Of a stretch of 55,372 nt of DNA, positions 1-55,372 are shown piece by piece. Source of the DNA: Candidatus Saccharimonadales bacterium. GTDB taxonomy: Bacteria; Patescibacteriota; Saccharimonadia; Saccharimonadales; UBA4665. How positions within the stretch are numbered: the first letter of the stretch is position 1; each line of letters begins with the position of its first letter. The stretch spans positions 1 to 55,372 of the forward strand of contig JBGTMN010000035.1 of assembly GCA_041743525.1 (NCBI GenBank), read 5' to 3'. The position numbers and the translations under genes are program-made. The notes below the pieces were generated by a model. That model saw only the letters and a program-made list of their open reading frames with translations. It made no database searches and had not been told where the DNA came from.

Positions 1-2168
1 GAGGCAGCCGTGCCGTTCACGGAATAGTGTACGCTCAAATCAGTGAACGTGCCGGTGGCTAATCGGGCCGTGAATGACACGTTATAGTTGTTGTTGGCTG
101 TCAGGGGAGAGGTCAGAGTGTTTCTAATTCCATCATTGGCAGCGGTGGTAGTGGCGACTAGTGCGGAAGCTTGACCGGTTGCAATGTAGTTTCCAGCCGT
201 AAAGTAACGATTTACCGTGGCACCGCCAATAGAAGTCCATGAACCAGCAGGGAAGGTACTGTCGCCGCCGGTTCCGGGAGTCTCAGCGCCGCTGACTGAC
301 GCGTATTCGGTGACGTTGCTATTGATGGATATGAGTGATGCGGCAGAAGATGTCTGGACGTTAAACAATGTTCCGTTTACCGGATTCGTACTGCTATCGC
401 GAATGGTGAGCCCGTTGGTTGTAGAAGTACTACTGACAACGAGTTCGGCGCCACCGGCACTTTGCAGGGTATTGTCGTAAGCACTCTGTAGGGTTGTCGA
501 GCTAGATGCACCCGCAGCAGTCCAAGCGCTGCCATTCCACATCATGGTTGCCGACGTGTTCTGGCGCATAGCGATCAAGTTTCCGACGCCCCCTCCATTA
601 ACTGAAAGATTAAAATCCTGCGATCCATTGGCAGCGGTAATATAAATGACGCGCCCAGCCGTGGTAATAGAAGGAGTCGGCAAGATGGCGGTTCGTCCAT
701 TTTGATTGAAGCCGATGAGTATGGCGGCAGAATTGTTAACTGAAGACTGAGCAACGGTACAGCTAATAGAAACCAATGCGCCTCCCGTGTAACAGTTTGG
801 ATCGTTCGTGGTGGTCGAAAAAGTCGGCGTACTAATGATGACGAGGCCGTTCGAACCGGTACCGATACCGGTACCACCTGTCAGTAGCAAAGAACCGCCG
901 TTCGCGTTGCCACTCGTGGCATTACCTCCTTGAATGGTCAGTGAGCCTCCGGTAACTGCGGTAGCCGTGCTGTTCGTGCCGCTGAGCGTAAAGTTTGCTG
1001 GTGCTGCTGCCGATACACCGTTCCCCATATACAGACTATTCGTATTGTTGAAGGTAGCCCGGATTATGCCATTTGTGCTTACAGTGACGCTGTCTTTTGC
1101 CTGAACGGTAGTCGTTCCGGCTGTAGCTCCGCCGCCGGAGCCAATCGTGACATTAGTGGTTCCACCGGCGGTGTTATTCGTGCCGATTCCAATATTCTGG
1201 GTGCCGGATGAAAGGGTGGTATTTCCAATCTGAATACTACTCGCCCGAACCGTGCCTATGCCAATAGTACCGGCTAGACCCGTACCGTTGCCTGCACCAC
1301 CGTCGATGAGTACGCTGCCACCGTTACCGTCGGTTCCTCCAGAGCCTCCTTGCAGAAGTAATGTTCCGCCAGCCAGCCCGCTGCCGCCATTGCCGGAGCC
1401 AGCCGCAACCGTCAAGGAATCACCGGCAAACCCCGAAGCTGCTGTTGCAACTGACAAGCTGCGGCTGCCATTGGCTCCAAAAAGAATGTCGCCGGAATTG
1501 GTCAGCGTGAAAGCGTCAGCACCGCCCGTTTGAAGCTTTAATAGATCGCCTGTACCGGTCTTATTGATGAATATACTGCTTGTATTGCTTGATGCGTCAG
1601 TTTGAACTCCTTGAGCGAGCTGCAGGAACTGAGCGCTCGTAAGTCCCCCAAGCCGCCCGGAATTTAGTGAGTACGGCGTTGATGACATGCGTTTCATAGG
1701 TACCATTTCGCCATCGGGATTACAGCTTGCGAAAGGTGTACATGTCGGGTTGATGCCGGCTATGTTCATGCTGAGCCACAACGTTTCCTGGTTCCAGTCG
1801 ACACTGCTACCGAACGGATTTACCGAACCAAGCTGGACGGACAGAAAACCATTCTTAACCACGACTCCCTGGCTGTTGGAGTTCATGTAAGTCTCCGTCC
1901 ATCGCAGACTGCCGGCGGGCGAGCCGGTAGTATTGCCGGCAGTCTGACCGTCCCCGTCCTGGTAAATCTTAAACTGAATATTGTAGAGTCCGTCGGGAAC
2001 AGTCGCTCCTTGGGAAGTCAAAAGCCGGCCCTGAAAGTTGATCTGTTGGTTAATGCCAGCGGCGGCCTGAGCCGGAGAAGCTGACAGCAGAATACTCATC
2101 AGAACTGCGCTTACCAGAAAGGTAATCGCGCCCACTAATCGGCAATATTGTCGTACACCTGGTCCCAT
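1..2168 (-). CDS. Large secreted surface protein, N-terminal 722 codons only (C-terminus lies beyond the left window edge)
   Basis: Absent from the ORF track because it has no stop in the window. Hand translation of the minus strand from ATG (2168..2166) stays open down to position 3. It reads MGPGVRQYCRLVGAITFLVSAVLMSILLSASPAQAAAGINQQINFQGRLLTSQGATVPDGLYNIQFKIYQDGDG..., a signal peptide followed by G/T/S/N-rich repeats (GGSGGTDGNGGSVLIDGGAGNGTG...). No competing long ORF exists in these 2.1 kb. Confidence 0.8.
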   Translation of the reverse strand, partial: MGPGVRQYCRLVGAITFLVSAVLMSILLSASPAQAAAGINQQINFQGRLLTSQGATVPDGLYNIQFKIYQDGDGQTAGNTTGSPAGSLRWTETYMNSNSQGVVVKNGFLSVQLGSVNPFGSSVDWNQETLWLSMNIAGINPTCTPFASCNPDGEMVPMKRMSSTPYSLNSGRLGGLTSAQFLQLAQGVQTDASSNTSSIFINKTGTGDLLKLQTGGADAFTLTNSGDILFGANGSRSLSVATAASGFAGDSLTVAAGSGNGGSGLAGGTLLLQGGSGGTDGNGGSVLIDGGAGNGTGLAGTIGIGTVRASSIQIGNTTLSSGTQNIGIGTNNTAGGTTNVTIGSGGGATAGTTTVQAKDSVTVSTNGIIRATFNNTNSLYMGNGVSAAAPANFTLSGTNSTATAVTGGSLTIQGGNATSGNANGGSLLLTGGTGIGTGSNGLVIISTPTFSTTTNDPNCYTGGALVSISCTVAQSSVNNSAAILIGFNQNGRTAILPTPSITTAGRVIYITAANGSQDFNLSVNGGGVGNLIAMRQNTSATMMWNGSAWTAAGASSSTTLQSAYDNTLQSAGGAELVVSSTSTTNGLTIRDSSTNPVNGTLFNVQTSSAASLISINSNVTEYASVSGAETPGTGGDSTFPAGSWTSIGGATVNRYFTAGNYIATGQASALVATTTAANDGIRNTLTSPLTANNNYNVSFTARLATGTFTDLSVHYSVNGTAA

Positions 2169-2310
2169 GTTGTTTTTTGTTCCACTTTGTAATACGTTTT
2201 TGTTTTGCTTGGAAGTCTCTCAAGCTACATGTATCTACATCAAGCGTAACCGTTTTACTTATGAAATGCAAGTGTATTTAAAAGAAGTGCTAAAGTACTT
2301 GTGGATAACC

Positions 2311-3273
2311 CTAGGCAGTTCTTTGTGTCGGGTATTGCCGGCTTTCCAGAATGTGTTTTTCCCGGCGTTCGCCGAGCCAAAAACTGATGACGATAGCGAC
2401 GGCGCTGGTGTAGAGCGGCCAAAGCGCTAGAAGTTTATTCGTTGGTGGTGCAACGGTGCTGGAAATGCCCGTACCGGATGGTTGGCCGTTCACGATTGCA
2501 ACGACGCTTAAAAATGCGACGCGTCCGACAGCGTCGGTTGCCTGCATGGTAATGGGATAATTGCCTGGTTTTTTGTAAGTATGATTGGCTTTGAAGGGCG
2601 TGTTATTGTCTCTTGGAATAAGTTTGTTGTTATTATCGCCCCATTGGATATTTAGTGCGAACGGGGGCGTTCCCCCGAGTATGCTTATTGGAACACTGAG
2701 CTCTTTGCCGGGGAATATACCCCGGTACACACTGTCGGTACTCAGGAGTAATTGTGGGCCGCCAAAATTGAGTCCGGCTAACGGTGCACCTTGAGGCGGT
2801 GATGCATCATAAAATATATTGACTGGCGCCGAATCCGGACCGGGCTGATTCAATTCGTCGTATACTTTGGCGATAAGGGTGTTCGCTCCGTACATCAGGT
2901 CGATGTCGAACTTGAACGTACCGGAGTCGCTACAGGTGCCGGAACCGGCGAAGATGTCATTCTTATAAATCTCTACCAGCGTTTTGGCAGGGCAGGTACC
3001 TTCGACCGTGATGGGAGATTCCGTGAAACGCTGGCCGGAAGTTGGCGAGGTAATGGTAGCGGCGGTTTTCGGAGGTGGCCCGGGCATTCTGCCCGTGAGA
3101 CCGATAGATTCGGCCTGCGGAGGAGGACTGGCGGCCTGTACTGATGATATCATTAAAGCGACTCCGACCAGCACAAGAAGCACGGCTAATGGTCCGTACG
3201 ATGTAAATTCGTGGGGCCTGAGTTTGCCGCTGTGGCTGTGATGGATTATCTTGAAACGCTCAAGCATAAGCAT
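2311..3273 (-). CDS. Bitopic membrane protein with Ig-like and PKD-like domains
   Basis: N-terminal His-rich segment (HHSHSGKLRPHEFTSY) followed by a TM helix. PKD-type signature WGDNNN...HTYKKPGNYPITMQATDAVG. Second hydrophobic helix near the C-terminus (LLALWPLYTSAVAIVISFWL). Confidence 0.65.
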   Translation of the reverse strand: MLMLERFKIIHHSHSGKLRPHEFTSYGPLAVLLVLVGVALMISSVQAASPPPQAESIGLTGRMPGPPPKTAATITSPTSGQRFTESPITVEGTCPAKTLVEIYKNDIFAGSGTCSDSGTFKFDIDLMYGANTLIAKVYDELNQPGPDSAPVNIFYDASPPQGAPLAGLNFGGPQLLLSTDSVYRGIFPGKELSVPISILGGTPPFALNIQWGDNNNKLIPRDNNTPFKANHTYKKPGNYPITMQATDAVGRVAFLSVVAIVNGQPSGTGISSTVAPPTNKLLALWPLYTSAVAIVISFWLGERREKHILESRQYPTQRTA

Positions 3274-3344
3274 AGTATATCATCGTTGACCTGCATTCAC
3301 TTCTTCTGCTTCTTGAGTGCTACAAACAAGCTTGAAGAGTAAGA

Positions 3345-4361
3345 CTACTTGCGTTTGGACTTCGTGGCTTTGTTAATGACGCGCTGGTTGTGGTACTTGA
3401 AGAATGTCCGCGTTCCAAAGGCTCCGCCCACGAGGACGACGACCGCCGCTCCGATCAATCGGTATGGTACGACCCAGAAGGTGATAGTTTCGGTCATTTC
3501 CTTTTTGTCTGCGCCGTAAGTTAGTTTTAGGTCTGCGGTGTAGCGCCCGAACAGTTTTTTGGTACCGAGCACGCTGCTATCAAGCGGTTGATCGAATTTG
3601 CGGACACTTCCTGGCAAAATGTTGCGTGGAGGGAGGTTTACGTTGACTGCCGCAACTTTGTTTCCGAACATGTCGGTGATGACGACCTGGCCGGCGGGCT
3701 GATCGTGTATATTTCCGTCGTTTTTAATTCTTTGGGTAAAAGTGAGAGGGGTTGATTCGAATATAGTCCCAGTGCTACCATCTTTTTCTATTGTAAATGA
3801 TTCAATTCCCATGGACTCGTTTACGGGGCCATTGACGGTTATAAATACGAGAGCTCCGAGGCTCGCAGAAAGTGACACGCCGGTTCCTTCAAGTTCCGGA
3901 GGAGTGGCAGTGAACCTGACGACACCGTAATGTCCGCCAGGTGAGGCGTTAGCCGGTATTTTTATAGTGATAGGTAGGTTTTTAATTTCCTTTGGAACTA
4001 AGCGCATGGTTGCAAGCGGATTGACCCAGCCTTTAATAGAGTAGGGGTTGTCTCCATCATCTTCCATGAGTATTTTTGGCGTTCCGTCTTCTCCGGCTGC
4101 AATAAAGTCATTAATCTGAGCACTGACGATGAGTGGTGAGCTTGATATGTCACGAAGGCTAATCTGGGCCTTGATGGTTTGTCCGGGGTCGCCTTTAAGC
4201 GTTAGAACTGGTGGAGCGATTTCAAGAGCCTGGCCGCCGGTGTTGGTCGTAGGGGCAGGCGGCTTAGCTGTCGTTTGAGCTGTTGCAGGTTCGGCACTTG
4301 CGACGAAGGAGCAAAACACGATGCTGAAGCTGATAATTGCGAATTTATAACGGATATTCAT
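3345..4361 (-). CDS. DUF916/DUF3324-like (CscA-like) cell-surface protein with two beta-rich domains and a C-terminal TM anchor
   Basis: Signal peptide (FVASAEPATA). Motif ...IPANASPGGHYGVVRFTA... in the first half and ...NILPGSVRKF...FGRYTADLKLTYG in the second. C-terminal TM helix plus basic tail KATKSKRK. Size and topology match the WxL-operon partner proteins of Firmicutes (from memory, no HMM run). Confidence 0.5.
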   Translation of the reverse strand: MNIRYKFAIISFSIVFCSFVASAEPATAQTTAKPPAPTTNTGGQALEIAPPVLTLKGDPGQTIKAQISLRDISSSPLIVSAQINDFIAAGEDGTPKILMEDDGDNPYSIKGWVNPLATMRLVPKEIKNLPITIKIPANASPGGHYGVVRFTATPPELEGTGVSLSASLGALVFITVNGPVNESMGIESFTIEKDGSTGTIFESTPLTFTQRIKNDGNIHDQPAGQVVITDMFGNKVAAVNVNLPPRNILPGSVRKFDQPLDSSVLGTKKLFGRYTADLKLTYGADKKEMTETITFWVVPYRLIGAAVVVLVGGAFGTRTFFKYHNQRVINKATKSKRK

Positions 4362-4364
4362 GAG

Positions 4365-5477
4365 CTAGAACGTAGCGGTGCATACGTAGGTTAGTGTCGT
4401 GGTATAGGTACCTGCAATCTGGCTACCGGCGACGTTGACCATATAAGAGATGGTATATATCTGAGAGTTAGTCGGTCCGGGGGCGGCATCGGCGCTGTTT
4501 GCAATACTGTCACCTGATACAAATTTGAATTCTTCGGCGGTCGCGTAGTCGGCAGTTGGTTGACCGCGAAGATCGGTTTGGTTCGATAGGGGGGCGATCA
4601 AGCTACCAAAAGGATCGGTGGCTGTGGTGGTGTTTGCAACCAGGTTCATGCCGAATTGACCGGAACCTCGTGCGCCTGGCGCTTTTGCGGCCATGGCAGT
4701 GATCGTGTTGCTTCCTGAAGTGAGGGTTGGACCGGTGACTGTTATATTATAGCCATTTGTGGCATTAGTAGAGGCGGCCATTTGGGAGGTGGCGTATGCA
4801 GTGTCACTCGGAGAGAAAAGCTGGTTAAAATCTATAGCGCCACTGGTAGCCGTGGAACAGTCTGGTATGCCGGCATTCGCAGTTATAGTACCGCCGGTAC
4901 AGAATATGATAGATTCAGGCATTATTCCTGTCAGGATAATCTGTGTCGCGGTACTTGCGGCAACGGTACCGGTGTCCACTAGAGTTCCAGTTGTGTCTGT
5001 TGAAGCAAATGTTGATATACGGACAAAGAACATTTCGTTATCGGTAGTCGGGTTTGTGACGCTATCTAGTCTATAACTTAGCGCTGTGCTGCCAGTTATA
5101 GACGATGCGGTACGAGTTATATAGGGCGAACCATTTGTTGTATTGACCATCGTAAAGCCCGTTGCACCCGTCTCGTTGCCTAATGTAGCCGATGTTGTCG
5201 CTAATCCTGTGGGAAGAGTACAGGTTCCGCTGGCGGTCGTGCAATACAAGAATTGGATCGAACCGACAGCGTTTGTTGTAGGGACGGTAAAAGTCAGCAG
5301 GTGATTCACGACACCGCCGGGCTTAGAGCCACCGTCTGTAGCGCCCGATTGCAGGGTAAGGGTTCGGTCTACGATCTGAGCAGCAGATACCTGGTGAGCA
5401 GGGAATGCCGAGCTTAGAACAGCTGCGAGCATTACTACAGATACTAAAACGGGGACTTGCCTACCAATAACTCTCAT
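4365..5477 (-). CDS. Secreted two-domain surface protein, WxL/SCPU-like C-terminal domain (paralog A)
   Basis: Signal peptide ...AHQVSAAQ. Close paralog of 5560..6693. Ends ...QIAGTYTTTLTYVCTATF-stop. Confidence 0.75.
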   Translation of the reverse strand: MRVIGRQVPVLVSVVMLAAVLSSAFPAHQVSAAQIVDRTLTLQSGATDGGSKPGGVVNHLLTFTVPTTNAVGSIQFLYCTTASGTCTLPTGLATTSATLGNETGATGFTMVNTTNGSPYITRTASSITGSTALSYRLDSVTNPTTDNEMFFVRISTFASTDTTGTLVDTGTVAASTATQIILTGIMPESIIFCTGGTITANAGIPDCSTATSGAIDFNQLFSPSDTAYATSQMAASTNATNGYNITVTGPTLTSGSNTITAMAAKAPGARGSGQFGMNLVANTTTATDPFGSLIAPLSNQTDLRGQPTADYATAEEFKFVSGDSIANSADAAPGPTNSQIYTISYMVNVAGSQIAGTYTTTLTYVCTATF

Positions 5478-5559
5478 GTCTGAATCTTAGCATAAGCAAG
5501 AATTATCAGTCAAAAGATTTTTACTACATTTTTAAGCGGTCGAACAGTAATTCGGTGCT

Positions 5560-6693
5560 TTAGAAGGTTGGCGTACAGATGTAGGTCAGGGTGGTGGTGT
5601 AGGTACCAGCGGGCTGGCTACCAGGTACGTTCACGATGTATGATGCGGTAAAGATCTGGGCATCGGAGCCACCAGCTCCACCAAATGCACTGTCTGCGAC
5701 ACTGTCACCGGTGATGTATTTAAATTCGTCGACGGTACCGTAATCGGTGGTAGCTTGCGCGCGGTAATTCGTCCCGTTGGAAGCGAGGCTTACTTCGGCA
5801 CCGATTGCCGGAGTTGATGTAAGTACGGTATTTTCTTTGAGGTTCATGCCGAACTGGCTAACACCGCGGATTCCGAGGGCTCTTGCGGCCATAGGGCTAA
5901 TCGTGTTGGATCCTGAAGTCAGCGTAGGCCCGTTGACGGTTATGACATAGCCACTGCCGGCATTGGTTGATGCAGCCATCTGTGATGATGCAGTCGCAGT
6001 GTCGGTAGGGGAGAAGAGCTGATTGAAGCTGATGACACCACTTGTCGCAGTTGCACAGTCAGGGACGCCGGCTGTCAGGCCGATAGTTGCACCTGCACAG
6101 AAGACGAGTGATTCGGGCATGGTGCCATCAAGGATAATCTGAGTAGCGGTGCTTGAAGTGACGGTTCCTGAGTCTACGATAGAACCCGATGTGTCAGTAG
6201 ATAAGTATGTTGTGATACGAACATGGAAAGTCTGGTTGGTAGTAGTTGGATTTACGATATTATCAAGGCGATAAGAAAGTACCGTATTTGTGTTAACATT
6301 GGCGGCCGTACGAGTCAGGTAGGGCATTCCGTTTGTCGCGTTTACTATGTTGAAACCGCTCGCACCAGATTCGGCTCCTAGGGCAGCAGAAGTCGTATTC
6401 AGTCCTGTCGGTGTATCGCAGTCCAAGCCGTTCGCGACGGCAGCCGCGGTCGTACAGTATTGGAATCGTATAGATCCGACATCGCTGCCGCCAGGCACTG
6501 TGAAGTTGAACACGTGGTTCACGGTGCCGCCGGGCATCGATCCGCCGTCGCCACCGGCTCCGGCCTGCAAGGTTAAGCTTCGCGTTGTTATTTGAGCCGC
6601 TGATGCGGTATCGGGCGGCAAGACTTGCAGCACTATGCTTGCGATCAGTGTCGCTACGGCGAATAGTCCAAAGAATGTATTTTTTTGTTTCAT
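5560..6693 (-). CDS. Secreted two-domain surface protein, WxL/SCPU-like C-terminal domain (paralog B)
   Basis: Signal peptide ...DTASAAQ. Collinear with paralog A (e.g. STATQIILDGTMPESLVFCAG..., QFGMNLKENT). Ends ...PAGTYTTTLTYICTPTF-stop. Confidence 0.75.
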   Translation of the reverse strand: MKQKNTFFGLFAVATLIASIVLQVLPPDTASAAQITTRSLTLQAGAGGDGGSMPGGTVNHVFNFTVPGGSDVGSIRFQYCTTAAAVANGLDCDTPTGLNTTSAALGAESGASGFNIVNATNGMPYLTRTAANVNTNTVLSYRLDNIVNPTTTNQTFHVRITTYLSTDTSGSIVDSGTVTSSTATQIILDGTMPESLVFCAGATIGLTAGVPDCATATSGVISFNQLFSPTDTATASSQMAASTNAGSGYVITVNGPTLTSGSNTISPMAARALGIRGVSQFGMNLKENTVLTSTPAIGAEVSLASNGTNYRAQATTDYGTVDEFKYITGDSVADSAFGGAGGSDAQIFTASYIVNVPGSQPAGTYTTTLTYICTPTF

Positions 6694-6819
6694 GATCTTT
6701 TGTTTTTAAGTTGTAAAGTTTTTTGTTTTTAGTTGTTTCATATGGAGCTTAACACAAGCGTTATAGCCTGGTCAATACATTTTACGATGCAACAATTACA
6801 ACATATCGGTTTTGGACAT

Positions 6820-7551
6820 CTAATAAGTACCGGTACAGATTACAGTCTGGTCTGCGGTATAGATTCCGCCAGGGGTGAGTCCGGTGACATTGACGATATA
6901 ACTGATGGTATAGGTAGTTACACCCGAACTGCCCGGTGCGGTTGCGATTGTTTCGCCATTTACGTATCGGTACTGATTTGATGTCGAATAATTCGAAGCG
7001 GCCGAGCCGATACCGAATATGCTGCGCTCGGGATTGGAGCCAAAAGATTCCGGCGATGTGTTCGCCACTAGATTTATGCCGAACTGTTCTATGCCGGTTT
7101 GAGAGTAGTCGGTAGTGCCCATAGCGGCGATCTTGTGCTGACCGTTTGTTGGCGGGTCACCGACTATCTGTACTGCGTAACCATAGCTGGTGTAATTTGA
7201 TACGGAAAAAGTGGACGTTGCCGTAGCGGCCGTCATCGGTGAAAATGTTCCGAAGTTGGCCTGTGAACCGTCGATGGTTATAGAAAGGGTAGGATCGGCA
7301 GTGGTTTGCGAGCCGCCGTCAGTCTGGAAATTTTCGGACGCCGAGTTACCGACTGCCGTGTCGCCAACAGACAAGCTCCCTCGATAGTTCGCGGAATTCG
7401 AGTTTATCAGACCGCCTGCGCCCAAAACGCTTTCATCAAATTTGAAATTTTGCGATTCGAGGGTCTGGGCGCTCGCTATGCCAATAAAAGTTGAGGCGCC
7501 GAATACCGCCACAAAACACCAGGCGACCCATTTTACCATCCACTTCGACAT
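6820..7551 (-). CDS. Secreted single-domain paralog of the WxL/SCPU-like family (first gene of the operon)
   Basis: Signal peptide ...GIASAQT. Shares QFGINLVANT, YTISYIVNVTG and the terminus GGIYTADQTVICTGTY-stop with the C-terminal halves of the two larger paralogs. Confidence 0.7.
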   Translation of the reverse strand: MSKWMVKWVAWCFVAVFGASTFIGIASAQTLESQNFKFDESVLGAGGLINSNSANYRGSLSVGDTAVGNSASENFQTDGGSQTTADPTLSITIDGSQANFGTFSPMTAATATSTFSVSNYTSYGYAVQIVGDPPTNGQHKIAAMGTTDYSQTGIEQFGINLVANTSPESFGSNPERSIFGIGSAASNYSTSNQYRYVNGETIATAPGSSGVTTYTISYIVNVTGLTPGGIYTADQTVICTGTY

Positions 7552-7776
7552 GATTGTATTGTTTCTGAAAATGTCGAAATTTGCAAATCGCTAAAGCTTT
7601 ATGAGGACTGACGCAAAATGTATATTCCGGGCGAAAACGATCTGCTTCTCAGTTAGCATACAGAAGTACGCTTCTTTTACGGTGCTCCTTTTTTGTTCCA
7701 GACTGCACTATTTCGCGAAAATCCTATTTGTATGAATCAACTAATTATTAGTTTTGAAAGCCCAAACCAACCATAG

Positions 7777-7805
7777 TTGCTCAGAGGTAGCTTAAGCGGT
7801 ATAAT
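7777..7805 (+). promoter_or_regulatory. Putative sigma70-type promoter for 7835..8875
   Basis: TTGCTC (7777-7782), 17-nt spacer, TATAAT (7800-7805), about 30 nt upstream of the ATG. Confidence 0.4.
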
Positions 7806-7834
7806 TAGCACAAGGGAATCGAGGGTAAGTAATA

Positions 7835-8875
7835 ATGGCGGACACACCACCGCAAGAATCAAACGGGCAATCATCTGGAACACCAGCTGCTGAAGAACTG
7901 AAGCCTAAATCTGCCGACGCATCGCCAGGTCAGGAGGCTGCAATCGCTGGCGCAAAACCGGGCAAAAATCCGCTCCGTACGACGTATCGACCGAGCCATA
8001 AAGCGACATTCGTCGGTTTGGCCGTGATAGTGGCTATTCTGGCGGTGAATGTCGCTGTCATCACATTTGTTATAAAAAAACAATCTGGCGGTTTGTCTCA
8101 GGCTAATCAGGCGGAAGTCGTGCTGACGCCAGGAGTTTTGGATAGACTTGGCGTAAACCGCGGTACGGTCGGAGATAGCGGTGTGGAGCTGGTCGTAGCT
8201 CCGAATTCGCGCTTTAGCGGAAAAGTTCAGGTTGGCGGGGACGTCAGTATTGGCGGGGAGCTCAAGTTGAACAGCAAATTCACGGCCACAGACGCCAGCT
8301 TAGCGCAGCTCGAGGCTGGAAAAACATCTTTGGCAGATTTGAACGTAAACGGAGATGCGACCGTATCGGCATTGAACCTGCGCAACAATCTGGCAGTGGC
8401 CGGACAGACGCGGCTTCAGGGGCCTGTTACTATCAATCAATTACTAACGGTCGCCAATAATGCGAATATTGCCGGAAACTTAGCGGTTGGCGGTGTTCTA
8501 TCGACCAGAGGTTTTCAGGCGACGAACCTCGTCGTAGACTCTACGTTAACTATCGGCGGGCATTTTATAACCCGTGGTTCGCCGCCGACTGCAACGCCTG
8601 GACCAGGACTTGGGAATAACGGTACTATGTCGATTAGCGGAACCGATGCCGCCGGAACTATCTCAATCAATACTGGAACCGGAGCACAGGGAGGAATTCT
8701 GGCGAACGTAACTTTTCGTAATCAGTACGGGTCGTCACCCCGAGTGGTCGCAACTGTCATAGGAGGTGGCACCGGCAGTGTGTTCGTGAACCGTAATACC
8801 CGCGGCTTTAGTGTGGGCATAAACGGTCCGATTGCTCCTGGCGGCTATGCGATCGATTACATCGTGATGCAATAA
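7835..8875 (+). CDS. Membrane-anchored beta-helix repeat protein (hypothetical)
   Basis: Charged, Pro-rich N-terminus and one TM helix (FVGLAVIVAILAVNVAVITFVI). Then degenerate repeats such as GDVSIGGELKLNS / NLAVAGQTRLQGPVTI / ANIAGNLAVGGVLS. Confidence 0.6.
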   Translation: MADTPPQESNGQSSGTPAAEELKPKSADASPGQEAAIAGAKPGKNPLRTTYRPSHKATFVGLAVIVAILAVNVAVITFVIKKQSGGLSQANQAEVVLTPGVLDRLGVNRGTVGDSGVELVVAPNSRFSGKVQVGGDVSIGGELKLNSKFTATDASLAQLEAGKTSLADLNVNGDATVSALNLRNNLAVAGQTRLQGPVTINQLLTVANNANIAGNLAVGGVLSTRGFQATNLVVDSTLTIGGHFITRGSPPTATPGPGLGNNGTMSISGTDAAGTISINTGTGAQGGILANVTFRNQYGSSPRVVATVIGGGTGSVFVNRNTRGFSVGINGPIAPGGYAIDYIVMQ

Positions 8876-8914
8876 TTCAGGCGTTCAAATATAATAGTTC
8901 TGCTCTGTAGATAA

Positions 8915-11524
<2,610 letters not shown>

Positions 11525-11528
<4 letters not shown>

Positions 11529-13024
11529 TTTTTGGCCTCTACCTTTTCGGTTTCGTTTTCGGATTCTGCAGGCTTGTCTTCGGGTTTTTCGCTCGGCTTG
11601 TCCGACAATGGCGTGGCGGCGTGTTTTTTGAGCAGTTCGGCTTCTATCCGATCGTAATCTTTCTCTTCTTTGGCTTCCGGGCTGACTTTGCGTACGGAGT
11701 CTTTTAGTCCGACGATATCCATTTCCATCTCGCCGCCGCTCAGCATAATCGTTTCCAGTAATAACTGCTGCTCGGTGAGCGAATGGCGTTCTTCGGGAGG
11801 TTGCTGCAATGCTTCGTATATGTATTTACCGATCGTCAGATCGATGGTTGTTTCTTTGGAAAGCTGTGAGCTAAAGTGCGAAAATTCTTCGGCCTGTTTG
11901 TATTTTGCCAGGGTTTTGAAGAGCGTAGACGACAATCTTTTTTGCCTGTTCGTCTGAGCCTGACCACCAACACGCGACACCGAAAGTCCGGCATTGACCG
12001 CCGGCCGTTTGCCTTGACGGAAAATCCCCAGGTCAAAGATTATCTGGCCGTCAGTAATAGACATGATGCTGGTAGAAAGGTATGCCGTAATGTCATCGTT
12101 TGGGGTTAGTACGACTGGCAGGCACGTGAGTGTTTTGCCGTTAGTTTTGAGTTTGCCGGCGCGCTCTAACAGGCTGGAATGGGCATAAAAAATGTCCCCC
12201 GGGTAGGAGTCGCGTCCAGGGTCGACCTCCTGTAGCAAAGATAGCTGTCGGTAGGCTTCGGCATGACTGGAAAGGTCATCGTACATAATCACGACGTCTT
12301 CGCCGGCGTACCACAAAAACTCGGCCATGGCGCAGGCGGCGTAGGGCGCCAGATAGGATTGAGTCAGGGAATCGAATATATCGGCCAGCACGACGATGGT
12401 ATGATCCATGGCGCCAGACTCTTTTAATTCGCTCAGGAGATGTTCGATATCGACTTTCCGCTTTCCGATAAGCACGTATACGACGATGCGGTCAGAGCCT
12501 TCCTGATTGGCACTGAGCTGACTTAAAAACGTACTTTTTCCAGATTTGCTGTCTCCGAGAATGGCAATACGTTGTCCAAGCACAATCGGAAAGAAACTGT
12601 CGACGGCTGTGACGCCGCTGGCCAGCTGTTCGTTTAACATGCTGCGGGCCATGATGCCGGGGGCCGCGTTAAATATACCGGAACTCTCGGCTGTTTTTAT
12701 CGCGCCCTTGCCGTCGAGTGGCTTGCCCATTGGCGACAGGACACGGCCGATCAGTTCTTTACCGACGGGAACGTTCAGCTCGTCGTGTTCTACGACGGCC
12801 AGCGTGCCGGGAGCCATTTTTTCGGAATCTATGTTGAACAACACGACGCGGTCTCCGTAAGCTTCACGCACGAAACCGCGCTGTCCGTCTTCGAACAAAA
12901 CCTGCGCGCCAAGACGCACGCCTTCCAGGCCTTTTACTTCTATAAGAAAGCTGTTGGCTGCGACGACTTCGCCGGTCAGATTATCGGCTTCTACTAGTCG
13001 TTGAAAAGTCTGATCATCAAACAC
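11525..13024 (-). CDS. atpA: F-type ATPase alpha subunit with charged C-terminal tail
   Basis: P-loop GDSKSGKST, SITDGQIIF and RPAVNAGLSVSRVGG (canonical alpha motifs). Start placed at GTG 13024, which overlaps the atpH stop (GTGTTTGA). The track start at 13120 would overlap atpH by about 100 nt. Confidence 0.85.
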
Positions 13025-13493
13025 GACGCAGTACCTCCGGGAAATTGTCTTTGCCGGCGAGGATCTGCCGCCGAAACGACCAATCGTGTATGCGGCTACC
13101 GTGGCGCACGACCATACCACCGAGCAGCGTGGAGTTAAATTGGAATGAAACTAACACGTCGGGAGCTATGTTGGCGCGGCACCAGGCGACGAGTGATTTT
13201 TTAAGTCCCGTACCCGCTGGGGCCGCTAATGTGATCGTCACCTGGTGGGCCGAGTCGGCATAATCCTGTAGTGTCGTTATGAGAGCCTGTACGTTTTCTG
13301 GAGTTATCTCTTTAAAACTTTGAACGACTTCGCTAGCAGAGTCAGATAGTACTGGTGGATTTATGGCGCCTTTTTGGGTGACCTGTTTTTTGACGGCATC
13401 ATGAGATAGCCATTGTTGGAGGCCTTTTAGCTCAAGGAGTACCGATTGCAGGTCCTGTGCCGAGCTTAAGCTGTCCGGGAGTTTAAGCTTCAT
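13017..13493 (-). CDS. atpH: F-type ATPase delta (OSCP) subunit
   Basis: 158 aa, located between b and alpha. C-terminal ...STLLGGMVVRHGSRIHDWSFRRQL resembles the delta consensus. Confidence 0.7.
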   Translation of the reverse strand: MKLKLPDSLSSAQDLQSVLLELKGLQQWLSHDAVKKQVTQKGAINPPVLSDSASEVVQSFKEITPENVQALITTLQDYADSAHQVTITLAAPAGTGLKKSLVAWCRANIAPDVLVSFQFNSTLLGGMVVRHGSRIHDWSFRRQILAGKDNFPEVLRRV

Positions 13494-14124
13494 CGGTCAC
13501 CTGCTTTTTGAAATCGTCCTTGTGAGCCTCGAGTATACCGACGAGGTATTCATTCTGAGCACCCAGATCGACGTTGTGTCCTAATGTTTCTAGGAGGAAT
13601 GACGCCATGGCATCCGAAAGTTTAGAGTCTATTATCTCAAGAGCTTTCTGCTTTTCTTCGGCCAGTTCCTGTTCGACCTGTATCTTTAGATTGGCTCTAA
13701 GTTCGTCTGTTTCGATGCGGACTTTTCCGACTTCGAGTTCGGCTCCCCCCAGCATTTTTTGAGCCTGGTTTCGCAGTTTTTCCAGTTCGGCTTTTAGCTG
13801 TTCGAGCTCAGTTGAGATGACTTGCGCGCCGGCGGCATCGAGCTGTTTGGTGAGTTGGTCGGCCGTCGTTTGCAGATCGCGCCCCAGTTCTTTGGTAGAA
13901 CGATCCAGAACACCTAAGAAATTCCGCTGAGCGAAATCCAATAGTTTTTGCTTGTCGGCAGCGGGAAGCTGTAGTTTTGGAATCGGAGCGGCAGGAGTTT
14001 TAACCGGCTCCGGTTCGTGCGGCCGAAAATGGGCCAGGGCATGCTGGACGGCAATGGTTGTCAGTGCGCCTATCAAAAAGACGTTTAGCAGCAGGAAGAG
14101 CTGGAGAAAAAGAGTAGTATTCAT
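13483..14124 (-). CDS. atpF: F-type ATPase b subunit (single TM plus coiled coil)
   Basis: N-terminal TM helix (LFLQLFLLLNVFLIGALTTIAV) followed by a long heptad-rich helix. Operon position immediately upstream of delta. Confidence 0.65.
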   Translation of the reverse strand: MNTTLFLQLFLLLNVFLIGALTTIAVQHALAHFRPHEPEPVKTPAAPIPKLQLPAADKQKLLDFAQRNFLGVLDRSTKELGRDLQTTADQLTKQLDAAGAQVISTELEQLKAELEKLRNQAQKMLGGAELEVGKVRIETDELRANLKIQVEQELAEEKQKALEIIDSKLSDAMASFLLETLGHNVDLGAQNEYLVGILEAHKDDFKKQVTDEA

Positions 14125-14125
14125 G

Positions 14126-15007
14126 CTAGAGCTTCGTCAGAATCATATAAATTGATAAAAAGGACGCCGCTAATATACCGAGCACCACGACGGACATCTG
14201 AACCATGTTCCGATACACCGCCGACTGAGACATTGGATTTCGGCCGACGGATATGATGCTACTGCGGATCATGGAGTAGATGATGCTCATAACAGCAATG
14301 ATTGTTACGATAAAGATACCCGAACTGATGATTATAGGTAGGGAATCGACTTTCTTGCCGGCCATGGCATTCGCAACACTTTGGATTGCCGTTGGTACGA
14401 CGGTTTTTTCGGGTTCGTTGTAATGATAGGCGACGCTTATGAGTGCTGGGACTTCGCCAATAGTGACAGTCTGTTCTTTTCCACTGTCGTCTTTATACGT
14501 TTGCTTGCTGTCTTTACTCATTCTCGGTTCGCCCTGGGCGATACCAATGACTTTGACGTTGTTGGTGGCTTTCATGCCAACACCTTTGATGGATGAAGCG
14601 GTTATCTGGTCGCCCTGCGAAATTTTGCCGTTGAGGTCGGATACTAATATCTGTACGATTCCACCGGTCGCTACCTGAACCTGATCGTCCTTGCCGTTCG
14701 ATAGAGAAAGCAGGGAATTCCCCTCGCTGATAACCACACCGTATATGCTGTCGGAGTTTTTCGAGGTGACTGCGCTGACATGATCCGAAGAATTGTCTTC
14801 CAAGCTAACTATTGAACCTATTGAAAGCTTATCTTTCGTTAAGAACCCTTGGGATATAGTGGTGACTGCATGTGCCGTTGAGGCAATCGATAAACATATC
14901 AGCACAGCCAGCATGACAAGGGATAAAATCGACTTGAATGAGCCGCGAATCGGCCAGGTTGTCGTCTGTGGCTGTTGATGAGTCTGAGTACTGCGCGCGT
15001 GCTTCAT
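14126..15007 (-). CDS. Membrane protein with an extracytoplasmic beta-rich domain fused to a C-terminal two-helix hairpin that resembles ATPase subunit c
   Basis: Its stop is 1 nt from the atpF start. N-terminal TM or signal anchor, about 190-aa S/G/V-rich domain, then ...IYSMIRSSIISVGRNPMSQSAVYRNMVQMSVVVLGILAASFLSIYMILTKL. Compare the c-subunit loop ...[27 protein letters not shown]... Confidence 0.6.
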   Translation of the reverse strand: MKHARSTQTHQQPQTTTWPIRGSFKSILSLVMLAVLICLSIASTAHAVTTISQGFLTKDKLSIGSIVSLEDNSSDHVSAVTSKNSDSIYGVVISEGNSLLSLSNGKDDQVQVATGGIVQILVSDLNGKISQGDQITASSIKGVGMKATNNVKVIGIAQGEPRMSKDSKQTYKDDSGKEQTVTIGEVPALISVAYHYNEPEKTVVPTAIQSVANAMAGKKVDSLPIIISSGIFIVTIIAVMSIIYSMIRSSIISVGRNPMSQSAVYRNMVQMSVVVLGILAASFLSIYMILTKL

Positions 15008-15125
15008 ATATAAAGAGTTAAAAACAATATTCCCCTAATGGTTTTAGTATAACAAAAAAATAGTATCCCGGTTGTGTTTCATTGGTGGTATTATGAGCCA
15101 CATAAAGCTCAAGGAGTTAAATGGT

Positions 15126-15227
15126 ATGGTAAAAGTATGTGATCAACGGGGATATACGGTACTGGAACTGGCAATCGTGATAGTCTGCGCGTTCATACTG
15201 CTTTCGCTGATCTTTTTTATAGCCTGA
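15126..15227 (+). CDS. 33-aa mini-prepilin (class III signal peptide plus hydrophobic helix only)
   Basis: Below the track cut-off. AAGGAG (15111-15116) lies 9 nt upstream of the ATG. Product MVKVCDQRGYTVLELAIVIVCAFILLSLIFFIA, containing a G|YTVLE prepilin cleavage/methylation-type motif. Confidence 0.4.
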   Translation: MVKVCDQRGYTVLELAIVIVCAFILLSLIFFIA

Positions 15228-15428
15228 TATTATTGTGCCGTTTTTTCGACTGCAAAAGTTCAGCATATTTATTAATGGGGGTGTAGCGAGGTATTAGATT
15301 GTATAAACTGACAAGGTTTGCGAAAATGTTACAGATTAGAACAGACCAAGTCAAAAACACCATGAGCGATATTTGAGCCTGGATAATGAGTCGAAAACAG
15401 GAGGATTTATATCAAAAGAAAACTCACC

Positions 15429-17819
15429 GTGAAAAATTCATCGTCTATGAGTGAAAAGTCTGGCGCCAAGACTTCGCAGTTTTCTGTAACTTCCTCAGGT
15501 TATTCGGCGGAGGCATTACGCGACGCAGTTGCCGCAGAGCGCCGAGATGTTTACGACGTATTCATGCAGGCACCGGCTATGATTGCCATTGTCCGAGGCT
15601 CTGATATGGTTATTGAATTTGCCAATCCATTTTATTTACGGGTAGTCGGAAGAACCGACAGTATTATAGGTAGGCCTTTACTCGAGGCTTTTCCCGAATT
15701 TAAAGACCAGCCTATCATGGAGATACTAAAGCGAGTATACGCCGAAGATAAGGCCTACAACGGCAATGAAGTTAATGTCAAAATAGACAACAATAACGAT
15801 GGATTGTTGCAAGACATGTATTTTAACTTTGTGTATCAGCCCCTCCGGAACATTGACGGTGAAGTAATCGGGTTGATGACACATGCCGTTGAAGTAACGC
15901 AACAGGTGCTAGCCCGAAAGAAAGCCGAAGAGGATGAAGCCAGATACCGGACACTCTTTAATTCAATAGACGAGGGTTTTTGTATCATAGAAATCTTGCT
16001 CGACAACGATGGCAAGCCCGCAGACTATCGCTTCCTGGAAACGAATAAAGTATTCGAAAAGCTCACGGGACTGAAAGAGGTGACTGGCAAGACCGTCAAG
16101 CAGACGATCCCTGATATTGAAAGTACATGGATAGAAAAGTACGGCAAAGTCGCGCTCACGGGCGAGTCTGTGCGGTTTACAGAAAATTCTGACGCTTTGA
16201 ACAGGTGGTTTGACGTTCATGCTTCTAAAATCGGCGGGGAAGACAGTCGCAAAGTCGCTTTGCTTTTCACGGACGTTACACAGCGCAAGACTCGGGAGCA
16301 GCAGCTGCAACAAAGTGAGGTCTACTACCGAGAGATAGCCGACAATACCCCGGTCATGACGTGGATTACTGACAAGCACGGCGACTGCACCTACGTCAAT
16401 AAACAATGGCGGGATTATACGGGTCAAAAGCCTCAGGAAGCACTTGGAATCGGCTGGATGGATGTCGTTCATCCGGAAGACCTGCAGCATACAAAAGCGG
16501 TATTTAAAGATGCAAGTACATCACATGAGCCAATTAACCTGGAATACAGACTGCGACACGTAAAGGGCGAATATCGGTGGGCGCTCGACTCTGGACTGCC
16601 AAAATTTGCGACCGATGGATCTTACGACGGCTTTGTCGGTTCGGTCATAGACATTGATGATCGGAAACAGGCAGAAAACTCCTTGCGTCAGCAGCTGACC
16701 TTAAACGAAGCCGTTATGAACAATACAACAGTCGGGCTTTTCATGATAGATGCAGCCGGTTTGATGAAATTCATAAATCCGGCTGCTACCAAACTGCTGG
16801 GATATAGCCAGAGAGAATGTATCGGCAAGTCCAGTCATGTACTGATGCATCATTCATATCCTGATGGACGGCCGTATCCTCAATCCGAATGCCCGCTGGC
16901 TTTGGCGTATAAGCTCGGGCAACTGCAGCCGACCCGCGAAGATGTATTTTACCGAAAAGATGGCAGTCAATTTACGGCGTTGGTTACTGCCACGCCAATA
17001 ATGGGCGAAAATGATGTACAGGGCACTATAGTAGAACTTCGTGACGTCACCGAACAAAAAAAGACTTTAGACCGCAAGAAGCAACTGGAAACTATTACAG
17101 CTAGACTACGCGAACAGCGAAGCCAGCTTATATCTATCAACAAGTCAAAGGACGAATTCATCTCGCTTGCCTCACATCAGCTTCGTACCCCGGCGACGGG
17201 CGTTAAGCAGTATCTCGGAATGGTTTTGGACGGTTTTGCTGGAGATTTGAGTGTTGCTCAGCGAAAAATGCTGGAACAAGCCAATACGAGTAATGAGCGC
17301 CAGATTACCATTATAAATGACCTTCTAAAAGTAGCTCAGGTGGACGCTGGGAAAGTAAATCTGCGCAAAGAGCAAGTGGATGTCGTTGGCTTGGTCCGCA
17401 GGGTACTCGCGGATCAAAAATCACAGTTTGAAAGCCTCGACCAAAAAGTTGAACTGACGGCAGAAAAAAATATAATGGCTCTTTTAGACGCACACAAGAT
17501 TCAGATGGTACTCGACAATATCGTAGACAATGCCGGTAAATATACTCCGTCAGGGAAAAACATAGTGGTATCAGTTTCTACTGAAGGCCATGAGGTGGCA
17601 GTGGCCGTTACCGACGAAGGTGTCGGCATCGCTCCGGAAGAGCTGGATAAACTTTTCAAGAAATTCGTACGGCTCGATAACCCACTGTCCGTAAAAGTGG
17701 GCGGCACCGGTCTAGGTCTGTACTGGGCGGATAAGATCGTAGCGCTGCACGGTGGCTCAATCAGCGTGGATTCAAAGGTAGGCCATGGCACGACGTTTAC
17801 GATTCGATTACCCCGCTAA
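15429..17819 (+). CDS. Multi-PAS sensor histidine kinase
   Basis: Several PAS/PAC-like repeats. H-box SLASHQLRTPAT, N-box DNIVDNAGKYTP, G-boxes TDEGVGI and GGTGLGL. The exact start is uncertain (GTG 15429 or ATG 15447). Confidence 0.85.
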   Translation: MKNSSSMSEKSGAKTSQFSVTSSGYSAEALRDAVAAERRDVYDVFMQAPAMIAIVRGSDMVIEFANPFYLRVVGRTDSIIGRPLLEAFPEFKDQPIMEILKRVYAEDKAYNGNEVNVKIDNNNDGLLQDMYFNFVYQPLRNIDGEVIGLMTHAVEVTQQVLARKKAEEDEARYRTLFNSIDEGFCIIEILLDNDGKPADYRFLETNKVFEKLTGLKEVTGKTVKQTIPDIESTWIEKYGKVALTGESVRFTENSDALNRWFDVHASKIGGEDSRKVALLFTDVTQRKTREQQLQQSEVYYREIADNTPVMTWITDKHGDCTYVNKQWRDYTGQKPQEALGIGWMDVVHPEDLQHTKAVFKDASTSHEPINLEYRLRHVKGEYRWALDSGLPKFATDGSYDGFVGSVIDIDDRKQAENSLRQQLTLNEAVMNNTTVGLFMIDAAGLMKFINPAATKLLGYSQRECIGKSSHVLMHHSYPDGRPYPQSECPLALAYKLGQLQPTREDVFYRKDGSQFTALVTATPIMGENDVQGTIVELRDVTEQKKTLDRKKQLETITARLREQRSQLISINKSKDEFISLASHQLRTPATGVKQYLGMVLDGFAGDLSVAQRKMLEQANTSNERQITIINDLLKVAQVDAGKVNLRKEQVDVVGLVRRVLADQKSQFESLDQKVELTAEKNIMALLDAHKIQMVLDNIVDNAGKYTPSGKNIVVSVSTEGHEVAVAVTDEGVGIAPEELDKLFKKFVRLDNPLSVKVGGTGLGLYWADKIVALHGGSISVDSKVGHGTTFTIRLPR

Positions 17820-17829
17820 AGCTGCTGGG

Positions 17830-19200
17830 TTAGTTGAAAGATCGGCGGTAACCATTTAAAACCCAGAAAGTAGAGCCCGGGGAAGCCGAAGACCCGAAAG
17901 TTATGGTAGCACTGTTACTGAGTTTGACTGTCTGGCCGATCAATGCGCCTATCCCGCCGCTATTGTTCAGGCTGACTTGCGTCCAGCGGGCGTATAATGT
18001 GCTTTCCGGGGCTGATGCAGTATTTGAAATCAGGATAGTTTCGTCTTCACGGGAATTGTAAAGATCTATTCCTGTGACATTTGTGCAGTCCGGCGAACAG
18101 CTTGCTCGACTCCAGTATGTCAGTACTCTTGCTCCGGTTTTGGATGTATTGGCAACTATCCGGGCGCTATTACTTAAATGTACTTTCGCTCCATCCACCA
18201 TTATGTCGGGCATGGTCGAGCCGACCGTATTGGCTATGATTATTTCTGCGGAGTTCAGCATTTCTAAGTTGCCGGTTATCCAGACATTGCCATTTATGGT
18301 AACTTTGCAGCCTTTTTGTATGCTAACATTTCCGGTAATGACGACATTGGCTGGCCAGTTCCGTGTTCCGTTGTTGCTATTGCATGACGCGGCGCTGCTT
18401 GAAAGTGTGTTCACTGCGGCTGCTTTTTGGGCGTCACGGTTATGAGTAGGGAGCGGTTGCGCGCTAATCGACGCGCCGGTCTGCAATCCGGGGTTACTCA
18501 TTCGTGCGCCGTTCGTCTGGTTATTGGCCCGAACCGTACCGTATATCCATGCCGGGTTGGATATACTGATAGGCTGACCATTTTCTCCACCTCCGCACAG
18601 TCGCGGGTAAAGGCTGGTCGGAGGATTCGGGCAATTCTGATGCGCAACTTCGACTGTTATGGGATTGGTAGACAGCCCTATTTGAGCACTGTTCGACATG
18701 TTTATTTCGCCGTTGACTAATACGTCACCCCCGACAATCTTGGAACTGTTCGACATAAATAACCCACCGACCCCCGTCACGATACTGTAACCTTCGGAAA
18801 CCACCGGACGCAGGTGAGCGTTTATTGTGCGACTGGACGTTGGTATGGTTGCCGACGATGGCCTGTAAGTCCGTCCAGTGACCGTCAATGTTTGTGAGGT
18901 TGGCGTGGACTCGGTCATGTTCGCTTCAAAAGTCGTCCGGACATCATATTCATCGCGGAGCGTCATTTCTCCGGTTCCAGTCCAGCCTGCATTAACATTG
19001 ACCTGTTGTAAAGCAAAATCTATGCCGGCATCCGCCGCCAGCTGCGCATGGGTCATGTTCTGATCTTTGCCGGCGATGGTCAGGCTACTGACGGCCAGTT
19101 CCATAAAGAGGGCGGTGGTCAGAATCAGAAATGGCAAGACAATAATTATGGAAACAAGAGCTGATCCGCCGTTGTTTGAACGTATGCTTAGTTTCATCAA
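17830..19200 (-). CDS. PilX-like pilus-associated protein with beta-helix repeats
   Basis: N-terminus NNGGSALVSIIIVLPFLILTTALFMELAV (PilX N-terminal type, no cleavage motif). Last gene of a minor-pilin operon. ITGNV/INGNVWITGN repeats. Confidence 0.55.
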   Translation of the reverse strand: MMKLSIRSNNGGSALVSIIIVLPFLILTTALFMELAVSSLTIAGKDQNMTHAQLAADAGIDFALQQVNVNAGWTGTGEMTLRDEYDVRTTFEANMTESTPTSQTLTVTGRTYRPSSATIPTSSRTINAHLRPVVSEGYSIVTGVGGLFMSNSSKIVGGDVLVNGEINMSNSAQIGLSTNPITVEVAHQNCPNPPTSLYPRLCGGGENGQPISISNPAWIYGTVRANNQTNGARMSNPGLQTGASISAQPLPTHNRDAQKAAAVNTLSSSAASCNSNNGTRNWPANVVITGNVSIQKGCKVTINGNVWITGNLEMLNSAEIIIANTVGSTMPDIMVDGAKVHLSNSARIVANTSKTGARVLTYWSRASCSPDCTNVTGIDLYNSREDETILISNTASAPESTLYARWTQVSLNNSGGIGALIGQTVKLSNSATITFGSSASPGSTFWVLNGYRRSFN

Positions 19201-19877
19201 AATTGATTCCTTAGTGTTACGCGAATACTGTTGTCGAACGTGATGGGTGTTCCGAAAGTGTCCCGTTCCAAGCCGAGATTTATACGAATTGACCTGGCGG
19301 ATGTTGCAGTAGTGGTGGGGTTGTCGTCTTGATCGTATAACGTGAATGTGAACGATTTGCCATGTTCAGTCAATAGCCTGTCGGATGGACACGTTTCGGT
19401 GGCGGACGCAGGTGGACACGATGTACGCGCCTTGTTGGCTAACGCTGCGGTATTGGCTAGAGTCCGCTTATACAACCGTGTTTGCTGCCTGTAATATACC
19501 AGTTCGTTATTGTATGGATTCCCAGTGTCGGGATTGATGATGTACTGGCCCGATGCATCGACTGCTGGTACTGCGATGATTATCACGAAGTTGGTGTTGC
19601 TCGTGTTCCAGCCGCCTGGCATGTTGGGATCCGATACAGTGTTTGTCTGGCGAACCCCGGCGCCGTACCTTAGTTCTTCGACCGTGCTTCTCAGTAGATT
19701 TTGTGAAGTGACTGTCAGTTCGGTGCTTCTGCTATTACGAGTTACGAGTGCGAGATAGTTGCCAAAAACAGCTATCATGCTGACGGATATAATTCCCATC
19801 AGCGATATTACGACGAGTAATTCTACGATGGTAAATCCATTATCGCGATTAGTACTGTCCGACACCGAGCTCTCCAA
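19197..19877 (-). CDS. Prepilin-type minor pilin
   Basis: RDNG|FTIVELLVVISLMGII N-terminal cleavage/methylation motif. Confidence 0.75.
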   Translation of the reverse strand: MESSVSDSTNRDNGFTIVELLVVISLMGIISVSMIAVFGNYLALVTRNSRSTELTVTSQNLLRSTVEELRYGAGVRQTNTVSDPNMPGGWNTSNTNFVIIIAVPAVDASGQYIINPDTGNPYNNELVYYRQQTRLYKRTLANTAALANKARTSCPPASATETCPSDRLLTEHGKSFTFTLYDQDDNPTTTATSARSIRINLGLERDTFGTPITFDNSIRVTLRNQF

Positions 19878-20238
19878 GATATGTTACGTACGATTGAGTC
19901 CGCGGTTTGCCTTGTTCGTTGTAAGTAATGCTTAAGTGAATCCTTTTTATACCGCTACTGTAATTTGTGACGTTCTGCGTGGCGGAGCGGGGGCGTTTGA
20001 GATCGTCCGGTAATTCTGCCGTTATATTTGTGCTACCGCTAGAGACCGCCAGATAACCTCGGCTTCTGAGTGCTTCGACCTTTTGTTCGGCAAAAGCATT
20101 AGCCATAACTAAATTGCGGCTGCGCTGGGTCAAAAAAGAATGAGATACGACGATAGAATTTAAGCTCAGTATAAGAATGGCGCCGACTATAATCGTCACC
20201 AATAATTCGACCGTCATAAACCCTTTGCTGCTACCCAT
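19849..20238 (-). CDS. Prepilin-type minor pilin (PilV/GspI-like size)
   Basis: MGSSKG|FMTVELLVTIIVGAILIL motif, 129 aa. Confidence 0.7.
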   Translation of the reverse strand: MGSSKGFMTVELLVTIIVGAILILSLNSIVVSHSFLTQRSRNLVMANAFAEQKVEALRSRGYLAVSSGSTNITAELPDDLKRPRSATQNVTNYSSGIKRIHLSITYNEQGKPRTQSYVTYLGELGVGQY

Positions 20239-20334
20239 TACATATAATATATCACTTATGCTTTATTTTGGACTTCGTAACGTGCAATAAACTATTTTGA
20301 ATACGCTCATGGTTTTGTTATAGTGCCATCAGAT

Positions 20335-20766
20335 ATGAAAAAGAAAAATCCGTATACTACGGCAGTCGTGACGGGAAGTGGTAGATGGAGTTTATTCTCG
20401 TCAATAAAACGAAATCGAAAGTTACTGGCTTTGGCTGCGGTCATTCTAATCGGCGTATTGGGGGTTCTATCTTTCGTATATATTCAAGAGACTGCAAAAT
20501 CGGCAAGACTGAACAATGCCGTGCAGCAGGCCGACAAGGCCTCGAGTGGATTTCAGTCGAATGATGTAGGATATAGCTTCAAAATGCTGAATGAAGCAGT
20601 CAAGCTTGCCGAAAAAGATAATTGCAGTGAAGCCAGGGCTGTCTACAAGACGGTAAAAGAAAAGCCAAACGGTATACAATCCATAGATCTGCAAGTGTAT
20701 GAAAAAAGGATAGGAGATATATGTTCAGGTACCAAACCGCCGGCCATTCAATCTACCGAAGATTAG
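20335..20766 (+). CDS. Membrane-anchored hypothetical protein
   Basis: ATG at 20335 (MKKKNPY...) is preferred over the GTG at 20323. One TM helix (LLALAAVILIGVLGVLSFVYI). Confidence 0.5.
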   Translation: MKKKNPYTTAVVTGSGRWSLFSSIKRNRKLLALAAVILIGVLGVLSFVYIQETAKSARLNNAVQQADKASSGFQSNDVGYSFKMLNEAVKLAEKDNCSEARAVYKTVKEKPNGIQSIDLQVYEKRIGDICSGTKPPAIQSTED

Positions 20767-22820
20767 TCCGAGGAATAGGATTATCGGTCACAGCAGTAGT
20801 GCTCAGTCTATGCGTATCCGTTAGCACTTCTGCTATGTCCAACGTCGGTCCTGATCCTAATGACACGGGCTTAGCGCCCGGCGAAGTCATTGGCTACAAT
20901 ATATCTACGACTAATTATAGTAGTAATCCAAGTCCAGCCAGCACAGTCCCTATCTATTTCGATAACAATAGCGGAACCAAGCAGATTACTATTGTGGGCG
21001 GAGATTTATGTACTGATGCATTGCAATCTGCGCCCATTTCCGGCGGTAATTATAGAGACATCCAAAACGTTGCGAATATCGAGGGCAGTTCGGCTGCAAT
21101 GTTTTATTTGACAAATCCTTCAACCAGCGTTAATACGACTCCGGTTCAGTCAAGAGTAAGCAGTTCTGATACGTGCTACCGAGATACGATGACCTTGTCG
21201 TTTAATGCATCTAGTACCTTGCTATTTGATCCTGTCATTAATAAATACTATGCATATTTCACAGGAGAAGTCCTGGGCATAAGTTATGCCGAGAATCTGT
21301 ACAGCATAAGAGTAGAAGAAGTCACTGCTATCGTTGGTTACTCGGTAGCTAGCTCAGCAAGAAGTTTCGGAGTTGAAATGCAGTATCCATATTCAGGATA
21401 TAGAAACTACCGGTTTCCATTCGCTCCTGATTGTAGCGTGACGAATCCAAGCGGAACACCGGCGGTCGCGGAATTATTTGATCTGGACAACGGGGACCCG
21501 AGTGTTCAGAACGGTAACTTTATCAGGACATATGTTGAACAGACGGACACGAGCGGTAATGTATCCCGTATTCCTCTGCAGTTCACTTCTACGTCAAGTC
21601 CGACGAGCTCGAACGTTCCGGCAACTGGCGATAAAGATAGCGGATATGTCATCGATTCCGGTAACGGAACAAGTGCCTTTATCCAAATGACCGTATTCCC
21701 GAGTTATAAGTATCGATTGGGTATGGACGGAGTCTATTTCAGAAATTTCCTGCAGTTCAATTTGCCGTACGACAGCATATACCATGCCGTGACATGCCCC
21801 TCTCTACCACTTCCGCCACCACTCCCACCACCACCCCCTCCCGTAGACAAACCCTACCTCAGCGTCGTAGGCGGTGACGTCGTCACCGGCGCTAGTTTTT
21901 CAAATGACACTACCCCCTGTAGCGCGGCACCACATAATACGCTGGCCGGTGTCGTTGGCTGGAATAGCAATGCGAGTCCTTGGACGGGAAGTGGCGGTAC
22001 GTATGCCGTGTTGGCTTGGGGGCGAATCCAGGAGTTCGCCACGAACCAAGGAAATGCTACGAATGGAGGGTCGGCGACTTCACTGTCATTCTCGAACATC
22101 AACGACGGCGGCAGTGTGAATGCGGGTAACGGCATGTTCGGCGGCATGTTCGAATCGGCGCCGTGTATAGATTACTGGGGTTCTCGCCCGGCAACATCGA
22201 CTGGTACGGTTATTCCGGCCGGCACTTCAACAATTAGCCTGAACGGCATGAACGGCAATTACTTCGCAACGGGGCCGCTCACCATCAATACAAGTGCCAT
22301 AACTAACGGATCTACAGTAACTCTGTACGTCACTGGCAATGTAGCCATAACAGGCAACATAACTTATGCGGGTGCTGGCGCATGGAATAGTGTGAGCCAG
22401 ATACCATCACTCAAGATCGTATCCCTCGGTTCCATATTCATAGACGCTAACGTTGCCCAACTTGACGGTTTTTACGTGGCAGTCCCAACAGGGAATTACG
22501 CGACCGGTTCGACAGCTACCAGGACATATGCTAATCCCGGTACCGGAACGATCTCGACCTGTAGTAATGGCTTCAATGTCGTAGATCCATCGCAGTTGCC
22601 AGGAAGCGATATGATTAACCGGTGCAGGTTTATCCTGACGATAAACGGATCTTTCGCTGCCAACCAGGTTTGGCTATTACGAACCCACGGTTCATACACC
22701 GACGGAACTATAGGTACAGAGAAGTTCAAATACGGTCCTGAAGTATGGCTAGCTCCACCAAGCGGCGGCGCACTAGATCCCAATTACCGGTCTATTATTG
22801 GGCTTCCGCCGATACTTTAA
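20721..22820 (+). CDS. Large secreted protein with poly-proline linker and beta-helix C-terminal half (pilus-locus adhesin candidate)
   Basis: AGGAG lies 4 nt upstream of the ATG. Signal peptide ...SVSTSAMS. Linker LPLPPPLPPPPPPVDKP. Then SVVGGDVVTG... and ITGNITYAG repeats. Immediately upstream of pilM. Confidence 0.7.
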   Translation: MFRYQTAGHSIYRRLVRGIGLSVTAVVLSLCVSVSTSAMSNVGPDPNDTGLAPGEVIGYNISTTNYSSNPSPASTVPIYFDNNSGTKQITIVGGDLCTDALQSAPISGGNYRDIQNVANIEGSSAAMFYLTNPSTSVNTTPVQSRVSSSDTCYRDTMTLSFNASSTLLFDPVINKYYAYFTGEVLGISYAENLYSIRVEEVTAIVGYSVASSARSFGVEMQYPYSGYRNYRFPFAPDCSVTNPSGTPAVAELFDLDNGDPSVQNGNFIRTYVEQTDTSGNVSRIPLQFTSTSSPTSSNVPATGDKDSGYVIDSGNGTSAFIQMTVFPSYKYRLGMDGVYFRNFLQFNLPYDSIYHAVTCPSLPLPPPLPPPPPPVDKPYLSVVGGDVVTGASFSNDTTPCSAAPHNTLAGVVGWNSNASPWTGSGGTYAVLAWGRIQEFATNQGNATNGGSATSLSFSNINDGGSVNAGNGMFGGMFESAPCIDYWGSRPATSTGTVIPAGTSTISLNGMNGNYFATGPLTINTSAITNGSTVTLYVTGNVAITGNITYAGAGAWNSVSQIPSLKIVSLGSIFIDANVAQLDGFYVAVPTGNYATGSTATRTYANPGTGTISTCSNGFNVVDPSQLPGSDMINRCRFILTINGSFAANQVWLLRTHGSYTDGTIGTEKFKYGPEVWLAPPSGGALDPNYRSIIGLPPIL

Positions 22821-22888
22821 AGATCCTTTGGATAGAAGTAAAAAAGTTTGTACAAAAAAATAAATGCTTATGCTATACTTGGAGTAAT

Positions 22889-23929
22889 ATGAGTTTACTG
22901 AGTGGGGTATCACAATTTTTCGGCTTAGACATCGGCACAACCGCTGTCCGGTTAGTAGAGCTGCATGGCAGCGGGCCACAGAAGTCACTTGCTAAATATG
23001 CATTCGTACCAATAGATAGTAAGATTGCGCTCAGCGATTCTAAGCCCGACCAGGCGAAGCTCGCTGAAGCAATCAAAGATTTAGTTGACCAGTCCAGAAT
23101 ACTGACTCGCAATGTCGCGGTCGGTGTACCTTCGCTGAGGGTTTTTACGACTGTCGCAGATATAGACAAAGTACCGCACGGGGAACTGGACAGAACCATA
23201 CGTTACCAGGCAGATTCTTTGATTCCGACTCCCGTAGAAGAGTCCAAGATCGACTGGGCGTTACTCGGAGATTCCCCGAAAGAAGCCGGTAAGATCGAAG
23301 TTTTGCTGAGTAGTGTTCCAAATGCTTTTATAGAACAGCGGCTCGATATGCTGGAAAGCATCGGACTCAATGTTATAGCGTTTGAGCCGGAAAATCTGGC
23401 ACTTGCACGCTCCCTGGTAGATCCACAAGCAACGACTCCTCAGGTTGTTATAGACATAGGTCGTAAGGGTACGGACATTATTATCGTTATGAATGGCGCT
23501 CCGCGATTGATGCGGTCAATACCGACCGGCATGGAAGGGATCATCAAGTCTGCCGCACAAAATCTAAATGTAGACGAAAGCCAAGCCGAGCAATTTGTGC
23601 TTAAATTCGGACTCAGTAAGGACAAACTCGAAGGTCAAGTATACCAGGCGGTGGTAGGGACTGTAGATATACTTACCAATGAAATCGATAAATCCATAAA
23701 GTTCTTCCAAGGTAGATACACCGATACAAAATTAGATCGTATTATCGTCACCGGTGGCGCATCGGTGCTTCCCGAATATCCGTTGCACCTTGCAAACAAA
23801 TTCGGCATGAACGTCGAAATTGGTAACGCCTGGCATAATGTAGCATTTTCGGCGAGTCGCCAGAATGAACTTGCGGCATTGTCTAATCAGTTTGGCGTTG
23901 CAGTCGGACTGGCGGAGAGAGAAGAATGA
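22889..23929 (+). CDS. pilM: Type IV pilus assembly protein PilM
   Basis: GGAG lies 4 nt upstream of ATG 22889. MSLLSGVSQFFGLDIGTTAVRLVEL is a typical PilM/actin-like N-terminus. The track start at 22745 would overlap the upstream gene. Confidence 0.85.
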   Translation: MSLLSGVSQFFGLDIGTTAVRLVELHGSGPQKSLAKYAFVPIDSKIALSDSKPDQAKLAEAIKDLVDQSRILTRNVAVGVPSLRVFTTVADIDKVPHGELDRTIRYQADSLIPTPVEESKIDWALLGDSPKEAGKIEVLLSSVPNAFIEQRLDMLESIGLNVIAFEPENLALARSLVDPQATTPQVVIDIGRKGTDIIIVMNGAPRLMRSIPTGMEGIIKSAAQNLNVDESQAEQFVLKFGLSKDKLEGQVYQAVVGTVDILTNEIDKSIKFFQGRYTDTKLDRIIVTGGASVLPEYPLHLANKFGMNVEIGNAWHNVAFSASRQNELAALSNQFGVAVGLAEREE

Positions 23930-24615
23930 TTCAGTTTAATTTATTACCAGATGTAAAGATCGCTTATGTCAAGGCGCAGCGAACAAAACGGCTCGTCATG
24001 GGTTCGGCACTTATAGCGACGGCAGCAAGCCTTGCGGTCTTTGTACTGTTGTTTGCAACTGTACACATTGTTCAAAGTAAGAATTTGGGCGACCTGGACG
24101 CCGATATCAAAAAATACTCCCAAGAACTTAAGGATATCCCGGATCTAAACAAGATATTGACGATCCAAAACCAACTTAGTTCTGTGAACGCAATCCATGA
24201 CGTAAAACCGGTCGCATCACGAGTGTTCGTGATACTGCAACAGGTGACGCCCGCCGACGTTACGATCAGCGATTATAGTGTTGATTACGACAACAAAGTC
24301 GTATCTATTAAGGGAGATGCTCCAGGATTGGACAAAGTAAACCTGTATGTCGATACACTCAAATTTGCGAAATTCAAAACAGAGAATATAGAGGCTAAAA
24401 ATGCATTCAGGGAGATTGTATTAAGCCAGTTCGCTCGAGGCGAGAAAGGGGCTACATACGAAATCACATTAACTTATGACGATGCCCTGTTCGTTAACGA
24501 TCAAAAGATAGAATTGATCATACCTAAGACCGTAACGACACGCTCGGTTACCGAACAACCTTCTGATATTTTCAGAAAAACTGAATCTAACACTAACACT
24601 AACGGAACTAACTAG
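23926..24615 (+). CDS. pilN: PilN-like pilus assembly protein
   Basis: MIQFNLLPD... N-terminus, a single TM helix, and a 4-nt overlap with pilM. Confidence 0.7.
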   Translation: MIQFNLLPDVKIAYVKAQRTKRLVMGSALIATAASLAVFVLLFATVHIVQSKNLGDLDADIKKYSQELKDIPDLNKILTIQNQLSSVNAIHDVKPVASRVFVILQQVTPADVTISDYSVDYDNKVVSIKGDAPGLDKVNLYVDTLKFAKFKTENIEAKNAFREIVLSQFARGEKGATYEITLTYDDALFVNDQKIELIIPKTVTTRSVTEQPSDIFRKTESNTNTNGTN

Positions 24616-24623
24616 GTAACGAC

Positions 24624-25298
24624 ATGGCTCAAGGTAGAATTTCACTGAAACAAATCGGTCTGGATAAGACAAATTCCCGAATTCTTATCGTGACTGCAAT
24701 TGCATCGTTTCTGGTCGTTTTCTTTCTGGTCGGTTCTTATTCGTTACTACAGCAGCTGTCATACAATAACCGTGTCATTGGAGTAAAGAAGACCGCAGTT
24801 AAGCAGCTCGAGACAAATATAGAAGCTACGGAAAGTTTGATTACATCTTACGAAGCTTTCGCAAGTGCCCCAGTAAATATCATATCCGGAAGTCCGAACG
24901 GGAGTGGAAAACAAGATGGCTCGAACGCAAAGATCGTACTTGATGCATTGCCTAGCAAATATGACTTCCCAGCGCTTACAACGAGTTTGGAAAGACTTGC
25001 TCTTGAGCAGCGGGCTACGATACGTACAATTGGCGGATCGGATGACGAGATAGCTCAAGGCGCATCCAATTCTGAGGGCGACCCTCAGGCTGTCGATGTC
25101 CCATTCGAAATAACGGTAGAAGGGGATTATGCCACTGTTCAGAAAGTGGTAGAGGTTATGGAGCGATCGATACGGCCTTTCCATATAAGCACCCTTGGCA
25201 TATCGGGAAACCAGCAGGATCTAACGCTTAAGGTTGCTGGAAAGACGTATTATCAACCAGAAAAGACTTTAAATATTAAGATGGAAACGGTCAAATGA
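24624..25298 (+). CDS. pilO: PilO-like pilus assembly protein
   Basis: Single TM helix followed by a coiled-coil segment. Position after pilN. Confidence 0.5.
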   Translation: MAQGRISLKQIGLDKTNSRILIVTAIASFLVVFFLVGSYSLLQQLSYNNRVIGVKKTAVKQLETNIEATESLITSYEAFASAPVNIISGSPNGSGKQDGSNAKIVLDALPSKYDFPALTTSLERLALEQRATIRTIGGSDDEIAQGASNSEGDPQAVDVPFEITVEGDYATVQKVVEVMERSIRPFHISTLGISGNQQDLTLKVAGKTYYQPEKTLNIKMETVK

Positions 25299-25543
25299 AA
25301 CAAAAAGATATAGCCCTCATTGCCATTATCATTATATTTAGCGGTATGATATCATTTTTTGCTGGCCGGTACCTATTCGCGACACCAGATAACAGGCAGG
25401 TAAAAGCAGAGGTCGTTGATGCGATTTCGACAGAGTTTATTCAGCCGAGTACCAAATATTTCAATGAACGATCGGTAAATCCCACACAACTTATTCAAAT
25501 CGGAGACGGCTCCAATGTCACGCCATTTAGCGGTCGTAACTAA
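25295..25543 (+). CDS. Small membrane-anchored protein of the pilus operon
   Basis: 82 aa, one TM helix (IALIAIIIIFSGMISFFAG), 4-nt overlap with the preceding gene. Confidence 0.5.
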   Translation: MKQKDIALIAIIIIFSGMISFFAGRYLFATPDNRQVKAEVVDAISTEFIQPSTKYFNERSVNPTQLIQIGDGSNVTPFSGRN

Positions 25544-25560
25544 AGAGCAGGGCATCGAGT

Positions 25561-27375
25561 ATGAATGTATTATCGGCAGCAGCCCAAAAACAGGTTGAAG
25601 ACGATCTCGTTTCTTCTGGCGTATTAAAAGCCGACATATTAAAAACGCTCCGTGAAAAATCGGAAAAAGAAAAAACACCGTTACTCGGTCTGCTCGTGCA
25701 CGAGGGAAACGTCAGTAATGAGCAGCTGACGAAAGTTGTAGCCCATGCAAATAAAGTTCCATACGTAAATCTTAGTTCCGCGAAAGTAGACGAAAAAGTC
25801 CTGAAGCTTTTGCCACAGGATATAGCGGAACGCTACATGGCGGTGCCACTCGGTGAAATGCAACACCGGCTGGTTATTGCGATGCTCGACGCCGATAACG
25901 TCCAAGCCGTTGACTTCCTCAGCAATAAGATTGCCCGTCCGCTCAAAGTATATGCGGCGAGCGAAGAGGGTATACGCCAGGTTTTAAAGCAATATCAGTC
26001 TGACGGATCTTCTGATGTCGCAAGCGCAATTACGGCACTTGGCGGTGACCTTTCGAGCGCGAACATGGGGCTGAGCGACATAGCTCAGGGCCGTGAAAAA
26101 GAAGCTATCAATAAAAACGTCAAGACGCTTGTTCAGGATTCTCCGATCAGCAAGGCGCTGTCTACGATTTTGGAATTCGCAGCAAAAAACCACGCCAGTG
26201 ACGTTCATATCGAACCGATGCAGGAATTTTTAAAGATCCGTTGTCGAATAGACGGCGTATTGCGGGAAATAATGAAACTTCCCAAAAGTACCGAACCGGC
26301 TTTGATATCCCGTATCAAAATTCTGTCCAACCTGAAAATCGACGAACACCGTGTACCGCAGGATGGTGAATTTAGCATCATAGTAGCCAATAAGGATATC
26401 GACCTTCGAATCGCCATTTCCCCCGTCGTATGGGGCGAGCAGGTGGTTATTCGGCTACTGGACAAGTCAGGCACCAGCCTCCGATTGGAAGACATGGGAT
26501 ATGCGGGCAGATCGCTCCGCACTATCAAAGAAGGATTAAAACAGACAAATGGTATGATCCTGACCAGTGGTCCGACCGGTTCTGGTAAGTCGACTTCCTT
26601 GTACGCTCTACTTCAGGAAGTAAAAGACGATGGTGTAAACATCGTAACTTTGGAAGATCCGGTGGAATACAAAATGGCCGGAGTCAATCAGATTCAGGTC
26701 AATGCCGATGTCGGGCTGACGTTCGCGACCGGACTTCGCAGTATTCTCCGTCAGGACCCCGACATTATCATGGTCGGAGAAATTCGTGACAAAGAAACCG
26801 CCGAGCTGGCGGTGCAGGCGGCATTGACCGGTCACCTCGTGTTCTCGACGCTTCACACCAACTCGGCGGCTGGAATTCTTCCCCGTTTGCTGGACATGGG
26901 GATTGAGCCGTTCTTGATAGCCAGTACGGTACATACGGTCATCGGGCAAAGGCTGGTTCGCCGTAATGCCGTCGATGCCGAATCGTACGAATCCGGCGCA
27001 GTAGAGACTGAAGCTATTAGAAAGACCTTAGGTCATTTTCTGCCTGAATCCGAGGCGCTGCGCGCAAAAGCCGCCGAAGATTTTGGATACGAAACCTTGC
27101 CACTGAAGGGTGATAGTGCTTATACTTTAAGTAAGGGCATAGACAGTCCAAGCGCACCAGGTGGCTATAAAGGCAGGATGGGAATCTACGAGGTTTTCAG
27201 TGTTGATGAAAAGATACAGGATCTGATTCTGAAACGTTCCACAAGTGCCGAAATTCAAAAAGAGGCGCAGAAGCAAGGAATGGTAACGATGCGCGAAGAC
27301 GGATATTTAAAAGCTCTCGCCGGAAAAACAACCCTTACCGAAATTAACCGGGTAGCGGCCACGGACATCGCATAA
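25561..27375 (+). CDS. pilB: Type IV pilus assembly ATPase PilB (GspE family)
   Basis: GspE N-terminal domain, Walker A GPTGSGKST, LRQDPDIIMVGEIRD, GHLVFSTLHTNSA. Confidence 0.9.
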   Translation: MNVLSAAAQKQVEDDLVSSGVLKADILKTLREKSEKEKTPLLGLLVHEGNVSNEQLTKVVAHANKVPYVNLSSAKVDEKVLKLLPQDIAERYMAVPLGEMQHRLVIAMLDADNVQAVDFLSNKIARPLKVYAASEEGIRQVLKQYQSDGSSDVASAITALGGDLSSANMGLSDIAQGREKEAINKNVKTLVQDSPISKALSTILEFAAKNHASDVHIEPMQEFLKIRCRIDGVLREIMKLPKSTEPALISRIKILSNLKIDEHRVPQDGEFSIIVANKDIDLRIAISPVVWGEQVVIRLLDKSGTSLRLEDMGYAGRSLRTIKEGLKQTNGMILTSGPTGSGKSTSLYALLQEVKDDGVNIVTLEDPVEYKMAGVNQIQVNADVGLTFATGLRSILRQDPDIIMVGEIRDKETAELAVQAALTGHLVFSTLHTNSAAGILPRLLDMGIEPFLIASTVHTVIGQRLVRRNAVDAESYESGAVETEAIRKTLGHFLPESEALRAKAAEDFGYETLPLKGDSAYTLSKGIDSPSAPGGYKGRMGIYEVFSVDEKIQDLILKRSTSAEIQKEAQKQGMVTMREDGYLKALAGKTTLTEINRVAATDIA

Positions 27376-27405
27376 TGACCTTAAACAAGCAGGAGACAAA
27401 TTGAT

Positions 27406-28470
27406 ATGGCAGTACCCCGAATAGAAGTATTACTCGAAGAAGTTGTGAAGCGAAGAGCCTCAGACCTTCACTTGCAGGTAGGATTGCCACCGATGCTTCG
27501 CATAGACGGCGCTCTCGCTCCTGTTCCCAGTACCGATCCGCTGACCGATGATGCTGTCGAAACGCTTATATTCGCAATTTTAGACGAGGATCAGAAGCAA
27601 ATTCTTTTGAAAGATAAAGAATTCGACTTTAGCTTTGCATTCGGAGATATGGGGCGATTCCGCGTGAACGCCTTCCATGAACGGGGAAATCTGGCTGCGG
27701 CGCTCAGGCTTATCAATAATGATATTCTGACTATCGAGCAGCTAGGGCTGCCGCCTATCGTCAATAAATTTGCAGACTATCCACGAGGACTCGTTTTGGT
27801 TACTGGCCCAACGGGTTCCGGCAAGTCTACGACGCTGGCCGCTATGATTAATAAAATTAATAGCGAGCGGGCAGCTCATATCATCACCATCGAAGACCCA
27901 ATCGAGTATACACATCGATCTAAAAAATCGGTGATTGTCCAAAGGGAAGTGCATTACGACACCTATTCGTTCTCGGCGGCGCTTCGTTCTGCGCTTCGTG
28001 AAGACCCGGACGTCGTGCTGGTCGGAGAAATGCGCGACCTCGAAACAATTGCCTCTGCTATTACTATTGCAGAAACCGGACACTTGGTTTTTGCAACATT
28101 GCACACCAACTCGGCAGCCCAGAGTATTGACCGTATGATAGACGTATTCCCACCGCACCAGCAGCCGCAGATTCGCGCTCAGTTGTCTAATATCCTTGCG
28201 GCTATCGTTTCGCAGCGCCTGGTTCCGGCTATCGGCGGCGGACGTATCGCATCAGCCGAAATCATGATCGCTACGCCTGCTGTCCGGAACATCATCCGTG
28301 AAGGCAAGGCTCATCAGCTCGATGCCGTTATTCAGACAGGTGCGGAATTCGGTATGCAATCTATGGACAAAACGCTCGTACAGCTTATTCATTCAGGAAC
28401 CATAACCTATGATGAAGCTCGTAATTACGCGATCGATATCGATGAGTTGGATAGGTTGATGCGTAGCTAA
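27406..28470 (+). CDS. pilT: Twitching-motility retraction ATPase PilT
   Basis: GPTGSGKSTT, LREDPDVVLVGEMRD, GHLVFATLHTNSA, AVRNIIREGK, 354 aa. Confidence 0.9.
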   Translation: MAVPRIEVLLEEVVKRRASDLHLQVGLPPMLRIDGALAPVPSTDPLTDDAVETLIFAILDEDQKQILLKDKEFDFSFAFGDMGRFRVNAFHERGNLAAALRLINNDILTIEQLGLPPIVNKFADYPRGLVLVTGPTGSGKSTTLAAMINKINSERAAHIITIEDPIEYTHRSKKSVIVQREVHYDTYSFSAALRSALREDPDVVLVGEMRDLETIASAITIAETGHLVFATLHTNSAAQSIDRMIDVFPPHQQPQIRAQLSNILAAIVSQRLVPAIGGGRIASAEIMIATPAVRNIIREGKAHQLDAVIQTGAEFGMQSMDKTLVQLIHSGTITYDEARNYAIDIDELDRLMRS

Positions 28471-28521
28471 TATGTTTGAATATAAAATTTCACCAGTAAA
28501 TGGTGCGAACGGAGATAAGTC

Positions 28522-29736
28522 ATGTTGAGTTATGAATATGTCGCCCGAAATCCCGCGAACGGACAAAAGGTAAAATCTGACGTTCAGGCCGACAGTGAAC
28601 AGGCGGCGGCACGGCTGATACGCGGTGAAGGTCTGGTGCCCGTAGATATCAAACTTATTTCTCAGGGGAGCGGTAAGCTGGCATTTTTGAACCGCGTACC
28701 ATCGAAAGACCGCGTGCTGTTTTCGAGGCAGCTATCTACCCTGATCGACGCCGGTCTGCCGCTACTGCAAAGCCTTCGGAACGTCAGTGCCCAGACAACC
28801 AATAAACCGCTTCGCATCGTGCTCGTTGATGTAATCGGTAGCGTAGAAGGTGGTCAGACGTTGTCGGGAGCGATGGAAAAACACCCGAAAGTATTTAACA
28901 GGGTGTATATCAGCATGATTGCCGCAGGCGAGGTTTCGGGTACTTTGGATCTTTCATTGCAAAGACTGGCCGATCAGCAAGAAAAAGATGCCGAAATTAT
29001 CAGTAAAGTCCGTGGAGCAATGATTTATCCGCTCATTGTGTTGCTGGTTATGGGGGCAGTGATGGGGTTCATGCTCGTTAAAGTCATGCCCCAGGTACAG
29101 GTTCTATATGACGGTTTTCCGGGGGCTGAATTGCCATTCATTACAAAAGCCCTATTAGCACTTTCTGCCTTCGTTATTAAATTTTGGTGGGCGATGGCGA
29201 TATTAGTAATCGTTGCAGCTATTATGACAACCAAATATGCCCGCACCGGTCCCGGTAAAGAAGTTATCGATAAATTCAAAATGAAGGCGCCGGGTATTAA
29301 AAGTCTGTTTATGAAAATGTACATGGCGCGTTTTGCCCGAACTGGTGGAACATTGGTCGCGAGTGGCGTGCCGCTTCTCCAGATGTTGGAAATTACCAGC
29401 GATGCAGTGAGTAATGTGCACGTAGAGCGATCCATAGATAAGGCTATAGACAAAGTAAGGGGCGGAAAATCTTTAGCAGACTCGTTAGAGGGTGATGAGA
29501 ATTTTCTGGATTTAGTACCGAACATGCTACGTATCGGTGAACAATCTGGTTCTATGGAGCAAATGCTCGAAAAAACTGCGGATTATTTCGAAAAAGAAGT
29601 CGATAACGAAATCAAGAACGTTCAGACCATTATAGAACCGGTACTGATGGTAGTTCTGGGTATCGTGGCTTTTATAATCGTAGCGGCAGTGCTGCTTCCG
29701 GTTTACGGCCTGGCGGGCAGCTCGTTTACGGTGTAG
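28522..29736 (+). CDS. pilC: Type IV pilus platform protein PilC (GspF family)
   Basis: Two GspF-type repeats separated by TM helices, 404 aa, follows pilB and pilT. Confidence 0.9.
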   Translation: MLSYEYVARNPANGQKVKSDVQADSEQAAARLIRGEGLVPVDIKLISQGSGKLAFLNRVPSKDRVLFSRQLSTLIDAGLPLLQSLRNVSAQTTNKPLRIVLVDVIGSVEGGQTLSGAMEKHPKVFNRVYISMIAAGEVSGTLDLSLQRLADQQEKDAEIISKVRGAMIYPLIVLLVMGAVMGFMLVKVMPQVQVLYDGFPGAELPFITKALLALSAFVIKFWWAMAILVIVAAIMTTKYARTGPGKEVIDKFKMKAPGIKSLFMKMYMARFARTGGTLVASGVPLLQMLEITSDAVSNVHVERSIDKAIDKVRGGKSLADSLEGDENFLDLVPNMLRIGEQSGSMEQMLEKTADYFEKEVDNEIKNVQTIIEPVLMVVLGIVAFIIVAAVLLPVYGLAGSSFTV

Positions 29737-29802
29737 TCGTGTGACGTCATTCACATGATACTGACTGTAGAAAAATGGGTTGCTGAGCTGTGGATAAAAC
29801 GC

Positions 29803-29831
29803 TTGCGCTTTACGAGCAACTTGCGTATGAT
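29803..29831 (+). promoter_or_regulatory. Putative sigma70-type promoter of the major pilin gene
   Basis: TTGCGC (29803-29808), 17-nt spacer, TATGAT (29826-29831). A G-rich SD sits upstream of ATG 29872. Confidence 0.4.
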
Positions 29832-29871
29832 TATAAGCATAAGAAATTAAATATATAAGGGGGCATTTTAA

Positions 29872-30363
29872 ATGCTTAAAAACACTGATAAACGTAACCA
29901 GGGCTTCACCATCATCGAAGTACTGATCGTGCTGGCTATCGCCGGTTTGATCCTTTTGATCGTCTTCCTGGCCGTTCCAGCGCTTCAGCGTAACTCACGT
30001 AACACGCAGGTAAAGAACGCCGCGGCTTCTATCTTGGGTGCGGTGAACGAATTCCAGAACAACAACAACGGACAGATGCCCACAGCCGCTAACATTACTA
30101 TCGACTCTAACACTGGTGCTGTCACTGTGGCCGGTGCTGCCGGAACAGCTCAGGCCACCGCGACTATCCAGGGGGGCTACTCTAAGTCTACCGCTACAGG
30201 TACGACTTTGGCTGCAAACGGTACTGCTGGTCAGTTCCAGGTTATGCCTAACCATAAATGTGCAGGCAACACCGGATTTACGCCAGCCCCACGTTCAGTC
30301 GCTATCGGTTTCTATGTAGAAACCAGTGGTTCGGCTACGGCTCCACAGTGTGTTGAAAGCTAG
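29872..30363 (+). CDS. pilA: Major type IV pilin
   Basis: KRNQG|FTIIEVLIVLAIAGLILLIVFLAV prepilin motif, 163 aa. Has its own promoter-like element and an intrinsic terminator. Confidence 0.85.
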   Translation: MLKNTDKRNQGFTIIEVLIVLAIAGLILLIVFLAVPALQRNSRNTQVKNAAASILGAVNEFQNNNNGQMPTAANITIDSNTGAVTVAGAAGTAQATATIQGGYSKSTATGTTLAANGTAGQFQVMPNHKCAGNTGFTPAPRSVAIGFYVETSGSATAPQCVES

Positions 30364-30384
30364 GAATATCCAAGCTTAGATAAG

Positions 30385-30409
30385 GAGGTCGCTTCGGCGG
30401 CCTCTTTTT
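30385..30409 (+). terminator. Intrinsic terminator after the pilin gene
   Basis: GAGGTCGC-TTCG-GCGGCCTC hairpin (8 bp, one G:T pair) followed by TTTTT. Confidence 0.7.
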
Positions 30410-30440
30410 GTATGGTAGGCCGGCATGCTATAGTACGGTA

Positions 30441-31301
30441 ATGGTTATACTTATTCTTGTAGTGCTGGGATTGTGTCTGGGTAGTTTTATAAACGCGTTC
30501 GTGTGGCGACTGTATAAACAGGAAGAATTGGCGGATCAAAAGGGCGTAAAAAAGGCTGTCAGTAAAATCAAGCAGAAGCTGAAACATGAAGACCTGTCTA
30601 TTACCACGGGGCGGAGTATGTGTAGCAACTGCCACCACCCGTTGGCTGCGAAGGATCTTATCCCGGTAATCAGTTATATATCTCTAAAAGGTAAATGTCG
30701 TTACTGCAAAAAACCGATCCAAGATACGCCGTTGCCAGAACTGTTACTTCCACTAATATTTGTAGTATCGTACATATTCTGGCCGGAGCCGTTAGAAGGT
30801 AAAGGGTTATTCCTGTTTATATTCTGGCTGATTTTCCTTTTAGGATTTGTGATCTTGACGGTGTACGATCTGCGCTGGCAGATATTACCCAACAAAGTCG
30901 TGTACCCGCTTGCTGGGCTTGCCCTTGGTCAAGTACTGATTGTGGCTGTGTTCTTTGAGGGAGGAATAGATACTATTTTGGGAGCGGCGGCCGGAGTGCT
31001 GGTAGGTAGCGGTATCTTTTATGCTTTGTTCCAGTACTCCAAAGGAAAGTGGATTGGCGGTGGCGATGTCAAGCTCGGCCTCGTGTTTGGTTTATTGGCT
31101 GGCAGTGCGGGCAATGCTTTTCTTATTATATTTTTGGCGTCTTTGATTGGAACTTTGGTAGCGGTTCCTTTGCTGGCGACAAAAAAAGCAGACAGAAATA
31201 CCCATCTTCCATTCGGACCTTTCCTGATCGCGGCAACTTTTATAGTTGTCTTATTCGGACGAAATATTCTTGATTGGTATGCCAACCAATTCATGCTGTA
31301 A
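30441..31301 (+). CDS. pilD: Prepilin peptidase / N-methyltransferase PilD (A24 family)
   Basis: CSNCHH...CRYCKK zinc motif. Polytopic core with GGGDVKL. ATG 30441 is preferred because the TTG at 30408 lies inside the terminator. Confidence 0.85.
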   Translation: MVILILVVLGLCLGSFINAFVWRLYKQEELADQKGVKKAVSKIKQKLKHEDLSITTGRSMCSNCHHPLAAKDLIPVISYISLKGKCRYCKKPIQDTPLPELLLPLIFVVSYIFWPEPLEGKGLFLFIFWLIFLLGFVILTVYDLRWQILPNKVVYPLAGLALGQVLIVAVFFEGGIDTILGAAAGVLVGSGIFYALFQYSKGKWIGGGDVKLGLVFGLLAGSAGNAFLIIFLASLIGTLVAVPLLATKKADRNTHLPFGPFLIAATFIVVLFGRNILDWYANQFML

Positions 31302-31341
31302 AATTCCTGTCATATAACATGCTTATGGTATACTTCAGTGT

Positions 31342-32208
31342 ATGAAGACTCATACTAAGTCTATGGGGCGGGGCGGGTTCACCATAATAGAAGTCCTGAT
31401 CGTACTGGCGATTACTGGAGCGCTATTCGTGAGTGCATTATCTTTGATCTCCGGTCGCCAGAACAAGACGCAGTTCGCGCAGGGCGCACGGGACGCGCAG
31501 GCGAAGATACAACAAGCAGCGAATGAGGTGTCCAGCGGCTATTTTAAACATGACGGCAGCATGGAATGCGAGGTAAGTCCCTCAGAAAGATTACGTATTT
31601 CGACGTCAGGCGGAAGCATTGAACGGGGAACGAGCAAGGAATGCACGTTCGTCGGAAAAGCACTGCAATTCGACGTGGCTGGCTCTGCCAATAACGAATT
31701 GGTACATGTCTATGGCGTATTGGGCCGTAGAACCAACGCGTCCGGAACGTTTACTACCTTGGACGACGCTCGCCCGAAGGTAGCGGCTATATCAGTTTCA
31801 AACCAGCCTACTGACGTGCCGGAAGGCATGTACGATGTCCAGGAATTGATATCTGGACTTTCGGTAGTCCGAATTACCTACGGTAGTTCGGCGCCATCAA
31901 GCCCTCAGATCGGAGCTTTCGCCTTTATTTCGCAGATTGGTTCCCTTGGTGCTACGGATGGGTCTCAGCAGGTCAATGTGGTGGCACTTCCCGGGACTAC
32001 TTTTAGCCAGTCGAAAATTCAAGGCGTCAGAGATATAAATGATGCGCTCGATGGCATATCCCCGACTCTCATAAACCCCGTAGGTGGTATACATGTCTGC
32101 CTAAAGAGTGGTACTACGAACAATCAGTCCGTGCTGCTGTCCGTCGGTTCTGGAGGGCGCGCCAGCGAAGTAGACCTACGGATAATGGGAACGGACAACT
32201 GCACATGA
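31342..32208 (+). CDS. Prepilin-type minor pilin
   Basis: GRGG|FTIIEVLIVLAITGALFV motif. Confidence 0.75.
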   Translation: MKTHTKSMGRGGFTIIEVLIVLAITGALFVSALSLISGRQNKTQFAQGARDAQAKIQQAANEVSSGYFKHDGSMECEVSPSERLRISTSGGSIERGTSKECTFVGKALQFDVAGSANNELVHVYGVLGRRTNASGTFTTLDDARPKVAAISVSNQPTDVPEGMYDVQELISGLSVVRITYGSSAPSSPQIGAFAFISQIGSLGATDGSQQVNVVALPGTTFSQSKIQGVRDINDALDGISPTLINPVGGIHVCLKSGTTNNQSVLLSVGSGGRASEVDLRIMGTDNCT

Positions 32209-32939
32209 TCCATGCTAAACAAAGTGAACGTGGGTTCACGATTATTGAACTGATGATAGCGATGATGGTTTTTTCGGTCATTTTATTAGTCGTGACTGCG
32301 GGGATTATGCGATTTACCAAGCAGTATTATAAAGGGGTTATATCCGGACAAACCCAAAACACGGCACGAGCTATTATTGATGACCTGACCCGATCTATAC
32401 AGTTTAATGGCGGTAACGTGACGCCGCTCAAAACAAATGCAAGTGATCCCGCGACGACACCACCAAGGGGCTATTGCATAGGCAACAATAAAATGTATAG
32501 CTTCAGAAAAGGATACCAGGTAAAAGACAACGGTGCATTAACTGGCTTACAGAGCCGCCATGGACTGGTTTCTGAATCGGTTTCGGGCTGTTCTTCGGCT
32601 TCTCTGGCTCGTGACACCGTGACATTGCCGTTGGCTCTGACCGGGACGAACTCCCGGGAGATGCTAGGTAACAATATGCGACTAGGTCGATTATCGATTG
32701 AGTCAGGTGGCGTGCCTAGCTTGTACGTACTTAGTGTCAAGGTATTGTACGGAGATAACGAGTTGCTGTGTAGCCCATCGGTGACTCCTGCTACGGGTCC
32801 AGGAGGCTGCGCGGCTACCGCTCCAGTTAACACTACCGTCCTAGAGAACAACGACGATATCCGCTGCAAGACGACGACTAACGCGGAATTCTGCGCCGTG
32901 TCCGAGCTTAAAACTACTATTAACAAGCGACTTAACTAG
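32205..32939 (+). CDS. Prepilin-type minor pilin
   Basis: SERG|FTIIELMIAMMVFSVILLVV motif, 4-nt overlap with the upstream gene. Confidence 0.75.
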   Translation: MIHAKQSERGFTIIELMIAMMVFSVILLVVTAGIMRFTKQYYKGVISGQTQNTARAIIDDLTRSIQFNGGNVTPLKTNASDPATTPPRGYCIGNNKMYSFRKGYQVKDNGALTGLQSRHGLVSESVSGCSSASLARDTVTLPLALTGTNSREMLGNNMRLGRLSIESGGVPSLYVLSVKVLYGDNELLCSPSVTPATGPGGCAATAPVNTTVLENNDDIRCKTTTNAEFCAVSELKTTINKRLN

Positions 32940-32949
32940 GAAGTAATCC

Positions 32950-34554
32950 ATGAAAAAACCTCCAGTAATCAAAAAAAATGTATCAGAGGCGGGCATTGTT
33001 TCTATAATGGTGACACTTATCCTGATGATGGTGATTACGCTCATTGTTCTTGGTTTTGCTCAGGTGTCCCGCCGCGAGCAGCGGCAATCTCTAGACAGGC
33101 AACTGAGCGCCCAGGCATTCTTCGCCGCAGAAAGCGGTGTGAACGACGCGCGTAAAGGACTGACAGATGCGCTACAAAACCCGCTCTTAGATAAAGAAAA
33201 AACTGATTGTGCGACCAGCTCGACATCTCCAGCTCCTTATAACTTTGATTCGAACATAGACGCCGCCAACAATGTAGCATATACATGCATGCTGGTCTCG
33301 ACGAAACTGGACAATATACAGCAGACAATCGAAGCCGACGGAAAATCGGTAACGATCCCGATAAATACCGGATCCACTAACTTGAGATCCCTGGAAATAG
33401 TCTGGGCCGTGCCTACTTCAGGCAATAACATTTCCACGTGTCAAAGTGGTTCGTCTATCCCGTCTGTCGGATCGTTGCCAAAAGCCAATGCTTGGACGTG
33501 TCCTTACGGAGTGCTTAGGATGGAAGTGCAGAACACTGCCGCTGGCCAACTTACCAGGACTGCGCTCAATGCCAATCAGCGCACGGCTTTCTTTTACCCA
33601 GTCAGTGCGTCAACGGGCTCAATAAACTATGCGGCCATGAAGGGGGCAGTAGCCCCGATCTCCTGCAATGCGTCGACTTGCCGGACTGTTATAACTGACC
33701 TGAATGGCACCAGTTTTTCGCTTCGCCTCAGTGCCTTATATAAAGGAGGTACATTTACCATTAGGGCTTTAGATAATGGCGACAATCCAATCATGCTGGA
33801 CGGCGTTCAGGCTCAGGTTGATGTCACTGGTAAGGCTCAGGACGTCTTACGCCGTATACAGGTGCGATTCTCTCTGATACCTGGTATTGGGAGTGACCGG
33901 GCGGAATATGCTATTGCTTCCGCTAGCTCGCTCTGCAAACGCTTCGAGGTAATCCGTTCCACCAACACCTTCAGGATTCCGGGCGATATCGTCAATCAGG
34001 ACGAGAATAATCCGATGTGCAAGAGTACGAGCAGCGGTCCACCGCCACCGCCACCGCCACTGATTTGCCCTAATACCGTTAGCTTCGACTTTGGCTTGCA
34101 GGTAGGTACGTGGCAGCCATATCACCTTACCGGTCAGCCTTGGTATGACTCGGTCACCGGCGTCATAATTGCTCCACCTAAACTGACATATTCTCTATTT
34201 GCAGACAAAGTCCCGGATCTCGTGAATATTAACGCCGGTTGCCGTTATGCAGTAACGATAGGTGGTTACGATGACAGTCATCCGCACATCCCGCCTTCCG
34301 AACAGCCAAACGAACGATTTGCTGCGGCGTTTTACGATGGCGGTATCTCTGTGGCTCCGCGTACCGACATGACAGATGACTGGCCTGACGCGTATAAAGT
34401 GGGTCCGAAGAAAACGACTAATATATGTTTCAGCGGTACACCTGACGAGATCAGGTTCCAACATCATAACTTAGTTACTGGTGACTACAGTGATACTAAT
34501 AGTGTCCAGGTACTGGATATTGAGATGCAGCTAATTGGCACTTGCGTCCCTTGA
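32950..34554 (+). CDS. PilX-like protein with poly-proline linker and an extra C-terminal domain
   Basis: PilX-type N-terminus (SEAGIVSIMVTLILMMVITLIVLGFAQ). SGPPPPPPPLICP linker followed by an approximately 165-aa C-terminal domain. Confidence 0.6.
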   Translation: MKKPPVIKKNVSEAGIVSIMVTLILMMVITLIVLGFAQVSRREQRQSLDRQLSAQAFFAAESGVNDARKGLTDALQNPLLDKEKTDCATSSTSPAPYNFDSNIDAANNVAYTCMLVSTKLDNIQQTIEADGKSVTIPINTGSTNLRSLEIVWAVPTSGNNISTCQSGSSIPSVGSLPKANAWTCPYGVLRMEVQNTAAGQLTRTALNANQRTAFFYPVSASTGSINYAAMKGAVAPISCNASTCRTVITDLNGTSFSLRLSALYKGGTFTIRALDNGDNPIMLDGVQAQVDVTGKAQDVLRRIQVRFSLIPGIGSDRAEYAIASASSLCKRFEVIRSTNTFRIPGDIVNQDENNPMCKSTSSGPPPPPPPLICPNTVSFDFGLQVGTWQPYHLTGQPWYDSVTGVIIAPPKLTYSLFADKVPDLVNINAGCRYAVTIGGYDDSHPHIPPSEQPNERFAAAFYDGGISVAPRTDMTDDWPDAYKVGPKKTTNICFSGTPDEIRFQHHNLVTGDYSDTNSVQVLDIEMQLIGTCVP

Positions 34555-34676
34555 TTTAATTTCATAAGTGTTTAACAGTACGAAAATGTACTCTTGCCAC
34601 CCGTCAAAATATTTAAAGACATAGCATATTACTTTATCCTGAGGAAGAGTATTGCCGTAAGACACGGGTGGTAAAT

Positions 34677-35594
34677 TTAGGCAGCGGACTTGCCGTGGAA
34701 CCGCTCGTGGATGTCTTTTAAATGAGGGTCGGTCACGTGCGTATAAATCTGTGTTGTTGATATGTTGCTGTGTCCTAGCATGGCTTGAACGGAGCGCAGG
34801 TCGGCACCGTTCATCAGCAGATCTGTTGCGAACGAATGCCGCAGCGTATGCGGTGAGACGTGCTTGGTAATGCCGGCCATAAGTGCGTGGTTGGCTACCA
34901 GCCGCTGCACGCTCCGTGCGGTTAAGCGGTGATAATTACCACTTGTATCCACGGTTTTCCGGCCGCCGTAACGGGCGAAAAGCGGCTGGGCATTGTCTTT
35001 ACGCATGTCTAGGTAAGCCTGTATCCATTCGGCGGCAGGCGGACTTATGAATATCGGCCGGTCTTTCTGGCCTTTTCCGCGCACCATGAATTCGCGCCGT
35101 TTAAGATTGATGTGATCTTTGTCTAGCGCCACAAGTTCGGACACGCGTAGTCCGCTGGAAAACAGCAGTTCAAGTATGGCCCGGTCGCGCAGGCCGGCGA
35201 TAGTCGTCAGGTCCGGCTGGTCGAATAGCCGAGCTATTTCGTCCTCGTTCAGGAACGTGACCTGCTTGCGGGTCGTTTTAGCCAGCTCTATCTTGTCGGC
35301 AGGCAAGGCAAGGATGTCCCGTTTGGCGCAGTACTTCAAGAAGCTTCGCAGTGCAATCAGATGGTAATTTTGGGTGTTCTTCTGTAGCTCATCGCTGGTG
35401 TTGCTGCCCAATCGGTTCAGCCACAGCCGCCATTTCCGGATAAGTTCCGGTTTGATATCTTTGACGTCTATGTCTCCTGCAAAATCACTGAGGCGCGTCA
35501 GATAGTGGTCGTAGTTGCGGATAGTCCGCTGTGACCGGCCTTGCTCGATCTCCATGTATTCCAAAAAGTCGGCTTTGAGTTTGGTAAAAAGCAT
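34677..35594 (-). CDS. Tyrosine site-specific recombinase (XerC/XerD family)
   Basis: SAM-like N-domain. Catalytic region ...HTLRHSFATDLLMNGADLRSVQAMLGHSNISTTQIYTHV. Confidence 0.85.
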   Translation of the reverse strand: MLFTKLKADFLEYMEIEQGRSQRTIRNYDHYLTRLSDFAGDIDVKDIKPELIRKWRLWLNRLGSNTSDELQKNTQNYHLIALRSFLKYCAKRDILALPADKIELAKTTRKQVTFLNEDEIARLFDQPDLTTIAGLRDRAILELLFSSGLRVSELVALDKDHINLKRREFMVRGKGQKDRPIFISPPAAEWIQAYLDMRKDNAQPLFARYGGRKTVDTSGNYHRLTARSVQRLVANHALMAGITKHVSPHTLRHSFATDLLMNGADLRSVQAMLGHSNISTTQIYTHVTDPHLKDIHERFHGKSAA

Positions 35595-35731
35595 AGGCTC
35601 ATTGTATCACTACAGTAGTGACGTTCGGTTTTCCTAATTGAGATACAGCTTCACATAACATTGGCGATGGCGGTAGCGGCTAACAGCTTAATCTGTTACA
35701 ATTACCCCTAATTAAACAAGGATATGTATAG

Positions 35732-36196
35732 ATGGAACGAACACTGGTGATTGCCAAGCCGGATGCAGTGCAACGAGGGCTTATTGGTGAGATTATTTTA
35801 CGAATGGAGCGCAAGGGGCTCAAGCTCATAGGGCTCAAGATGATACGGCTCGATAGCGACTTACTTCAGAAGCATTACCAGGAGCATCTCGAAAAGCCTT
35901 TTTATGCTGGTTTAGAAGAATTTATGAAAAGTTCGCCGGTCGTCGTCATGGCATGGGAAGGCTACGAATGTGTATCGAGTGTCCGTTTGTTAGTGGGTGC
36001 GACAAATCCGCGTCAGGCAGATGCCGGAACGGTACGTGGCGACTTTGCTATCGGTACTGGACGCAATCTGATACATGCTTCCGACAGCAAAGAGTCCGGC
36101 GAGTCCGAAGTTTCCCGCTTCTTTACGGGCGATGAACTCATGGACTACGAAAAGTCCGAATACCTGCATGTGTACGAAGGTTTTGAGCGTGACTAG
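35732..36196 (+). CDS. ndk: Nucleoside diphosphate kinase
   Basis: MERTLVIAKPDAVQRGLIGEI..., ...RNLIHASDS..., 154 aa. Confidence 0.9.
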   Translation: MERTLVIAKPDAVQRGLIGEIILRMERKGLKLIGLKMIRLDSDLLQKHYQEHLEKPFYAGLEEFMKSSPVVVMAWEGYECVSSVRLLVGATNPRQADAGTVRGDFAIGTGRNLIHASDSKESGESEVSRFFTGDELMDYEKSEYLHVYEGFERD

Positions 36197-36321
36197 CCCC
36201 AAACTAACTCCTAAGTAAGGAGCGGTTTTGCGCAGCTGTTGTACACCGTCTTTCGTTGCGCCGTGTTTCTGCTCGGTATTCATAATTGCCGTATAAACGT
36301 CAGCTACGGTATACTGTGCTT

Positions 36322-37860
36322 ATGTTTAGGGTCGTTGCTAGTAGAGTTTTAAAGAATTTGAAACAAAAATCACAAATTTTGGTTGTCGGGGCAGTAATTC
36401 TTCTCATTTCCTTTGCCGGCATATACTTTCTCTCCCTCTCATCTGCCGCTACAATCGCCGTAAACGTTGAACCAGAACTGGGTTCTCCTTCTGACGGGGC
36501 GGAAATTATGTCTGACTCTGCCGCTTCAGGTGGCGGTGCTATATCTTTCCGTAAGCCAACGGTAGCAGCTACAAGCTGTTCGTCTGTTTCCCAACACGGT
36601 ATTGTGTGGAAATTAGACAAATCCTACCCATGCGGTAAATTCGCCAATGGAGACTTCTGGGTTACCCCAGCAAGTTCGGGAGGATCGGTTGTTATTACGT
36701 CTATGACGCCGGACTATTCTTCCGGCAGGCACGGATGGATGGTGAATCCTATTGACTCCGCTATGAACTACGACGACCGTATCAGCAGTAGTTTTGATGC
36801 TTCTAAAATACCCGTTCTGCCTTATGCTGCAAAAGGAAACAGTTCAATTGTGAAATCTATATCAAATAGCGGTGGATGCGGCAATACATCCGGACATCCT
36901 CCGTGCTTAAAGACGGCTGCAGTGCTTACGGTATTGCCGACTGTCCCACCGAACAACGGGTCAGGCACATTCCGGCCACCATACTTTGGCACGGCGAAAC
37001 CGCTTTACTCAGTCAGTCAGCTGCAAACTAACCTGTTACCAGCTTTAGCGCCAGTCGGCTCTGGCCCAACGCTTGATCAGATAGAAACTCGGTTCCAGAG
37101 AGTTCAGCTCGATCATAGTGGCAGCTGGCGCGGCCGATATCACCATCCGGCTGACAATTATATGAATTTTAGTGGCACTGGAGTCAGTAACTATGGTTCT
37201 GATCTGGCACGCGACAATAACGATGCAGCTCTCCGACTGATGCTGAGTGACTCTGTCAGCGCCAAAATGCCAGCACTTGTTAACTACGTACAGGCCGGCA
37301 TAGATTGGTATGGGGCGTCCAAGGGAGGGATTGACTACAATGCCGACGGCGGGCATTTCAATGGTCGAAAACTTCCGATTACATTCGCAGCCATACTCTT
37401 GAACGATGCTAATATGAAATCATATGTAGCTACATCGGGTGCCGCTGAATTCAGTGAAAACGGACAAGTTTACCATTCAAGTAAAGCCGGTAGGGCTCTG
37501 TGGGGGAGACCCTGTGGCGGTTCTACTTATTATACTGTTCTGAATGGCGGTAGCGGTGCCCGCGACTGTCGCGACCCGATCGAGATGATAGATGGCGGCG
37601 AAGTAGCAGGGGGAGTATATCAAAAATGCTGCACCAGTAAGAACTTTAAAGGTGCGTCCGCGGCCGTACGGCTATTGCCGGGCGCGGAAGCTGTCTGGAA
37701 TTACAGCCCATTCCATGAATACGTTGATCGCTGGGTCAGCTTTGGTACGTGGTCAAATCCCGATCCCGAAAGCCGCTTCTTATCAAGGCACGGAACCGAA
37801 GCAGATACCGGGTCGTATGGCTCGTCATTCCAAAACGCAATGTACTCGACTTATAAATAA
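36322..37860 (+). CDS. Secreted or anchored hypothetical protein (possible polysaccharide-active enzyme)
   Basis: ATG 36322 (MFRVVASR...), signal anchor, then NVEPELGSPSDGAEIMSDSAASGGGAISF. No recognisable catalytic motif. Confidence 0.6.
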   Translation: MFRVVASRVLKNLKQKSQILVVGAVILLISFAGIYFLSLSSAATIAVNVEPELGSPSDGAEIMSDSAASGGGAISFRKPTVAATSCSSVSQHGIVWKLDKSYPCGKFANGDFWVTPASSGGSVVITSMTPDYSSGRHGWMVNPIDSAMNYDDRISSSFDASKIPVLPYAAKGNSSIVKSISNSGGCGNTSGHPPCLKTAAVLTVLPTVPPNNGSGTFRPPYFGTAKPLYSVSQLQTNLLPALAPVGSGPTLDQIETRFQRVQLDHSGSWRGRYHHPADNYMNFSGTGVSNYGSDLARDNNDAALRLMLSDSVSAKMPALVNYVQAGIDWYGASKGGIDYNADGGHFNGRKLPITFAAILLNDANMKSYVATSGAAEFSENGQVYHSSKAGRALWGRPCGGSTYYTVLNGGSGARDCRDPIEMIDGGEVAGGVYQKCCTSKNFKGASAAVRLLPGAEAVWNYSPFHEYVDRWVSFGTWSNPDPESRFLSRHGTEADTGSYGSSFQNAMYSTYK

Positions 37861-37932
37861 AAGCAAGTTATGAACGACCTACCTGACCAGTAGTATTGTT
37901 ATAGCCCAGAATCGGGTATAATAACGCTCGTT

Positions 37933-38007
37933 GCCCCCGTAGTTCAATGGATAAAACAACTCCGTCCTAAGGAGAAGCTAGCGGTTCGAGTCCGTTCGGG
38001 GGCACCA
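37933..38007 (+). tRNA. tRNA-Arg (anticodon CCT), CCA encoded
   Basis: Acceptor GCCCCCG/CGGGGGC, anticodon loop GTCCTAA, T-arm AGCGG-TTCGAGT-CCGTT, 3-prime ACCA. Confidence 0.85.
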
Positions 38008-38019
38008 TTTCAAAGCCAA

Positions 38020-39183
38020 TCAGTTGTATCCCGGAGAGATGTAATTCATGCCGGGCAGGGATGCTGGAGCGTAATCTCCGGCTGGCGGAAGGCCTTTGTA
38101 TATCCGACCCTTGCCGCCGTTGCCGTTGTTTATGCCGTTGACTACTTTTGATTGTAGAGGCTCTGCGTACTGTCCGGTAGAATCCGACCCGAATGTGACC
38201 ATATTTGAGTAAAATCCGCTCGTGGCGCCACTGTCTGTCCATGTCCAGTTCGGGCCGAGCTGGTAGTACACGCTATTTCCCTGGAAAGTGAACGGCCCCT
38301 GCAGATTGCCGCTGGCAGTCACGAAGTTGATCAGTTTCTTTTGCTGGCCGGCTTTCGTATCTCCCCGGAAATTCACCCTGTCATAAATGCTGGTTTTCCA
38401 AGGAGTTTTGAGTGCACCGTCACCGAACATCCCACCCTGGTAGGGGTTTATGATAGTCACGTTGTTCATATACAGGCTTTCGATGCCTCCCCACGATTGA
38501 AACCCGTCCGTGTGATATACTTTGTCGGCCACATCGGTCAATCCCGAGACAATGGTGTTCGATTCGAGCCGTGAATTCTGAATGACGAATCTGCGGCTAC
38601 TCTGCTCATTGGCCTGGATACTGTCGAGTGCGTACTGCCCGTGTACATGCAACCCTTCGATGTATATGGTGCCGGTATTCGAACCCTTGAATATAAGTCC
38701 GTTGCGGTAGTTATAATAATTGCCCTGCGTGGAGCTGTATGTGGTATTGGATTCAGGGGACGCGATATTTATTTCACCGCCTATGATCTTGATATTCCGA
38801 CCACCCACGAACGTCAGTCTCGCTTTGGCAGGGGAGTCGAAGACTATGTGATAATCCGTGTTGGCGGCAAGTACGTATTCCTTTCTTGTAATATTGCCGC
38901 CGACCTTGAGCGTCGTCCAGGATGAGCTTGCCGGCGGCGACCATCGGAGCTTGGGTTGTCCGGAAGTAGCTCCGCTGAATTTCACTGATTTTCCGGAAGA
39001 TGCCCCGGAATCCGTCACGACAGTGGCCCCGGAACCGATTGTGCCGTTTTCGGGTTCTATCGACATGAACGGGGTAGATGCGGAAGTGAGCAGGGCAGCT
39101 GCCAGTCCAATGACACCGAAACCGGTGATGACGAGCACGGGCACTTTCCAGGTAGATTTTTTTGGTTTCACGGCTTTTTTCAT
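38020..39183 (-). CDS. Secreted or anchored protein, right-handed beta-helix-like (possible glycan lyase or hydrolase)
   Basis: Signal anchor, SIEPENGTIGSGATVVTDSGASSGKSVKF motif, then repeated short beta-strand segments (IIGGEINI, IYIEGLHVHG, IQNSRLESN). Confidence 0.55.
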   Translation of the reverse strand: MKKAVKPKKSTWKVPVLVITGFGVIGLAAALLTSASTPFMSIEPENGTIGSGATVVTDSGASSGKSVKFSGATSGQPKLRWSPPASSSWTTLKVGGNITRKEYVLAANTDYHIVFDSPAKARLTFVGGRNIKIIGGEINIASPESNTTYSSTQGNYYNYRNGLIFKGSNTGTIYIEGLHVHGQYALDSIQANEQSSRRFVIQNSRLESNTIVSGLTDVADKVYHTDGFQSWGGIESLYMNNVTIINPYQGGMFGDGALKTPWKTSIYDRVNFRGDTKAGQQKKLINFVTASGNLQGPFTFQGNSVYYQLGPNWTWTDSGATSGFYSNMVTFGSDSTGQYAEPLQSKVVNGINNGNGGKGRIYKGLPPAGDYAPASLPGMNYISPGYN

Positions 39184-39346
39184 TGCTATCTCTGATTATA
39201 CCCCGATTTATCTTTAATCATAAGCATGGTAGCTAGAGCATGATTTGATAGGGGTAAATCCCGTGGTAGCGGCCAGTCACAGCCGCGTTCCGAGAGCTGG
39301 TTTCAATCAGGGCGTTAATCTGTCATAATGCTATTGGTTAGCAATT

Positions 39347-39907
39347 ATGGCACAAAAATATTTTGAAGATCAGTTTGATGACGAGGAAGTGCTATACGTA
39401 TTCCGTAAGCATCCCGTGGTTATGCGTAAAGGTCTTATCATTGGCATGGTCGCCTGGCTTGTCGGGCCGGTTTATACGCTGGCGCTTACGTATCTGCGGC
39501 CGGATGCTATGCCAACCGTCAATTTCTTTTTCGGCAGCCTTATTGCCAGCATTTTGCTTGGTTGCTTACTTTTTGTCCCGTCATGGCTGAGCTGGTATTT
39601 CAGTGTGTTCATCGTTACCGACCAGCGCTTCATTCAGATCACTCAGAAGGGGCTGTTTAGTCGCAGTGTCGTGGATATGGGGATTGATCAGATTCAGATG
39701 GTAAACTACGAAGTTGCCGGATTGCAGGAAACGTTGCTGGGATTTGGTACAATAACAATGCAGACGTTCGTTGGAGACCTCGTGATACATGACATTCATC
39801 ATCCTGCCCATATTCAAAAGAAGATGTTGCAGATTCTGCGCCAGCAAGGCGTCACGGCTAATCCTCGAACAACTGTAACGGAGCTCGTCAGTGAAAATAA
39901 CGCATAA
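39347..39907 (+). CDS. Bacterial PH-domain (YdbS/YdbT-like) membrane protein
   Basis: EEVLYVFRKHPVVM, two TM helices, then ...VTDQRFIQITQKGLFSRSV... Confidence 0.6.
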   Translation: MAQKYFEDQFDDEEVLYVFRKHPVVMRKGLIIGMVAWLVGPVYTLALTYLRPDAMPTVNFFFGSLIASILLGCLLFVPSWLSWYFSVFIVTDQRFIQITQKGLFSRSVVDMGIDQIQMVNYEVAGLQETLLGFGTITMQTFVGDLVIHDIHHPAHIQKKMLQILRQQGVTANPRTTVTELVSENNA

Positions 39908-41012
39908 AAAATCCCGCCGGTCCAAGTTGGCCGCCCGTATACCGAAGCCTCGTATTTCGCAGGCCGTCAAAAGCCGGCTTAACCGCGGAAAATCGACCGA
40001 AGATGGTTATGGTGAAGCTATGTCCAATCTACCTCGTATTACCAACGAGACAGTCGCCGAACACCGCGAAGAAGTGCTCTCCAGTGCCCGTAAATACATC
40101 TACCCGCTACAACATTCCCGCGGCCGTATTATCAAAATATCTACCAGCCTGTTTATCGCGGCCATCTTGGTATTTTTTGCCTATTTGGGCTTGGCTCTGT
40201 ATAAATTCCAGTCTACTTCGACGTTCGTGTACCAGGTAACGCGGGTTATACCGCTGCCGGTGGCAAAGGCCGGACCACACATCGTGTCTTACGAGAGCTA
40301 TCTGTTCGAACTCCGCCATCTGATGCATTATTACCAGACCCAGCAAAAAGAAGATTTTAATGATCCGAAGACGGCCGGGCATCTGGTGCAGCTTCGTAAG
40401 GATTCGCTGGAAAAAGTCATAAACGATGCGTACGTAAAACAACTGGCCGATAAAAATAACATTACCGTCAGCAACCGTGAAGTAGACGCCCAGATTGCAT
40501 TGGTCAAATCACAGAACCGGCTTGGAACGAGTGACCAGATGCTTGCCGACGTGCTCCGGCAGTTCTGGGACTGGTCTGTCACGGATTTTAGGCGTGAACT
40601 GAAGTCACAGCTCCTAGCTCAGAAAGTTGCCTCCCAGCTCGATTCGGCTTCTCAGGCCAAAGCCAGGAATGCATTGATGATGATTCAAGAAGGGAAGGAC
40701 TTTGCTGAAGTTGCCGCTCAGATGTCCGAAGACGAATCGACCAAGGCGAACGGCGGAAAGTACGCCATAGAGATATCCCAGAGCAACAGGGACGTGCCTC
40801 CGCAGGTGGTCGACGCACTGTCCAGATTGCAGATAGGGCAGGTATCCGAAGTCGTAAATACCGGATATACACTGGAAATCGTCAAACTGCTTGAGGTGGG
40901 AGCGGATAACAAATACCAGGCAGCGCACGTTTCGTTTAGGATTGAAGGTGTCGAAAGGCACATTAAGCCGCTCCGCGAAGAAAGCCCGCCAGTGCGTCTG
41001 ATTAAGGTCTAG
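39891..41012 (+). CDS. Membrane-anchored parvulin-type peptidyl-prolyl isomerase (PrsA/SurA-like)
   Basis: TM anchor, SurA-N-like helical region, and a PPIC domain ...GKDFAEVAAQMSEDESTKANGGKY...GQVSEVVNTGYTLEIVKL. The start could instead be ATG 40020. Confidence 0.75.
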   Translation: MKITHKKSRRSKLAARIPKPRISQAVKSRLNRGKSTEDGYGEAMSNLPRITNETVAEHREEVLSSARKYIYPLQHSRGRIIKISTSLFIAAILVFFAYLGLALYKFQSTSTFVYQVTRVIPLPVAKAGPHIVSYESYLFELRHLMHYYQTQQKEDFNDPKTAGHLVQLRKDSLEKVINDAYVKQLADKNNITVSNREVDAQIALVKSQNRLGTSDQMLADVLRQFWDWSVTDFRRELKSQLLAQKVASQLDSASQAKARNALMMIQEGKDFAEVAAQMSEDESTKANGGKYAIEISQSNRDVPPQVVDALSRLQIGQVSEVVNTGYTLEIVKLLEVGADNKYQAAHVSFRIEGVERHIKPLREESPPVRLIKV

Positions 41013-41123
41013 TGACTTTTAGGTGACGAGCTTTGACTATACGTAAATCATAGTTTGCTTTTTGAACGACAGTTTGTTATTATTACCCCTGTTGCATCAG
41101 CAAAAACTACACTAGTTCCACAT

Positions 41124-41199
41124 GCGCTCGTAGTGAAGTGGTTATCACGCCTCCCTGTCACGGAGGAGATCGCCGGTTCAAATCCGGTCGAGCGCGCCA
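41124..41199 (+). tRNA. tRNA-Asp (anticodon GTC), CCA encoded
   Basis: Acceptor GCGCTCG/CGAGCGC, anticodon arm CCTCC-CTGTCAC-GGAGG, T-loop TTCAAAT. Confidence 0.9.
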
Positions 41200-41206
41200 T
41201 ACAAAA

Positions 41207-41232
41207 AGTCCCACCTCGCGTGGGGCTTTTTG
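41207..41232 (+). terminator. Intrinsic terminator after tRNA-Asp
   Basis: AGTCCCAC-CTCGC-GTGGGGCT hairpin followed by TTTTT. Confidence 0.65.
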
Positions 41233-41366
41233 TATACTGGCATTCGGCAGGGCTTGGTTCGGCGATCCTGGATTTGCTTCAGCAAAGACAGTAAGATCGC
41301 CGGGTCGTCGGCAAAGCCACGCGCAGAAGCTGCGAAGCGCTTCGAGCATGGCTGCAGTCGTGCGCC

Positions 41367-41384
41367 ATCCGGTCGAGCCCACCA
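41367..41384 (+). repeat. Orphan copy of the tRNA-Asp 3-prime end (att-like scar)
   Basis: ATCCGGTCGAGCCCACCA compared with tRNA positions 41182-41199, ATCCGGTCGAGCGCGCCA. The first 12 nt are exact and 16 of 18 match overall. Confidence 0.6.
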
Positions 41385-41503
41385 TGTTCCTTACGCTTCA
41401 ATGCCCAAATCAACAGCTGGGTGGTTATAGTTAATGTTGACAAAACATCAAGCTTATGCTAATCTTAAGAAGATTCAATAAAACAAAAATATAGGTCATA
41501 AAC

Positions 41504-42460
41504 ATGAGCTCCCAAGAACAATTTCCTGATCCAATTCAGCAACCCCAACCTGGTGATTATGTGCCGTCGCAAGCACAGGAATTCCCGGCAGGCGCAGAAT
41601 ATATGGCGCCTGAGGCTCATGCAGATATGGCGCGCCTTCCAGAAGCTGGACGATTTGCAGATCTGTCCAATGACGCCAAGGTGCAATTATACCGAACTGA
41701 CCGATTCAACCGATTGGCTGGCCAGGCATACATGCCCTTATTGCAAGAGTATATAGACTCACCAGGCAGCGACGTATCCCGCCAGGAATTCAGTAGGAAT
41801 TTCACGGGTGAATTATCGGAAAGGGGCAATTTACTTGATAGTCAGGGAAATGAAACCAACTATCGCCCAGACAGTATCGGTAGGTTCAGAGTTGATCCCG
41901 CTAAAGAAGCTGAAGCACTTGAGGCAGCATACATGCAGTTGGCAACCGAAAAGAAAATGGCACAAGCAATTGATGAGATAGGACTTTTACCACAGGAACA
42001 TAGCAGCATCGAACTTAATGAGATTGGAGTTACTTCTCCCGGAGAATTGCAGCAAAAACAAGCTGAACGGGACAAGTTTGAAGATAATGTTATTTCTAAC
42101 TTTGTGGCCCACGGTGCTATCGAAGCCCAAATCCAAGCACACCGCGAGATTATGGCGAGAATGAAAAACGCAGAATTAAAGCGCGGCCGGCTATTTCCTC
42201 ACCAAGCAGGTTTTGTAAGATTTGAAGCTTTAGCTGAACCCGAAAGGGCTGGAAGTCTTGATATCGGTATAGGTTCGGGCTATGAACAAGGTGATTGGGT
42301 AAATGTACGGCGATCGTCGGGTGAAATCGAGCATCAATGGACATTTATGGGAGTTGATTACAGGACAGGTTTATCCCGAGTTGCCGGTTTTGATGAACAC
42401 GGCGGGCGTATGTACAAAGATTACCCATTGACCGAACTTGATAAGCTCAACCAACGTTGA
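41504..42460 (+). CDS. Hypothetical protein (Pro/Gln-rich N-terminus, small beta-rich C-terminal domain)
   Basis: Long ORF with coding-like composition, directly upstream of the PafA/Dop-like gene. No recognisable motif. Confidence 0.6.
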   Translation: MSSQEQFPDPIQQPQPGDYVPSQAQEFPAGAEYMAPEAHADMARLPEAGRFADLSNDAKVQLYRTDRFNRLAGQAYMPLLQEYIDSPGSDVSRQEFSRNFTGELSERGNLLDSQGNETNYRPDSIGRFRVDPAKEAEALEAAYMQLATEKKMAQAIDEIGLLPQEHSSIELNEIGVTSPGELQQKQAERDKFEDNVISNFVAHGAIEAQIQAHREIMARMKNAELKRGRLFPHQAGFVRFEALAEPERAGSLDIGIGSGYEQGDWVNVRRSSGEIEHQWTFMGVDYRTGLSRVAGFDEHGGRMYKDYPLTELDKLNQR

Positions 42461-42507
42461 TCAGCGCAGTAGTATGAAGGTGCTGACAATACTGAGTGTA
42501 GTGAAAT

Positions 42508-42535
42508 AGTTCTAGACTTCATCGACTACGGTGCG
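42508..42535 (+). repeat. Direct repeat copy 1 (19-nt exact core AGACTTCATCGACTACGGT)
   Basis: 25 of 28 nt identical to 47231..47258. Non-coding in all frames at both sites. Confidence 0.8.
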
Positions 42536-42633
42536 TAGCACAACCTATGTTTAAAATTCTTCAGTTTTGAAGCATTTTTACTGGCTTTTGCTTGCAAATC
42601 ACATCCGATGCGCAATACTTTTGGCAATGCTGT

Positions 42634-43809
42634 ATGCTAAACTTCGACTACATGAGTGTTAAGCCCGAAAATTTTAGCTCCTCACAGCCTCCGGCAAGAC
42701 CTATTGGCACGGAGTGTGAATACAATCTCCAGCTCGAAGAGATTGGTGACGCTCGTAGCGCTTGGGATCCTAAAAGTATGCAGTCCCGGGGTATCAATAA
42801 CAGCTTTGGTTATCTGGGGTCTAAATACGGCTCCGGTCGGATATATTTGGATGTCGGTAATCATGTTGAATTCGATACAAAAGCTGCTCTTGGGCCGGCA
42901 GCGGCAGCGGTTGAGGACATTGAAAGCATTGACAGGCTAAGCCGCATCGTACAAAGCTCTGAAATTTCCCATGCGGGATTGTATCGTGTTGCTGGCACCT
43001 ATATTCAAAATGGCAGGGTTTCTGCAGACGATTCATGCGAACGTTCGTCAGAAGGCAAGTCTAGCGGATACCACGAAAACTACCTGATTCCCAGGTATGT
43101 CGTCGAAGACAAATTGCTGGATATGGTGGTGTCAACCGCTCTCTCTTGCCGTCAGTGGGCCATGGTCGGCACTATAAAAGACGGCGCCTTCGTGTTTTCG
43201 CAGAAAGTATGGGGTACTGGCGGTGAGCCGGTTGAAGCCGCCAAACAGTTTTCCGGAGATCTAACGCTGACTCGTGTTGCTAAAACTCTCCAAGGCAAGA
43301 CGGTGACGAGCCTGTCGGCTCAAGAAAGCTTACTTGATTTATACGAATCATTCGAAGAAAAGGATATAGAATTGCCTGAAGATGAAAAACTGGCTATTGT
43401 AGCCTTGCGGGGTTTGATTGACGGCCTTCGTGCAAGCCGTCCGGCAGAAACTCAGTATACGGCGATGGCGCGTTCCAGAATAGATTTCGCTGCTAAACAC
43501 CAATTCGTATCCCGCCGGAAAGATGGCACTCATATTCCAATAGATTCCCACGAAGCCATGCAGCGCAATCTATTATGGGACAGGGTATTGCCGGTGGGTA
43601 ATGGCTATAACTACTGGACGCAATTAGCCAGCAAAGATCCGCTGGCCGAGCAGGTGCGGAAAATGGCCGGAAAGGCCGGAAACATCGAACGTGAAGTGAA
43701 CAGGGCGGCAATGATCGATGACTCTAAGGTCGATGGCTTGGTTATAAACTGGGCACGTTACAAAGACGCTCAGGGTACGGTCAGGTCGCTTGGCAATCCT
43801 ATTGGATAG
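42634..43809 (+). CDS. Pup ligase/deamidase family protein (PafA/Dop-like), shortened and divergent
   Basis: PIGTECEYNL (cf. GIETEFG), GSGRIYLDVGNHVEFDT (cf. GARLYLDVGSHPEYAT), SSGYHENYLIPR (cf. GCHENYLI). Start uncertain: TTG 42592, ATG 42634 or ATG 42652. Confidence 0.7.
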   Translation: MLNFDYMSVKPENFSSSQPPARPIGTECEYNLQLEEIGDARSAWDPKSMQSRGINNSFGYLGSKYGSGRIYLDVGNHVEFDTKAALGPAAAAVEDIESIDRLSRIVQSSEISHAGLYRVAGTYIQNGRVSADDSCERSSEGKSSGYHENYLIPRYVVEDKLLDMVVSTALSCRQWAMVGTIKDGAFVFSQKVWGTGGEPVEAAKQFSGDLTLTRVAKTLQGKTVTSLSAQESLLDLYESFEEKDIELPEDEKLAIVALRGLIDGLRASRPAETQYTAMARSRIDFAAKHQFVSRRKDGTHIPIDSHEAMQRNLLWDRVLPVGNGYNYWTQLASKDPLAEQVRKMAGKAGNIEREVNRAAMIDDSKVDGLVINWARYKDAQGTVRSLGNPIG

Positions 43810-43820
43810 AAGAACGGCTC

Positions 43821-44036
43821 CTATTGTCCGCCTTTTTGGATATAGCCCTGTACGAACTCCTCGGCATTTTCTTCAAGTACTTCATCGATATCTTCGAGCA
43901 ATCTATCGAGCCCCTCATTGTCGATGCCCTCCAAGGCTGCCTTGCCGGCCTGCTGAGCGGCGCTTAACGTTTCCTGGTCTACTTCCGCGTCCGCTTCGGA
44001 TTTCTGGCTTTTGGTTTCGCGTGATTTCTGTACCAT
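43821..44036 (-). CDS. pup: Prokaryotic ubiquitin-like protein Pup
   Basis: 71 aa with AAGGAG SD. C-terminus LDRLLEDIDEVLEENAEEFVQGYIQKGGQ-stop is nearly identical in pattern to mycobacterial Pup (...LLDEIDDVLEENAEDFVRAYVQKGGQ). Confidence 0.9.
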   Translation of the reverse strand: MVQKSRETKSQKSEADAEVDQETLSAAQQAGKAALEGIDNEGLDRLLEDIDEVLEENAEEFVQGYIQKGGQ

Positions 44037-44102
44037 CAGTAGCTCCTTACTTGTTAAATTGCTGTCAGTTTAACATAAGCTGGCGTGTATATGCACTGAG
44101 TT

Positions 44103-45899
44103 TTATAACTGGCTCCTGAAAAGTCGCACGTAATGCCCTTGATTGGCTACTAGTTCGGCATGAGTGCCACGCTCCACCAACACACCATCTTCGAACATCA
44201 AAATTACGTCGGCTTTTTGAACCGTGGAGAGGCGATGGCTTATGGTGACCACCGTCCGCTGTCTATCGTTAAATAGATGCTCGAATATACGGGCTTCGGC
44301 CAGGGCGTCGATGGCAGAGGTCGGCTCATCGAGGATGACGATTGGGGCGCCGCGGTAAAAATCGCGGGCCAGCGCCAGTCGTTGCCATTGGCCGCCCGAC
44401 AGATCGACGCCTTTGTTGCCTTTGTCATCTTCCATCCAGTTGTTGACATATGTTTCTGCGCCTTGCGGAAGTTTGGAGACGAATTTATGGGCTTCTGCAA
44501 GCTTGAGAGCTGTTTGCATACGTTCATGGTCGTGCGGACTGTCTACATCGCCAAACCGTACGTTATCTCCCGCGTTCGCAAAATTGTAATGTATGAACTC
44601 CTGCTGAAGTACGCCGAGTTGTTTGTGCCAGGATGCTGTGTCGTAGTCAGCCAGGCTGATACCGTCGAGTAAGATTTTACCGTTTGTCGGTTGGTACAGT
44701 CCTGTCAGCAGTCTCACGAGCGTTGATTTGCCAGCGCCATTTTCGCCGACAACCGCGACGTGCTGATTGGCTGAAATGCTAAATGATACGTCCTTCAGAG
44801 CCGGAGTCGTACTGCCGGGATAAGAAAAGGTGACATTCTCAAATGTTATTTGATGCGGTGCTGTCTGTAGTATCTTGCCGTTTGTTTGGGGTGTCGGCAG
44901 CTGCATGAACTGTTCGTAATCAAAGAGGTTTGCAATGTCTTCATCGATTTGTCCAAGCGTAGATACGAAGGACGAAGCACTCTGCATGGCCCGCGACACG
45001 ATCTGCTGTACGAACAAAAACTGTCCGACCGGATGATTGCGGGCAATAATCTGCAGGCTGATCCATATGAGTGCGCTGAGTTCTACGATAGCTTGGAGAA
45101 CGTCGGATGCGATTCTGAGCGGCATGAATGTCTTCTCGAATTCTATACGGCCTTTTTCATCGGCGTCCCGAAGTTTTCGCCGGTGACGCAGCATGAAATT
45201 TACCATGCCGTACAAGCGTAGTTCGGAAATGAGATTCGGTTGCCCCAGATGCCATTCGAGCATATTTTTGGCGCGCCGGACTTCAACATTCTCGTTCCAG
45301 TGAGCAATCTGTTTCCGTGATAATTTAAACTGTATATACACGCCCGGCGTAATGGCCAGGAGCACCGCGAGCGCAAGCAGTGGCTCAAACAATGCGAGCG
45401 CAATGATCGCCGTTATAACACCGATCAATTGGGATATCAGTGACGCGATACGATCAAACACCCACGCAAAGAAATTAGAAAATTTTAGCGCTCTGTCGTA
45501 TAAGTCGGCGGTGTCTTTGTCGTCGTAGCGCCAGAATTCCAGCGCCAAAAAATGGGCATACATACGGTCGCTGACTGCTGCCTCTACGACATATCGCATC
45601 TTGGTTTGAATGTAATTGTCTATGCTGCTCCAGAGCGTCAAAAGCAGACCGAGCAGGGCAGTGATGACAACATAGGTTATTGCTTGCGTTCCGGCGACGA
45701 CATCCCCTCCGTAAGCAGCTACCAGTGCAGTTGTCGTCAGGGCAGCATAGTACGTGGTCACTATCGGCAAAATGGCATCTATGAATGCACCGATGAGCTT
45801 GAAGATCACCGGTCCCGGCGCTACTTTGAAACTGAGCCGTGCGACGCCGCTGACTGCCTTGATCTGCTCTTTGGTGGTTAGTTTTTTCTTGTCACTCAC
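44103..45899 (-). CDS. ABC exporter, fused permease-ATPase (MsbA/MdlB-like)
   Basis: Six-TM N-domain. Walker A GENGAGKST, signature LSGGQWQR, Walker B VILDEPTS. Confidence 0.9.
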   Translation of the reverse strand: MSDKKKLTTKEQIKAVSGVARLSFKVAPGPVIFKLIGAFIDAILPIVTTYYAALTTTALVAAYGGDVVAGTQAITYVVITALLGLLLTLWSSIDNYIQTKMRYVVEAAVSDRMYAHFLALEFWRYDDKDTADLYDRALKFSNFFAWVFDRIASLISQLIGVITAIIALALFEPLLALAVLLAITPGVYIQFKLSRKQIAHWNENVEVRRAKNMLEWHLGQPNLISELRLYGMVNFMLRHRRKLRDADEKGRIEFEKTFMPLRIASDVLQAIVELSALIWISLQIIARNHPVGQFLFVQQIVSRAMQSASSFVSTLGQIDEDIANLFDYEQFMQLPTPQTNGKILQTAPHQITFENVTFSYPGSTTPALKDVSFSISANQHVAVVGENGAGKSTLVRLLTGLYQPTNGKILLDGISLADYDTASWHKQLGVLQQEFIHYNFANAGDNVRFGDVDSPHDHERMQTALKLAEAHKFVSKLPQGAETYVNNWMEDDKGNKGVDLSGGQWQRLALARDFYRGAPIVILDEPTSAIDALAEARIFEHLFNDRQRTVVTISHRLSTVQKADVILMFEDGVLVERGTHAELVANQGHYVRLFRSQL

Positions 45900-45945
45900 A
45901 GGGATACCTCAGGCATAATAGTATACCAGCAGACTCACCTACCGA

Positions 45946-46947
45946 TTATGCGTTATCTTTGTAAGCCTCGTACCCGAAATCCACCAATTCTTCCTTGTCC
46001 CGTGCAACGCGTACCAGCCCTGACGTACGGGCAGATACGATCTCCAGGTGATGGCGCTGCAATGCGCGGAGGCGGTTCGGATAATCCTCCGGATTAACTA
46101 TGCCTGTCTCGGGATCCGTGTAGTCTTCTATGAGTACGCCAAATGGTCTGCCGCTCATGACAGACGCCGCAGTCAGCATGCCGGTTTCGACGAGTGATCC
46201 ATAGCTCGGATGATGTGCGTCGATGCATTGCAGCAGTACGCGTGCACCGATCTTGTGGGCAATTTCTTCTGTGTGATGTTTGTCAAAATCCCAATCTGGC
46301 TTGTAGGCGATATAGGTGGGCAATCCTTTGCTTTGTAGCGTATTCGAAGTCTCGTCGATGGTCCGAGGGGTAGAATCCGGACAGGGCTGAGTAGTGCCGA
46401 ATATTGCAATTTCGGGTATTTTTGATACGGGCCGTGCGGCTTCCAAGGGAATATCCAGTCCATGGCCGGCGCTGTATATCGAGCTGACGGCGTGGTCGAC
46501 GAATTCATCATATGTCTGGCTGATATGGCATAGTCCAGGTTGTATCTCGTTTAGCCTTTCGGACTGGCTGACGACGAGTTGCCGGGTTCGCAAAAATTCC
46601 TGGGAATACCGACTGGCCTCAGATACACGTTCAACATAAAACGATAGGCTTTTGCGGGTGAGCAGACTGCTGGAAATCGACCAACCTATTTCCGCCAAGC
46701 TTCCATAACCCAATGTGCCCGCGTGGACACCGACTACAACCGTCTTGGAGTTATAGAGGACTCCTGTCTCGGCAGGGAGACTGTCCCGGCTCCATCCGGT
46801 GACTTGAAAGGGGTCGAAGTACGTTTTATTGGTATCTACGCATGCGACTTTGAAAGGTTCGCGCCAGCTATTTTCTTGGCCGCAGCTGCCGTAGAGTATC
46901 ACCTCTGCCGTGGGCAGGGAAGGAGTTTGTTCGATTTGGGTATGCAT
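45946..46947 (-). CDS. Tandem nucleoside 2-deoxyribosyltransferase-like (Rossmann-like) domain protein
   Basis: Two internal repeats. The first is VILYGSCG...VVVGVHAGTLGYGSLAEIGWSI. The second is IAIFGTTQ...VLLQCIDAHHPSYGSLVETGMLTA. Family assignment is by pattern memory only. Confidence 0.4.
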   Translation of the reverse strand: MHTQIEQTPSLPTAEVILYGSCGQENSWREPFKVACVDTNKTYFDPFQVTGWSRDSLPAETGVLYNSKTVVVGVHAGTLGYGSLAEIGWSISSSLLTRKSLSFYVERVSEASRYSQEFLRTRQLVVSQSERLNEIQPGLCHISQTYDEFVDHAVSSIYSAGHGLDIPLEAARPVSKIPEIAIFGTTQPCPDSTPRTIDETSNTLQSKGLPTYIAYKPDWDFDKHHTEEIAHKIGARVLLQCIDAHHPSYGSLVETGMLTAASVMSGRPFGVLIEDYTDPETGIVNPEDYPNRLRALQRHHLEIVSARTSGLVRVARDKEELVDFGYEAYKDNA

Positions 46948-47230
46948 CAGTAGTATTAATTATAATTGTAGTCAAATGCATTATATCATTTGTTGATGTC
47001 GAATAGTAGCATAATAGTGATAATTTACAGAGACTACTGTCGCATATGTGTCACAGATATGCATGTCGTGCTCATCGGGCGGATCCAATCATTATATTAT
47101 CTGCATGAAGCGTAAGTGGTCGCAAGGCCCGGCAACAAAGTGAACCATGGAACATGATTAGTAGAGTTTAAGGCTAATGGTCAGACGAATATTCTTGCAG
47201 AGTCCATGTCTATCAAACTGGCTGGTAAAA

Positions 47231-47258
47231 AATTCCAGACTTCATCGACTACGGTCCG
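47231..47258 (+). repeat. Direct repeat copy 2 (19-nt exact core AGACTTCATCGACTACGGT)
   Basis: 25 of 28 nt identical to 42508..42535. Confidence 0.8.
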
Positions 47259-47299
47259 CCAATATAAAACTCCGACCTTAGGCCGGAGTTTTATATTGG
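47259..47299. terminator. Bidirectional intrinsic terminator
   Basis: CCAATATAAAACTCCG ... CGGAGTTTTATATTGG, perfect 16-bp arms. The GC core CTCCGACC-TTA-GGCCGGAG is flanked by an A-run and a T-run. Confidence 0.7.
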
Positions 47300-47385
47300 A
47301 GTCATTTCGCGAGGCTAATCAGTAGTACTAACATCACTGCTGGTGCAGTTCTATTAACGAGTCTAGTTCTAAAGAGTAAGTAGTT

Positions 47386-47451
47386 TTAAAAAATGAAAGA
47401 AAGTACCGCAATAAGACCGATAATCGCCAGTATTGTCCAGAGAATTCCCAT
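47386..47451 (-). CDS. 21-aa hydrophobic peptide
   Basis: AAGGAG lies 7 nt upstream of the ATG. Product MGILWTILAIIGLIAVLSFIF-stop. Lies between the DUF2254-like gene and the terminator. Confidence 0.4.
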   Translation of the reverse strand: MGILWTILAIIGLIAVLSFIF

Positions 47452-47558
47452 AGTCAAGTCTCCTTGGTTATCTTTATTAATATAATCATTGTAGCCAATG
47501 CCGAGCTGGCCGGCAGTAAAATATGTCGCACTGCAGATACCTTCCGAAAAGGGTAATA

Positions 47559-48905
47559 TCATCGGCTCATAAGCGACGCTTCGGTGTCCATTATCAATTT
47601 CATGATCCGCTGCTTTTCTATGGTTGTCATGTTTTCATGGTGCAGAATGTCGCGCGCACGGAGTAATAACGCGTGAATGGCCGGCTTGCGGTCGTCGAGA
47701 GTGATTTGCATCGCCAGGCGCTGTAGTACGCTCAAGAGAACTTCGGTAACGTGGGGCTGGTTTTTGGCTTCAATTTGAATCTCATCGAAGCTGGCGGATA
47801 CGAAATCATCCCAGGTTGGTTGGTTCGAATGCAGTTTGAGTGAAGAATCCGGAAATGTACGTAACGGGTTCGGGAAATCCCGGTCTGCCAGCAGAGACAG
47901 GGCATCGCCGAGGTACTGAATGCAATATTGAGCCGTCGTTTGATCGTTGATTCCGGGCGATAACCCTTTCAGGGCAATATCGACAAGTTGACGGACTGGA
48001 AACAGCGGATCCTGATTTGTGGTTCGGCGCTGATCGATAATAATCGCCGAGGCTATCTGTTCCTGCTCTGTTTTTCGCAGTTTTTCGCTCCCGAAAACAG
48101 TTACTAACAATTCGCCATGCAACACGAAATCGCCAATCTTTGGATTAATATTGATAAGTCGGACGCGTTGCAGGTCTGAACGTCTGATAATATCCTCTTC
48201 AATTCGGGATACGAAACCGCCGGCCGGGGCGTAAATGTCAGTAGTTATTTCATTTTTTTTCGCTCTCAATGTTTCCTGCGGTTTGTGTATGGGGACCTGA
48301 TTTCCGATTTGTTCCGGATAGAGCGTTTCTATTTGTTCGAGCAGATCGCCGTGCACCCGCTTGATAATAGTGCCGGCTTGCAGTGAAGTTGCGATATGAC
48401 TTATGTAATAAATAAGGAATCCTATACATATGAACGCGAGCAAGACGGCCGTCGTAACCGCCAGGGAAGGCACGAAACCCGCAGCTCCGTTTTCATCGGA
48501 ATCCCGTACGGACTGCAATACAAGCAATGAGTATATGAAAGTTGCCAAATAGGTACCCAGCACCAATTGATTGCCTTTGTCAGAGGTGAAAGCTCGAAGG
48601 ACTCGCGGCGTAAACTGCGCCGATGCCTGCTGCAGGGCGATAACCGTCAGTGAAAATGCAATAGAAATGACGGTGATGACGGAACCGGCTATCGTGGCCA
48701 AAAGATCGCGAGCTGCACCTGCGTCGCCACCGAAAAGCCATCCTGTCGCTGCTTTTATGGCATCGTCGTATTGTCGGTCAACGATCAAAAGCCCGAAAGC
48801 CATGATTGTTGCGACCGTGACGAGGATGGCTGGTAAAAACCACAAGCTGGATTTGGCATTCTCCCATTCTGTTTCTATGCGTGCGGCGAGAGATCGGTGT
48901 GTCAT
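47559..48905 (-). CDS. DUF2254-like membrane protein
   Basis: N-terminal ...SLWFLPAILVTVATIMAFGLL plus three more TM helices, then an approximately 250-aa soluble domain. Family call is from memory. Confidence 0.55.
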   Translation of the reverse strand: MTHRSLAARIETEWENAKSSLWFLPAILVTVATIMAFGLLIVDRQYDDAIKAATGWLFGGDAGAARDLLATIAGSVITVISIAFSLTVIALQQASAQFTPRVLRAFTSDKGNQLVLGTYLATFIYSLLVLQSVRDSDENGAAGFVPSLAVTTAVLLAFICIGFLIYYISHIATSLQAGTIIKRVHGDLLEQIETLYPEQIGNQVPIHKPQETLRAKKNEITTDIYAPAGGFVSRIEEDIIRRSDLQRVRLININPKIGDFVLHGELLVTVFGSEKLRKTEQEQIASAIIIDQRRTTNQDPLFPVRQLVDIALKGLSPGINDQTTAQYCIQYLGDALSLLADRDFPNPLRTFPDSSLKLHSNQPTWDDFVSASFDEIQIEAKNQPHVTEVLLSVLQRLAMQITLDDRKPAIHALLLRARDILHHENMTTIEKQRIMKLIMDTEASLMSR

Positions 48906-49255
48906 ATTTTAATTCTTCCGTTTACAAGATGTGTAATCGGTTTAATTATAAGAGATGTAATTCTTGGTCGCAGTATGATATTTTGCCTCGGACAAAGGGG
49001 GTGGGTGACGCTACTATTAGCCAATTAAAGGCCGAGAAGATGACGACGGAGTATGAGGTTTGAGTTAAAAGTCATGTCAACACGTTTAACCAGACAGCCA
49101 TAAAATAGTGGCCGCTTATATAGATTGCAGGAGGTTGGAGTTTAAACGCTCCATTTTTTATTTTGGTGAAGTAGTCGGCGCTTACTATGAAGTAGGAATA
49201 TTCACATTAGCGCCATTTAATGCTACTATTCATGGTAAAGCAGGAGTGGAACAAT

Positions 49256-49594
49256 ATGGATAAATCATCAGAGCGACGGCTAGTCGAAAATGAACTTTTG
49301 TTTCGTGATGCCAACACGAAAGTCCAGGAACGGGTCAAATTAGACAACCGCTCGCACCAGATACCCAAAAATTTAAAATTACATTTTTACTGTGAGTGCT
49401 CTAATTTCCATTGCCGTGACCGTATTATGATAACCGCTACGGCTTATGAGCGCGCCCACAAAAGCAGATTTCATTTTATTACGCTTCCTGGGCACGAGAA
49501 CGCTGCTGTCGAAAAAATAGTTGGCGGCAATCATGTGTATACCGTCGTAGAAAAATTCATCGATCCGGCAAAAGTGGCAGCCGGCAGATCTTAA
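49256..49594 (+). CDS. Small hypothetical protein
   Basis: AGGAG lies about 9 nt upstream of ATG 49256. 112 aa with a Cys/His cluster (HFYCECSNFHCRD). Confidence 0.5.
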   Translation: MDKSSERRLVENELLFRDANTKVQERVKLDNRSHQIPKNLKLHFYCECSNFHCRDRIMITATAYERAHKSRFHFITLPGHENAAVEKIVGGNHVYTVVEKFIDPAKVAAGRS

Positions 49595-49693
49595 TAGCAG
49601 TTTGTTGAGTCGGTAGCAAATCGATAGCCGTTTTTGAACAGAAAATATTCTGCCGAACCGTATCTGATATAATAATGGCTGACCGAAAAATAT

Positions 49694-49770
49694 GCCGATG
49701 TAGCTCAGCTGGCTAGAGCACCGCTTTCGTAAAGCGGGGGTCGCGGGTTCGAGTCCCACCATCGGCTCCA
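49694..49770 (+). tRNA. tRNA-Thr (anticodon CGT), CCA encoded
   Basis: Acceptor GCCGATG/CATCGGC, D-arm TAGCTCAGCTGGCTAGAGCA, anticodon arm CCGCT-TTCGTAA-AGCGG. Confidence 0.85.
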
Positions 49771-49935
49771 CGTCCGAACTGACTGCAGCCTAGCCTGGAA
49801 TTTTCGAAATCAATCCGAAAATTCCTGCCAGGCCTTCGACGTTCTCCTTCCAATTTCGCAACCAGCTGCAAGCTGCTTGGTTTACGAAATTGGGTCGAGC
49901 TTAGCCGAATTTGGTTTTCCAGCACATTCTAATTT

Positions 49936-50010
49936 GCGGGTATCGTATAGTGGCTAATATGCGACCTTCCCAAGGTCGAGAGGAGAGTTCGATTCTCTCT
50001 ACCCGCACCA
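49936..50010 (+). tRNA. tRNA-Gly (anticodon CCC), CCA encoded
   Basis: Acceptor GCGGGTA/TACCCGC, anticodon arm CGACC-TTCCCAA-GGTCG, T-arm GAGAG-TTCGATT-CTCTC. Confidence 0.9.
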
Positions 50011-50163
50011 TTTTTACTATGTTCAATATCAGTATCTTTACTAAATTTAACAAATTCTGTTTTTAAGCTTAAGAGACATAACATACTTTCTTTATGTCAT
50101 TACAAATGTAAATACGGTAGTAGTGATGTCGAGCCTCTTTTCGTTTATTTTCGGGCTGTCGTT

Positions 50164-50574
50164 CTACTGCAGAACAATTTCAGCGTTCTGAATGTTTTCA
50201 CCAGTAATTTGGACTGAATTCGCGCTCGGCTGCAAAGCATTGGTTGTAGCACCTGAGATCTGAACAGTGTTTTGTGCAGGTTGCAATAGGCTTACATTAT
50301 TGGGTTGTAGGATTTGTGTAGCTCGTCGAGTTGAATTGACGTTATCGACAGCAAGAGGACGGGCCTGAGGCAAAGCCGTAACCTTGATGCTTAAAGGCTC
50401 AGTTGTTTGAATTGGTTGAGTAAGTGTAGTTTTTGTTGCTGGAGCAGAAGAGACGATATAGCTGATTGCTAATACAGAGCTAATGCCGATTACTAGTAAA
50501 ATTGCTAGTAGGGCTTTGCTTGTAGCGATATTTTGTATGCTGAATGGATTGTTAGCGCGAGTTATGGTATACAT
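50164..50574 (-). CDS. Membrane-anchored hypothetical protein with short LQP...VQI repeats
   Basis: One TM helix (ALLAILLVIGISSVLAISYIV). C-terminal repeats LQPAQNTVQISG / LQPSANSVQITG. Confidence 0.5.
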   Translation of the reverse strand: MYTITRANNPFSIQNIATSKALLAILLVIGISSVLAISYIVSSAPATKTTLTQPIQTTEPLSIKVTALPQARPLAVDNVNSTRRATQILQPNNVSLLQPAQNTVQISGATTNALQPSANSVQITGENIQNAEIVLQ

Positions 50575-50875
50575 GAAAAACCTCTAATCTATTACTGTTA
50601 CGGTGACACACGCCATGTAACATGATTTCTATGATAATTACTTGAACATCTTAACATAAACATGATAAAATGTCAATAATAATACATCATAACATGCTTA
50701 TCGGTCAAAAAATGCGAAATCTATAACAGGGGTGTCAGAGTTAAATTAAATAAGCTTTTATTTTAAAAACTCAGTAATATAGTCCTAGTGTTATAACTTA
50801 AAATCAACTAGTAAGTGAGTTCCGTAATCCACCTGTATAAGTCCGCCGGTGGGTGATACAATAGAGCTAACTCTT

Positions 50876-51232
50876 ATGACGATTCCGAAGACATATCTCC
50901 ATGATCGGCTGATACTGCTGCTGGTAAGTGTTAACGCATTTCTGGCGGTGCTTACCAGCTTGCTACTGCTTTTACGTTTGGACAGTGGTAGAAGCACCGG
51001 CTATATCGTGCAGTACCGCTCAAATGTCGGCATCAGCTCACTGCGTGCAGGTGATGCATCGGAGCTCGTAGCATTTGCCATTTTTGCTTTACTCGTAGCC
51101 GGATTCCATATCGCGCTGAGCATACAGGCCTTTCCTATTCGCCGTCAGGTTTCGGTGTTTATTCTGGGGCTAGGTGCGATACTGCTCTTACTGGCACTTA
51201 TAGTAAGTAATGCTCTTTTGACGCTCAGGTAG
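50876..51232 (+). CDS. Small polytopic membrane protein upstream of the glycosyltransferase
   Basis: Three hydrophobic helices. Stops 4 nt before the GT2 start. ATG 50876 is preferred over GTG 50849. Confidence 0.55.
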   Translation: MTIPKTYLHDRLILLLVSVNAFLAVLTSLLLLLRLDSGRSTGYIVQYRSNVGISSLRAGDASELVAFAIFALLVAGFHIALSIQAFPIRRQVSVFILGLGAILLLLALIVSNALLTLR

Positions 51233-51235
51233 GTT

Positions 51236-52864
51236 ATGCGTAAACAAGATATTGAAATACCATTCAAAGAAGACCGGGATTGGAAATATCGGATTTTCGA
51301 GATTATGCCTGGTGCTTTTAGTTGGACACTGTTATTTACGCCGCTCATGTTGAGTCTTATAAATGTGACGGTCGCTTCGATCTTCATACTTGTCTATTTG
51401 TTGATATTTTTCGCGAGGGCAGTAGGAGTAAATCTTCGGGCACTACAAGGGTATCGAACAATGCAAAAGCACCGCAAATTGCCGTGGAAACTCCTGAACG
51501 ACGAACTTATCAGCGGCGATGTTGATCCTAATGGTATTCGTCCTGAGTGGCATTTCGACAATGTTCAGCGTATAAAAAACGGGACGCATCATTTTCGGCC
51601 CGAAGAAGTCATACATGCCGTGTTTATAGCGACATACAACGAGACCAAAGAAGTTTTAGAGCCAACTATCCAATCAGTCATAGACTCTGATTTTGACATG
51701 AAGAAGGTTATTCTTGTCCTGGCGTACGAAGAGCGGGGCGGAGAAAAGGTAGAAGAGCAGTCCGAGGCGCTCATGAAAGAGTACAGCGGAGTATTTTTGC
51801 ATGCGATGGCCGTCAAGCATCCGCGTGATATCCCTGGCGAACTCAAGGGTAAAGGCGGTAATATTACCTACGCCGCGCGGATTCTTGAGCAGTATCTCAA
51901 AGACGAAGACATCGATCCTATAAAGGTGATGGTTACGACGCTCGACGCCGACAACCGTCCAGACAAAAATTATCTGGCAGCACTTAATTATGTCTATAGC
52001 CTGTATCCCGATCCGGCTCGTGTGTCCATTCAGCCGATATCTATGTACACCAATAATATCTGGGATGCCCCGGCACCGATGCGCGTCATTGCCACCGGTA
52101 ATACGTTCTTTAATATCGTATTGTCGCTTCGCCCGCATATGCTCCGGAATTTCTCGGCTCATGCTCAGGGTATGGCTTCACTCATCGAGACAGATTACTG
52201 GAGTGTCCGCACTATTGTCGAAGACGGTCATCAGTTCTGGCGCTCATATTTCCGTTTCGACGGCAATTATAAAGTTATACCTTTGTACGTGCCGATTTAT
52301 CAGGATGCGGTGTTGGCAGATGGTTACTTGCGAACTTTTAGGGCGCAGTTCGTACAGCTCAGAAGATGGACTTGGGGAGCTTCTGATATTGCGTATGTTA
52401 TCAATAAGGGGTTCTTCAACAAGAATAAAGTGCCGTTACATAACCTTATACCGAAAACCTTACGTCTGATAGAAGGGCATGTGACTTGGGCGGTCGCGCC
52501 GCTTATCGCATTGACGGCCGGATTCATTCCTGCGCTCGTTCACTCCGACAGCTATACGGCGACCGAGCTACCGATTATAGTCAGCCGCATACAGACGGCC
52601 GCGCTTATCGGACTCTCTGCTTCATTGTTCATATGTTTCAAGACGCTTCCTCCAAAACCGGCACGGTACAAACGCCATCGTACATTGTTCATGGTACTGC
52701 AGTGGGTATATCTGCCGGTCACTACGATTGGTTTCAATTCTTTCGCGGCTCTCAATTCACAGACCCGCCTTATATTCGGGCGATACTTGGATAAGTTCGA
52801 CGTCACCGAAAAAGCTGTCGTAGCGCAAGATGGCACGGTTGTATCCAAAGACACCAAAGAATAA
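51236..52864 (+). CDS. Membrane-embedded family-2 glycosyltransferase (processive synthase-like)
   Basis: N- and C-terminal TM helices. TLDADN (DxD) and QLRRWTWG (QxxRW) motifs. Confidence 0.75.
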   Translation: MRKQDIEIPFKEDRDWKYRIFEIMPGAFSWTLLFTPLMLSLINVTVASIFILVYLLIFFARAVGVNLRALQGYRTMQKHRKLPWKLLNDELISGDVDPNGIRPEWHFDNVQRIKNGTHHFRPEEVIHAVFIATYNETKEVLEPTIQSVIDSDFDMKKVILVLAYEERGGEKVEEQSEALMKEYSGVFLHAMAVKHPRDIPGELKGKGGNITYAARILEQYLKDEDIDPIKVMVTTLDADNRPDKNYLAALNYVYSLYPDPARVSIQPISMYTNNIWDAPAPMRVIATGNTFFNIVLSLRPHMLRNFSAHAQGMASLIETDYWSVRTIVEDGHQFWRSYFRFDGNYKVIPLYVPIYQDAVLADGYLRTFRAQFVQLRRWTWGASDIAYVINKGFFNKNKVPLHNLIPKTLRLIEGHVTWAVAPLIALTAGFIPALVHSDSYTATELPIIVSRIQTAALIGLSASLFICFKTLPPKPARYKRHRTLFMVLQWVYLPVTTIGFNSFAALNSQTRLIFGRYLDKFDVTEKAVVAQDGTVVSKDTKE

Positions 52865-52890
52865 TCCGGTTACTTTATTCGGCTCATGGC

Positions 52891-53316
52891 TCATTTTCGA
52901 GGGCGTTCAATTGTAGTAGAATGAAATGCTTTATAGTGTGTTGCTGCTGAAGTATCGAAACGAATCATGATGGCATGAACTTCACTCGTCAGTTTATGTA
53001 CGTCGATACTTCCAGATTGAATATGTGGATTTATGCGGCTGATAGCAGTTGCCGTCAAAGCCTGAGCGTCGGGCAGGGCAGAAGATCGATGCTGACAACT
53101 TTTATAAATGCTGAGAAACAGTTTGTCGCGCTGAAACGGTTTAAACGAACCATCAAAATATTGTACGACCCACGTTTTTTCGTGATCGACGTGTTCCTGG
53201 GTGCTGAATAACGCGCCGCAGTCATTACAAAGTCTCCGTCTCCAGACATTGTTTATTTTTTTCTGTAAACGAGAATTTGTGACACTCGTTTTACCGGAAC
53301 AATATGTACAAACCAT
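52891..53316 (-). CDS. nrdR: Transcriptional repressor NrdR
   Basis: From ATG 53316: MVCTYCSGKTSVTNSR...RRRLCNDCGALFSTQE zinc ribbon followed by an ATP-cone. Confidence 0.85.
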   Translation of the reverse strand: MVCTYCSGKTSVTNSRLQKKINNVWRRRLCNDCGALFSTQEHVDHEKTWVVQYFDGSFKPFQRDKLFLSIYKSCQHRSSALPDAQALTATAISRINPHIQSGSIDVHKLTSEVHAIMIRFDTSAATHYKAFHSTTIERPRK

Positions 53317-53455
53317 AGCTATATATTGACATCTAGCTATCAAAAAAGCTAGTGGATAACTAATAAAAGTCTGTGGAGAGGCACTGCAACTCTAAAGCGT
53401 GGTCCACACTATTATCCGAAAATTTTTTGAAAGGGGAGGAATATCTTAGGAACAC

Positions 53456-53487
53456 AAAAACTCCGGGTCTGTTTATAGAACCCGGAG
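53456..53487 (-). terminator. Intrinsic terminator (minus strand)
   Basis: On the minus strand: CTCCGGGT, 11-nt loop, ACCCGGAG, followed by TTTTT. Confidence 0.6.
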
Positions 53488-53512
53488 CATACGGAATGTC
53501 TAAGACTGTTTG

Positions 53513-53626
53513 TTACTGCTGAGGATCAAGACGTCGCCGCCTGATTCTGTTGCTTGGTCCCGATGAAGATACTTCCTCGTAAAATAACTGGAAACTATCT
53601 AATACCTGAAGCTGGTCAATATTCAC
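53513..53626 (-). CDS. Possible 37-aa small protein
   Basis: GTG start 6 nt after AGGGG. Product (M)NIDQLQVLDSFQLFYEEVSSSGPSNRIRRRRLDPQQ. A terminator lies 26 nt downstream. Confidence 0.25.
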   Translation of the reverse strand: MNIDQLQVLDSFQLFYEEVSSSGPSNRIRRRRLDPQQ

Positions 53627-53780
53627 CAAAAACCCCTGTTTAACCTATGTATCCTATCATAACGGCAACATATATGTCAATAGTCCACGGCATTTGTAAA
53701 GGTTGTGCTTAATTTGCGCGACGGTGTACACTGTAAGGTTGTCATTTCGCGGCTGTTACGCTATAGTTTGATGTTGAAAC

Positions 53781-53857
53781 GGGTGATTAGCTCATTTGGC
53801 TAGAGCGCCGCATTGACGTTGCGGAGGTGGGAGGTTCGAATCCTCCATCGCCCACCA
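53781..53857 (+). tRNA. tRNA-Val (anticodon GAC), CCA encoded
   Basis: Acceptor GGGTGAT/ATCGCCC (one G:T pair), anticodon arm CCGCA-TTGACGT-TGCGG, T-arm GGAGG-TTCGAAT-CCTCC. Confidence 0.9.
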
Positions 53858-53994
53858 CGATATCTTTGTCAGGAATTCATTATAAGCTCCGAAAGGAGTT
53901 TATTTTATATACGCAACGCGCGTCTCCTGTATCCTGGCAGTAAGACACCGTGCAACATCTGCCTGCGCACCGGATCACTTAAAGGAGCCCACCA

Positions 53995-54753
53995 ATGAAA
54001 GAAACCAAGATATCCATTCCGCTGTCGGATCCTACGTATGAAATATACGGTATTCTTCGTGCCGAAGATAATAAGCGACCGATTGTCGTGCTTTGTCATG
54101 GGTACGGCGGGCATATGAACGAAACCTTGCTGTACATGGCGGCCCGTTATTTCGATAAACATGGTTTTGATACGCTCAGGCTGAGTATGTACGGGGGCGG
54201 CGAACATGCCCGAAACATCAGTCGAAGTGATGTCATGACTCACGCCGCAGATATAGATTCGGTTGTGGGATATTTAAAGGATTCAGGGTTTGAGTGGGTA
54301 GGCGTGACGGGGCATAGCTATAGCGGGATGGCAATAGTATATAGCTCTAGCCAGCAATTCGATGCAGCCGCAATGTGGGATCCGAGCCACACGGATGGTT
54401 ATGATGATCCGCAGGCCATCGAAAACCTTGAAAAAGATTTCGTATTTGTTGACGAGATTCAGGCTTACGTGTCTGGGATTCATGCAGGCTATGTATATGC
54501 GAAGACAGTTTTTGATAATCGATATGTATCGAGTAGCCCGGCGGCGTCTCGTTTCAAAATACCTACTCTTGTATGTAATGCCAGTTGGAGCAAAGACATG
54601 AAACATTACGGCAGAACCTACGCCGATACAATTGCAGCTCAAACAAAACATGTCGTTATTCCGGATTCTACACATCCATTCTTGGAAGATGGCGTACCAG
54701 CAAAGCTTTACCGGGAAACTGTCGAGTATTTTAAATCGACGCGTAACGGGTAG
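53995..54753 (+). CDS. Alpha/beta-fold hydrolase
   Basis: HG-type motif VVLCHGYGG, nucleophile elbow GHSYSG, C-terminal ...DSTHPF. Confidence 0.75.
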   Translation: MKETKISIPLSDPTYEIYGILRAEDNKRPIVVLCHGYGGHMNETLLYMAARYFDKHGFDTLRLSMYGGGEHARNISRSDVMTHAADIDSVVGYLKDSGFEWVGVTGHSYSGMAIVYSSSQQFDAAAMWDPSHTDGYDDPQAIENLEKDFVFVDEIQAYVSGIHAGYVYAKTVFDNRYVSSSPAASRFKIPTLVCNASWSKDMKHYGRTYADTIAAQTKHVVIPDSTHPFLEDGVPAKLYRETVEYFKSTRNG

Positions 54754-55372
54754 TTACACTGTATCTTTCCGGAGTGAAGTTCAAGACCAATTGGAGCCGG
54801 CGAACATTATTGAACAAAAAATGTATACCTATTAATTAAATTATTGATAAAATCAACAGAGGTCAAGACGACAGTATTTGTGTTTGGATACTGAATTATT
54901 ATAATAAATTCCATCAAAAATAGCTCGTAATTTTGAGCCGTGACGAGCAGGAATTTTTATCCTGGGGGCTTAGAGGGTCATTTCGTACGAAAGATCAGGA
55001 TACTCTACTGGAATTAATACTTCATGAGGTACGAGAAAAATCATTGTACGACGTTGTATGTAAAAAGATAATCCGTAACATATAAAGCATCGAAAGCTAA
55101 ACCATTACAAAATATAAAGTAGTTCGGTTATGTGAACTTATGTGTTCATAAGCTAAAAATGGAACCCAAATCTAACCATGAGCAATTTTCATACAAACCA
55201 CTTTTGTATACAATGTATTCATGGGAATCAATCAAGAATCCTATGAACTTTGATTCAAAACATAAGCTACTGGCTTGGTCTTCATACAGACTTCCCCAGC
55301 GGTTTTAACGCCATAAAAGGTATAGTTCAAAAAAACTTATCCCCATGTGCGTATGTAAGAAAAACAATACAC

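Follow-up and report, generated by a model that had tools for sequence, protein, structure and literature searches.

A block of six genes at one end of a 55,372-nt stretch of DNA from a Saccharimonadales (CPR/Patescibacteria) bacterium, hereafter called the window, raises the question of what kind of surface structure it encodes. The initial annotation offered two options, namely a divergent complex of the Csc/WxL type or a fibre-assembly module of a monoderm cell with an anchored PapD-like chaperone. Ultrasmall CPR bacteria are thought to reach host cells with the Pam pilus. In Candidatus Mycosynbacter amalyticus, Pam filaments were solved by cryo-EM at 2.8 and 3.6 Å, revealing the donor-strand assembly of two of the most abundant proteins, PamA and PamB (Troman et al., bioRxiv 10.64898/2026.03.03.709456). 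In the same study, PamC and PamD are TM-anchored PapD-like chaperones, and an AlphaFold-based model places PamT at the tip and PamR at the base as terminator and anchor. Our analysis indicates that the six-gene locus is very probably a compact single-chaperone Pam pilus operon. Since these genes are a copy of a recently described operon, the Pam system itself is already known, and the earlier statement that such a structure would be undescribed for CPR/Saccharibacteria is outdated, given the 2026 preprint and NCBIfam release 20.

Gene content and conservation of the locus

The genes of the locus and its divergent neighbour are the following:

6820..7551, minus strand: PamT, predicted tip subunit, 243 aa (NF058579); signal peptide and single acceptor (Pam_pilin_C) domain, donor linker absent
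5560..6693, minus strand: Pam shaft pilin 1, 377 aa (NF058581); signal peptide, NTD ~33-181, donor linker 186-193, CTD acceptor 217-377
4365..5477, minus strand: Pam shaft pilin 2, 370 aa (NF058581); architecture as pilin 1, donor linker at 180-187
3345..4361, minus strand: membrane-anchored Pam chaperone (PamC/PamD position), 338 aa; signal peptide, two Ig-like domains, TM helix, basic tail; WxLIP homolog
2311..3273, minus strand: PamR, predicted base terminator/anchor, 320 aa (NF058578); signal peptide, donor strand 57-64, Ig/FnIII-like domains, TM 281-299
1..2168, running past the window edge, minus strand: giant secreted protein, at least 722 aa in the window; kept downstream neighbour, putative member of the pilus system
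7835..8875, plus strand: 346-aa single-pass membrane protein between PamT and atpC; divergent transcription, position kept across loci

An ORF check of the window confirmed the six co-directional minus-strand genes of the initial annotation with exact coordinates, as well as the giant protein running off the edge. The gaps, given there as 3 to about 140 nt, are 126, 82, 3, 71 and 142 nt in gene order. Signal-like hydrophobic N-terminal segments were found in all six proteins, including the first three, for which signal peptides had been proposed. On sequence grounds the ORFs are real genes and not chance ones, since other Saccharimonadia genomes carry orthologs of all six (45-73% identity), arranged alike, and four of the six proteins exceed curated NCBIfam cut-offs. 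These are PamT (NF058579 PamT equivalog, 265.5 bits vs cut-off 240), the two pilins (NF058581 Pam_pilin_C, 142.6 bits for pilin 1 and 139.2 for pilin 2 vs cut-off 55) and PamR (NF058578 PamR equivalog, 332.6 bits vs cut-off 300). The description "all-hypothetical" applies to the public annotations of homologs, but not to current family libraries.

The ATP synthase genes alpha, gamma, beta and epsilon lie at 8915-13120 of the window. The order atpD-atpC, divergent 346-aa gene, PamT-pilin-pilin-chaperone-PamR-giant is kept in all 13 related Saccharimonadia loci with enough flank.

Whether the two outermost genes belong to the pilus is a separate matter. The giant protein adjoins PamR in 14/14 loci whose sequence extends beyond PamR. 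It is G/T/S/N-rich with CBM_4_9-like C-terminal repeats (the CBM_4_9 match being weak), and neither a TM nor an LPXTG anchor was found in its orthologs (1144-2038 aa). It is probably the "tail fibre-like" neighbour of the preprint. The 346-aa gene keeps its position in 13/13 loci covering the flank, and its product carries a TM segment at 62-80 and a weak bactofilin-like Pfam match only. It is quite conceivable, at slightly less than an even chance, that the pilus module comprises five genes and that these two neighbours are independent and syntenic by chance: neither matches any Pam family (Pfam and NCBIfam in the case of the giant), a 142-nt gap lies upstream of the giant gene, and the giant has neither an acceptor domain nor a strict donor motif. 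However, all 13-14 loci keep the adjacency (40-67% identity), a tail-fibre-like protein is central in the Pam neighbourhood network (Troman et al.), and the nearly invariant mature N-terminus of the giant contains a strand, INFQGRLL, loosely resembling the donor pattern. The giant is tied to the pilus only by kept adjacency, and its membership is not established.

Pilins, PamR and the donor-strand motif

The first three proteins had been described as paralogs of one another. This is true along the full length for the two pilins (59% identity, E 1e-140), whereas PamT, the predicted single-domain tip subunit, resembles them in no more than its last ~150 aa (35-37% identity, E 1e-18 to 1e-20). 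Similarly, the absence of Trp was borne out for the 377- and 370-aa pilins, while PamT does contain Trp, confined to its signal peptide. The pilin family numbers 2654 homologs. In the AF2 model of pilin 1, the NTD is a beta-sandwich with pLDDT ~90 and the CTD stays below 50 as a monomer, which is expected of an incomplete acceptor fold. A shallow alignment may instead account for the weak CTD model.

The donor motif was defined by the strict pattern [ILVMF]x[ILVMF]xGx[MLIV]P, in summary form Φ-x-Φ-x-G-x-[MV]-P, and was sought in 31 pilins (29 ortholog pilins and the window pair), 14 PamT (window and 13 orthologs) and PamR of the window and 15 orthologs. It is present once in each of the 31 pilins, at the domain linker, as IILDGTMP in pilin 1 (residues 186-193) and IILTGIMP in pilin 2 (residues 180-187). 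PamR carries IGLTGRMP at residues 57-64, and a donor-like motif lies ~10 residues past the signal peptide in 15/15 orthologs (11 strict, 4 near-variants). The motif is absent from all 14 PamT, where the linker region is gapped in the alignment. The background amounts to 5 occurrences in 72,503 aa, and the motif turns up in 2-4% of shuffled sequences. This distribution, at the pilin linker and the PamR N-terminus but never in PamT, is a result beyond the preprint.

PamR had been called a "PKD anchor protein". Its signal-like N-terminal segment is accompanied by a C-terminal TM segment (281-299), and Pfam assigns it a Big_7 Ig domain as well as PKD, the latter barely above threshold (23.6 bits vs cut-off 23.5), but the key feature is the N-terminal donor strand.

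Another known type of filament, i.e. a sortase-linked Gram-positive pilus, a type IV pilus or a TasA/Ena-like fibre, is most improbable. Type IV pilus genes do occur elsewhere in the window, and in Foldseek the pilin NTD matched the Gram-positive pilins/adhesins EbpB, SdrE and BslA; however, these matches are weak (E >= 1e-3) and reflect generic Ig folds. In addition, LPXTG signals are absent from all six proteins, their N-termini are ordinary Sec signal-like segments and not type IV prepilin leaders, and no TasA, Ena or SCPU matches were obtained.

The proposed membrane-anchored chaperone and its relation to WxLIP

The 338-aa protein was predicted from its sequence to have two beta-rich halves, a TM helix and a basic tail, and the AF2 model (pLDDT 82.7) bears this out, with beta-sandwich domains at 52-176 and 184-297 and a C-terminal helix at 300-337 with the basic tail. 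The best Foldseek matches of the model were the WxLIP structures 9i25_C and 9i1y (E 1e-9); RbmA ranked next, ahead of chaperone-usher chaperones (YadV, CfaA, Caf1M, CsuC and PapD, E 1e-7 to 3e-6). At the family level, PF06030 is matched by 100 of the 114 chaperone family members (best E 4e-11), the window protein itself reaching 14.6 bits, under the Pfam cut-off of 27.3. By hhalign, chaperone and WxLIP profiles align with 98.9% probability (E 1.2e-17), or 97.8% (E 1e-12) when the signal peptide and TM helix are removed, and the HMM ranking is reciprocal. The similarity of the second domain to DUF3324 is not significant by itself. No NCBIfam model matched the 338-aa protein, nor did the sequences of the operon's proteins, this one included, resemble PapD_N/C, fimbrial or SCPU families. 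Judging from these profile and model comparisons, the chaperone is clearly a distant homolog of Firmicute WxLIP (DUF916/DUF3324). The kinship of the Pam membrane-anchored chaperone with WxLIP appears to be new; WxL is not mentioned in the preprint.

The proposed WxL relationship of the paralogs fared differently. PamT and the pilins gave no Pfam WxL or SCPU match and an hhalign probability for WxL of just 2-5%; the sole resemblance is a C-terminal beta-hairpin of the pilin CTD, similar to the distal WxL motif at a sub-threshold level, which makes homology of the acceptor and WxL domains only suggestive.

The ancestry of the chaperone raises the question of a static WxL/Csc-type surface complex without a fibre, in which the 338-aa protein would be a permanent membrane anchor completing the fold of WxL-like proteins and displaying them at the cell surface, in line with what has been proposed for the Csc/WxL clusters of Firmicutes. 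Besides the WxLIP homology and the CTD hairpin, this is favoured by the crystallised WxLIP-WxL complex (PDB 9i25), by the prediction of a 2023 paper that WxLIP inserts a strand to complete the WxL sandwich, and by the parallel composition of Csc clusters, where one short protein likewise consists of an acceptor alone, the long proteins have several domains, and both the two-Ig partner and a further small protein are anchored. We nevertheless consider it unlikely. Every pilin has a conserved self-complementing donor linker that PamT lacks, a pattern that makes sense for polymerisation and not for 1:1 display, and W-x-L motifs, LPXTG signals and Pfam WxL matches are all absent. Moreover, cryo-EM of a relative, M. 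amalyticus, has already shown filaments made of the orthologous, highly abundant PamA and PamB (Troman et al.). The fibre-assembly option is essentially correct, backed by this cryo-EM work and four curated HMMs, and the Csc/WxL option is half right. As the fibre reading holds and the anchored partner is WxLIP-related, the two options are two views of one thing.

Proposed assembly and comparison with known systems

In the Pam pilus reading, Sec would export all subunits, which would polymerise head-to-tail, the linker strand of one filling the open CTD groove of its neighbour (donor-strand exchange). PamT, having an acceptor domain only, would cap the distal tip. PamR, a donor but not an acceptor, would fill the last groove with the strand at its mature N-terminus, ending growth, and would tie the fibre to the cell membrane through its C-terminal helix. 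The 338-aa protein, held in the membrane by its C-terminal helix, may lend a strand to unassembled subunits until exchange, thus doing a PapD-type chaperone's job without usher or outer membrane. The chaperone and terminator roles are inferred from the AlphaFold models of the preprint and from motif logic; WxLIP, the nearest relatives of the 338-aa protein, have been described as stable surface partners and not as transient chaperones (PMC10599100). Host attachment would be the function of the pilus.

The closest known system is the Pam operon of M. amalyticus (PamT, PamA, PamE, PamD, PamR, PamB, PamC), also of the lineage Saccharimonadia. Both share PamT, PamR and Pam_pilin_C families above cut-offs, two-domain pilins with a conserved linker, a TM-anchored two-Ig chaperone and the proximity of ATP synthase genes and a large tail-fibre-like protein. 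The gene positions in the window correspond to the T-A-E-D-R part, an order inferred from preprint accession numbers. However, it has one chaperone instead of two and two similar ~38-kDa pilins without a ~55-kDa PamA with its ~100-aa NTD insertion, and no separate PamB/PamC module was found within the 55 kb; the operon is thus not a one-to-one copy.

In Bacillota WxL/Csc clusters, CscA is the WxLIP (DUF916, DUF3324 and TM), CscB and CscC are WxL proteins and CscD is a small LPXTG protein (PMC10599100). The 338-aa protein and WxLIP (339-394 aa) are close in length and built alike, with two Ig domains, the first of them DUF916-like, between a signal peptide and a TM helix that is followed by a basic tail. 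The proposed binding is also alike, a loop strand of the DUF916 domain completing the partner's beta-sandwich, and in both systems a short protein consisting of the acceptor alone accompanies long multi-domain proteins that carry the acceptor at their end, together with a small anchored protein. In contrast, the Pam operon shows no W-x-L motifs, Pfam WxL match, LPXTG protein or sortase, PamR being anchored by a TM helix. Pam subunits bring their own donor linker and form polymers, while WxL proteins have been described as monomers bound to peptidoglycan.

Finally, the chaperone-usher pili of Gram-negative bacteria (Pap/Fim, CFA/I, Csu) resemble Pam in donor-strand complementation and exchange, the two-Ig-domain chaperone, the acceptor-only tip subunit and the dedicated terminator. 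Pam differs in having no usher or outer membrane, a membrane-anchored chaperone, a donor strand supplied by the linker that joins the two domains instead of by an N-terminal extension, and filaments that are extended and not coiled (Troman et al.).

Operon layout and assignment to the Pam system

Six co-directional ORFs were located on the minus strand between 7551 and 1, exactly as the initial annotation had placed them, with gaps of 126, 82, 3, 71 and 142 nt in order. A divergent gene precedes them:

7835-8875, plus strand: 346-aa single-pass membrane protein (TM segment at residues 62-80), divergent from PamT and in the same position in 13 of 13 related loci
7551-6820, minus strand: PamT, 243 aa (ORF; NF058579)
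6693-5560, minus strand: Pam pilin, 377 aa (ORF; NF058581)
5477-4365, minus strand: Pam pilin, 370 aa (ORF; NF058581)
4361-3345, minus strand: Pam chaperone, 338 aa (ORF; AF2 fold and homology to the WxL-interacting surface protein, WxLIP)
3273-2311, minus strand: PamR, 320 aa (ORF; NF058578)
2168 to beyond position 1, minus strand: giant protein, at least 722 aa (ORF)

A signal-like hydrophobic N-terminal segment is present in all six proteins, and the 338-aa and 320-aa proteins also carry a C-terminal TM segment (residues 281-299 in PamR). The first three had been regarded as paralogs of one another, which applies over the full length to the 377-aa and 370-aa proteins (59% identity), while the 243-aa protein has only its C-terminal ~150 residues in common with them (35-37% identity). 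No additional paralogs were found within the 55-kb window. Promoter and terminator scans performed no better than shuffles, and a PHROGs search of the giant protein and the other components gave no useful match.

The description of the operon as all-hypothetical holds for public records, while four of the proteins match named models of NCBIfam release 20 above curated cut-offs. The 243-aa protein matches the PamT equivalog NF058579 over residues 14-243 (265.5 bits, cut-off 240), the 377-aa and 370-aa proteins match the Pam_pilin_C acceptor domain NF058581 (142.6 and 139.2 bits, cut-off 55), and the 320-aa protein matches the PamR equivalog NF058578 (332.6 bits, cut-off 300); no NCBIfam model matched the 338-aa chaperone. 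The system behind these models is that of Ca. Mycosynbacter amalyticus, whose thin filaments, built of the subunits PamA and PamB, have been resolved by cryo-EM (bioRxiv 10.64898/2026.03.03.709456). According to the same preprint, a linker strand in each pilin joins a nine-strand beta-sandwich N-terminal domain (NTD) to a truncated, open C-terminal domain (CTD) of Ig-like type, which accepts the linker of the neighboring subunit; PamT is a single-domain tip pilin, the operon chaperones PamC and PamD are TM-anchored and PapD/FimC-like, and PamR is an RbmA-like, TM-anchored protein with an N-terminal strand predicted to terminate assembly (bioRxiv 10.64898/2026.03.03.709456). The six-gene set is a compact operon of this already described system, encoding a single chaperone and a pair of pilins. 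The earlier proposal of a fiber-assembly module with an anchored two-Ig partner is thereby borne out by the NCBIfam matches and by the PapD-like fold of the chaperone (AF2, Foldseek), while its supposed novelty for CPR/Saccharibacteria is superseded by the preprint and by NCBIfam release 20.

Scanning a single genome per species recovered 16 Saccharimonadia loci. The order atpD-atpC, divergent 346-aa gene, PamT, pilin, pilin, chaperone, PamR, giant protein was the same in all 13 loci with enough flanking sequence, with protein identities of 40-86% across syntenic loci. The window adds a typical compact operon and no new system. In two of the related loci an extra gene separates PamT from the pilins (L001:4632-6595 and L003:4557-6277). 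Three pilin genes are present in L001, and several loci have a longer first pilin (423-451 aa), indicating that compact operons differ between species in their pilin complement. The highest identities of the window proteins to homologs were 63-74% in the collections searched, and the source Saccharimonadales species therefore has no close relative in them. At 90% identity, 1,658 chaperone and 2,654 pilin clusters were obtained, all publicly annotated as "hypothetical", and the chaperone family comprises 8,658 clusters at 50% identity (E <=1e-3). Three of its members (P0309, P0313 and P0330; 637-802 aa) have the chaperone-like region in the C-terminal half, with two or three matched stretches, and may be fused or duplicated forms.

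The Pam neighborhood of the preprint is also matched in the window by the genes for ATP synthase epsilon, beta, gamma and alpha (8915-13120). The beta subunit (9178-10671, minus strand) ends in a P-, E- and K-rich tail of ~55 residues, an unusual feature for AtpD, and gamma (10668-11528) is very divergent, scoring 75 bits where the cut-off is 194. Type IV pilus genes are found some 15 kb away from the Pam operon, namely pilM (22745-23929) and a PilB-type ATPase gene (25561-27375), both on the plus strand, so the genome encodes both type IV and Pam filament systems. Their coexistence has been reported for other Saccharibacteria.

The giant protein, a possible member of the pilus system, lies downstream of PamR in every locus that reaches past PamR. 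Its orthologs (1144-2038 aa) contain CBM_4_9-like repeats; neither a TM or LPXTG anchor nor a match to any Pam family was detected in it. The mature N-terminus (GINQQINFQGRLL...VPDGxYNIxFKIYQDGDG) hardly varies over 14 orthologs (e.g., L009:11083-14640), the rest differing in length, and includes an INFQGRL strand loosely resembling the donor pattern Φ-x-Φ-x-G-x-Φ, without M-P. This strand might dock into an acceptor groove. The divergent 346-aa protein has a G/T/V-rich repetitive ectodomain with a weak bactofilin-like match.

Distribution of the donor motif

The window and the related loci were scanned with the pattern [ILVMF]-x-[ILVMF]-x-G-x-[MLIV]-P. The motif occurs exactly once in each of 31 pilins, at the NTD-CTD linker, and reads IILDGTMP and IILTGIMP in the two window pilins. 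In PamR, whose window copy carries it as IGLTGRMP, it lies ~10 residues past the signal peptide; the strict form is present in 11 of 15 orthologs and, when near-variants are counted, in all 15. PamT lacks the motif in all 14 cases, the linker segment being missing altogether. As for the background, other ORFs yielded 5 matches over 72,503 residues, and the motif turned up in 2-4% of shuffled sequences. By motif and domain, three classes can thus be distinguished, i.e., PamT with an acceptor only, the pilins with donor and acceptor, and PamR with a donor only plus a membrane anchor, which is what a tip-shaft-base donor-strand fiber requires. This distribution, with the motif common to pilins and PamR and absent from PamT, is independent, cross-species support at the level of sequence for a predicted assembly order that has so far rested on AlphaFold models (bioRxiv 10.64898/2026.03.03.709456). 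It also fits, as indirect support, the view that Pam subunits would polymerize into extracellular filaments by donor-strand exchange.

In the AF2 model of the 377-aa pilin the NTD beta-sandwich is confident (pLDDT ~90), while the CTD as a monomer falls below 50. Such behavior is expected of an incomplete fold and agrees with these classes, although it might also stem from a shallow alignment. Foldseek returned only weak, generic Ig matches for this model, because the CTD was not modeled, and PDB sequence searches with the pilin and with the chaperone, in a set that evidently lacks the Pam cryo-EM chains, gave nothing at E <=1.

Each pilin contains five cysteines. Four of them apparently pair (80/92 and 199/213 in the 377-aa protein); the fifth is conserved, unpaired and part of the C-terminal ...LTY[IV]CT motif. 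Its position is occupied in WxL domains by the Leu of the distal W-x-L. An intermolecular disulfide through this residue was considered and dropped, since the PamR donor strand has no Cys and only 8 of 13 PamT orthologs retain the counterpart.

The anchored chaperone, WxLIP and the acceptor domain

The AF2 model of the 338-aa chaperone (pLDDT 82.7) shows two beta-sandwich domains followed by a long C-terminal (TM) helix and a basic tail. The best Foldseek matches in the PDB were the WxLIP of E. faecium, both alone (9i1y) and in complex with a long WxL protein (9i25), with E 1e-9. RbmA came second, followed by YadV, CfaA, Caf1M, CupB2, EcpB, DraB, CsuC and PapD (E 6.6e-8 to 3e-6). Global TM-scores against the chaperone-usher chaperones stayed low (0.22-0.27, normalized by query length), owing to a different hinge angle and to the extra helix of the model.

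WxLIP, the CscA-type protein of Bacillota Csc clusters, combines DUF916 and DUF3324. The window chaperone alone scored 14.6 bits against PF06030 (WxLIP_PGBD, formerly DUF916), below the cut-off of 27.3, whereas 25 of 50 close relatives and 100 of 114 diverse relatives matched this family (best E 4e-11). A profile of diverse members (A3) recovered EfmWxLIP1 PDB chains over the entire first domain, while WxLIP in the PDB stayed out of reach of a narrow one (A1, ~58% identity). For profile-profile comparison with hhalign, ten annotated WxL clusters from Bacillus, Listeria, Enterococcus, Lactococcus, Melissococcus and Vagococcus plasmids were used; a first WxL locus had been reached via one homolog of an EfmWxLIP1 fragment, the homologs being fragments only, and plasmid records then added diversity. 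Chaperone and WxLIP aligned at 98.9% over the full length (E 1.2e-17, 294 columns) and at 97.8% after removal of signal peptide and TM segment (E 9.8e-13, 212 columns). The first domain gave 98.3% against DUF916 (E 2e-14, 110 columns); the second, against DUF3324 (PF11797), gave 7.4% on its own (E 0.0048, 26 columns) and is collinear within the 212-294-column alignments. Reversed, cross-family and cross-domain controls stayed at or below 11% for full-length and 1.5% for trimmed profiles, and column-shuffled WxLIP profiles scored 13.9 ± 2.4 against 89.5 observed. Plain HMM searches were cleanly reciprocal, with each model placing all members of the other family first. The homology of the 338-aa chaperone and WxLIP, as distant homology only, is thus established. 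The protein was found to resemble both DUF916 and PapD-like folds, and the Csc-like and fiber-assembly readings, which had been put forward as alternatives, turn out to be connected.

In WxLIP, a disordered DUF916 hairpin loop is predicted to order into a strand, thereby completing the WxL sandwich (PMC10599100). Loop 88-118 of the chaperone, less confident in the AF2 model yet highly conserved, falls between what would be the corresponding DUF916 core strands in the hhalign alignment. We infer that this loop would be the donated element of the chaperone. Neither WxL, DUF916 nor Enterococcus is mentioned in the Pam preprint (bioRxiv 10.64898/2026.03.03.709456), and no literature linking WxL with donor-strand systems was found in the papers searched.

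The Csc-like reading is thus upheld for the anchored partner (hhalign, PF06030, reciprocal HMMs), while the pilins as "W-less WxL" proteins were not supported by Pfam or hhalign. No W-x-L motif is present in the 243-, 377- and 370-aa proteins, neither the window proteins nor 19 CTDs matched Pfam WxL (PF13731) at E <=1, and the CTD profile found no WxL chain in the PDB. With hhalign only the last 15-16 columns of the Pam CTD and WxL aligned (1.9-5.5%, P 0.007-0.025; Pam AGTYTTTLTYIC versus WxL AGTFTADLTWNL), and global mode gave no alignment. Weakly in favor, only one of 150 column shuffles reached the observed score. With the WxL HMM, Pam pilins were 10 of the top 12 among 589 CPR-locus ORFs (3 with the reversed HMM), and with the Pam CTD HMM, WxL proteins were 5 of the top 6 among 168 Firmicute-locus ORFs (2 with the reversed HMM), counts that include non-independent orthologs. 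All these alignments pair the last ~50 WxL positions with the last ~45 pilin residues; single E-values are non-significant (0.13-1), and the effect is in part attributable to composition. Taken together, these terminal similarities leave homology of the acceptor domain and the WxL domain a possible, somewhat doubtful proposition. Equally tentative is the wider idea that Pam pili and Bacillota WxL/Csc may represent separate branches of a single ancient strand-complementation system of monoderms, acceptor domains included. Under shared ancestry the Y-x-C end of the Pam domain could correspond to the distal W-x-L motif. If true, WxLIP would be recast as a membrane-anchored PapD-like chaperone, and either WxL proteins would be handed on or polymerized by strand exchange, or Pam pili would have arisen from a static display complex by gain of an internal donor linker.

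Significance and comparison with known systems

Pam pili have been proposed as the means by which ultrasmall parasitic CPR bacteria first reach host cells. What remains of note from the present operon is the chaperone-WxLIP homology together with the donor-motif evidence for assembly order. The former links a pilus specific to CPR with a surface system, widespread but poorly understood, that occurs in enterococci, listeriae and lactobacilli, and offers both fields a testable hypothesis, namely strand donation by a membrane-anchored chaperone.

Sortase pili were rejected as an identity for the operon, as no LPXTG sorting signal is present in the six proteins, and a type IV pilus identity was likewise rejected. 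Compared with chaperone-usher pili, the 338-aa chaperone has the PapD-like tandem Ig fold in common (Foldseek). No PapD_N/PapD_C, fimbrial or SCPU Pfam domain was matched at E <=1 in the proteins or the 19 CTDs, membership in SCPU/Csu being likewise rejected, and no outer-membrane usher was matched among the six genes or the flanking genes. In relation to WxL/Csc clusters of Bacillota, WxL-domain partners with two Trp-x-Leu motifs were not detected in the operon, nor was a CscD-type small LPXTG protein, PamR being anchored by a TM helix instead; the CscA-type DUF916 protein is matched, distantly, and the TM helix with basic tail is also present. As for the Pam system, the window has PamT, PamR, pilins with the Pam_pilin_C domain and a TM-anchored two-Ig chaperone of the PamC/PamD type.

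Follow-up and report, generated by a model that had tools for sequence, protein, structure and literature searches.

An operon of a Candidatus Saccharimonadales bacterium encodes an F1-type ATPase in which the place of subunit c is taken by a protein of different build, here called X. It combines a probable Sec signal peptide, a β-rich ectodomain and a C-terminal two-helix hairpin, which appears to derive from subunit c but has lost its carboxylate. We assign a probability of about 0.55 to the reading that X is the c-derived membrane subunit of a second F1-type ATPase without subunit a, and that it forms a ring which carries no ions and links the hydrolysis of ATP to some structure on the cell surface, by a mechanism that may resemble that of the mycoplasma F1-like X0 ATPases. 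Because subunit a is missing, the gene content predicts an enzyme that is neither a chemiosmotic ATP synthase nor an ion pump, i.e. one that could neither use a gradient for ATP synthesis nor set one up; its role is probably to make the energy of ATP available at the cell surface. The stretch of DNA that was analysed, referred to in the following as the window, comprises 55,372 nt (contig JBGTMN010000035.1, assembly GCA_041743525.1), and its features are compiled in Table 1.

An ATPase operon with X in place of subunit c

On the minus strand of the window, the genes are arranged in the order X-b-δ-α-γ-β-ε. This order had been proposed in an initial annotation of the same DNA, and the open reading frames agree on it with the Pfam and NCBIfam assignments, which confirm the identities of δ, α, γ, β and ε. 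The NCBIfam models of subunits B and B' match the b-like protein only weakly (E 0.006-0.009), and this protein is assigned by its position and architecture. As had likewise been noted, the stop codon of X (TAG, 14128-14126) is separated by a single base from the start codon of b (ATG, 14124). The remaining genes of the operon overlap by 4-11 nt; α, for example, starts with a GTG at 13024 and overlaps δ by 8 nt.

Table 1. Features of the window, from the mini-prepilin gene through the ATPase operon to the pam operon (positions in nt of the window; a slash in a sequence marks the cleavage site).
Feature	Length or residues	Position	Strand	Basis or description
Mini-prepilin	33 aa	15126..15227	+	MVKVCDQRG/YTVLELAIVIV..., class-III signal motif; 24 residues after the cleavage Gly
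X	293 aa	14126..15007	-	Signal peptide, extracytoplasmic β domain and C-terminal c-subunit-type hairpin
X, N-terminal hydrophobic helix, probable Sec signal peptide	1-46	14870..15007	-	AlphaFold2 helix 23-43; ends in AHA/VT
X, β-rich ectodomain	47-205	14393..14869	-	Phage cement/decoration/appendage-barrel fold; Foldseek, weak Pfam matches
X, two-helix hairpin without carboxylate, apparently homologous to ATP synthase subunit c	222-293	14129..14344	-	AlphaFold2 and profile comparisons
X, loop G255-R256-N257-P258	255-258	14234..14245	-	Putative counterpart of the c-subunit R-Q/N-P loop that contacts γ and ε
b-like peripheral-stalk subunit	213 aa	13483..14124	-	Single N-terminal TM helix, long coiled coil; position and architecture fit
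δ/OSCP-like subunit	158 aa	13017..13493	-	PF00213, 26.8 bits, above gathering score; below NCBIfam equivalog cut-offs
F1 α-like subunit	499 aa	11525..13024	-	PF00006 and PF00306; TIGR00962, 385 bits (cut-off 484)
F1 γ-like subunit	286 aa	10668..11528	-	PF00231, 97.8 bits; TIGR01146, 75 bits (cut-off 194)
F1 β-like catalytic subunit	497 aa	9178..10671	-	TIGR01039, 444 bits (cut-off 463)
ε-like subunit	88 aa	8915..9181	-	PF02823 over residues 12-86; β-sandwich domain only
Type-II membrane protein between the ATPase and pam operons	346 aa	7835..8875	+	Conserved
PamT, tip pilin of the CPR Pam pilus		6820..7551	-	NF058579, 265.5 bits (cut-off 240)
Pam pilin (PamA/B/E class)		5560..6693	-	NF058581 (Pam pilin C domain), 142.6 bits (cut-off 55)
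Pam pilin (PamA/B/E class)		4365..5477	-	NF058581, 139.2 bits (cut-off 55)
Probable PamC/PamD-type membrane-anchored chaperone		3345..4361	-	Signal peptide, β domains, C-terminal TM helix; no family match
PamR, RbmA-like pilus anchor		2311..3273	-	NF058578, 332.6 bits (cut-off 300)

The F1 part of the enzyme is divergent. The scores of α, β and γ all lie under the NCBIfam equivalog cut-offs for canonical F1Fo, and the best full-length relatives of β beyond its own family are merely 40-48% identical. Its C-terminal tail is rich in Pro, Glu and Lys, while the ε-like protein has no C-terminal helical domain and measures 82-92 aa in relatives. The catalytic motifs are intact, both in α (P-loop GDSKSGKS, Arg finger SVSRVG) and in β (GGAGVGKT, GERIREG), and Walker A, the catalytic Glu and the Arg finger are kept in the window as well as in every related locus that holds the respective gene; judged by these motifs, we label the F1 head as active.

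The initial annotation had also stated that neither atpB (subunit a) nor atpE (subunit c) is part of the operon. In accordance with this, tblastn searches with the E. coli a subunit and four c subunits detected no such gene in the window (best E 0.1), and the same queries had no match in 1.31 Mb of 81 related Saccharibacteria loci. The ATPase gene order is identical in all 81 of these loci, and it is shared by six loci from other classes of the candidate phyla radiation (CPR) for which the upstream genes are included (L082, L084-L088); genes with PF00119 (a) or PF00137 (c) are absent from these six. A b-like gene was found in 79 of the 81 loci. It had been asked whether the fusion gene stands upstream of atpF in related genomes, and it does: X directly precedes b in 79/81 Saccharibacteria loci and in 5/6 of the other CPR loci that show upstream genes. 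The exception is L087, where X and b are separated by pilin-like and toxin-antitoxin genes.

The X-type operon is CPR-wide. Homologues of X occur in Levybacteria, Roizmanbacteria, WWE3 and others, and X is encoded in 176 GTDB species genomes. These relatives were reached by a search of representative sequences with β, in which the canonical β subunits collapse into a few large clusters. The family of the window comprises at least 1385 clusters at 90% identity, all of them unnamed, and the family outside Saccharibacteria at least 548 protein clusters. Among the members of ten cluster representatives, hardly any carries a name; one of the relatives is labelled 'subunit c' by JGI. For Saccharibacteria, Patescibacteria or CPR, our literature search found no earlier account of such an F1-like ATPase.

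It is hardly conceivable that an operon of this distribution is the decaying, functionless remnant of a normal atp operon, left over after the loss of a and c. Decay would fit the F1 scores below the equivalog cut-offs, but is at odds with the number of clusters in the two X families and of species that carry X, with the intact and overlapping reading frames, with the catalytic residues that are kept everywhere and with the 32 columns that are invariant in the X alignment.

X and its relation to subunit c

An AlphaFold2 model of X, based on an alignment of 113 sequences (mean pLDDT 76; it replaces a run with 25 sequences and a pLDDT of 56), places the β domain at residues 51-191, a short helix at residues 206-216 and the two helices of the hairpin at residues 222-254 and 260-292 (pLDDT about 75-94). 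The N-terminal part had been described as an extracytoplasmic β-rich domain behind a signal anchor. While the former agrees with the model, the latter requires revision: because the N-terminal helix is followed by the sequence AHA/VT, it probably serves as a signal peptide that is cleaved off and not as an anchor. The A-x-A motif was read by eye, and a like cleavage pattern is seen in the relatives of X (VYA/Q, VHA/Q).

In Foldseek searches with the whole model, the ectodomain dominates the result and the hairpin contributes no information. Against the PDB, the ectodomain matches the capsid of Borrelia phage BB1 (8pkh, E 7e-6), the C-terminal fragment of phi29 gp12 (3gqh) and the cement proteins of T1, Pam3, HFTV1 and TW1; against BFVD, it matches a preneck appendage barrel (E 8e-9) as well as DUF2190. 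Its weak Pfam matches are PF23982 and PF09956. Since signal peptide and ectodomain come before helix 1, the hairpin is modelled with its N-terminus outside, and both of its termini are predicted to be outside, as is the case for subunit c.

The C-terminal sequence of the protein had been quoted exactly, and the features read from it hold across the family. The G-R-N-P loop is invariant in the 113 aligned Saccharibacteria homologues, and GR[NQ]P is found in 240/240 members of both X families, where it aligns with the RQP or RNP of c subunits. X shares with the c subunits of PF00137 a two-helix hairpin, in X with a predicted N-terminus outside and a predicted cytoplasmic R-(Q/N)-P loop, and the genes of both stand directly upstream of atpF. 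The likeness extends to the residues around the loop, as in 'GVEALGRNPLA' of X relatives compared with 'AVEGIARQPEA' of c subunits.

The differences are just as clear. From position +10 after the loop Pro to the C-terminus, none of the 240 members has an Asp or Glu, whereas the carboxylate of subunit c is located at +18; the corresponding column is occupied by Ile or Val in the X families. The lack of an acidic residue at the ion-binding position of helix 2 had been pointed out before, as had the lack of the GxGxGxG motif in helix 1. In the family of the window, this motif is indeed missing and replaced by a Ser stripe (S241/S245/S249/S253, SxxxSxxxSxxxS), which is present in 101/120 homologues; the relatives outside Saccharibacteria have only scattered Gly residues in helix 1, e.g. 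'AFGIGFIFFG'. Lastly, unlike subunit c, X carries an ectodomain of roughly 175 aa and a signal peptide fused in front of the hairpin.

Compared directly, the X family of the window has no significant similarity to subunit c. An hhalign comparison with eight c subunits gave P 0.05, a search of PDB sequences with the family profile gave no match at E values up to 10, and PF00137 was never among the weak matches in Pfam scans of the individual members. For direct tests of this kind, all of them negative, the family is too uniform (Neff 1.6). The hairpin is recognized as c-like because the relatives from other CPR classes bridge the family of the window to the c subunits. The first step, between the two X families, is highly significant (hhalign Prob 99.3%, E 1.3e-20; pairwise BLASTP E 5e-9). 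In the second step, the hairpins of the non-Saccharibacteria family align with c subunits over 70 columns, i.e. the full hairpin, with P 4.8e-6 and a score of 33.0; in controls, 200 column shuffles gave scores of no more than 18.8, and the reversed alignment scored 15.3. A bigger set of hairpins yielded P 5.5e-5. Searched against all PDB sequences, the profile of this family found c subunits in seven of its eight matches (best E 0.0057), including the c2 subunit of A. woodii (4bem). PF00137 matches the relatives with E 0.004 and at best 17.7 bits, under its gathering score of 24, and NCBIfam subunit-C models are among the weak matches of 6/10 of their members.

These comparisons support the view that the hairpin of X is a derivative of subunit c, with a transitive support that runs through intermediate sequences and stays below curated family thresholds. 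The profile comparison with c subunits that the initial annotation had suggested is therefore positive through the CPR relatives and negative for the family of the window alone. Of the two readings offered there, that of a c-like hairpin stands. The other, by which the hairpin is an unrelated two-helix anchor with an RNP turn by chance, in a surface protein that merely happens to be encoded upstream of ATPase genes, is very improbable: it accords with the missing c match of X and its close family, but not with the profile evidence from the relatives, nor with the fixed position of X before b, the 1-nt gap between both genes and the invariant loop.

A probable second F1-type enzyme beside canonical F1Fo

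The canonical operon atpIBEFHAGDC, e.g. SEML1_0349-0358 of Southlakia epibionticum, has the order b-δ-α-γ-β-ε and the intact catalytic motifs in common with the X operon. By contrast, the X operon possesses neither atpI nor atpB, contains X in place of c and differs in the ε domain structure and the equivalog scores described above. Furthermore, complete relatives probably possess it in addition to a true F1Fo. While S. epibionticum has the canonical set alone, three complete Saccharimonadales genomes (S. aalborgensis, GWC2_44_17 and M. amalyticus) are tabulated with one copy each of a, b and c and two copies each of α, β and γ, a doubling that was published without comment (PMC12592800, Table S5). 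From synteny, we infer that the second α/β/γ set in these genomes is the X-type operon, and going by these counts in relatives, the operon would encode a second, paralogous F1-type ATPase with a canonical F1Fo alongside.

The single canonical a and the single canonical c that these genomes encode at another site leave room for another reading, in which X joins the canonical Fo, either in a mixed c-ring or against the canonical a subunit, and the products of the operon still translocate ions. Rings in which some hairpins are free of a carboxylate do exist, as with Acetobacterium woodii c1 and V-type proteolipids, and the PDB match to the c2 subunit of the same organism would suit such an arrangement. 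We nevertheless judge it to be quite unlikely. The operon supplies its own b, δ, α, γ, β and ε, and its β is only about 40% identical to others, which argues for a separate complex, and the carboxylate is missing from every one of the 240 members. In addition, the CAILAD01 genomes have α, β and γ but no a, b or c (PMC12592800, Table S5); these are metagenome-assembled genomes, which makes the absence soft evidence.

Surface machinery and a possible coupling to ATP hydrolysis

Among the 81 Saccharibacteria loci, every one that is long enough to show it has a pam operon directly downstream of the ATPase operon, and PamT was found in 57. That pam operons are in all cases joined by ATP synthase genes has been reported independently (Troman et al., 2026; bioRxiv 10.64898/2026.03.03.709456). 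With the Pam locus described there, the window shares PamT, two Pam pilins, a PamC/D-like chaperone, PamR and the ATP-synthase-like genes; the chaperone (3345..4361) is a probable PamC/PamD-type protein on account of its architecture, compared with that description. Troman et al. (2026) did not find an assembly machine dedicated to these pili, noted that the subunits have Sec signal peptides and proposed that they polymerize outside the membrane by donor-strand exchange. They read the link to the ATP synthase as a coupling to ATP production; the words ATPase, rotary and subunit c do not appear in their text. X is not among the named Pam components, but the 'tail fibre-like' node in their study may be X or else the 346-aa protein. 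The latter is encoded in 60/81 loci, i.e. in every locus that extends that far, and has no Pfam or PDB sequence match; by eye, a repeat-rich stretch after its TM helix looks like a β-helix.

On the other side of the operon, the initial annotation had listed a divergent ORF of 33 aa upstream of X and treated it as incidental. The ORF is present and divergent, with an AAGGAG 9 nt before its ATG, but it is a conserved mini-prepilin: an equivalent gene (G/FTLLEL..., 23-28 residues after the Gly), again divergent, is found in 61-63 of the 81 related loci, mostly about 95-250 bp upstream of X and in one locus 423 bp. At the same position, L001 has a gene for 40 aa with a PF07963 match. Two further neighbours were considered and dismissed. 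A PilM/B/T/C/D cluster begins 2.8 kb from X in the window, but type IV pilus genes are not a constant feature, as they lie within 10 kb in only about 9/81 loci; the upstream kinase (15429-17819) is conserved in only two or three loci and was rejected as a part of the module. Outside Saccharibacteria, no pam genes are located within 8-10 kb of the operon in the six loci inspected, and therefore the Pam pilus is not its universal partner.

In the mechanism that we favour, X units would assemble into an oligomer resembling a c-ring. The invariant GRNP loop would serve γ-ε as a grip on this ring, while b-δ would hold α3β3. ATP hydrolysis might then turn or strain the X ring against the stalk, and a crown of X ectodomains could hand the work on to a surface structure. 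For Saccharibacteria, the base of the Pam pilus would be the likely target, with a role in the assembly, anchoring or movement of the pilus. A more far-reaching picture, which we regard as doubtful though worth stating, is that of an F-type motor turned inside out in CPR: F1 would spin or torque an ion-free c-ring with an extracellular crown and thereby act mechanically outside the cell on the Pam pilus or other surface structures, which it might rotate, extend or load.

One point speaks against a rotor, namely that in the absence of subunit a nothing evident prevents the b stalk from turning along with the ring. X could be a static membrane platform instead, an oligomer that does not rotate and on which the F1-like head docks, with hydrolysis driving conformational work by which secreted pilins are, for instance, unfolded, handed over or gated, comparable to the FliI/FliJ ATPase in type III export. 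The missing fixed partner for a rotating ring, the likeness of the ectodomain fold to static binding modules, namely the cement and appendage proteins of phages, and the lack of a dedicated Pam assembly machine in the study cited above are in line with this proposal. We still consider it unlikely, given that the full rotary set of γ, ε, δ and b stalk is kept under selection and that a cytoplasmic unfoldase would have no obvious substrate, since the Pam subunits carry Sec signals and are proposed to polymerize outside the membrane.

The favoured reading, a c-derived ring that works on the cell surface, has its closest parallel in the Type 2 'G1' and Type 3 'F1-like X0' ATPases of mycoplasmas (Beven et al., 2012, PMC3369863; Berlureau et al., 2026, PMC12994834). 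One protein of their clusters has a signal peptide and an ectodomain in front of two C-terminal TM helices, the clusters are needed for a surface system, and the F1-like X0 ATPases energize the MIB-MIP system and the gliding legs; the system has been described as mycoplasma-specific (Berlureau et al., 2026). Like the X-type enzyme, these ATPases exist beside a true F1Fo and lack a and c, they include a protein of the same layout as X, compared here by description, and their clusters are genomically bound to a surface machine, which in mycoplasmas is energized by them. Unlike these clusters, the CPR operon has b and δ, but neither a 12-TM protein nor a small cytoplasmic protein. The NCBIfam models of the mycoplasma subunits score well below their cut-offs in the window (MSC_0618/MSC_0619, 380 against 570 and 261 against 520; MMOB1660/1670, 330 against 850 and 315 against 600), and β of the window reaches 286 bits to G1-ATPase β compared with 340-395 bits to ordinary F1 β subunits.

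CPR metabolic reconstructions count α, β and γ as an ATP synthase, whereas here they belong to an enzyme without a and without a proton-binding c. If the picture of an inside-out motor is true, many 'ATP synthase' annotations in Saccharimonadia, Microgenomatia, WWE3 and related classes would refer to non-bioenergetic enzymes, which would answer in part the old question of why CPR organisms without a respiratory chain have ATP synthases. A surface-facing F1-like motor would also offer a concrete alternative energy source for the Pam pilus, described in 2026 without dedicated machinery for assembly or energy supply. The idea of F1-like motors driving surface devices, formerly confined to mycoplasmas, would now extend to another and very large group of bacteria that are reduced and depend on hosts, and the membrane part of such a motor would for the first time be traced to subunit c. 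A c hairpin that has lost its carboxylate and gained an ectodomain would represent a new evolutionary state of one of the most conserved membrane proteins.

A further possible parallel comes from Omnitrophota, for which a 'symbiotic', non-respiratory F-type ATPase paralogue is described beside type-4a pilus loci (Seymour et al., 2023; PMC10066038). The passages of that study considered here do not mention a membrane subunit, and state that its β clusters with sequences of Ca. Saccharimonadia. As far as these passages go, the Omnitrophota loci resemble the window, where type IV pilus genes likewise neighbour an F-type paralogue, although they do so in only about 9/81 of the related loci; they differ from it in that the constant neighbour of the X operon is the Pam pilus, a donor-strand-exchange pilus.

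The operon and its distribution

The 55-kb contig, from a member of the Saccharimonadales (Saccharibacteria, CPR), carries seven closely packed genes on the minus strand, headed by that for X, the 293-aa protein in the place of ATP synthase subunit c. The stop codon of X is separated from the start codon of b by one base, and the remaining junctions overlap by 4–11 nt. Neither the window nor 1.31 Mb of related loci yielded an a or c subunit in tblastn. The ORF map and tblastn thus agree with the layout, the one-base gap and the missing subunits of the initial annotation, which also quoted the C-terminal tail of X exactly.

Features of the ATPase operon and of the surface-appendage genes around it
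Feature	Coordinates	Strand	Remarks
PamR (gene 320)	2311-3273		NCBIfam
PamT (gene 243)	6820-7551		NCBIfam
Pam pilins (genes 377 and 370)	downstream of operon		NCBIfam
346-aa protein	7835-8875	+	cytoplasmic N-terminus, one TM helix, repetitive region; beta-helix judged by eye
epsilon	8915-9181	-	Pfam match; beta-sandwich domain only
beta	9178-10671	-	Pfam match
gamma	10668-11528	-	Pfam match
alpha	11525-13024	-	Pfam match; actual start GTG 13024, 8-nt overlap with delta
delta/OSCP	13017-13493	-	ORF; Pfam match
b-like	13483-14124	-	ORF
X	14126-15007	-	293-aa ORF
Mini-prepilin ORF, 33 aa	15126-15227	+	good ribosome-binding site; class-III leader, G/YTVLELAIV..., 24 residues after cleavage site (slash)
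Type IV pilus cluster, complete	17830-34554		starts 2.8 kb from ATPase operon; includes PilX_N and N_methyl minor pilins
PilM	22745-23929
PilB	25561-27375
PilT	27406-28470
PilC	28522-29736
Pilin	29872-30363
Prepilin peptidase PilD	30408-31301

The operon holds the genes of a complete F1 head together with those of a central stalk (gamma, epsilon) and a peripheral stalk (b, delta). None of its F1 subunits reaches the NCBIfam equivalog cut-off (beta 444 bits for a cut-off of 463, alpha 385 for 484, gamma 75 for 194), and the catalytic motifs (GGAGVGKT and GERIREG in beta, GDSKSGKS and SVSRVG in alpha) are unbroken here and throughout the related loci. The window beta (9178-9330, minus strand) and alpha (11525-11690, minus strand) end in low-complexity Pro/Glu/Lys-rich tails of ~50 residues, which are shorter or missing in the related locus L001 (beta 476 aa, alpha 492 aa).

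When each GTDB species was scanned through one genome, X turned up in 176 species, Saccharibacteria without exception. Its family comprises at least 1385 clusters at 90% identity and bears no informative name, only a few labels of the 'hypothetical protein' type. The position of X upstream of b (atpF), which the initial annotation had proposed to check in relatives, recurs in the 81 Saccharibacteria loci retrieved, ordered X-b-delta-alpha-gamma-beta-epsilon wherever the contig is long enough.

Architecture of X and relationship of its hairpin to subunit c

X has no Pfam or NCBIfam match above threshold. In an AlphaFold2 model based on 113 homologues (mean pLDDT 76), a hydrophobic N-terminal helix ending AHA/VT comes first, the beta domain spans residues 51-191, and beyond a short helix, residues 222-254 and 260-292 form the two arms of a long hairpin, linked by G-R-N-P. 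Of the beta-rich domain behind a signal anchor described earlier, the domain is thus retained, while the anchor is probably a Sec-type signal peptide; once this is cleaved, the topology of X would equal that of subunit c, with the N-terminus outside, the loop inside and the C-terminus outside. In Foldseek searches, the beta domain resembles phage capsid cement/decoration proteins and the C-terminal barrel of phi29 gp12 in the PDB (E down to 7e-6), and preneck-appendage barrels, tail-protein ends and DUF2190 proteins in BFVD (E down to 8e-9); weak Pfam matches to PF23982 and PF09956 are consistent with this result. As modelled, X is predicted to carry an outward-facing protein-binding domain. 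The family is very uniform, with 32 invariant columns; G255, R256, N257, P258, Q261, A263, R266, Q270 and S272 are fixed.

The hairpin had initially been likened to subunit c. Aligned with eight c subunits in hhalign, the hairpin of the X family alone yields P 0.05, in the register proposed at the time; the family profile has no match among all PDB sequences, and PF00137 (subunit c) never appears among the weak Pfam matches of its members. The sister family outside Saccharibacteria, however, does match, at scores below the curated cut-offs. The full-length betas closest to that of the window (40-48% identical in a search of cluster representatives) form a clade of comparably divergent sequences, whose profile leads to betas named Levybacteria, Roizmanbacteria, WWE3 and 'Patescibacteria group'. 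The six loci from these other CPR bacteria that show genes upstream of alpha (L082, L084-L088) share the layout of the window operon: an unannotated protein of 255-290 aa (in L086 represented by its C-terminal 112 aa only), a b-like protein, delta, alpha, gamma, beta and a short epsilon, with a few additional genes interleaved in L084 and L087 and no PF00119 (subunit a) or PF00137 gene in any of the six. Their first proteins are X homologues (pairwise BLASTP E 5e-9), and the X family aligns with this sister family, which comprises 548 clusters, over 208 columns (Prob 99.3%, E 1.3e-20).

The hairpins of these homologues ('...FGRvakTGVEALGRNPLAsRmIQ...N...') are much nearer to the 'AVEGIARQPEA' of c subunits. 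Six of them align with c subunits over 70 columns (hhalign, Prob 86%, P 4.8e-6) with a score of 33.0, compared with 18.8 for the highest of 200 column shuffles and 15.3 for the reversed alignment; 21 hairpins give P 5.5e-5. Among 177,635 PDB sequences, ATP synthase c subunits account for seven of the eight matches to their profile (best 2wie_A, E 0.0057). Furthermore, one member matches PF00137 (E 0.004), NCBIfam 'subunit C' models are among the weak matches of six of ten members, on the hairpin every time, and one carries the JGI label 'membrane subunit c'. Because these homologues match c subunits, sequence comparison indicates that the X hairpin, too, derives from subunit c.

Both deviations from c that had been noted initially are borne out. 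In helix 1, the window family has a serine stripe (S241/245/249/253) where c has GxGxGxG. In helix 2, the carboxylate column of c aligns to Ile or Val, and none of 240 proteins from both families has Asp or Glu between position +10 after the loop proline and the C-terminus; the Asp at +9 of most Saccharibacteria members lies beside R266 at the cytoplasmic end and is not an ion site. X appears to be a membrane subunit descended from c, unvarying in its cytoplasmic loop and devoid of an ion site, in an operon without a. The original proposal of a degenerate c-like membrane part is supported and can be sharpened to a c-subunit fusion.

Some of the other-CPR loci show peculiarities of their own. 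In L084 (Levybacteria), two '23S rRNA-intervening sequence protein' genes (PF05635; 5861-6238 and 6774-7373) flank delta inside the operon. In L087, two near-identical pilin-like genes (N_methyl and Laminin_G_3) and a BrnT/CopG toxin-antitoxin pair lie between X and b (1293-4210), a further association of the X-type operon with prepilin-type proteins. L082 and L083 encode an identical beta (P0335). L083 belongs to an assembly labelled Saccharimonadales, and L082 nearly matches L084 in its surroundings; the taxonomic label of one of these two records may be wrong.

A probable second enzyme beside canonical F1Fo

KEGG assignments for complete Saccharimonadales genomes (PMC12592800, Table S5) list one a, b and c each but two alpha, beta and gamma each for Ca. 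Saccharimonas aalborgensis, GWC2_44_17 and Ca. M. amalyticus, and one of each for TM7x and RAAC3; for several CAILAD01 bins, alpha, beta and gamma are listed without a, b and c. In Southlakia epibionticum, the atpI-B-E-F-H-A-G-D-C operon is normal and a second set is missing. Since M. amalyticus is the organism in which ATPase genes adjacent to pam pilus genes were reported (Troman et al., 2026; bioRxiv 10.64898/2026.03.03.709456), synteny makes it very probable that its second set is the X-type operon. This operon is therefore most probably a paralogous second enzyme rather than a decayed ATP synthase; the catalytic residues are intact throughout. We put the probability that X is c-derived and part of a second, a-less ATPase at roughly 0.85.

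The closest functional parallels are the mycoplasma Type 3 'F1-like X0' ATPase and Type 2 gliding motor. Both are additional F1-like ATPases that lack a and c and are linked to, and needed for, a surface system; in both, one protein combines a signal peptide and an ectodomain with two TM helices at the C-terminus, as X does (PMC12994834). Yet the CPR enzyme is outside these families: it retains b and delta, lacks their 12-TM protein and scores far below their family models, and in its beta it resembles ordinary F1 enzymes more than the G1-ATPase. Seymour et al. (2023; PMC10066038) reported that an Omnitrophota ATPase termed 'symbiotic' has betas grouping with those of Saccharimonadia. In the literature, we found no description of the X-type membrane subunit, its c ancestry, the missing a or the CPR-wide spread. 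The comparison supports placing the CPR enzyme with the F1-like, non-chemiosmotic ATPases, the newly seen element being a c-subunit fusion as membrane part.

Surface-appendage genes and a possible mechanism

In Saccharibacteria, the gene next after the operon encodes the 346-aa membrane protein and is read from the other strand; beyond it come genes 243, 377, 370, 338 and 320, in constant order wherever the contig is long enough. The linkage of the ATPase operon to the pilus operon is fixed. The Pam pilus, described in 2026 in Ca. Mycosynbacter amalyticus, is a donor-strand-exchange filament without dedicated envelope machinery (Troman et al., 2026). In the Microgenomatia and WWE3 loci inspected, no pam genes lie within 8-10 kb of the operon. 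The 346-aa gene, which invariably separates the ATPase and pam operons and runs opposite to them, has no family or PDB match and may be what Troman et al. call the 'tail fibre-like protein'.

On the other side of X, the initial annotation had seen non-coding DNA with a divergent 33-aa ORF. This ORF actually encodes a mini-prepilin, which 61-63 of the 81 related loci carry in divergent orientation ~95-250 bp upstream of X; in relatives, the class-III leader (G/FTLLEL) is followed by merely 23-28 further residues. Judging from the sequence, processing would leave one N-methylated membrane helix bearing a conserved Glu5. Type IV pilus genes lie near the operon in just ~9 of the 81 loci.

In F1Fo, gamma-epsilon binds the RQP loop of the c-ring. 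Similarly, X might assemble as a ring, with its GRNP loops held by gamma-epsilon; ATP hydrolysis would then turn or strain this ring against b-delta, and the crown of ectodomains would pass the work to a target beyond the membrane, for which the base of the Pam pilus (PamR, chaperones or the 346-aa protein) would be the best candidate in Saccharibacteria. We consider such a role of X, as a rotor driving a surface process, tentative and at somewhat less than even odds.

The type IV pilus cluster and the pam operon together make up a 35-kb island of genes for surface appendages. A 796-aa histidine kinase containing several PAS domains (15429-17819, plus strand) separates the pilus cluster from the ATPase operon; L001 has a similar kinase and three response regulators in the same place, while most related loci have none of these. 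After PamR, a large secreted protein of at least ~720 aa (1-2217, minus strand; signal peptide ending ...SPAQA/AAG) runs off the window start. Finally, and unexpectedly for a Saccharibacterium, a 405-aa protein (42592-43809, plus strand) aligns with the C-terminal region of Pup-ligase (PF03136, E 1e-13).

Follow-up and report, generated by a model that had tools for sequence, protein, structure and literature searches.

Does a gene for Pup, the prokaryotic ubiquitin-like protein, lying beside a single, unusually short PafA/Dop-family enzyme in a Saccharibacterial contig represent a minimal tagging system, a module acquired from an actinobacterial host, or a damaged copy of something else? Pupylation is regarded as a trait of Actinobacteria and Nitrospira, in which the paralogs PafA and Dop are usually accompanied by Mpa and the proteasome. 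The window analyzed here is an entire contig of 55,372 bp with a GC content of 0.49. The AtpD protein encoded on it shared 80–91% identity with proteins assigned by name to Ca. Saccharibacteria or Saccharimonadales. The contig is Saccharibacterial (CPR) and not actinobacterial, an origin that would have made the module ordinary in the view of the initial annotation. The region 42652..44036 holds a two-gene module, composed of a canonical Pup and a convergent single enzyme of the glutamine-synthetase-fold PafA/Dop superfamily. With moderate confidence, we interpret it as a pupylation-type module found in a subset of Saccharibacteria (Pup plus a lone PafA/Dop-clade enzyme), whose allele in the window has been crippled by a private deletion.

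The pup gene (43821..44036, minus strand) encodes a protein of 71 aa that terminates in ...EEFVQGYIQKGGQ, with YIQKGGQ as its last residues and GGQ at its C-terminus. The protein scored 63.5 bits against Pfam Pup (PF05639; cutoff, 27) and 58.8 bits against TIGR03687 (cutoff, 41.45). A Shine-Dalgarno sequence, AAGGAG, was read on the complement strand at 44043..44048, 6 nt before the ATG. The ORF is a canonical Pup, as had been proposed from its ending and its Shine-Dalgarno sequence, and it would be conjugated to target lysines. The Pup of the window was 59% identical to that of a related locus (L001), and the tails in related loci were GGQ, GGE, or NGQ. The C-terminal half of the window Pup is presumably close to actinobacterial Pups such as that of Mycobacterium tuberculosis.

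The convergent ORF (42652..43809, plus strand) scored 51.3 bits against Pfam Pup_ligase (PF03136; cutoff, 25), with the match split over two stretches, so that both ORFs exceeded the curated cutoffs of their families. It carries GTECEY, GRIYLDVGNHVEFDT, and GYHENYL, and belongs to the Pup-ligase superfamily. An approximately 390-aa protein starting at 42634 had been described initially; the identity was correct, and the N-termini of all relatives favor the ATG at 42652 (385 aa, MSVKPENF...) over the upstream in-frame alternatives, ATG 42634 and TTG 42592. The closest relatives are 466–476 aa long and 53–56% identical on either side of a gap, the nearest being 55% identical. The AlphaFold2 model of the 385-aa protein was confident despite the deletion (pLDDT 87.6), and its top Foldseek matches were Dop and PafA (E 2e-12; TMq 0.65–0.69). 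The predicted fold of an intact relative (P0002) matched Dop and PafA with TM values of 0.70–0.73. The glutamine-synthetase-like fold, without which the initial assignment would have failed, was predicted in its Dop/PafA form; an intact cradle was not, with profile positions 188–272 absent from the protein.

Next, the enzyme and its intact relatives were compared with PafA and Dop. The intact enzymes of the clade are ~465 aa long and have a PafA-like topology without the Dop loop; their catalytic Asp lies in a PafA-like DVGxH loop, which reads YLDVGNH in the window. The window protein thus carries both features that set PafA apart from Dop (no Dop loop and an LDVGSH-type Asp loop; PMC7947786). 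In the window protein the catalytic Asp follows the strand-1 Glu by 44 residues (E23 to D67), compared with 48 in true PafA and 84 in Dop, which bears out the PafA-like length noticed initially. In the NCBIfam models, by contrast, the window protein scored only 37.6 bits for PafA (TIGR03686; cutoff, 551.3) and 21.7 bits for Dop (TIGR03688; cutoff, 492.3). The intact relatives scored 29–113 and 34–125 bits, respectively, both far under the cutoffs, whereas a true PafA (P0043) scored 639 bits on TIGR03686. The intact relatives were 24% identical to true PafA. An R-x-E-x-R-x-x-D motif was exact in 129 of the 178 family proteins and aligned with the glutamine synthetase strand bearing E357 and R359; its counterpart in PafA and Dop is RR[LMF]HVIxGD. 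A profile search of a word-indexed database for the clade gave 12 matches, and the family was carried by four species-representative genomes, every one a Saccharibacteria metagenome-assembled genome. Carriers include GCA_028289125.1, GCA_025449905.1, the MAS3.bin45 contig JAJZMX010000004.1, and the Salar de Ascotan contig JAXHNE010000005.1. These results indicate that the intact relatives form a separate clade, which is neither PafA nor Dop by NCBIfam. Its topology and DVGxH loop suggest that the enzyme is a ligase rather than a deamidase.

These comparisons also speak to the origin of the module. Recent acquisition from the episymbiont's actinobacterial host, put forward initially, was rejected as very improbable: the likeness of the Pup C-terminal half would fit it, but the clade shares 24% identity with true PafA, reaches only 29–125 bits against the models for PafA and Dop, bears a glutamine-synthetase-type E-x-R in place of the H-x-I of these two enzymes, and covers Saccharibacterial lineages 32–55% identical to one another in which Pup co-diverges with the enzyme, and the GC content of the module (0.47–0.51) equals the contig mean of ~0.49. 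The ecology and distribution that would favor such a transfer are that cultivated Saccharibacteria grow on Actinobacteria (PMC10633639) and that pupylation is centered on Actinobacteria (PMC3511204; PMC7947786).

We then examined the arrangement of the module. The stop codons of the two convergent genes are separated by a spacer of 11 nt (43810..43820), the ligase ending at 43809 and the Pup stop lying at 43821, exactly as initially reported. An enzyme gene followed by a convergent pup 1–35 nt away was found in 11 of the 12 loci permitting the test (the window and L001, L003, L005, L006, L010, L016, L018, L019, L020, and L021). The flanking genes were unrelated from locus to locus, and the identities of ligase and Pup co-varied across loci (r = 0.39; Mantel p ~0.004). 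The module is conserved as a self-contained pair in other Saccharibacteria. In a Pfam survey of the large ORFs of the 55-kb contig, no proteasome subunit, AAA Mpa/ARC, or second ligase homolog was detected, and the family HMM found no second ligase copy among all six-frame ORFs of the contig, in agreement with the initial reading. The contig has none of the genes that make up a full Pup-proteasome locus (prcA/prcB, mpa/arc, and dop together with pafA). Likewise, the genes called within 10 kb of the module in L001–L006 included neither a proteasome gene nor Mpa nor a second paralog. The recurring lone pair is compatible with a tagging system independent of, or at least not linked to, the proteasome. 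Of the minimal proteasome-independent system envisaged at first, the unlinked pair stood, recurring as it does in other Saccharibacteria, and the minimal enzyme did not, given the private deletion.

The neighbors of the module were also checked. The 318-aa ORF at 41504..42460, which had been suggested as a possible further component, matched no Pfam or NCBIfam family and had no homolog beside the module at any related locus, and was discarded as a part of it. The ABC exporter (44103..45899, minus strand) runs in the direction of pup and lies 66 nt upstream, as described before; it was not conserved as a neighbor in related loci. Scanning the surroundings of the module for promoters and terminators yielded matches no more numerous than in shuffled sequence.

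The missing segment of the enzyme was then defined. The window ligase aligned to its relatives as two blocks with 81–95 residues missing between them, and hmmalign showed 84 profile positions, at 188–272, to be missing cleanly and in frame. A large internal gap occurred in only one of the 178 family proteins, the window copy; the 177 other relatives, ~450–500 aa when complete, all contain these positions. The close-family genes of seven further metagenome loci were complete and showed no such gap; the gene at an eighth was cut off by the contig end. By MAFFT and hmmalign, the junction lies at 43228..43236 (plus strand), codons CCG GTT GAA for Pro-Val-Glu, in the context ...WGTGGE|PVE|AAKQFSGD.... 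Family proteins have P-[VI]-x at both edges of the gap, as GGxP[VI]E[RH] upstream and DP[VI]xAAK downstream, and MAFFT divided the PVE of the window between the two sites. These features suggest that 84 codons were lost in frame through microhomology between two Pro-Val(-Glu) sites. The alignments to relatives confirmed the initial impression that a conserved block is absent after ...WGTGGEPVE, and tblastn with the segments of eight relatives found no copy of it elsewhere in the contig (best E, 0.25). The deletion and its uniqueness among the family proteins are directly observed, and the shortness of the protein, read at first as a minimal design, is the loss of an active-site strand.

The deleted block comprises the β7-equivalent strand with the nearly invariant R-x-E-x-R-x-x-D, together with the loop that precedes this strand and the helix that follows. 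The near-invariant residues lost are K209, P210, M211, R231, E233, R235, D238, S242, S254, R258, and E261 (P0002 numbering). The block aligns to Dop residues 205–275, spanning R227, H231, and H241. In Dop, R227 and H241 hold the catalytic phosphate and H231 lies in the nucleotide pocket (PMC8599861), and in M. tuberculosis PafA, β7 (216–222) and the loop 205–215 form part of the active site (PMC12053664). The window protein lacks both the strand and the preceding loop of a complete active-site cradle. Because the deletion takes ATP and phosphate contacts, we consider the allele catalytically dead or severely impaired, and the window enzyme is probably inactive. In contrast, a leave-one-out test showed 42 of the 44 conserved sites outside the gap to be kept, among them the E-x-E of strand 1, the loop with the catalytic Asp, and GYHENY. 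In a relative-rate comparison, the window ligase was more divergent than its sister protein by only ~1.7 points; neither result was unusual. With no decay in either test, the gene does not qualify as an old pseudogene. The absence of decay in pup and in the remainder of the ligase gene makes a recent loss probable.

The same intact flanks could suit a short form that is functional and under selection. Such a form might bind Pup or act as a regulator without catalysis, or it might be an enzyme whose active site has been remodelled to five strands. The frame is open over 385 codons, the conserved sites are kept without rate acceleration, pup is intact with a good Shine-Dalgarno sequence, and the structural model is confident. 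We nevertheless judge this unlikely, as a recent deletion would leave flanks that look equally intact, the deleted block contains 11 invariant or near-invariant residues together with the phosphate and nucleotide contacts of Dop and PafA, and the window provides the sole example in a set of 178 family members and in 12 loci from metagenomes. The gap could also be an artefact of assembly or whole-genome amplification, the gene of the organism being full-length. The deletion is known from a single contig of a single sample, and its breakpoints fall in a short repeat of P-V-x codons, where chimeric joins may form as well. However, the repeat is at most ~9 nt, far under the k-mer sizes of assemblers, the join is exactly in frame with both flanks aligning perfectly, and the region is otherwise not chimeric-looking, with uniform GC. 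An artefact likewise has a low probability in our estimate, and we retain a private loss-of-function deletion as the preferred reading of the window.

How, then, would the intact module work, and how does it relate to known systems? In the preferred reading, an intact enzyme would use ATP to phosphorylate the C-terminal Glu of Pup and would couple the activated Pup to lysines of target proteins. For a Gln-ending Pup, the same enzyme may deamidate it first or use Gln directly, or an unseen paralog may act. The clade resembles PafA (TIGR03686; 4B0T and 4BJR) in its PF03136 membership, its overall fold, C-terminal domain included (the intact relative giving TM ~0.70), the absence of the Dop loop, the spacing of 44–46 residues between the strand-1 Glu and the catalytic Asp (48 in PafA), the catalytic loop YxDVG(x)H, and a gene adjoining pup. 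It differs in having R-x-E-x-R-x-x-D where PafA has RR[LM]HVIVGD (a strand deleted in the window protein), in having KPM...D.D in place of the PafA motif in the loop before the active-site strand, and in gene order: pup is convergent here, whereas that of PafA lies upstream on the same strand, and no dop, mpa, or prcAB is near the clade module. Dop (TIGR03688; 4B0R, 7OXY, and 9CKU) gave TM values of 0.72–0.73 with the intact relative and the best PDB profile matches (107–120 bits), and a deamidase activity would be required for GGQ and NGQ Pups. The clade nevertheless lacks the ~40-residue Dop loop, which the PDB profile alignment skips, has DVGxH where the Dop catalytic loop reads VDHAH, and has other residues in place of the phosphate-holding R227 and H241, which are absent from the window protein.

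Glutamine synthetase (GS) and GCS2/YbdK share the β-sheet cradle fold, YbdK and GS being the next structural matches, and share with the clade the strand signature R-x-E-V-R-x-x-D-P...N-x-Y-L-x-F-A, including GS E357 and R359. Unlike the clade, they lack the PafA/Dop-specific C-terminal domain and a Pup partner, and their substrates are small molecules. UBact comprises Pup-like tags that occur with PafA/Dop homologs outside Actinobacteria, some CPR candidate phyla included; its tags form a family of their own that occurs alongside homologs of Mpa and the proteasome, whereas the window tag passes the Pup models themselves. The proteasome-less loci of the Corynebacterium type (PMC3511204) also combine Pup and a ligase without prcAB, which implies a non-proteasomal role. 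Proteasome-less Actinobacteria genomes, however, retain dop and an ARC/Mpa ATPase in a rigidly ordered locus (PMC3511204), and the Saccharibacterial linkage is Pup plus one enzyme, convergent and with variable flanks. Some Planctomycetes have a single-copy PafA/Dop homolog, which served Hecht et al. 2020 (PMC7947786) as an outgroup and is reportedly 29–31% identical to PafA and Dop, aligning partly with the Dop loop. Like the Saccharibacterial enzyme, it occurs once per locus, stands at about the same distance from PafA as from Dop, and is found outside Actinobacteria and Nitrospirae; the published description sets it apart from the Saccharibacterial clade, which has no Dop-loop segment.

A possible, if rather doubtful, extension is that the intact module constitutes self-sufficient single-enzyme pupylation from a branch older than the PafA/Dop duplication, which would activate and ligate Pup-Gln or Pup-Glu without Dop, Mpa, or proteasome. 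The early branching is suggested because the clade keeps the E-x-R strand of glutamine synthetase. The ancestor of PafA and Dop has been proposed to be a promiscuous ligase (PMC7947786), and a Saccharibacterial clade combining canonical Pup, PafA-like topology, and a GS-like strand would be a natural test of this proposal. It would also reveal what purpose pupylation serves when there is no proteasome, in organisms whose genomes are minimal. More speculatively, an episymbiont on Actinobacteria could use its near-canonical Pup against the Pup-proteasome pathway of the host, in which case the deleted allele of the window would be a natural knockout of the system.

Our literature search found no paper tying pupylation or PafA to Saccharibacteria or CPR bacteria. 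The module is probably lineage-specific and undescribed, though auto-annotated, and the window probably represents a loss-of-function allele of it. The contig also carries a caution, in that its most exotic-looking feature, the shortened ligase, is a one-off deletion of the catalytic strand rather than a novel enzyme of minimal design. One member of the clade has already been named 'PafA' automatically by NCBI.

The gene at 43821..44036 (reverse strand) encodes a 71-aa protein with the C-terminus ...LEENAEEFVQGYIQKGGQ, and sequence inspection revealed an AAGGAG site 6 nt 5' of its ATG. The protein satisfied both curated Pup models, with 63.5 bits for Pfam PF05639 (cutoff 27) and 58.8 bits for TIGR03687 (cutoff 41.45). 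The ORF on the opposite strand is convergent with pup, the two stop codons being separated by 11 nt, and its product contains the motifs GTECEY, GRIYLDVGNHVEFDT, and GYHENYL. This product matched Pfam Pup_ligase PF03136 in two separate stretches (51.3 bits, cutoff 25) and scored 37.6 bits on the PafA equivalog model (cutoff 551) and 21.7 bits on that of Dop (cutoff 492). The most likely start is ATG 42652, giving 385 aa, because M-x-[IV]-x-P-E-D-F opens all relatives at this point. These results indicate that the Pup module is real and that the initial annotation, which had described a Pup gene convergent with a Pup-ligase-family partner of ~390 aa, was correct in both identities and in their arrangement.

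A convergent Pup gene lies downstream of the enzyme gene, with its stop codon 1-35 nt away, in the window and 10 other distinct loci (L001, L003, L005, L006, L010, L016, L018, L019, L020, and L021). Each lineage has its own flanking genes, among them uvrC with a YdjM-family membrane protein, glycosyltransferases with an S1-family, trypsin-like serine protease, and gatCAB. In comparisons between loci, enzyme identity correlates with Pup identity (r = 0.39, Mantel p ~0.004), consistent with inheritance of the two as a unit. No Pup was found downstream of the enzyme in L017, a further locus with enough flank, where an ORF for a YdjM-like membrane protein comes directly after a full-length close-family ligase (1029-3147); its Pup may have been lost or be encoded elsewhere. 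The Pup tails were GGQ at 7 loci, GGE at 2, and NGQ at 2, the last (...QVNGQ instead of canonical Gly-Gly-Gln/Glu) at L003 11408-11623(-) and L006 11439-11711(-). As initially annotated, profile surveys detected no proteasome subunit, Mpa/ARC-type AAA ATPase, or second PF03136 gene in the 55,372-bp contig, which the window covers in full; likewise, genes for a proteasome, for Mpa, or for another PF03136 protein were absent from those called up to 10 kb away in L001-L006. With a narrow search pattern, the family was found in at least 4 GTDB species representatives, all Saccharibacteria MAGs. In the Ca. Saccharibacteria MAG RYN_420, a heme-copper oxidase set (COX1-4, a COX2-like protein, and UbiA; L003 15627-20363) sits 4-9 kb from the Pup module, suggestive of an aerobic Saccharibacterial lineage from the environment.

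Predicted structures of intact family members have the PafA/Dop fold including the C-terminal domain (TM 0.70-0.73), the next matches being YbdK and glutamine synthetases (GS). The intact members scored 29-125 bits on the NCBIfam PafA and Dop equivalogs, the two scores being about equal, whereas the bona fide PafA P0043, to which they are 24% identical, scored 639 bits. Judged by sequence, they are neither PafA nor Dop. We applied the Dop loop and the Asp-loop type as PafA-versus-Dop discriminators (PMC7947786), using as an internal contrast the metagenome contig L026 (6753-10336), in which one of two tandem PF03136 paralogs carries a ~40-residue insertion after strand 1 and which looks like an ordinary Dop and PafA locus. 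The clade resembles PafA in having no Dop loop, with 44-46 residues from the strand-1 Glu to the catalytic Asp (48 in PafA, 84 in Dop), and in its LDVG(x)H-type Asp loop, which is VDHAH in Dop. By contrast, where both PafA and Dop have RR[LMF]HVIxGD, in the strand deleted from the window protein, the clade has R-x-E-x-R-x-x-D (exact in 129 of 178 proteins, with the Glu and second Arg nearly universal). Together with the following N-x-Y-L-x-F-A, this motif aligns with the GS strand RRIEVRFPDPAANPYLCFA, which contains E357 and R359. Because the H-x-I state is common to PafA and Dop and the GS state occurs in the clade, the simplest reading would be that the Saccharibacterial clade is not nested within either.

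A sister branch (P0226, P0228, and P0232), ~30% identical to the Pup-linked clade, is encoded at L011 (9421-11470), L013 (488-2515), and L014 (8712-10781), with no Pup gene within reach of the enzymes. In all three loci, the gene immediately upstream on the same strand encodes a 189-aa CobA/CobO/BtuR-like P-loop protein (PF02572), and an F-ATP synthase operon lies a few kb away in two. These GS-fold enzymes may thus act with another partner or on another substrate.

A search of 5.8 billion proteins returned 42 relatives of the window enzyme, nearly all of 447-513 aa, and in every case the top BLAST segment spanned just half of the query. The window protein aligned with them end to end except for a single clean gap between ...KVWGTGGEPVE and AAKQFSGD..., a site at which all relatives carry 81-95 residues. 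When 178 clade proteins from this search and an exhaustive HMMER scan of 1.84 billion representatives were aligned to the family HMM, a large internal gap was present only in the window protein (profile positions 188-272), and the second-largest was 17 positions. The block reported as missing after ...WGTGG in the initial annotation is therefore truly absent, and the shortness of the enzyme is a unique deletion of a catalytic strand. Complete close-family genes at 7 additional metagenome loci do not have the gap (an eighth gene is truncated by the contig end), and the missing segment is not encoded elsewhere on the contig. Both edges coincide with the family P-[VI]-x (upstream GGxP[VI]E[RH], downstream DP[VI]xAAK), and the single PVE of the window protein was split by MAFFT between the two sites, so we infer a deletion between short direct repeats.

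The deleted block is the region densest in invariant residues across the family. In the numbering of P0002, an intact sister enzyme, the residues lost are K209, P210, M211, R231, E233, R235, D238, S242, S254, R258, and E261; in its AF2 model (pLDDT 93.5), the block comprises a cradle strand (229-234), a long helix (243-261), and small elements surrounding both. Profile-to-PDB alignment placed the block on Dop residues ~205-275, a stretch containing R227, H231, and H241. The catalytic phosphate of Acidothermus Dop is held in place by R227 and H241, and H231 makes a stacking contact within the nucleotide pocket (PMC8599861). The active site of Mycobacterium tuberculosis PafA consists of strands 1-4, 6, and 7, and beta7 (216-222) and loop 205-215 belong to the regions that ATP protects most strongly (PMC12053664). 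Because the deleted block matches these elements, the window protein lacks both the residues that bind phosphate and one of six strands of the active site. ATP-dependent ligation by this protein is very unlikely, and so is Dop-type hydrolysis, because it uses the same site. Structure prediction, as proposed in the initial annotation, showed that the remainder is confidently folded (pLDDT 87.6) and matches Dop and PafA (TMq 0.65-0.69); this confident fold carries no information on activity.

Outside the gap, the window protein keeps 42 of the 44 positions conserved at ≥90% in the family, inside the family's own range of 76-100%, and is only ~1.7 identity points more distant from other members than P0002. 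The pup gene is also intact. Since none of these shows decay, either the deletion happened recently or selection still acts on the remnant, two states that look alike at the distance of the nearest relative (55% identity).

The data establish that a canonical Pup gene is closely linked, in a conserved manner, to that of one PafA-like enzyme with a GS fold and that genes for Dop, Mpa, or a proteasome are not linked to this pair. The intact enzyme would phosphorylate the C-terminal Glu of Pup, followed by transfer to lysines. Because most Pup tails end in Gln, either the same enzyme would deamidate Pup-Gln or use it directly, or the genome would encode a paralog elsewhere. Direct use has a precedent in an engineered hybrid of Dop and PafA that conjugated Pup-Gln, apparently via an acyl-phosphate intermediate (PMC7947786). 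In the window contig, loss of the ligase step has probably disabled the tagging system, and the module is of greater interest at the family level, where a distinct clade combines a conserved convergent gene pair with a GS-like strand. According to reviews and a 2020 phylogeny, Dop and PafA occur in Actinobacteria and Nitrospirae; CPR bacteria are not mentioned there (PMC7947786). No paper that links pupylation or PafA to Saccharibacteria or Patescibacteria emerged from full-text searches; the family genes have been annotated (NCBI names one relative "PafA [Candidatus Saccharibacteria bacterium]") but, as far as we have seen, not discussed. The UBact study reportedly included some CPR candidate phyla.

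An actinobacterial origin, which would make the module ordinary, does not fit the contig, because the named matches to its F-ATPase beta subunit (9178..10671, reverse strand; 80-91% identical to many proteins) are all Candidatus Saccharibacteria or Saccharimonadales and GC is ~0.49 throughout, module included. The contig also carries an F-type ATP synthase operon, NDK, a PpiC/SurA-type isomerase, NrdR, five tRNA genes, and a XerC/D-type tyrosine recombinase (34677-35594, reverse strand) ~2.3 kb from tRNA-Arg(CCT) at 37933-38007. A large type IV pilus cluster (17830-34554), typical for Saccharibacteria, encodes PilM, a weak PilO match, PilC, prepilin peptidase, PilB-/PilT-like ATPases, several N-methyl pilins, and PilX-like proteins. 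The N-terminus of a 333-aa protein (45946-46947, reverse strand) showed a sub-threshold match to a nucleoside 2-deoxyribosyltransferase-like family (24.5 bits, cutoff 30). Runs of 320-520-aa ORFs at 2311-8875 and 36286-39183, without Pfam matches except for weak Ig/PKD-like ones in 2311-3273, may encode lineage-specific surface proteins.
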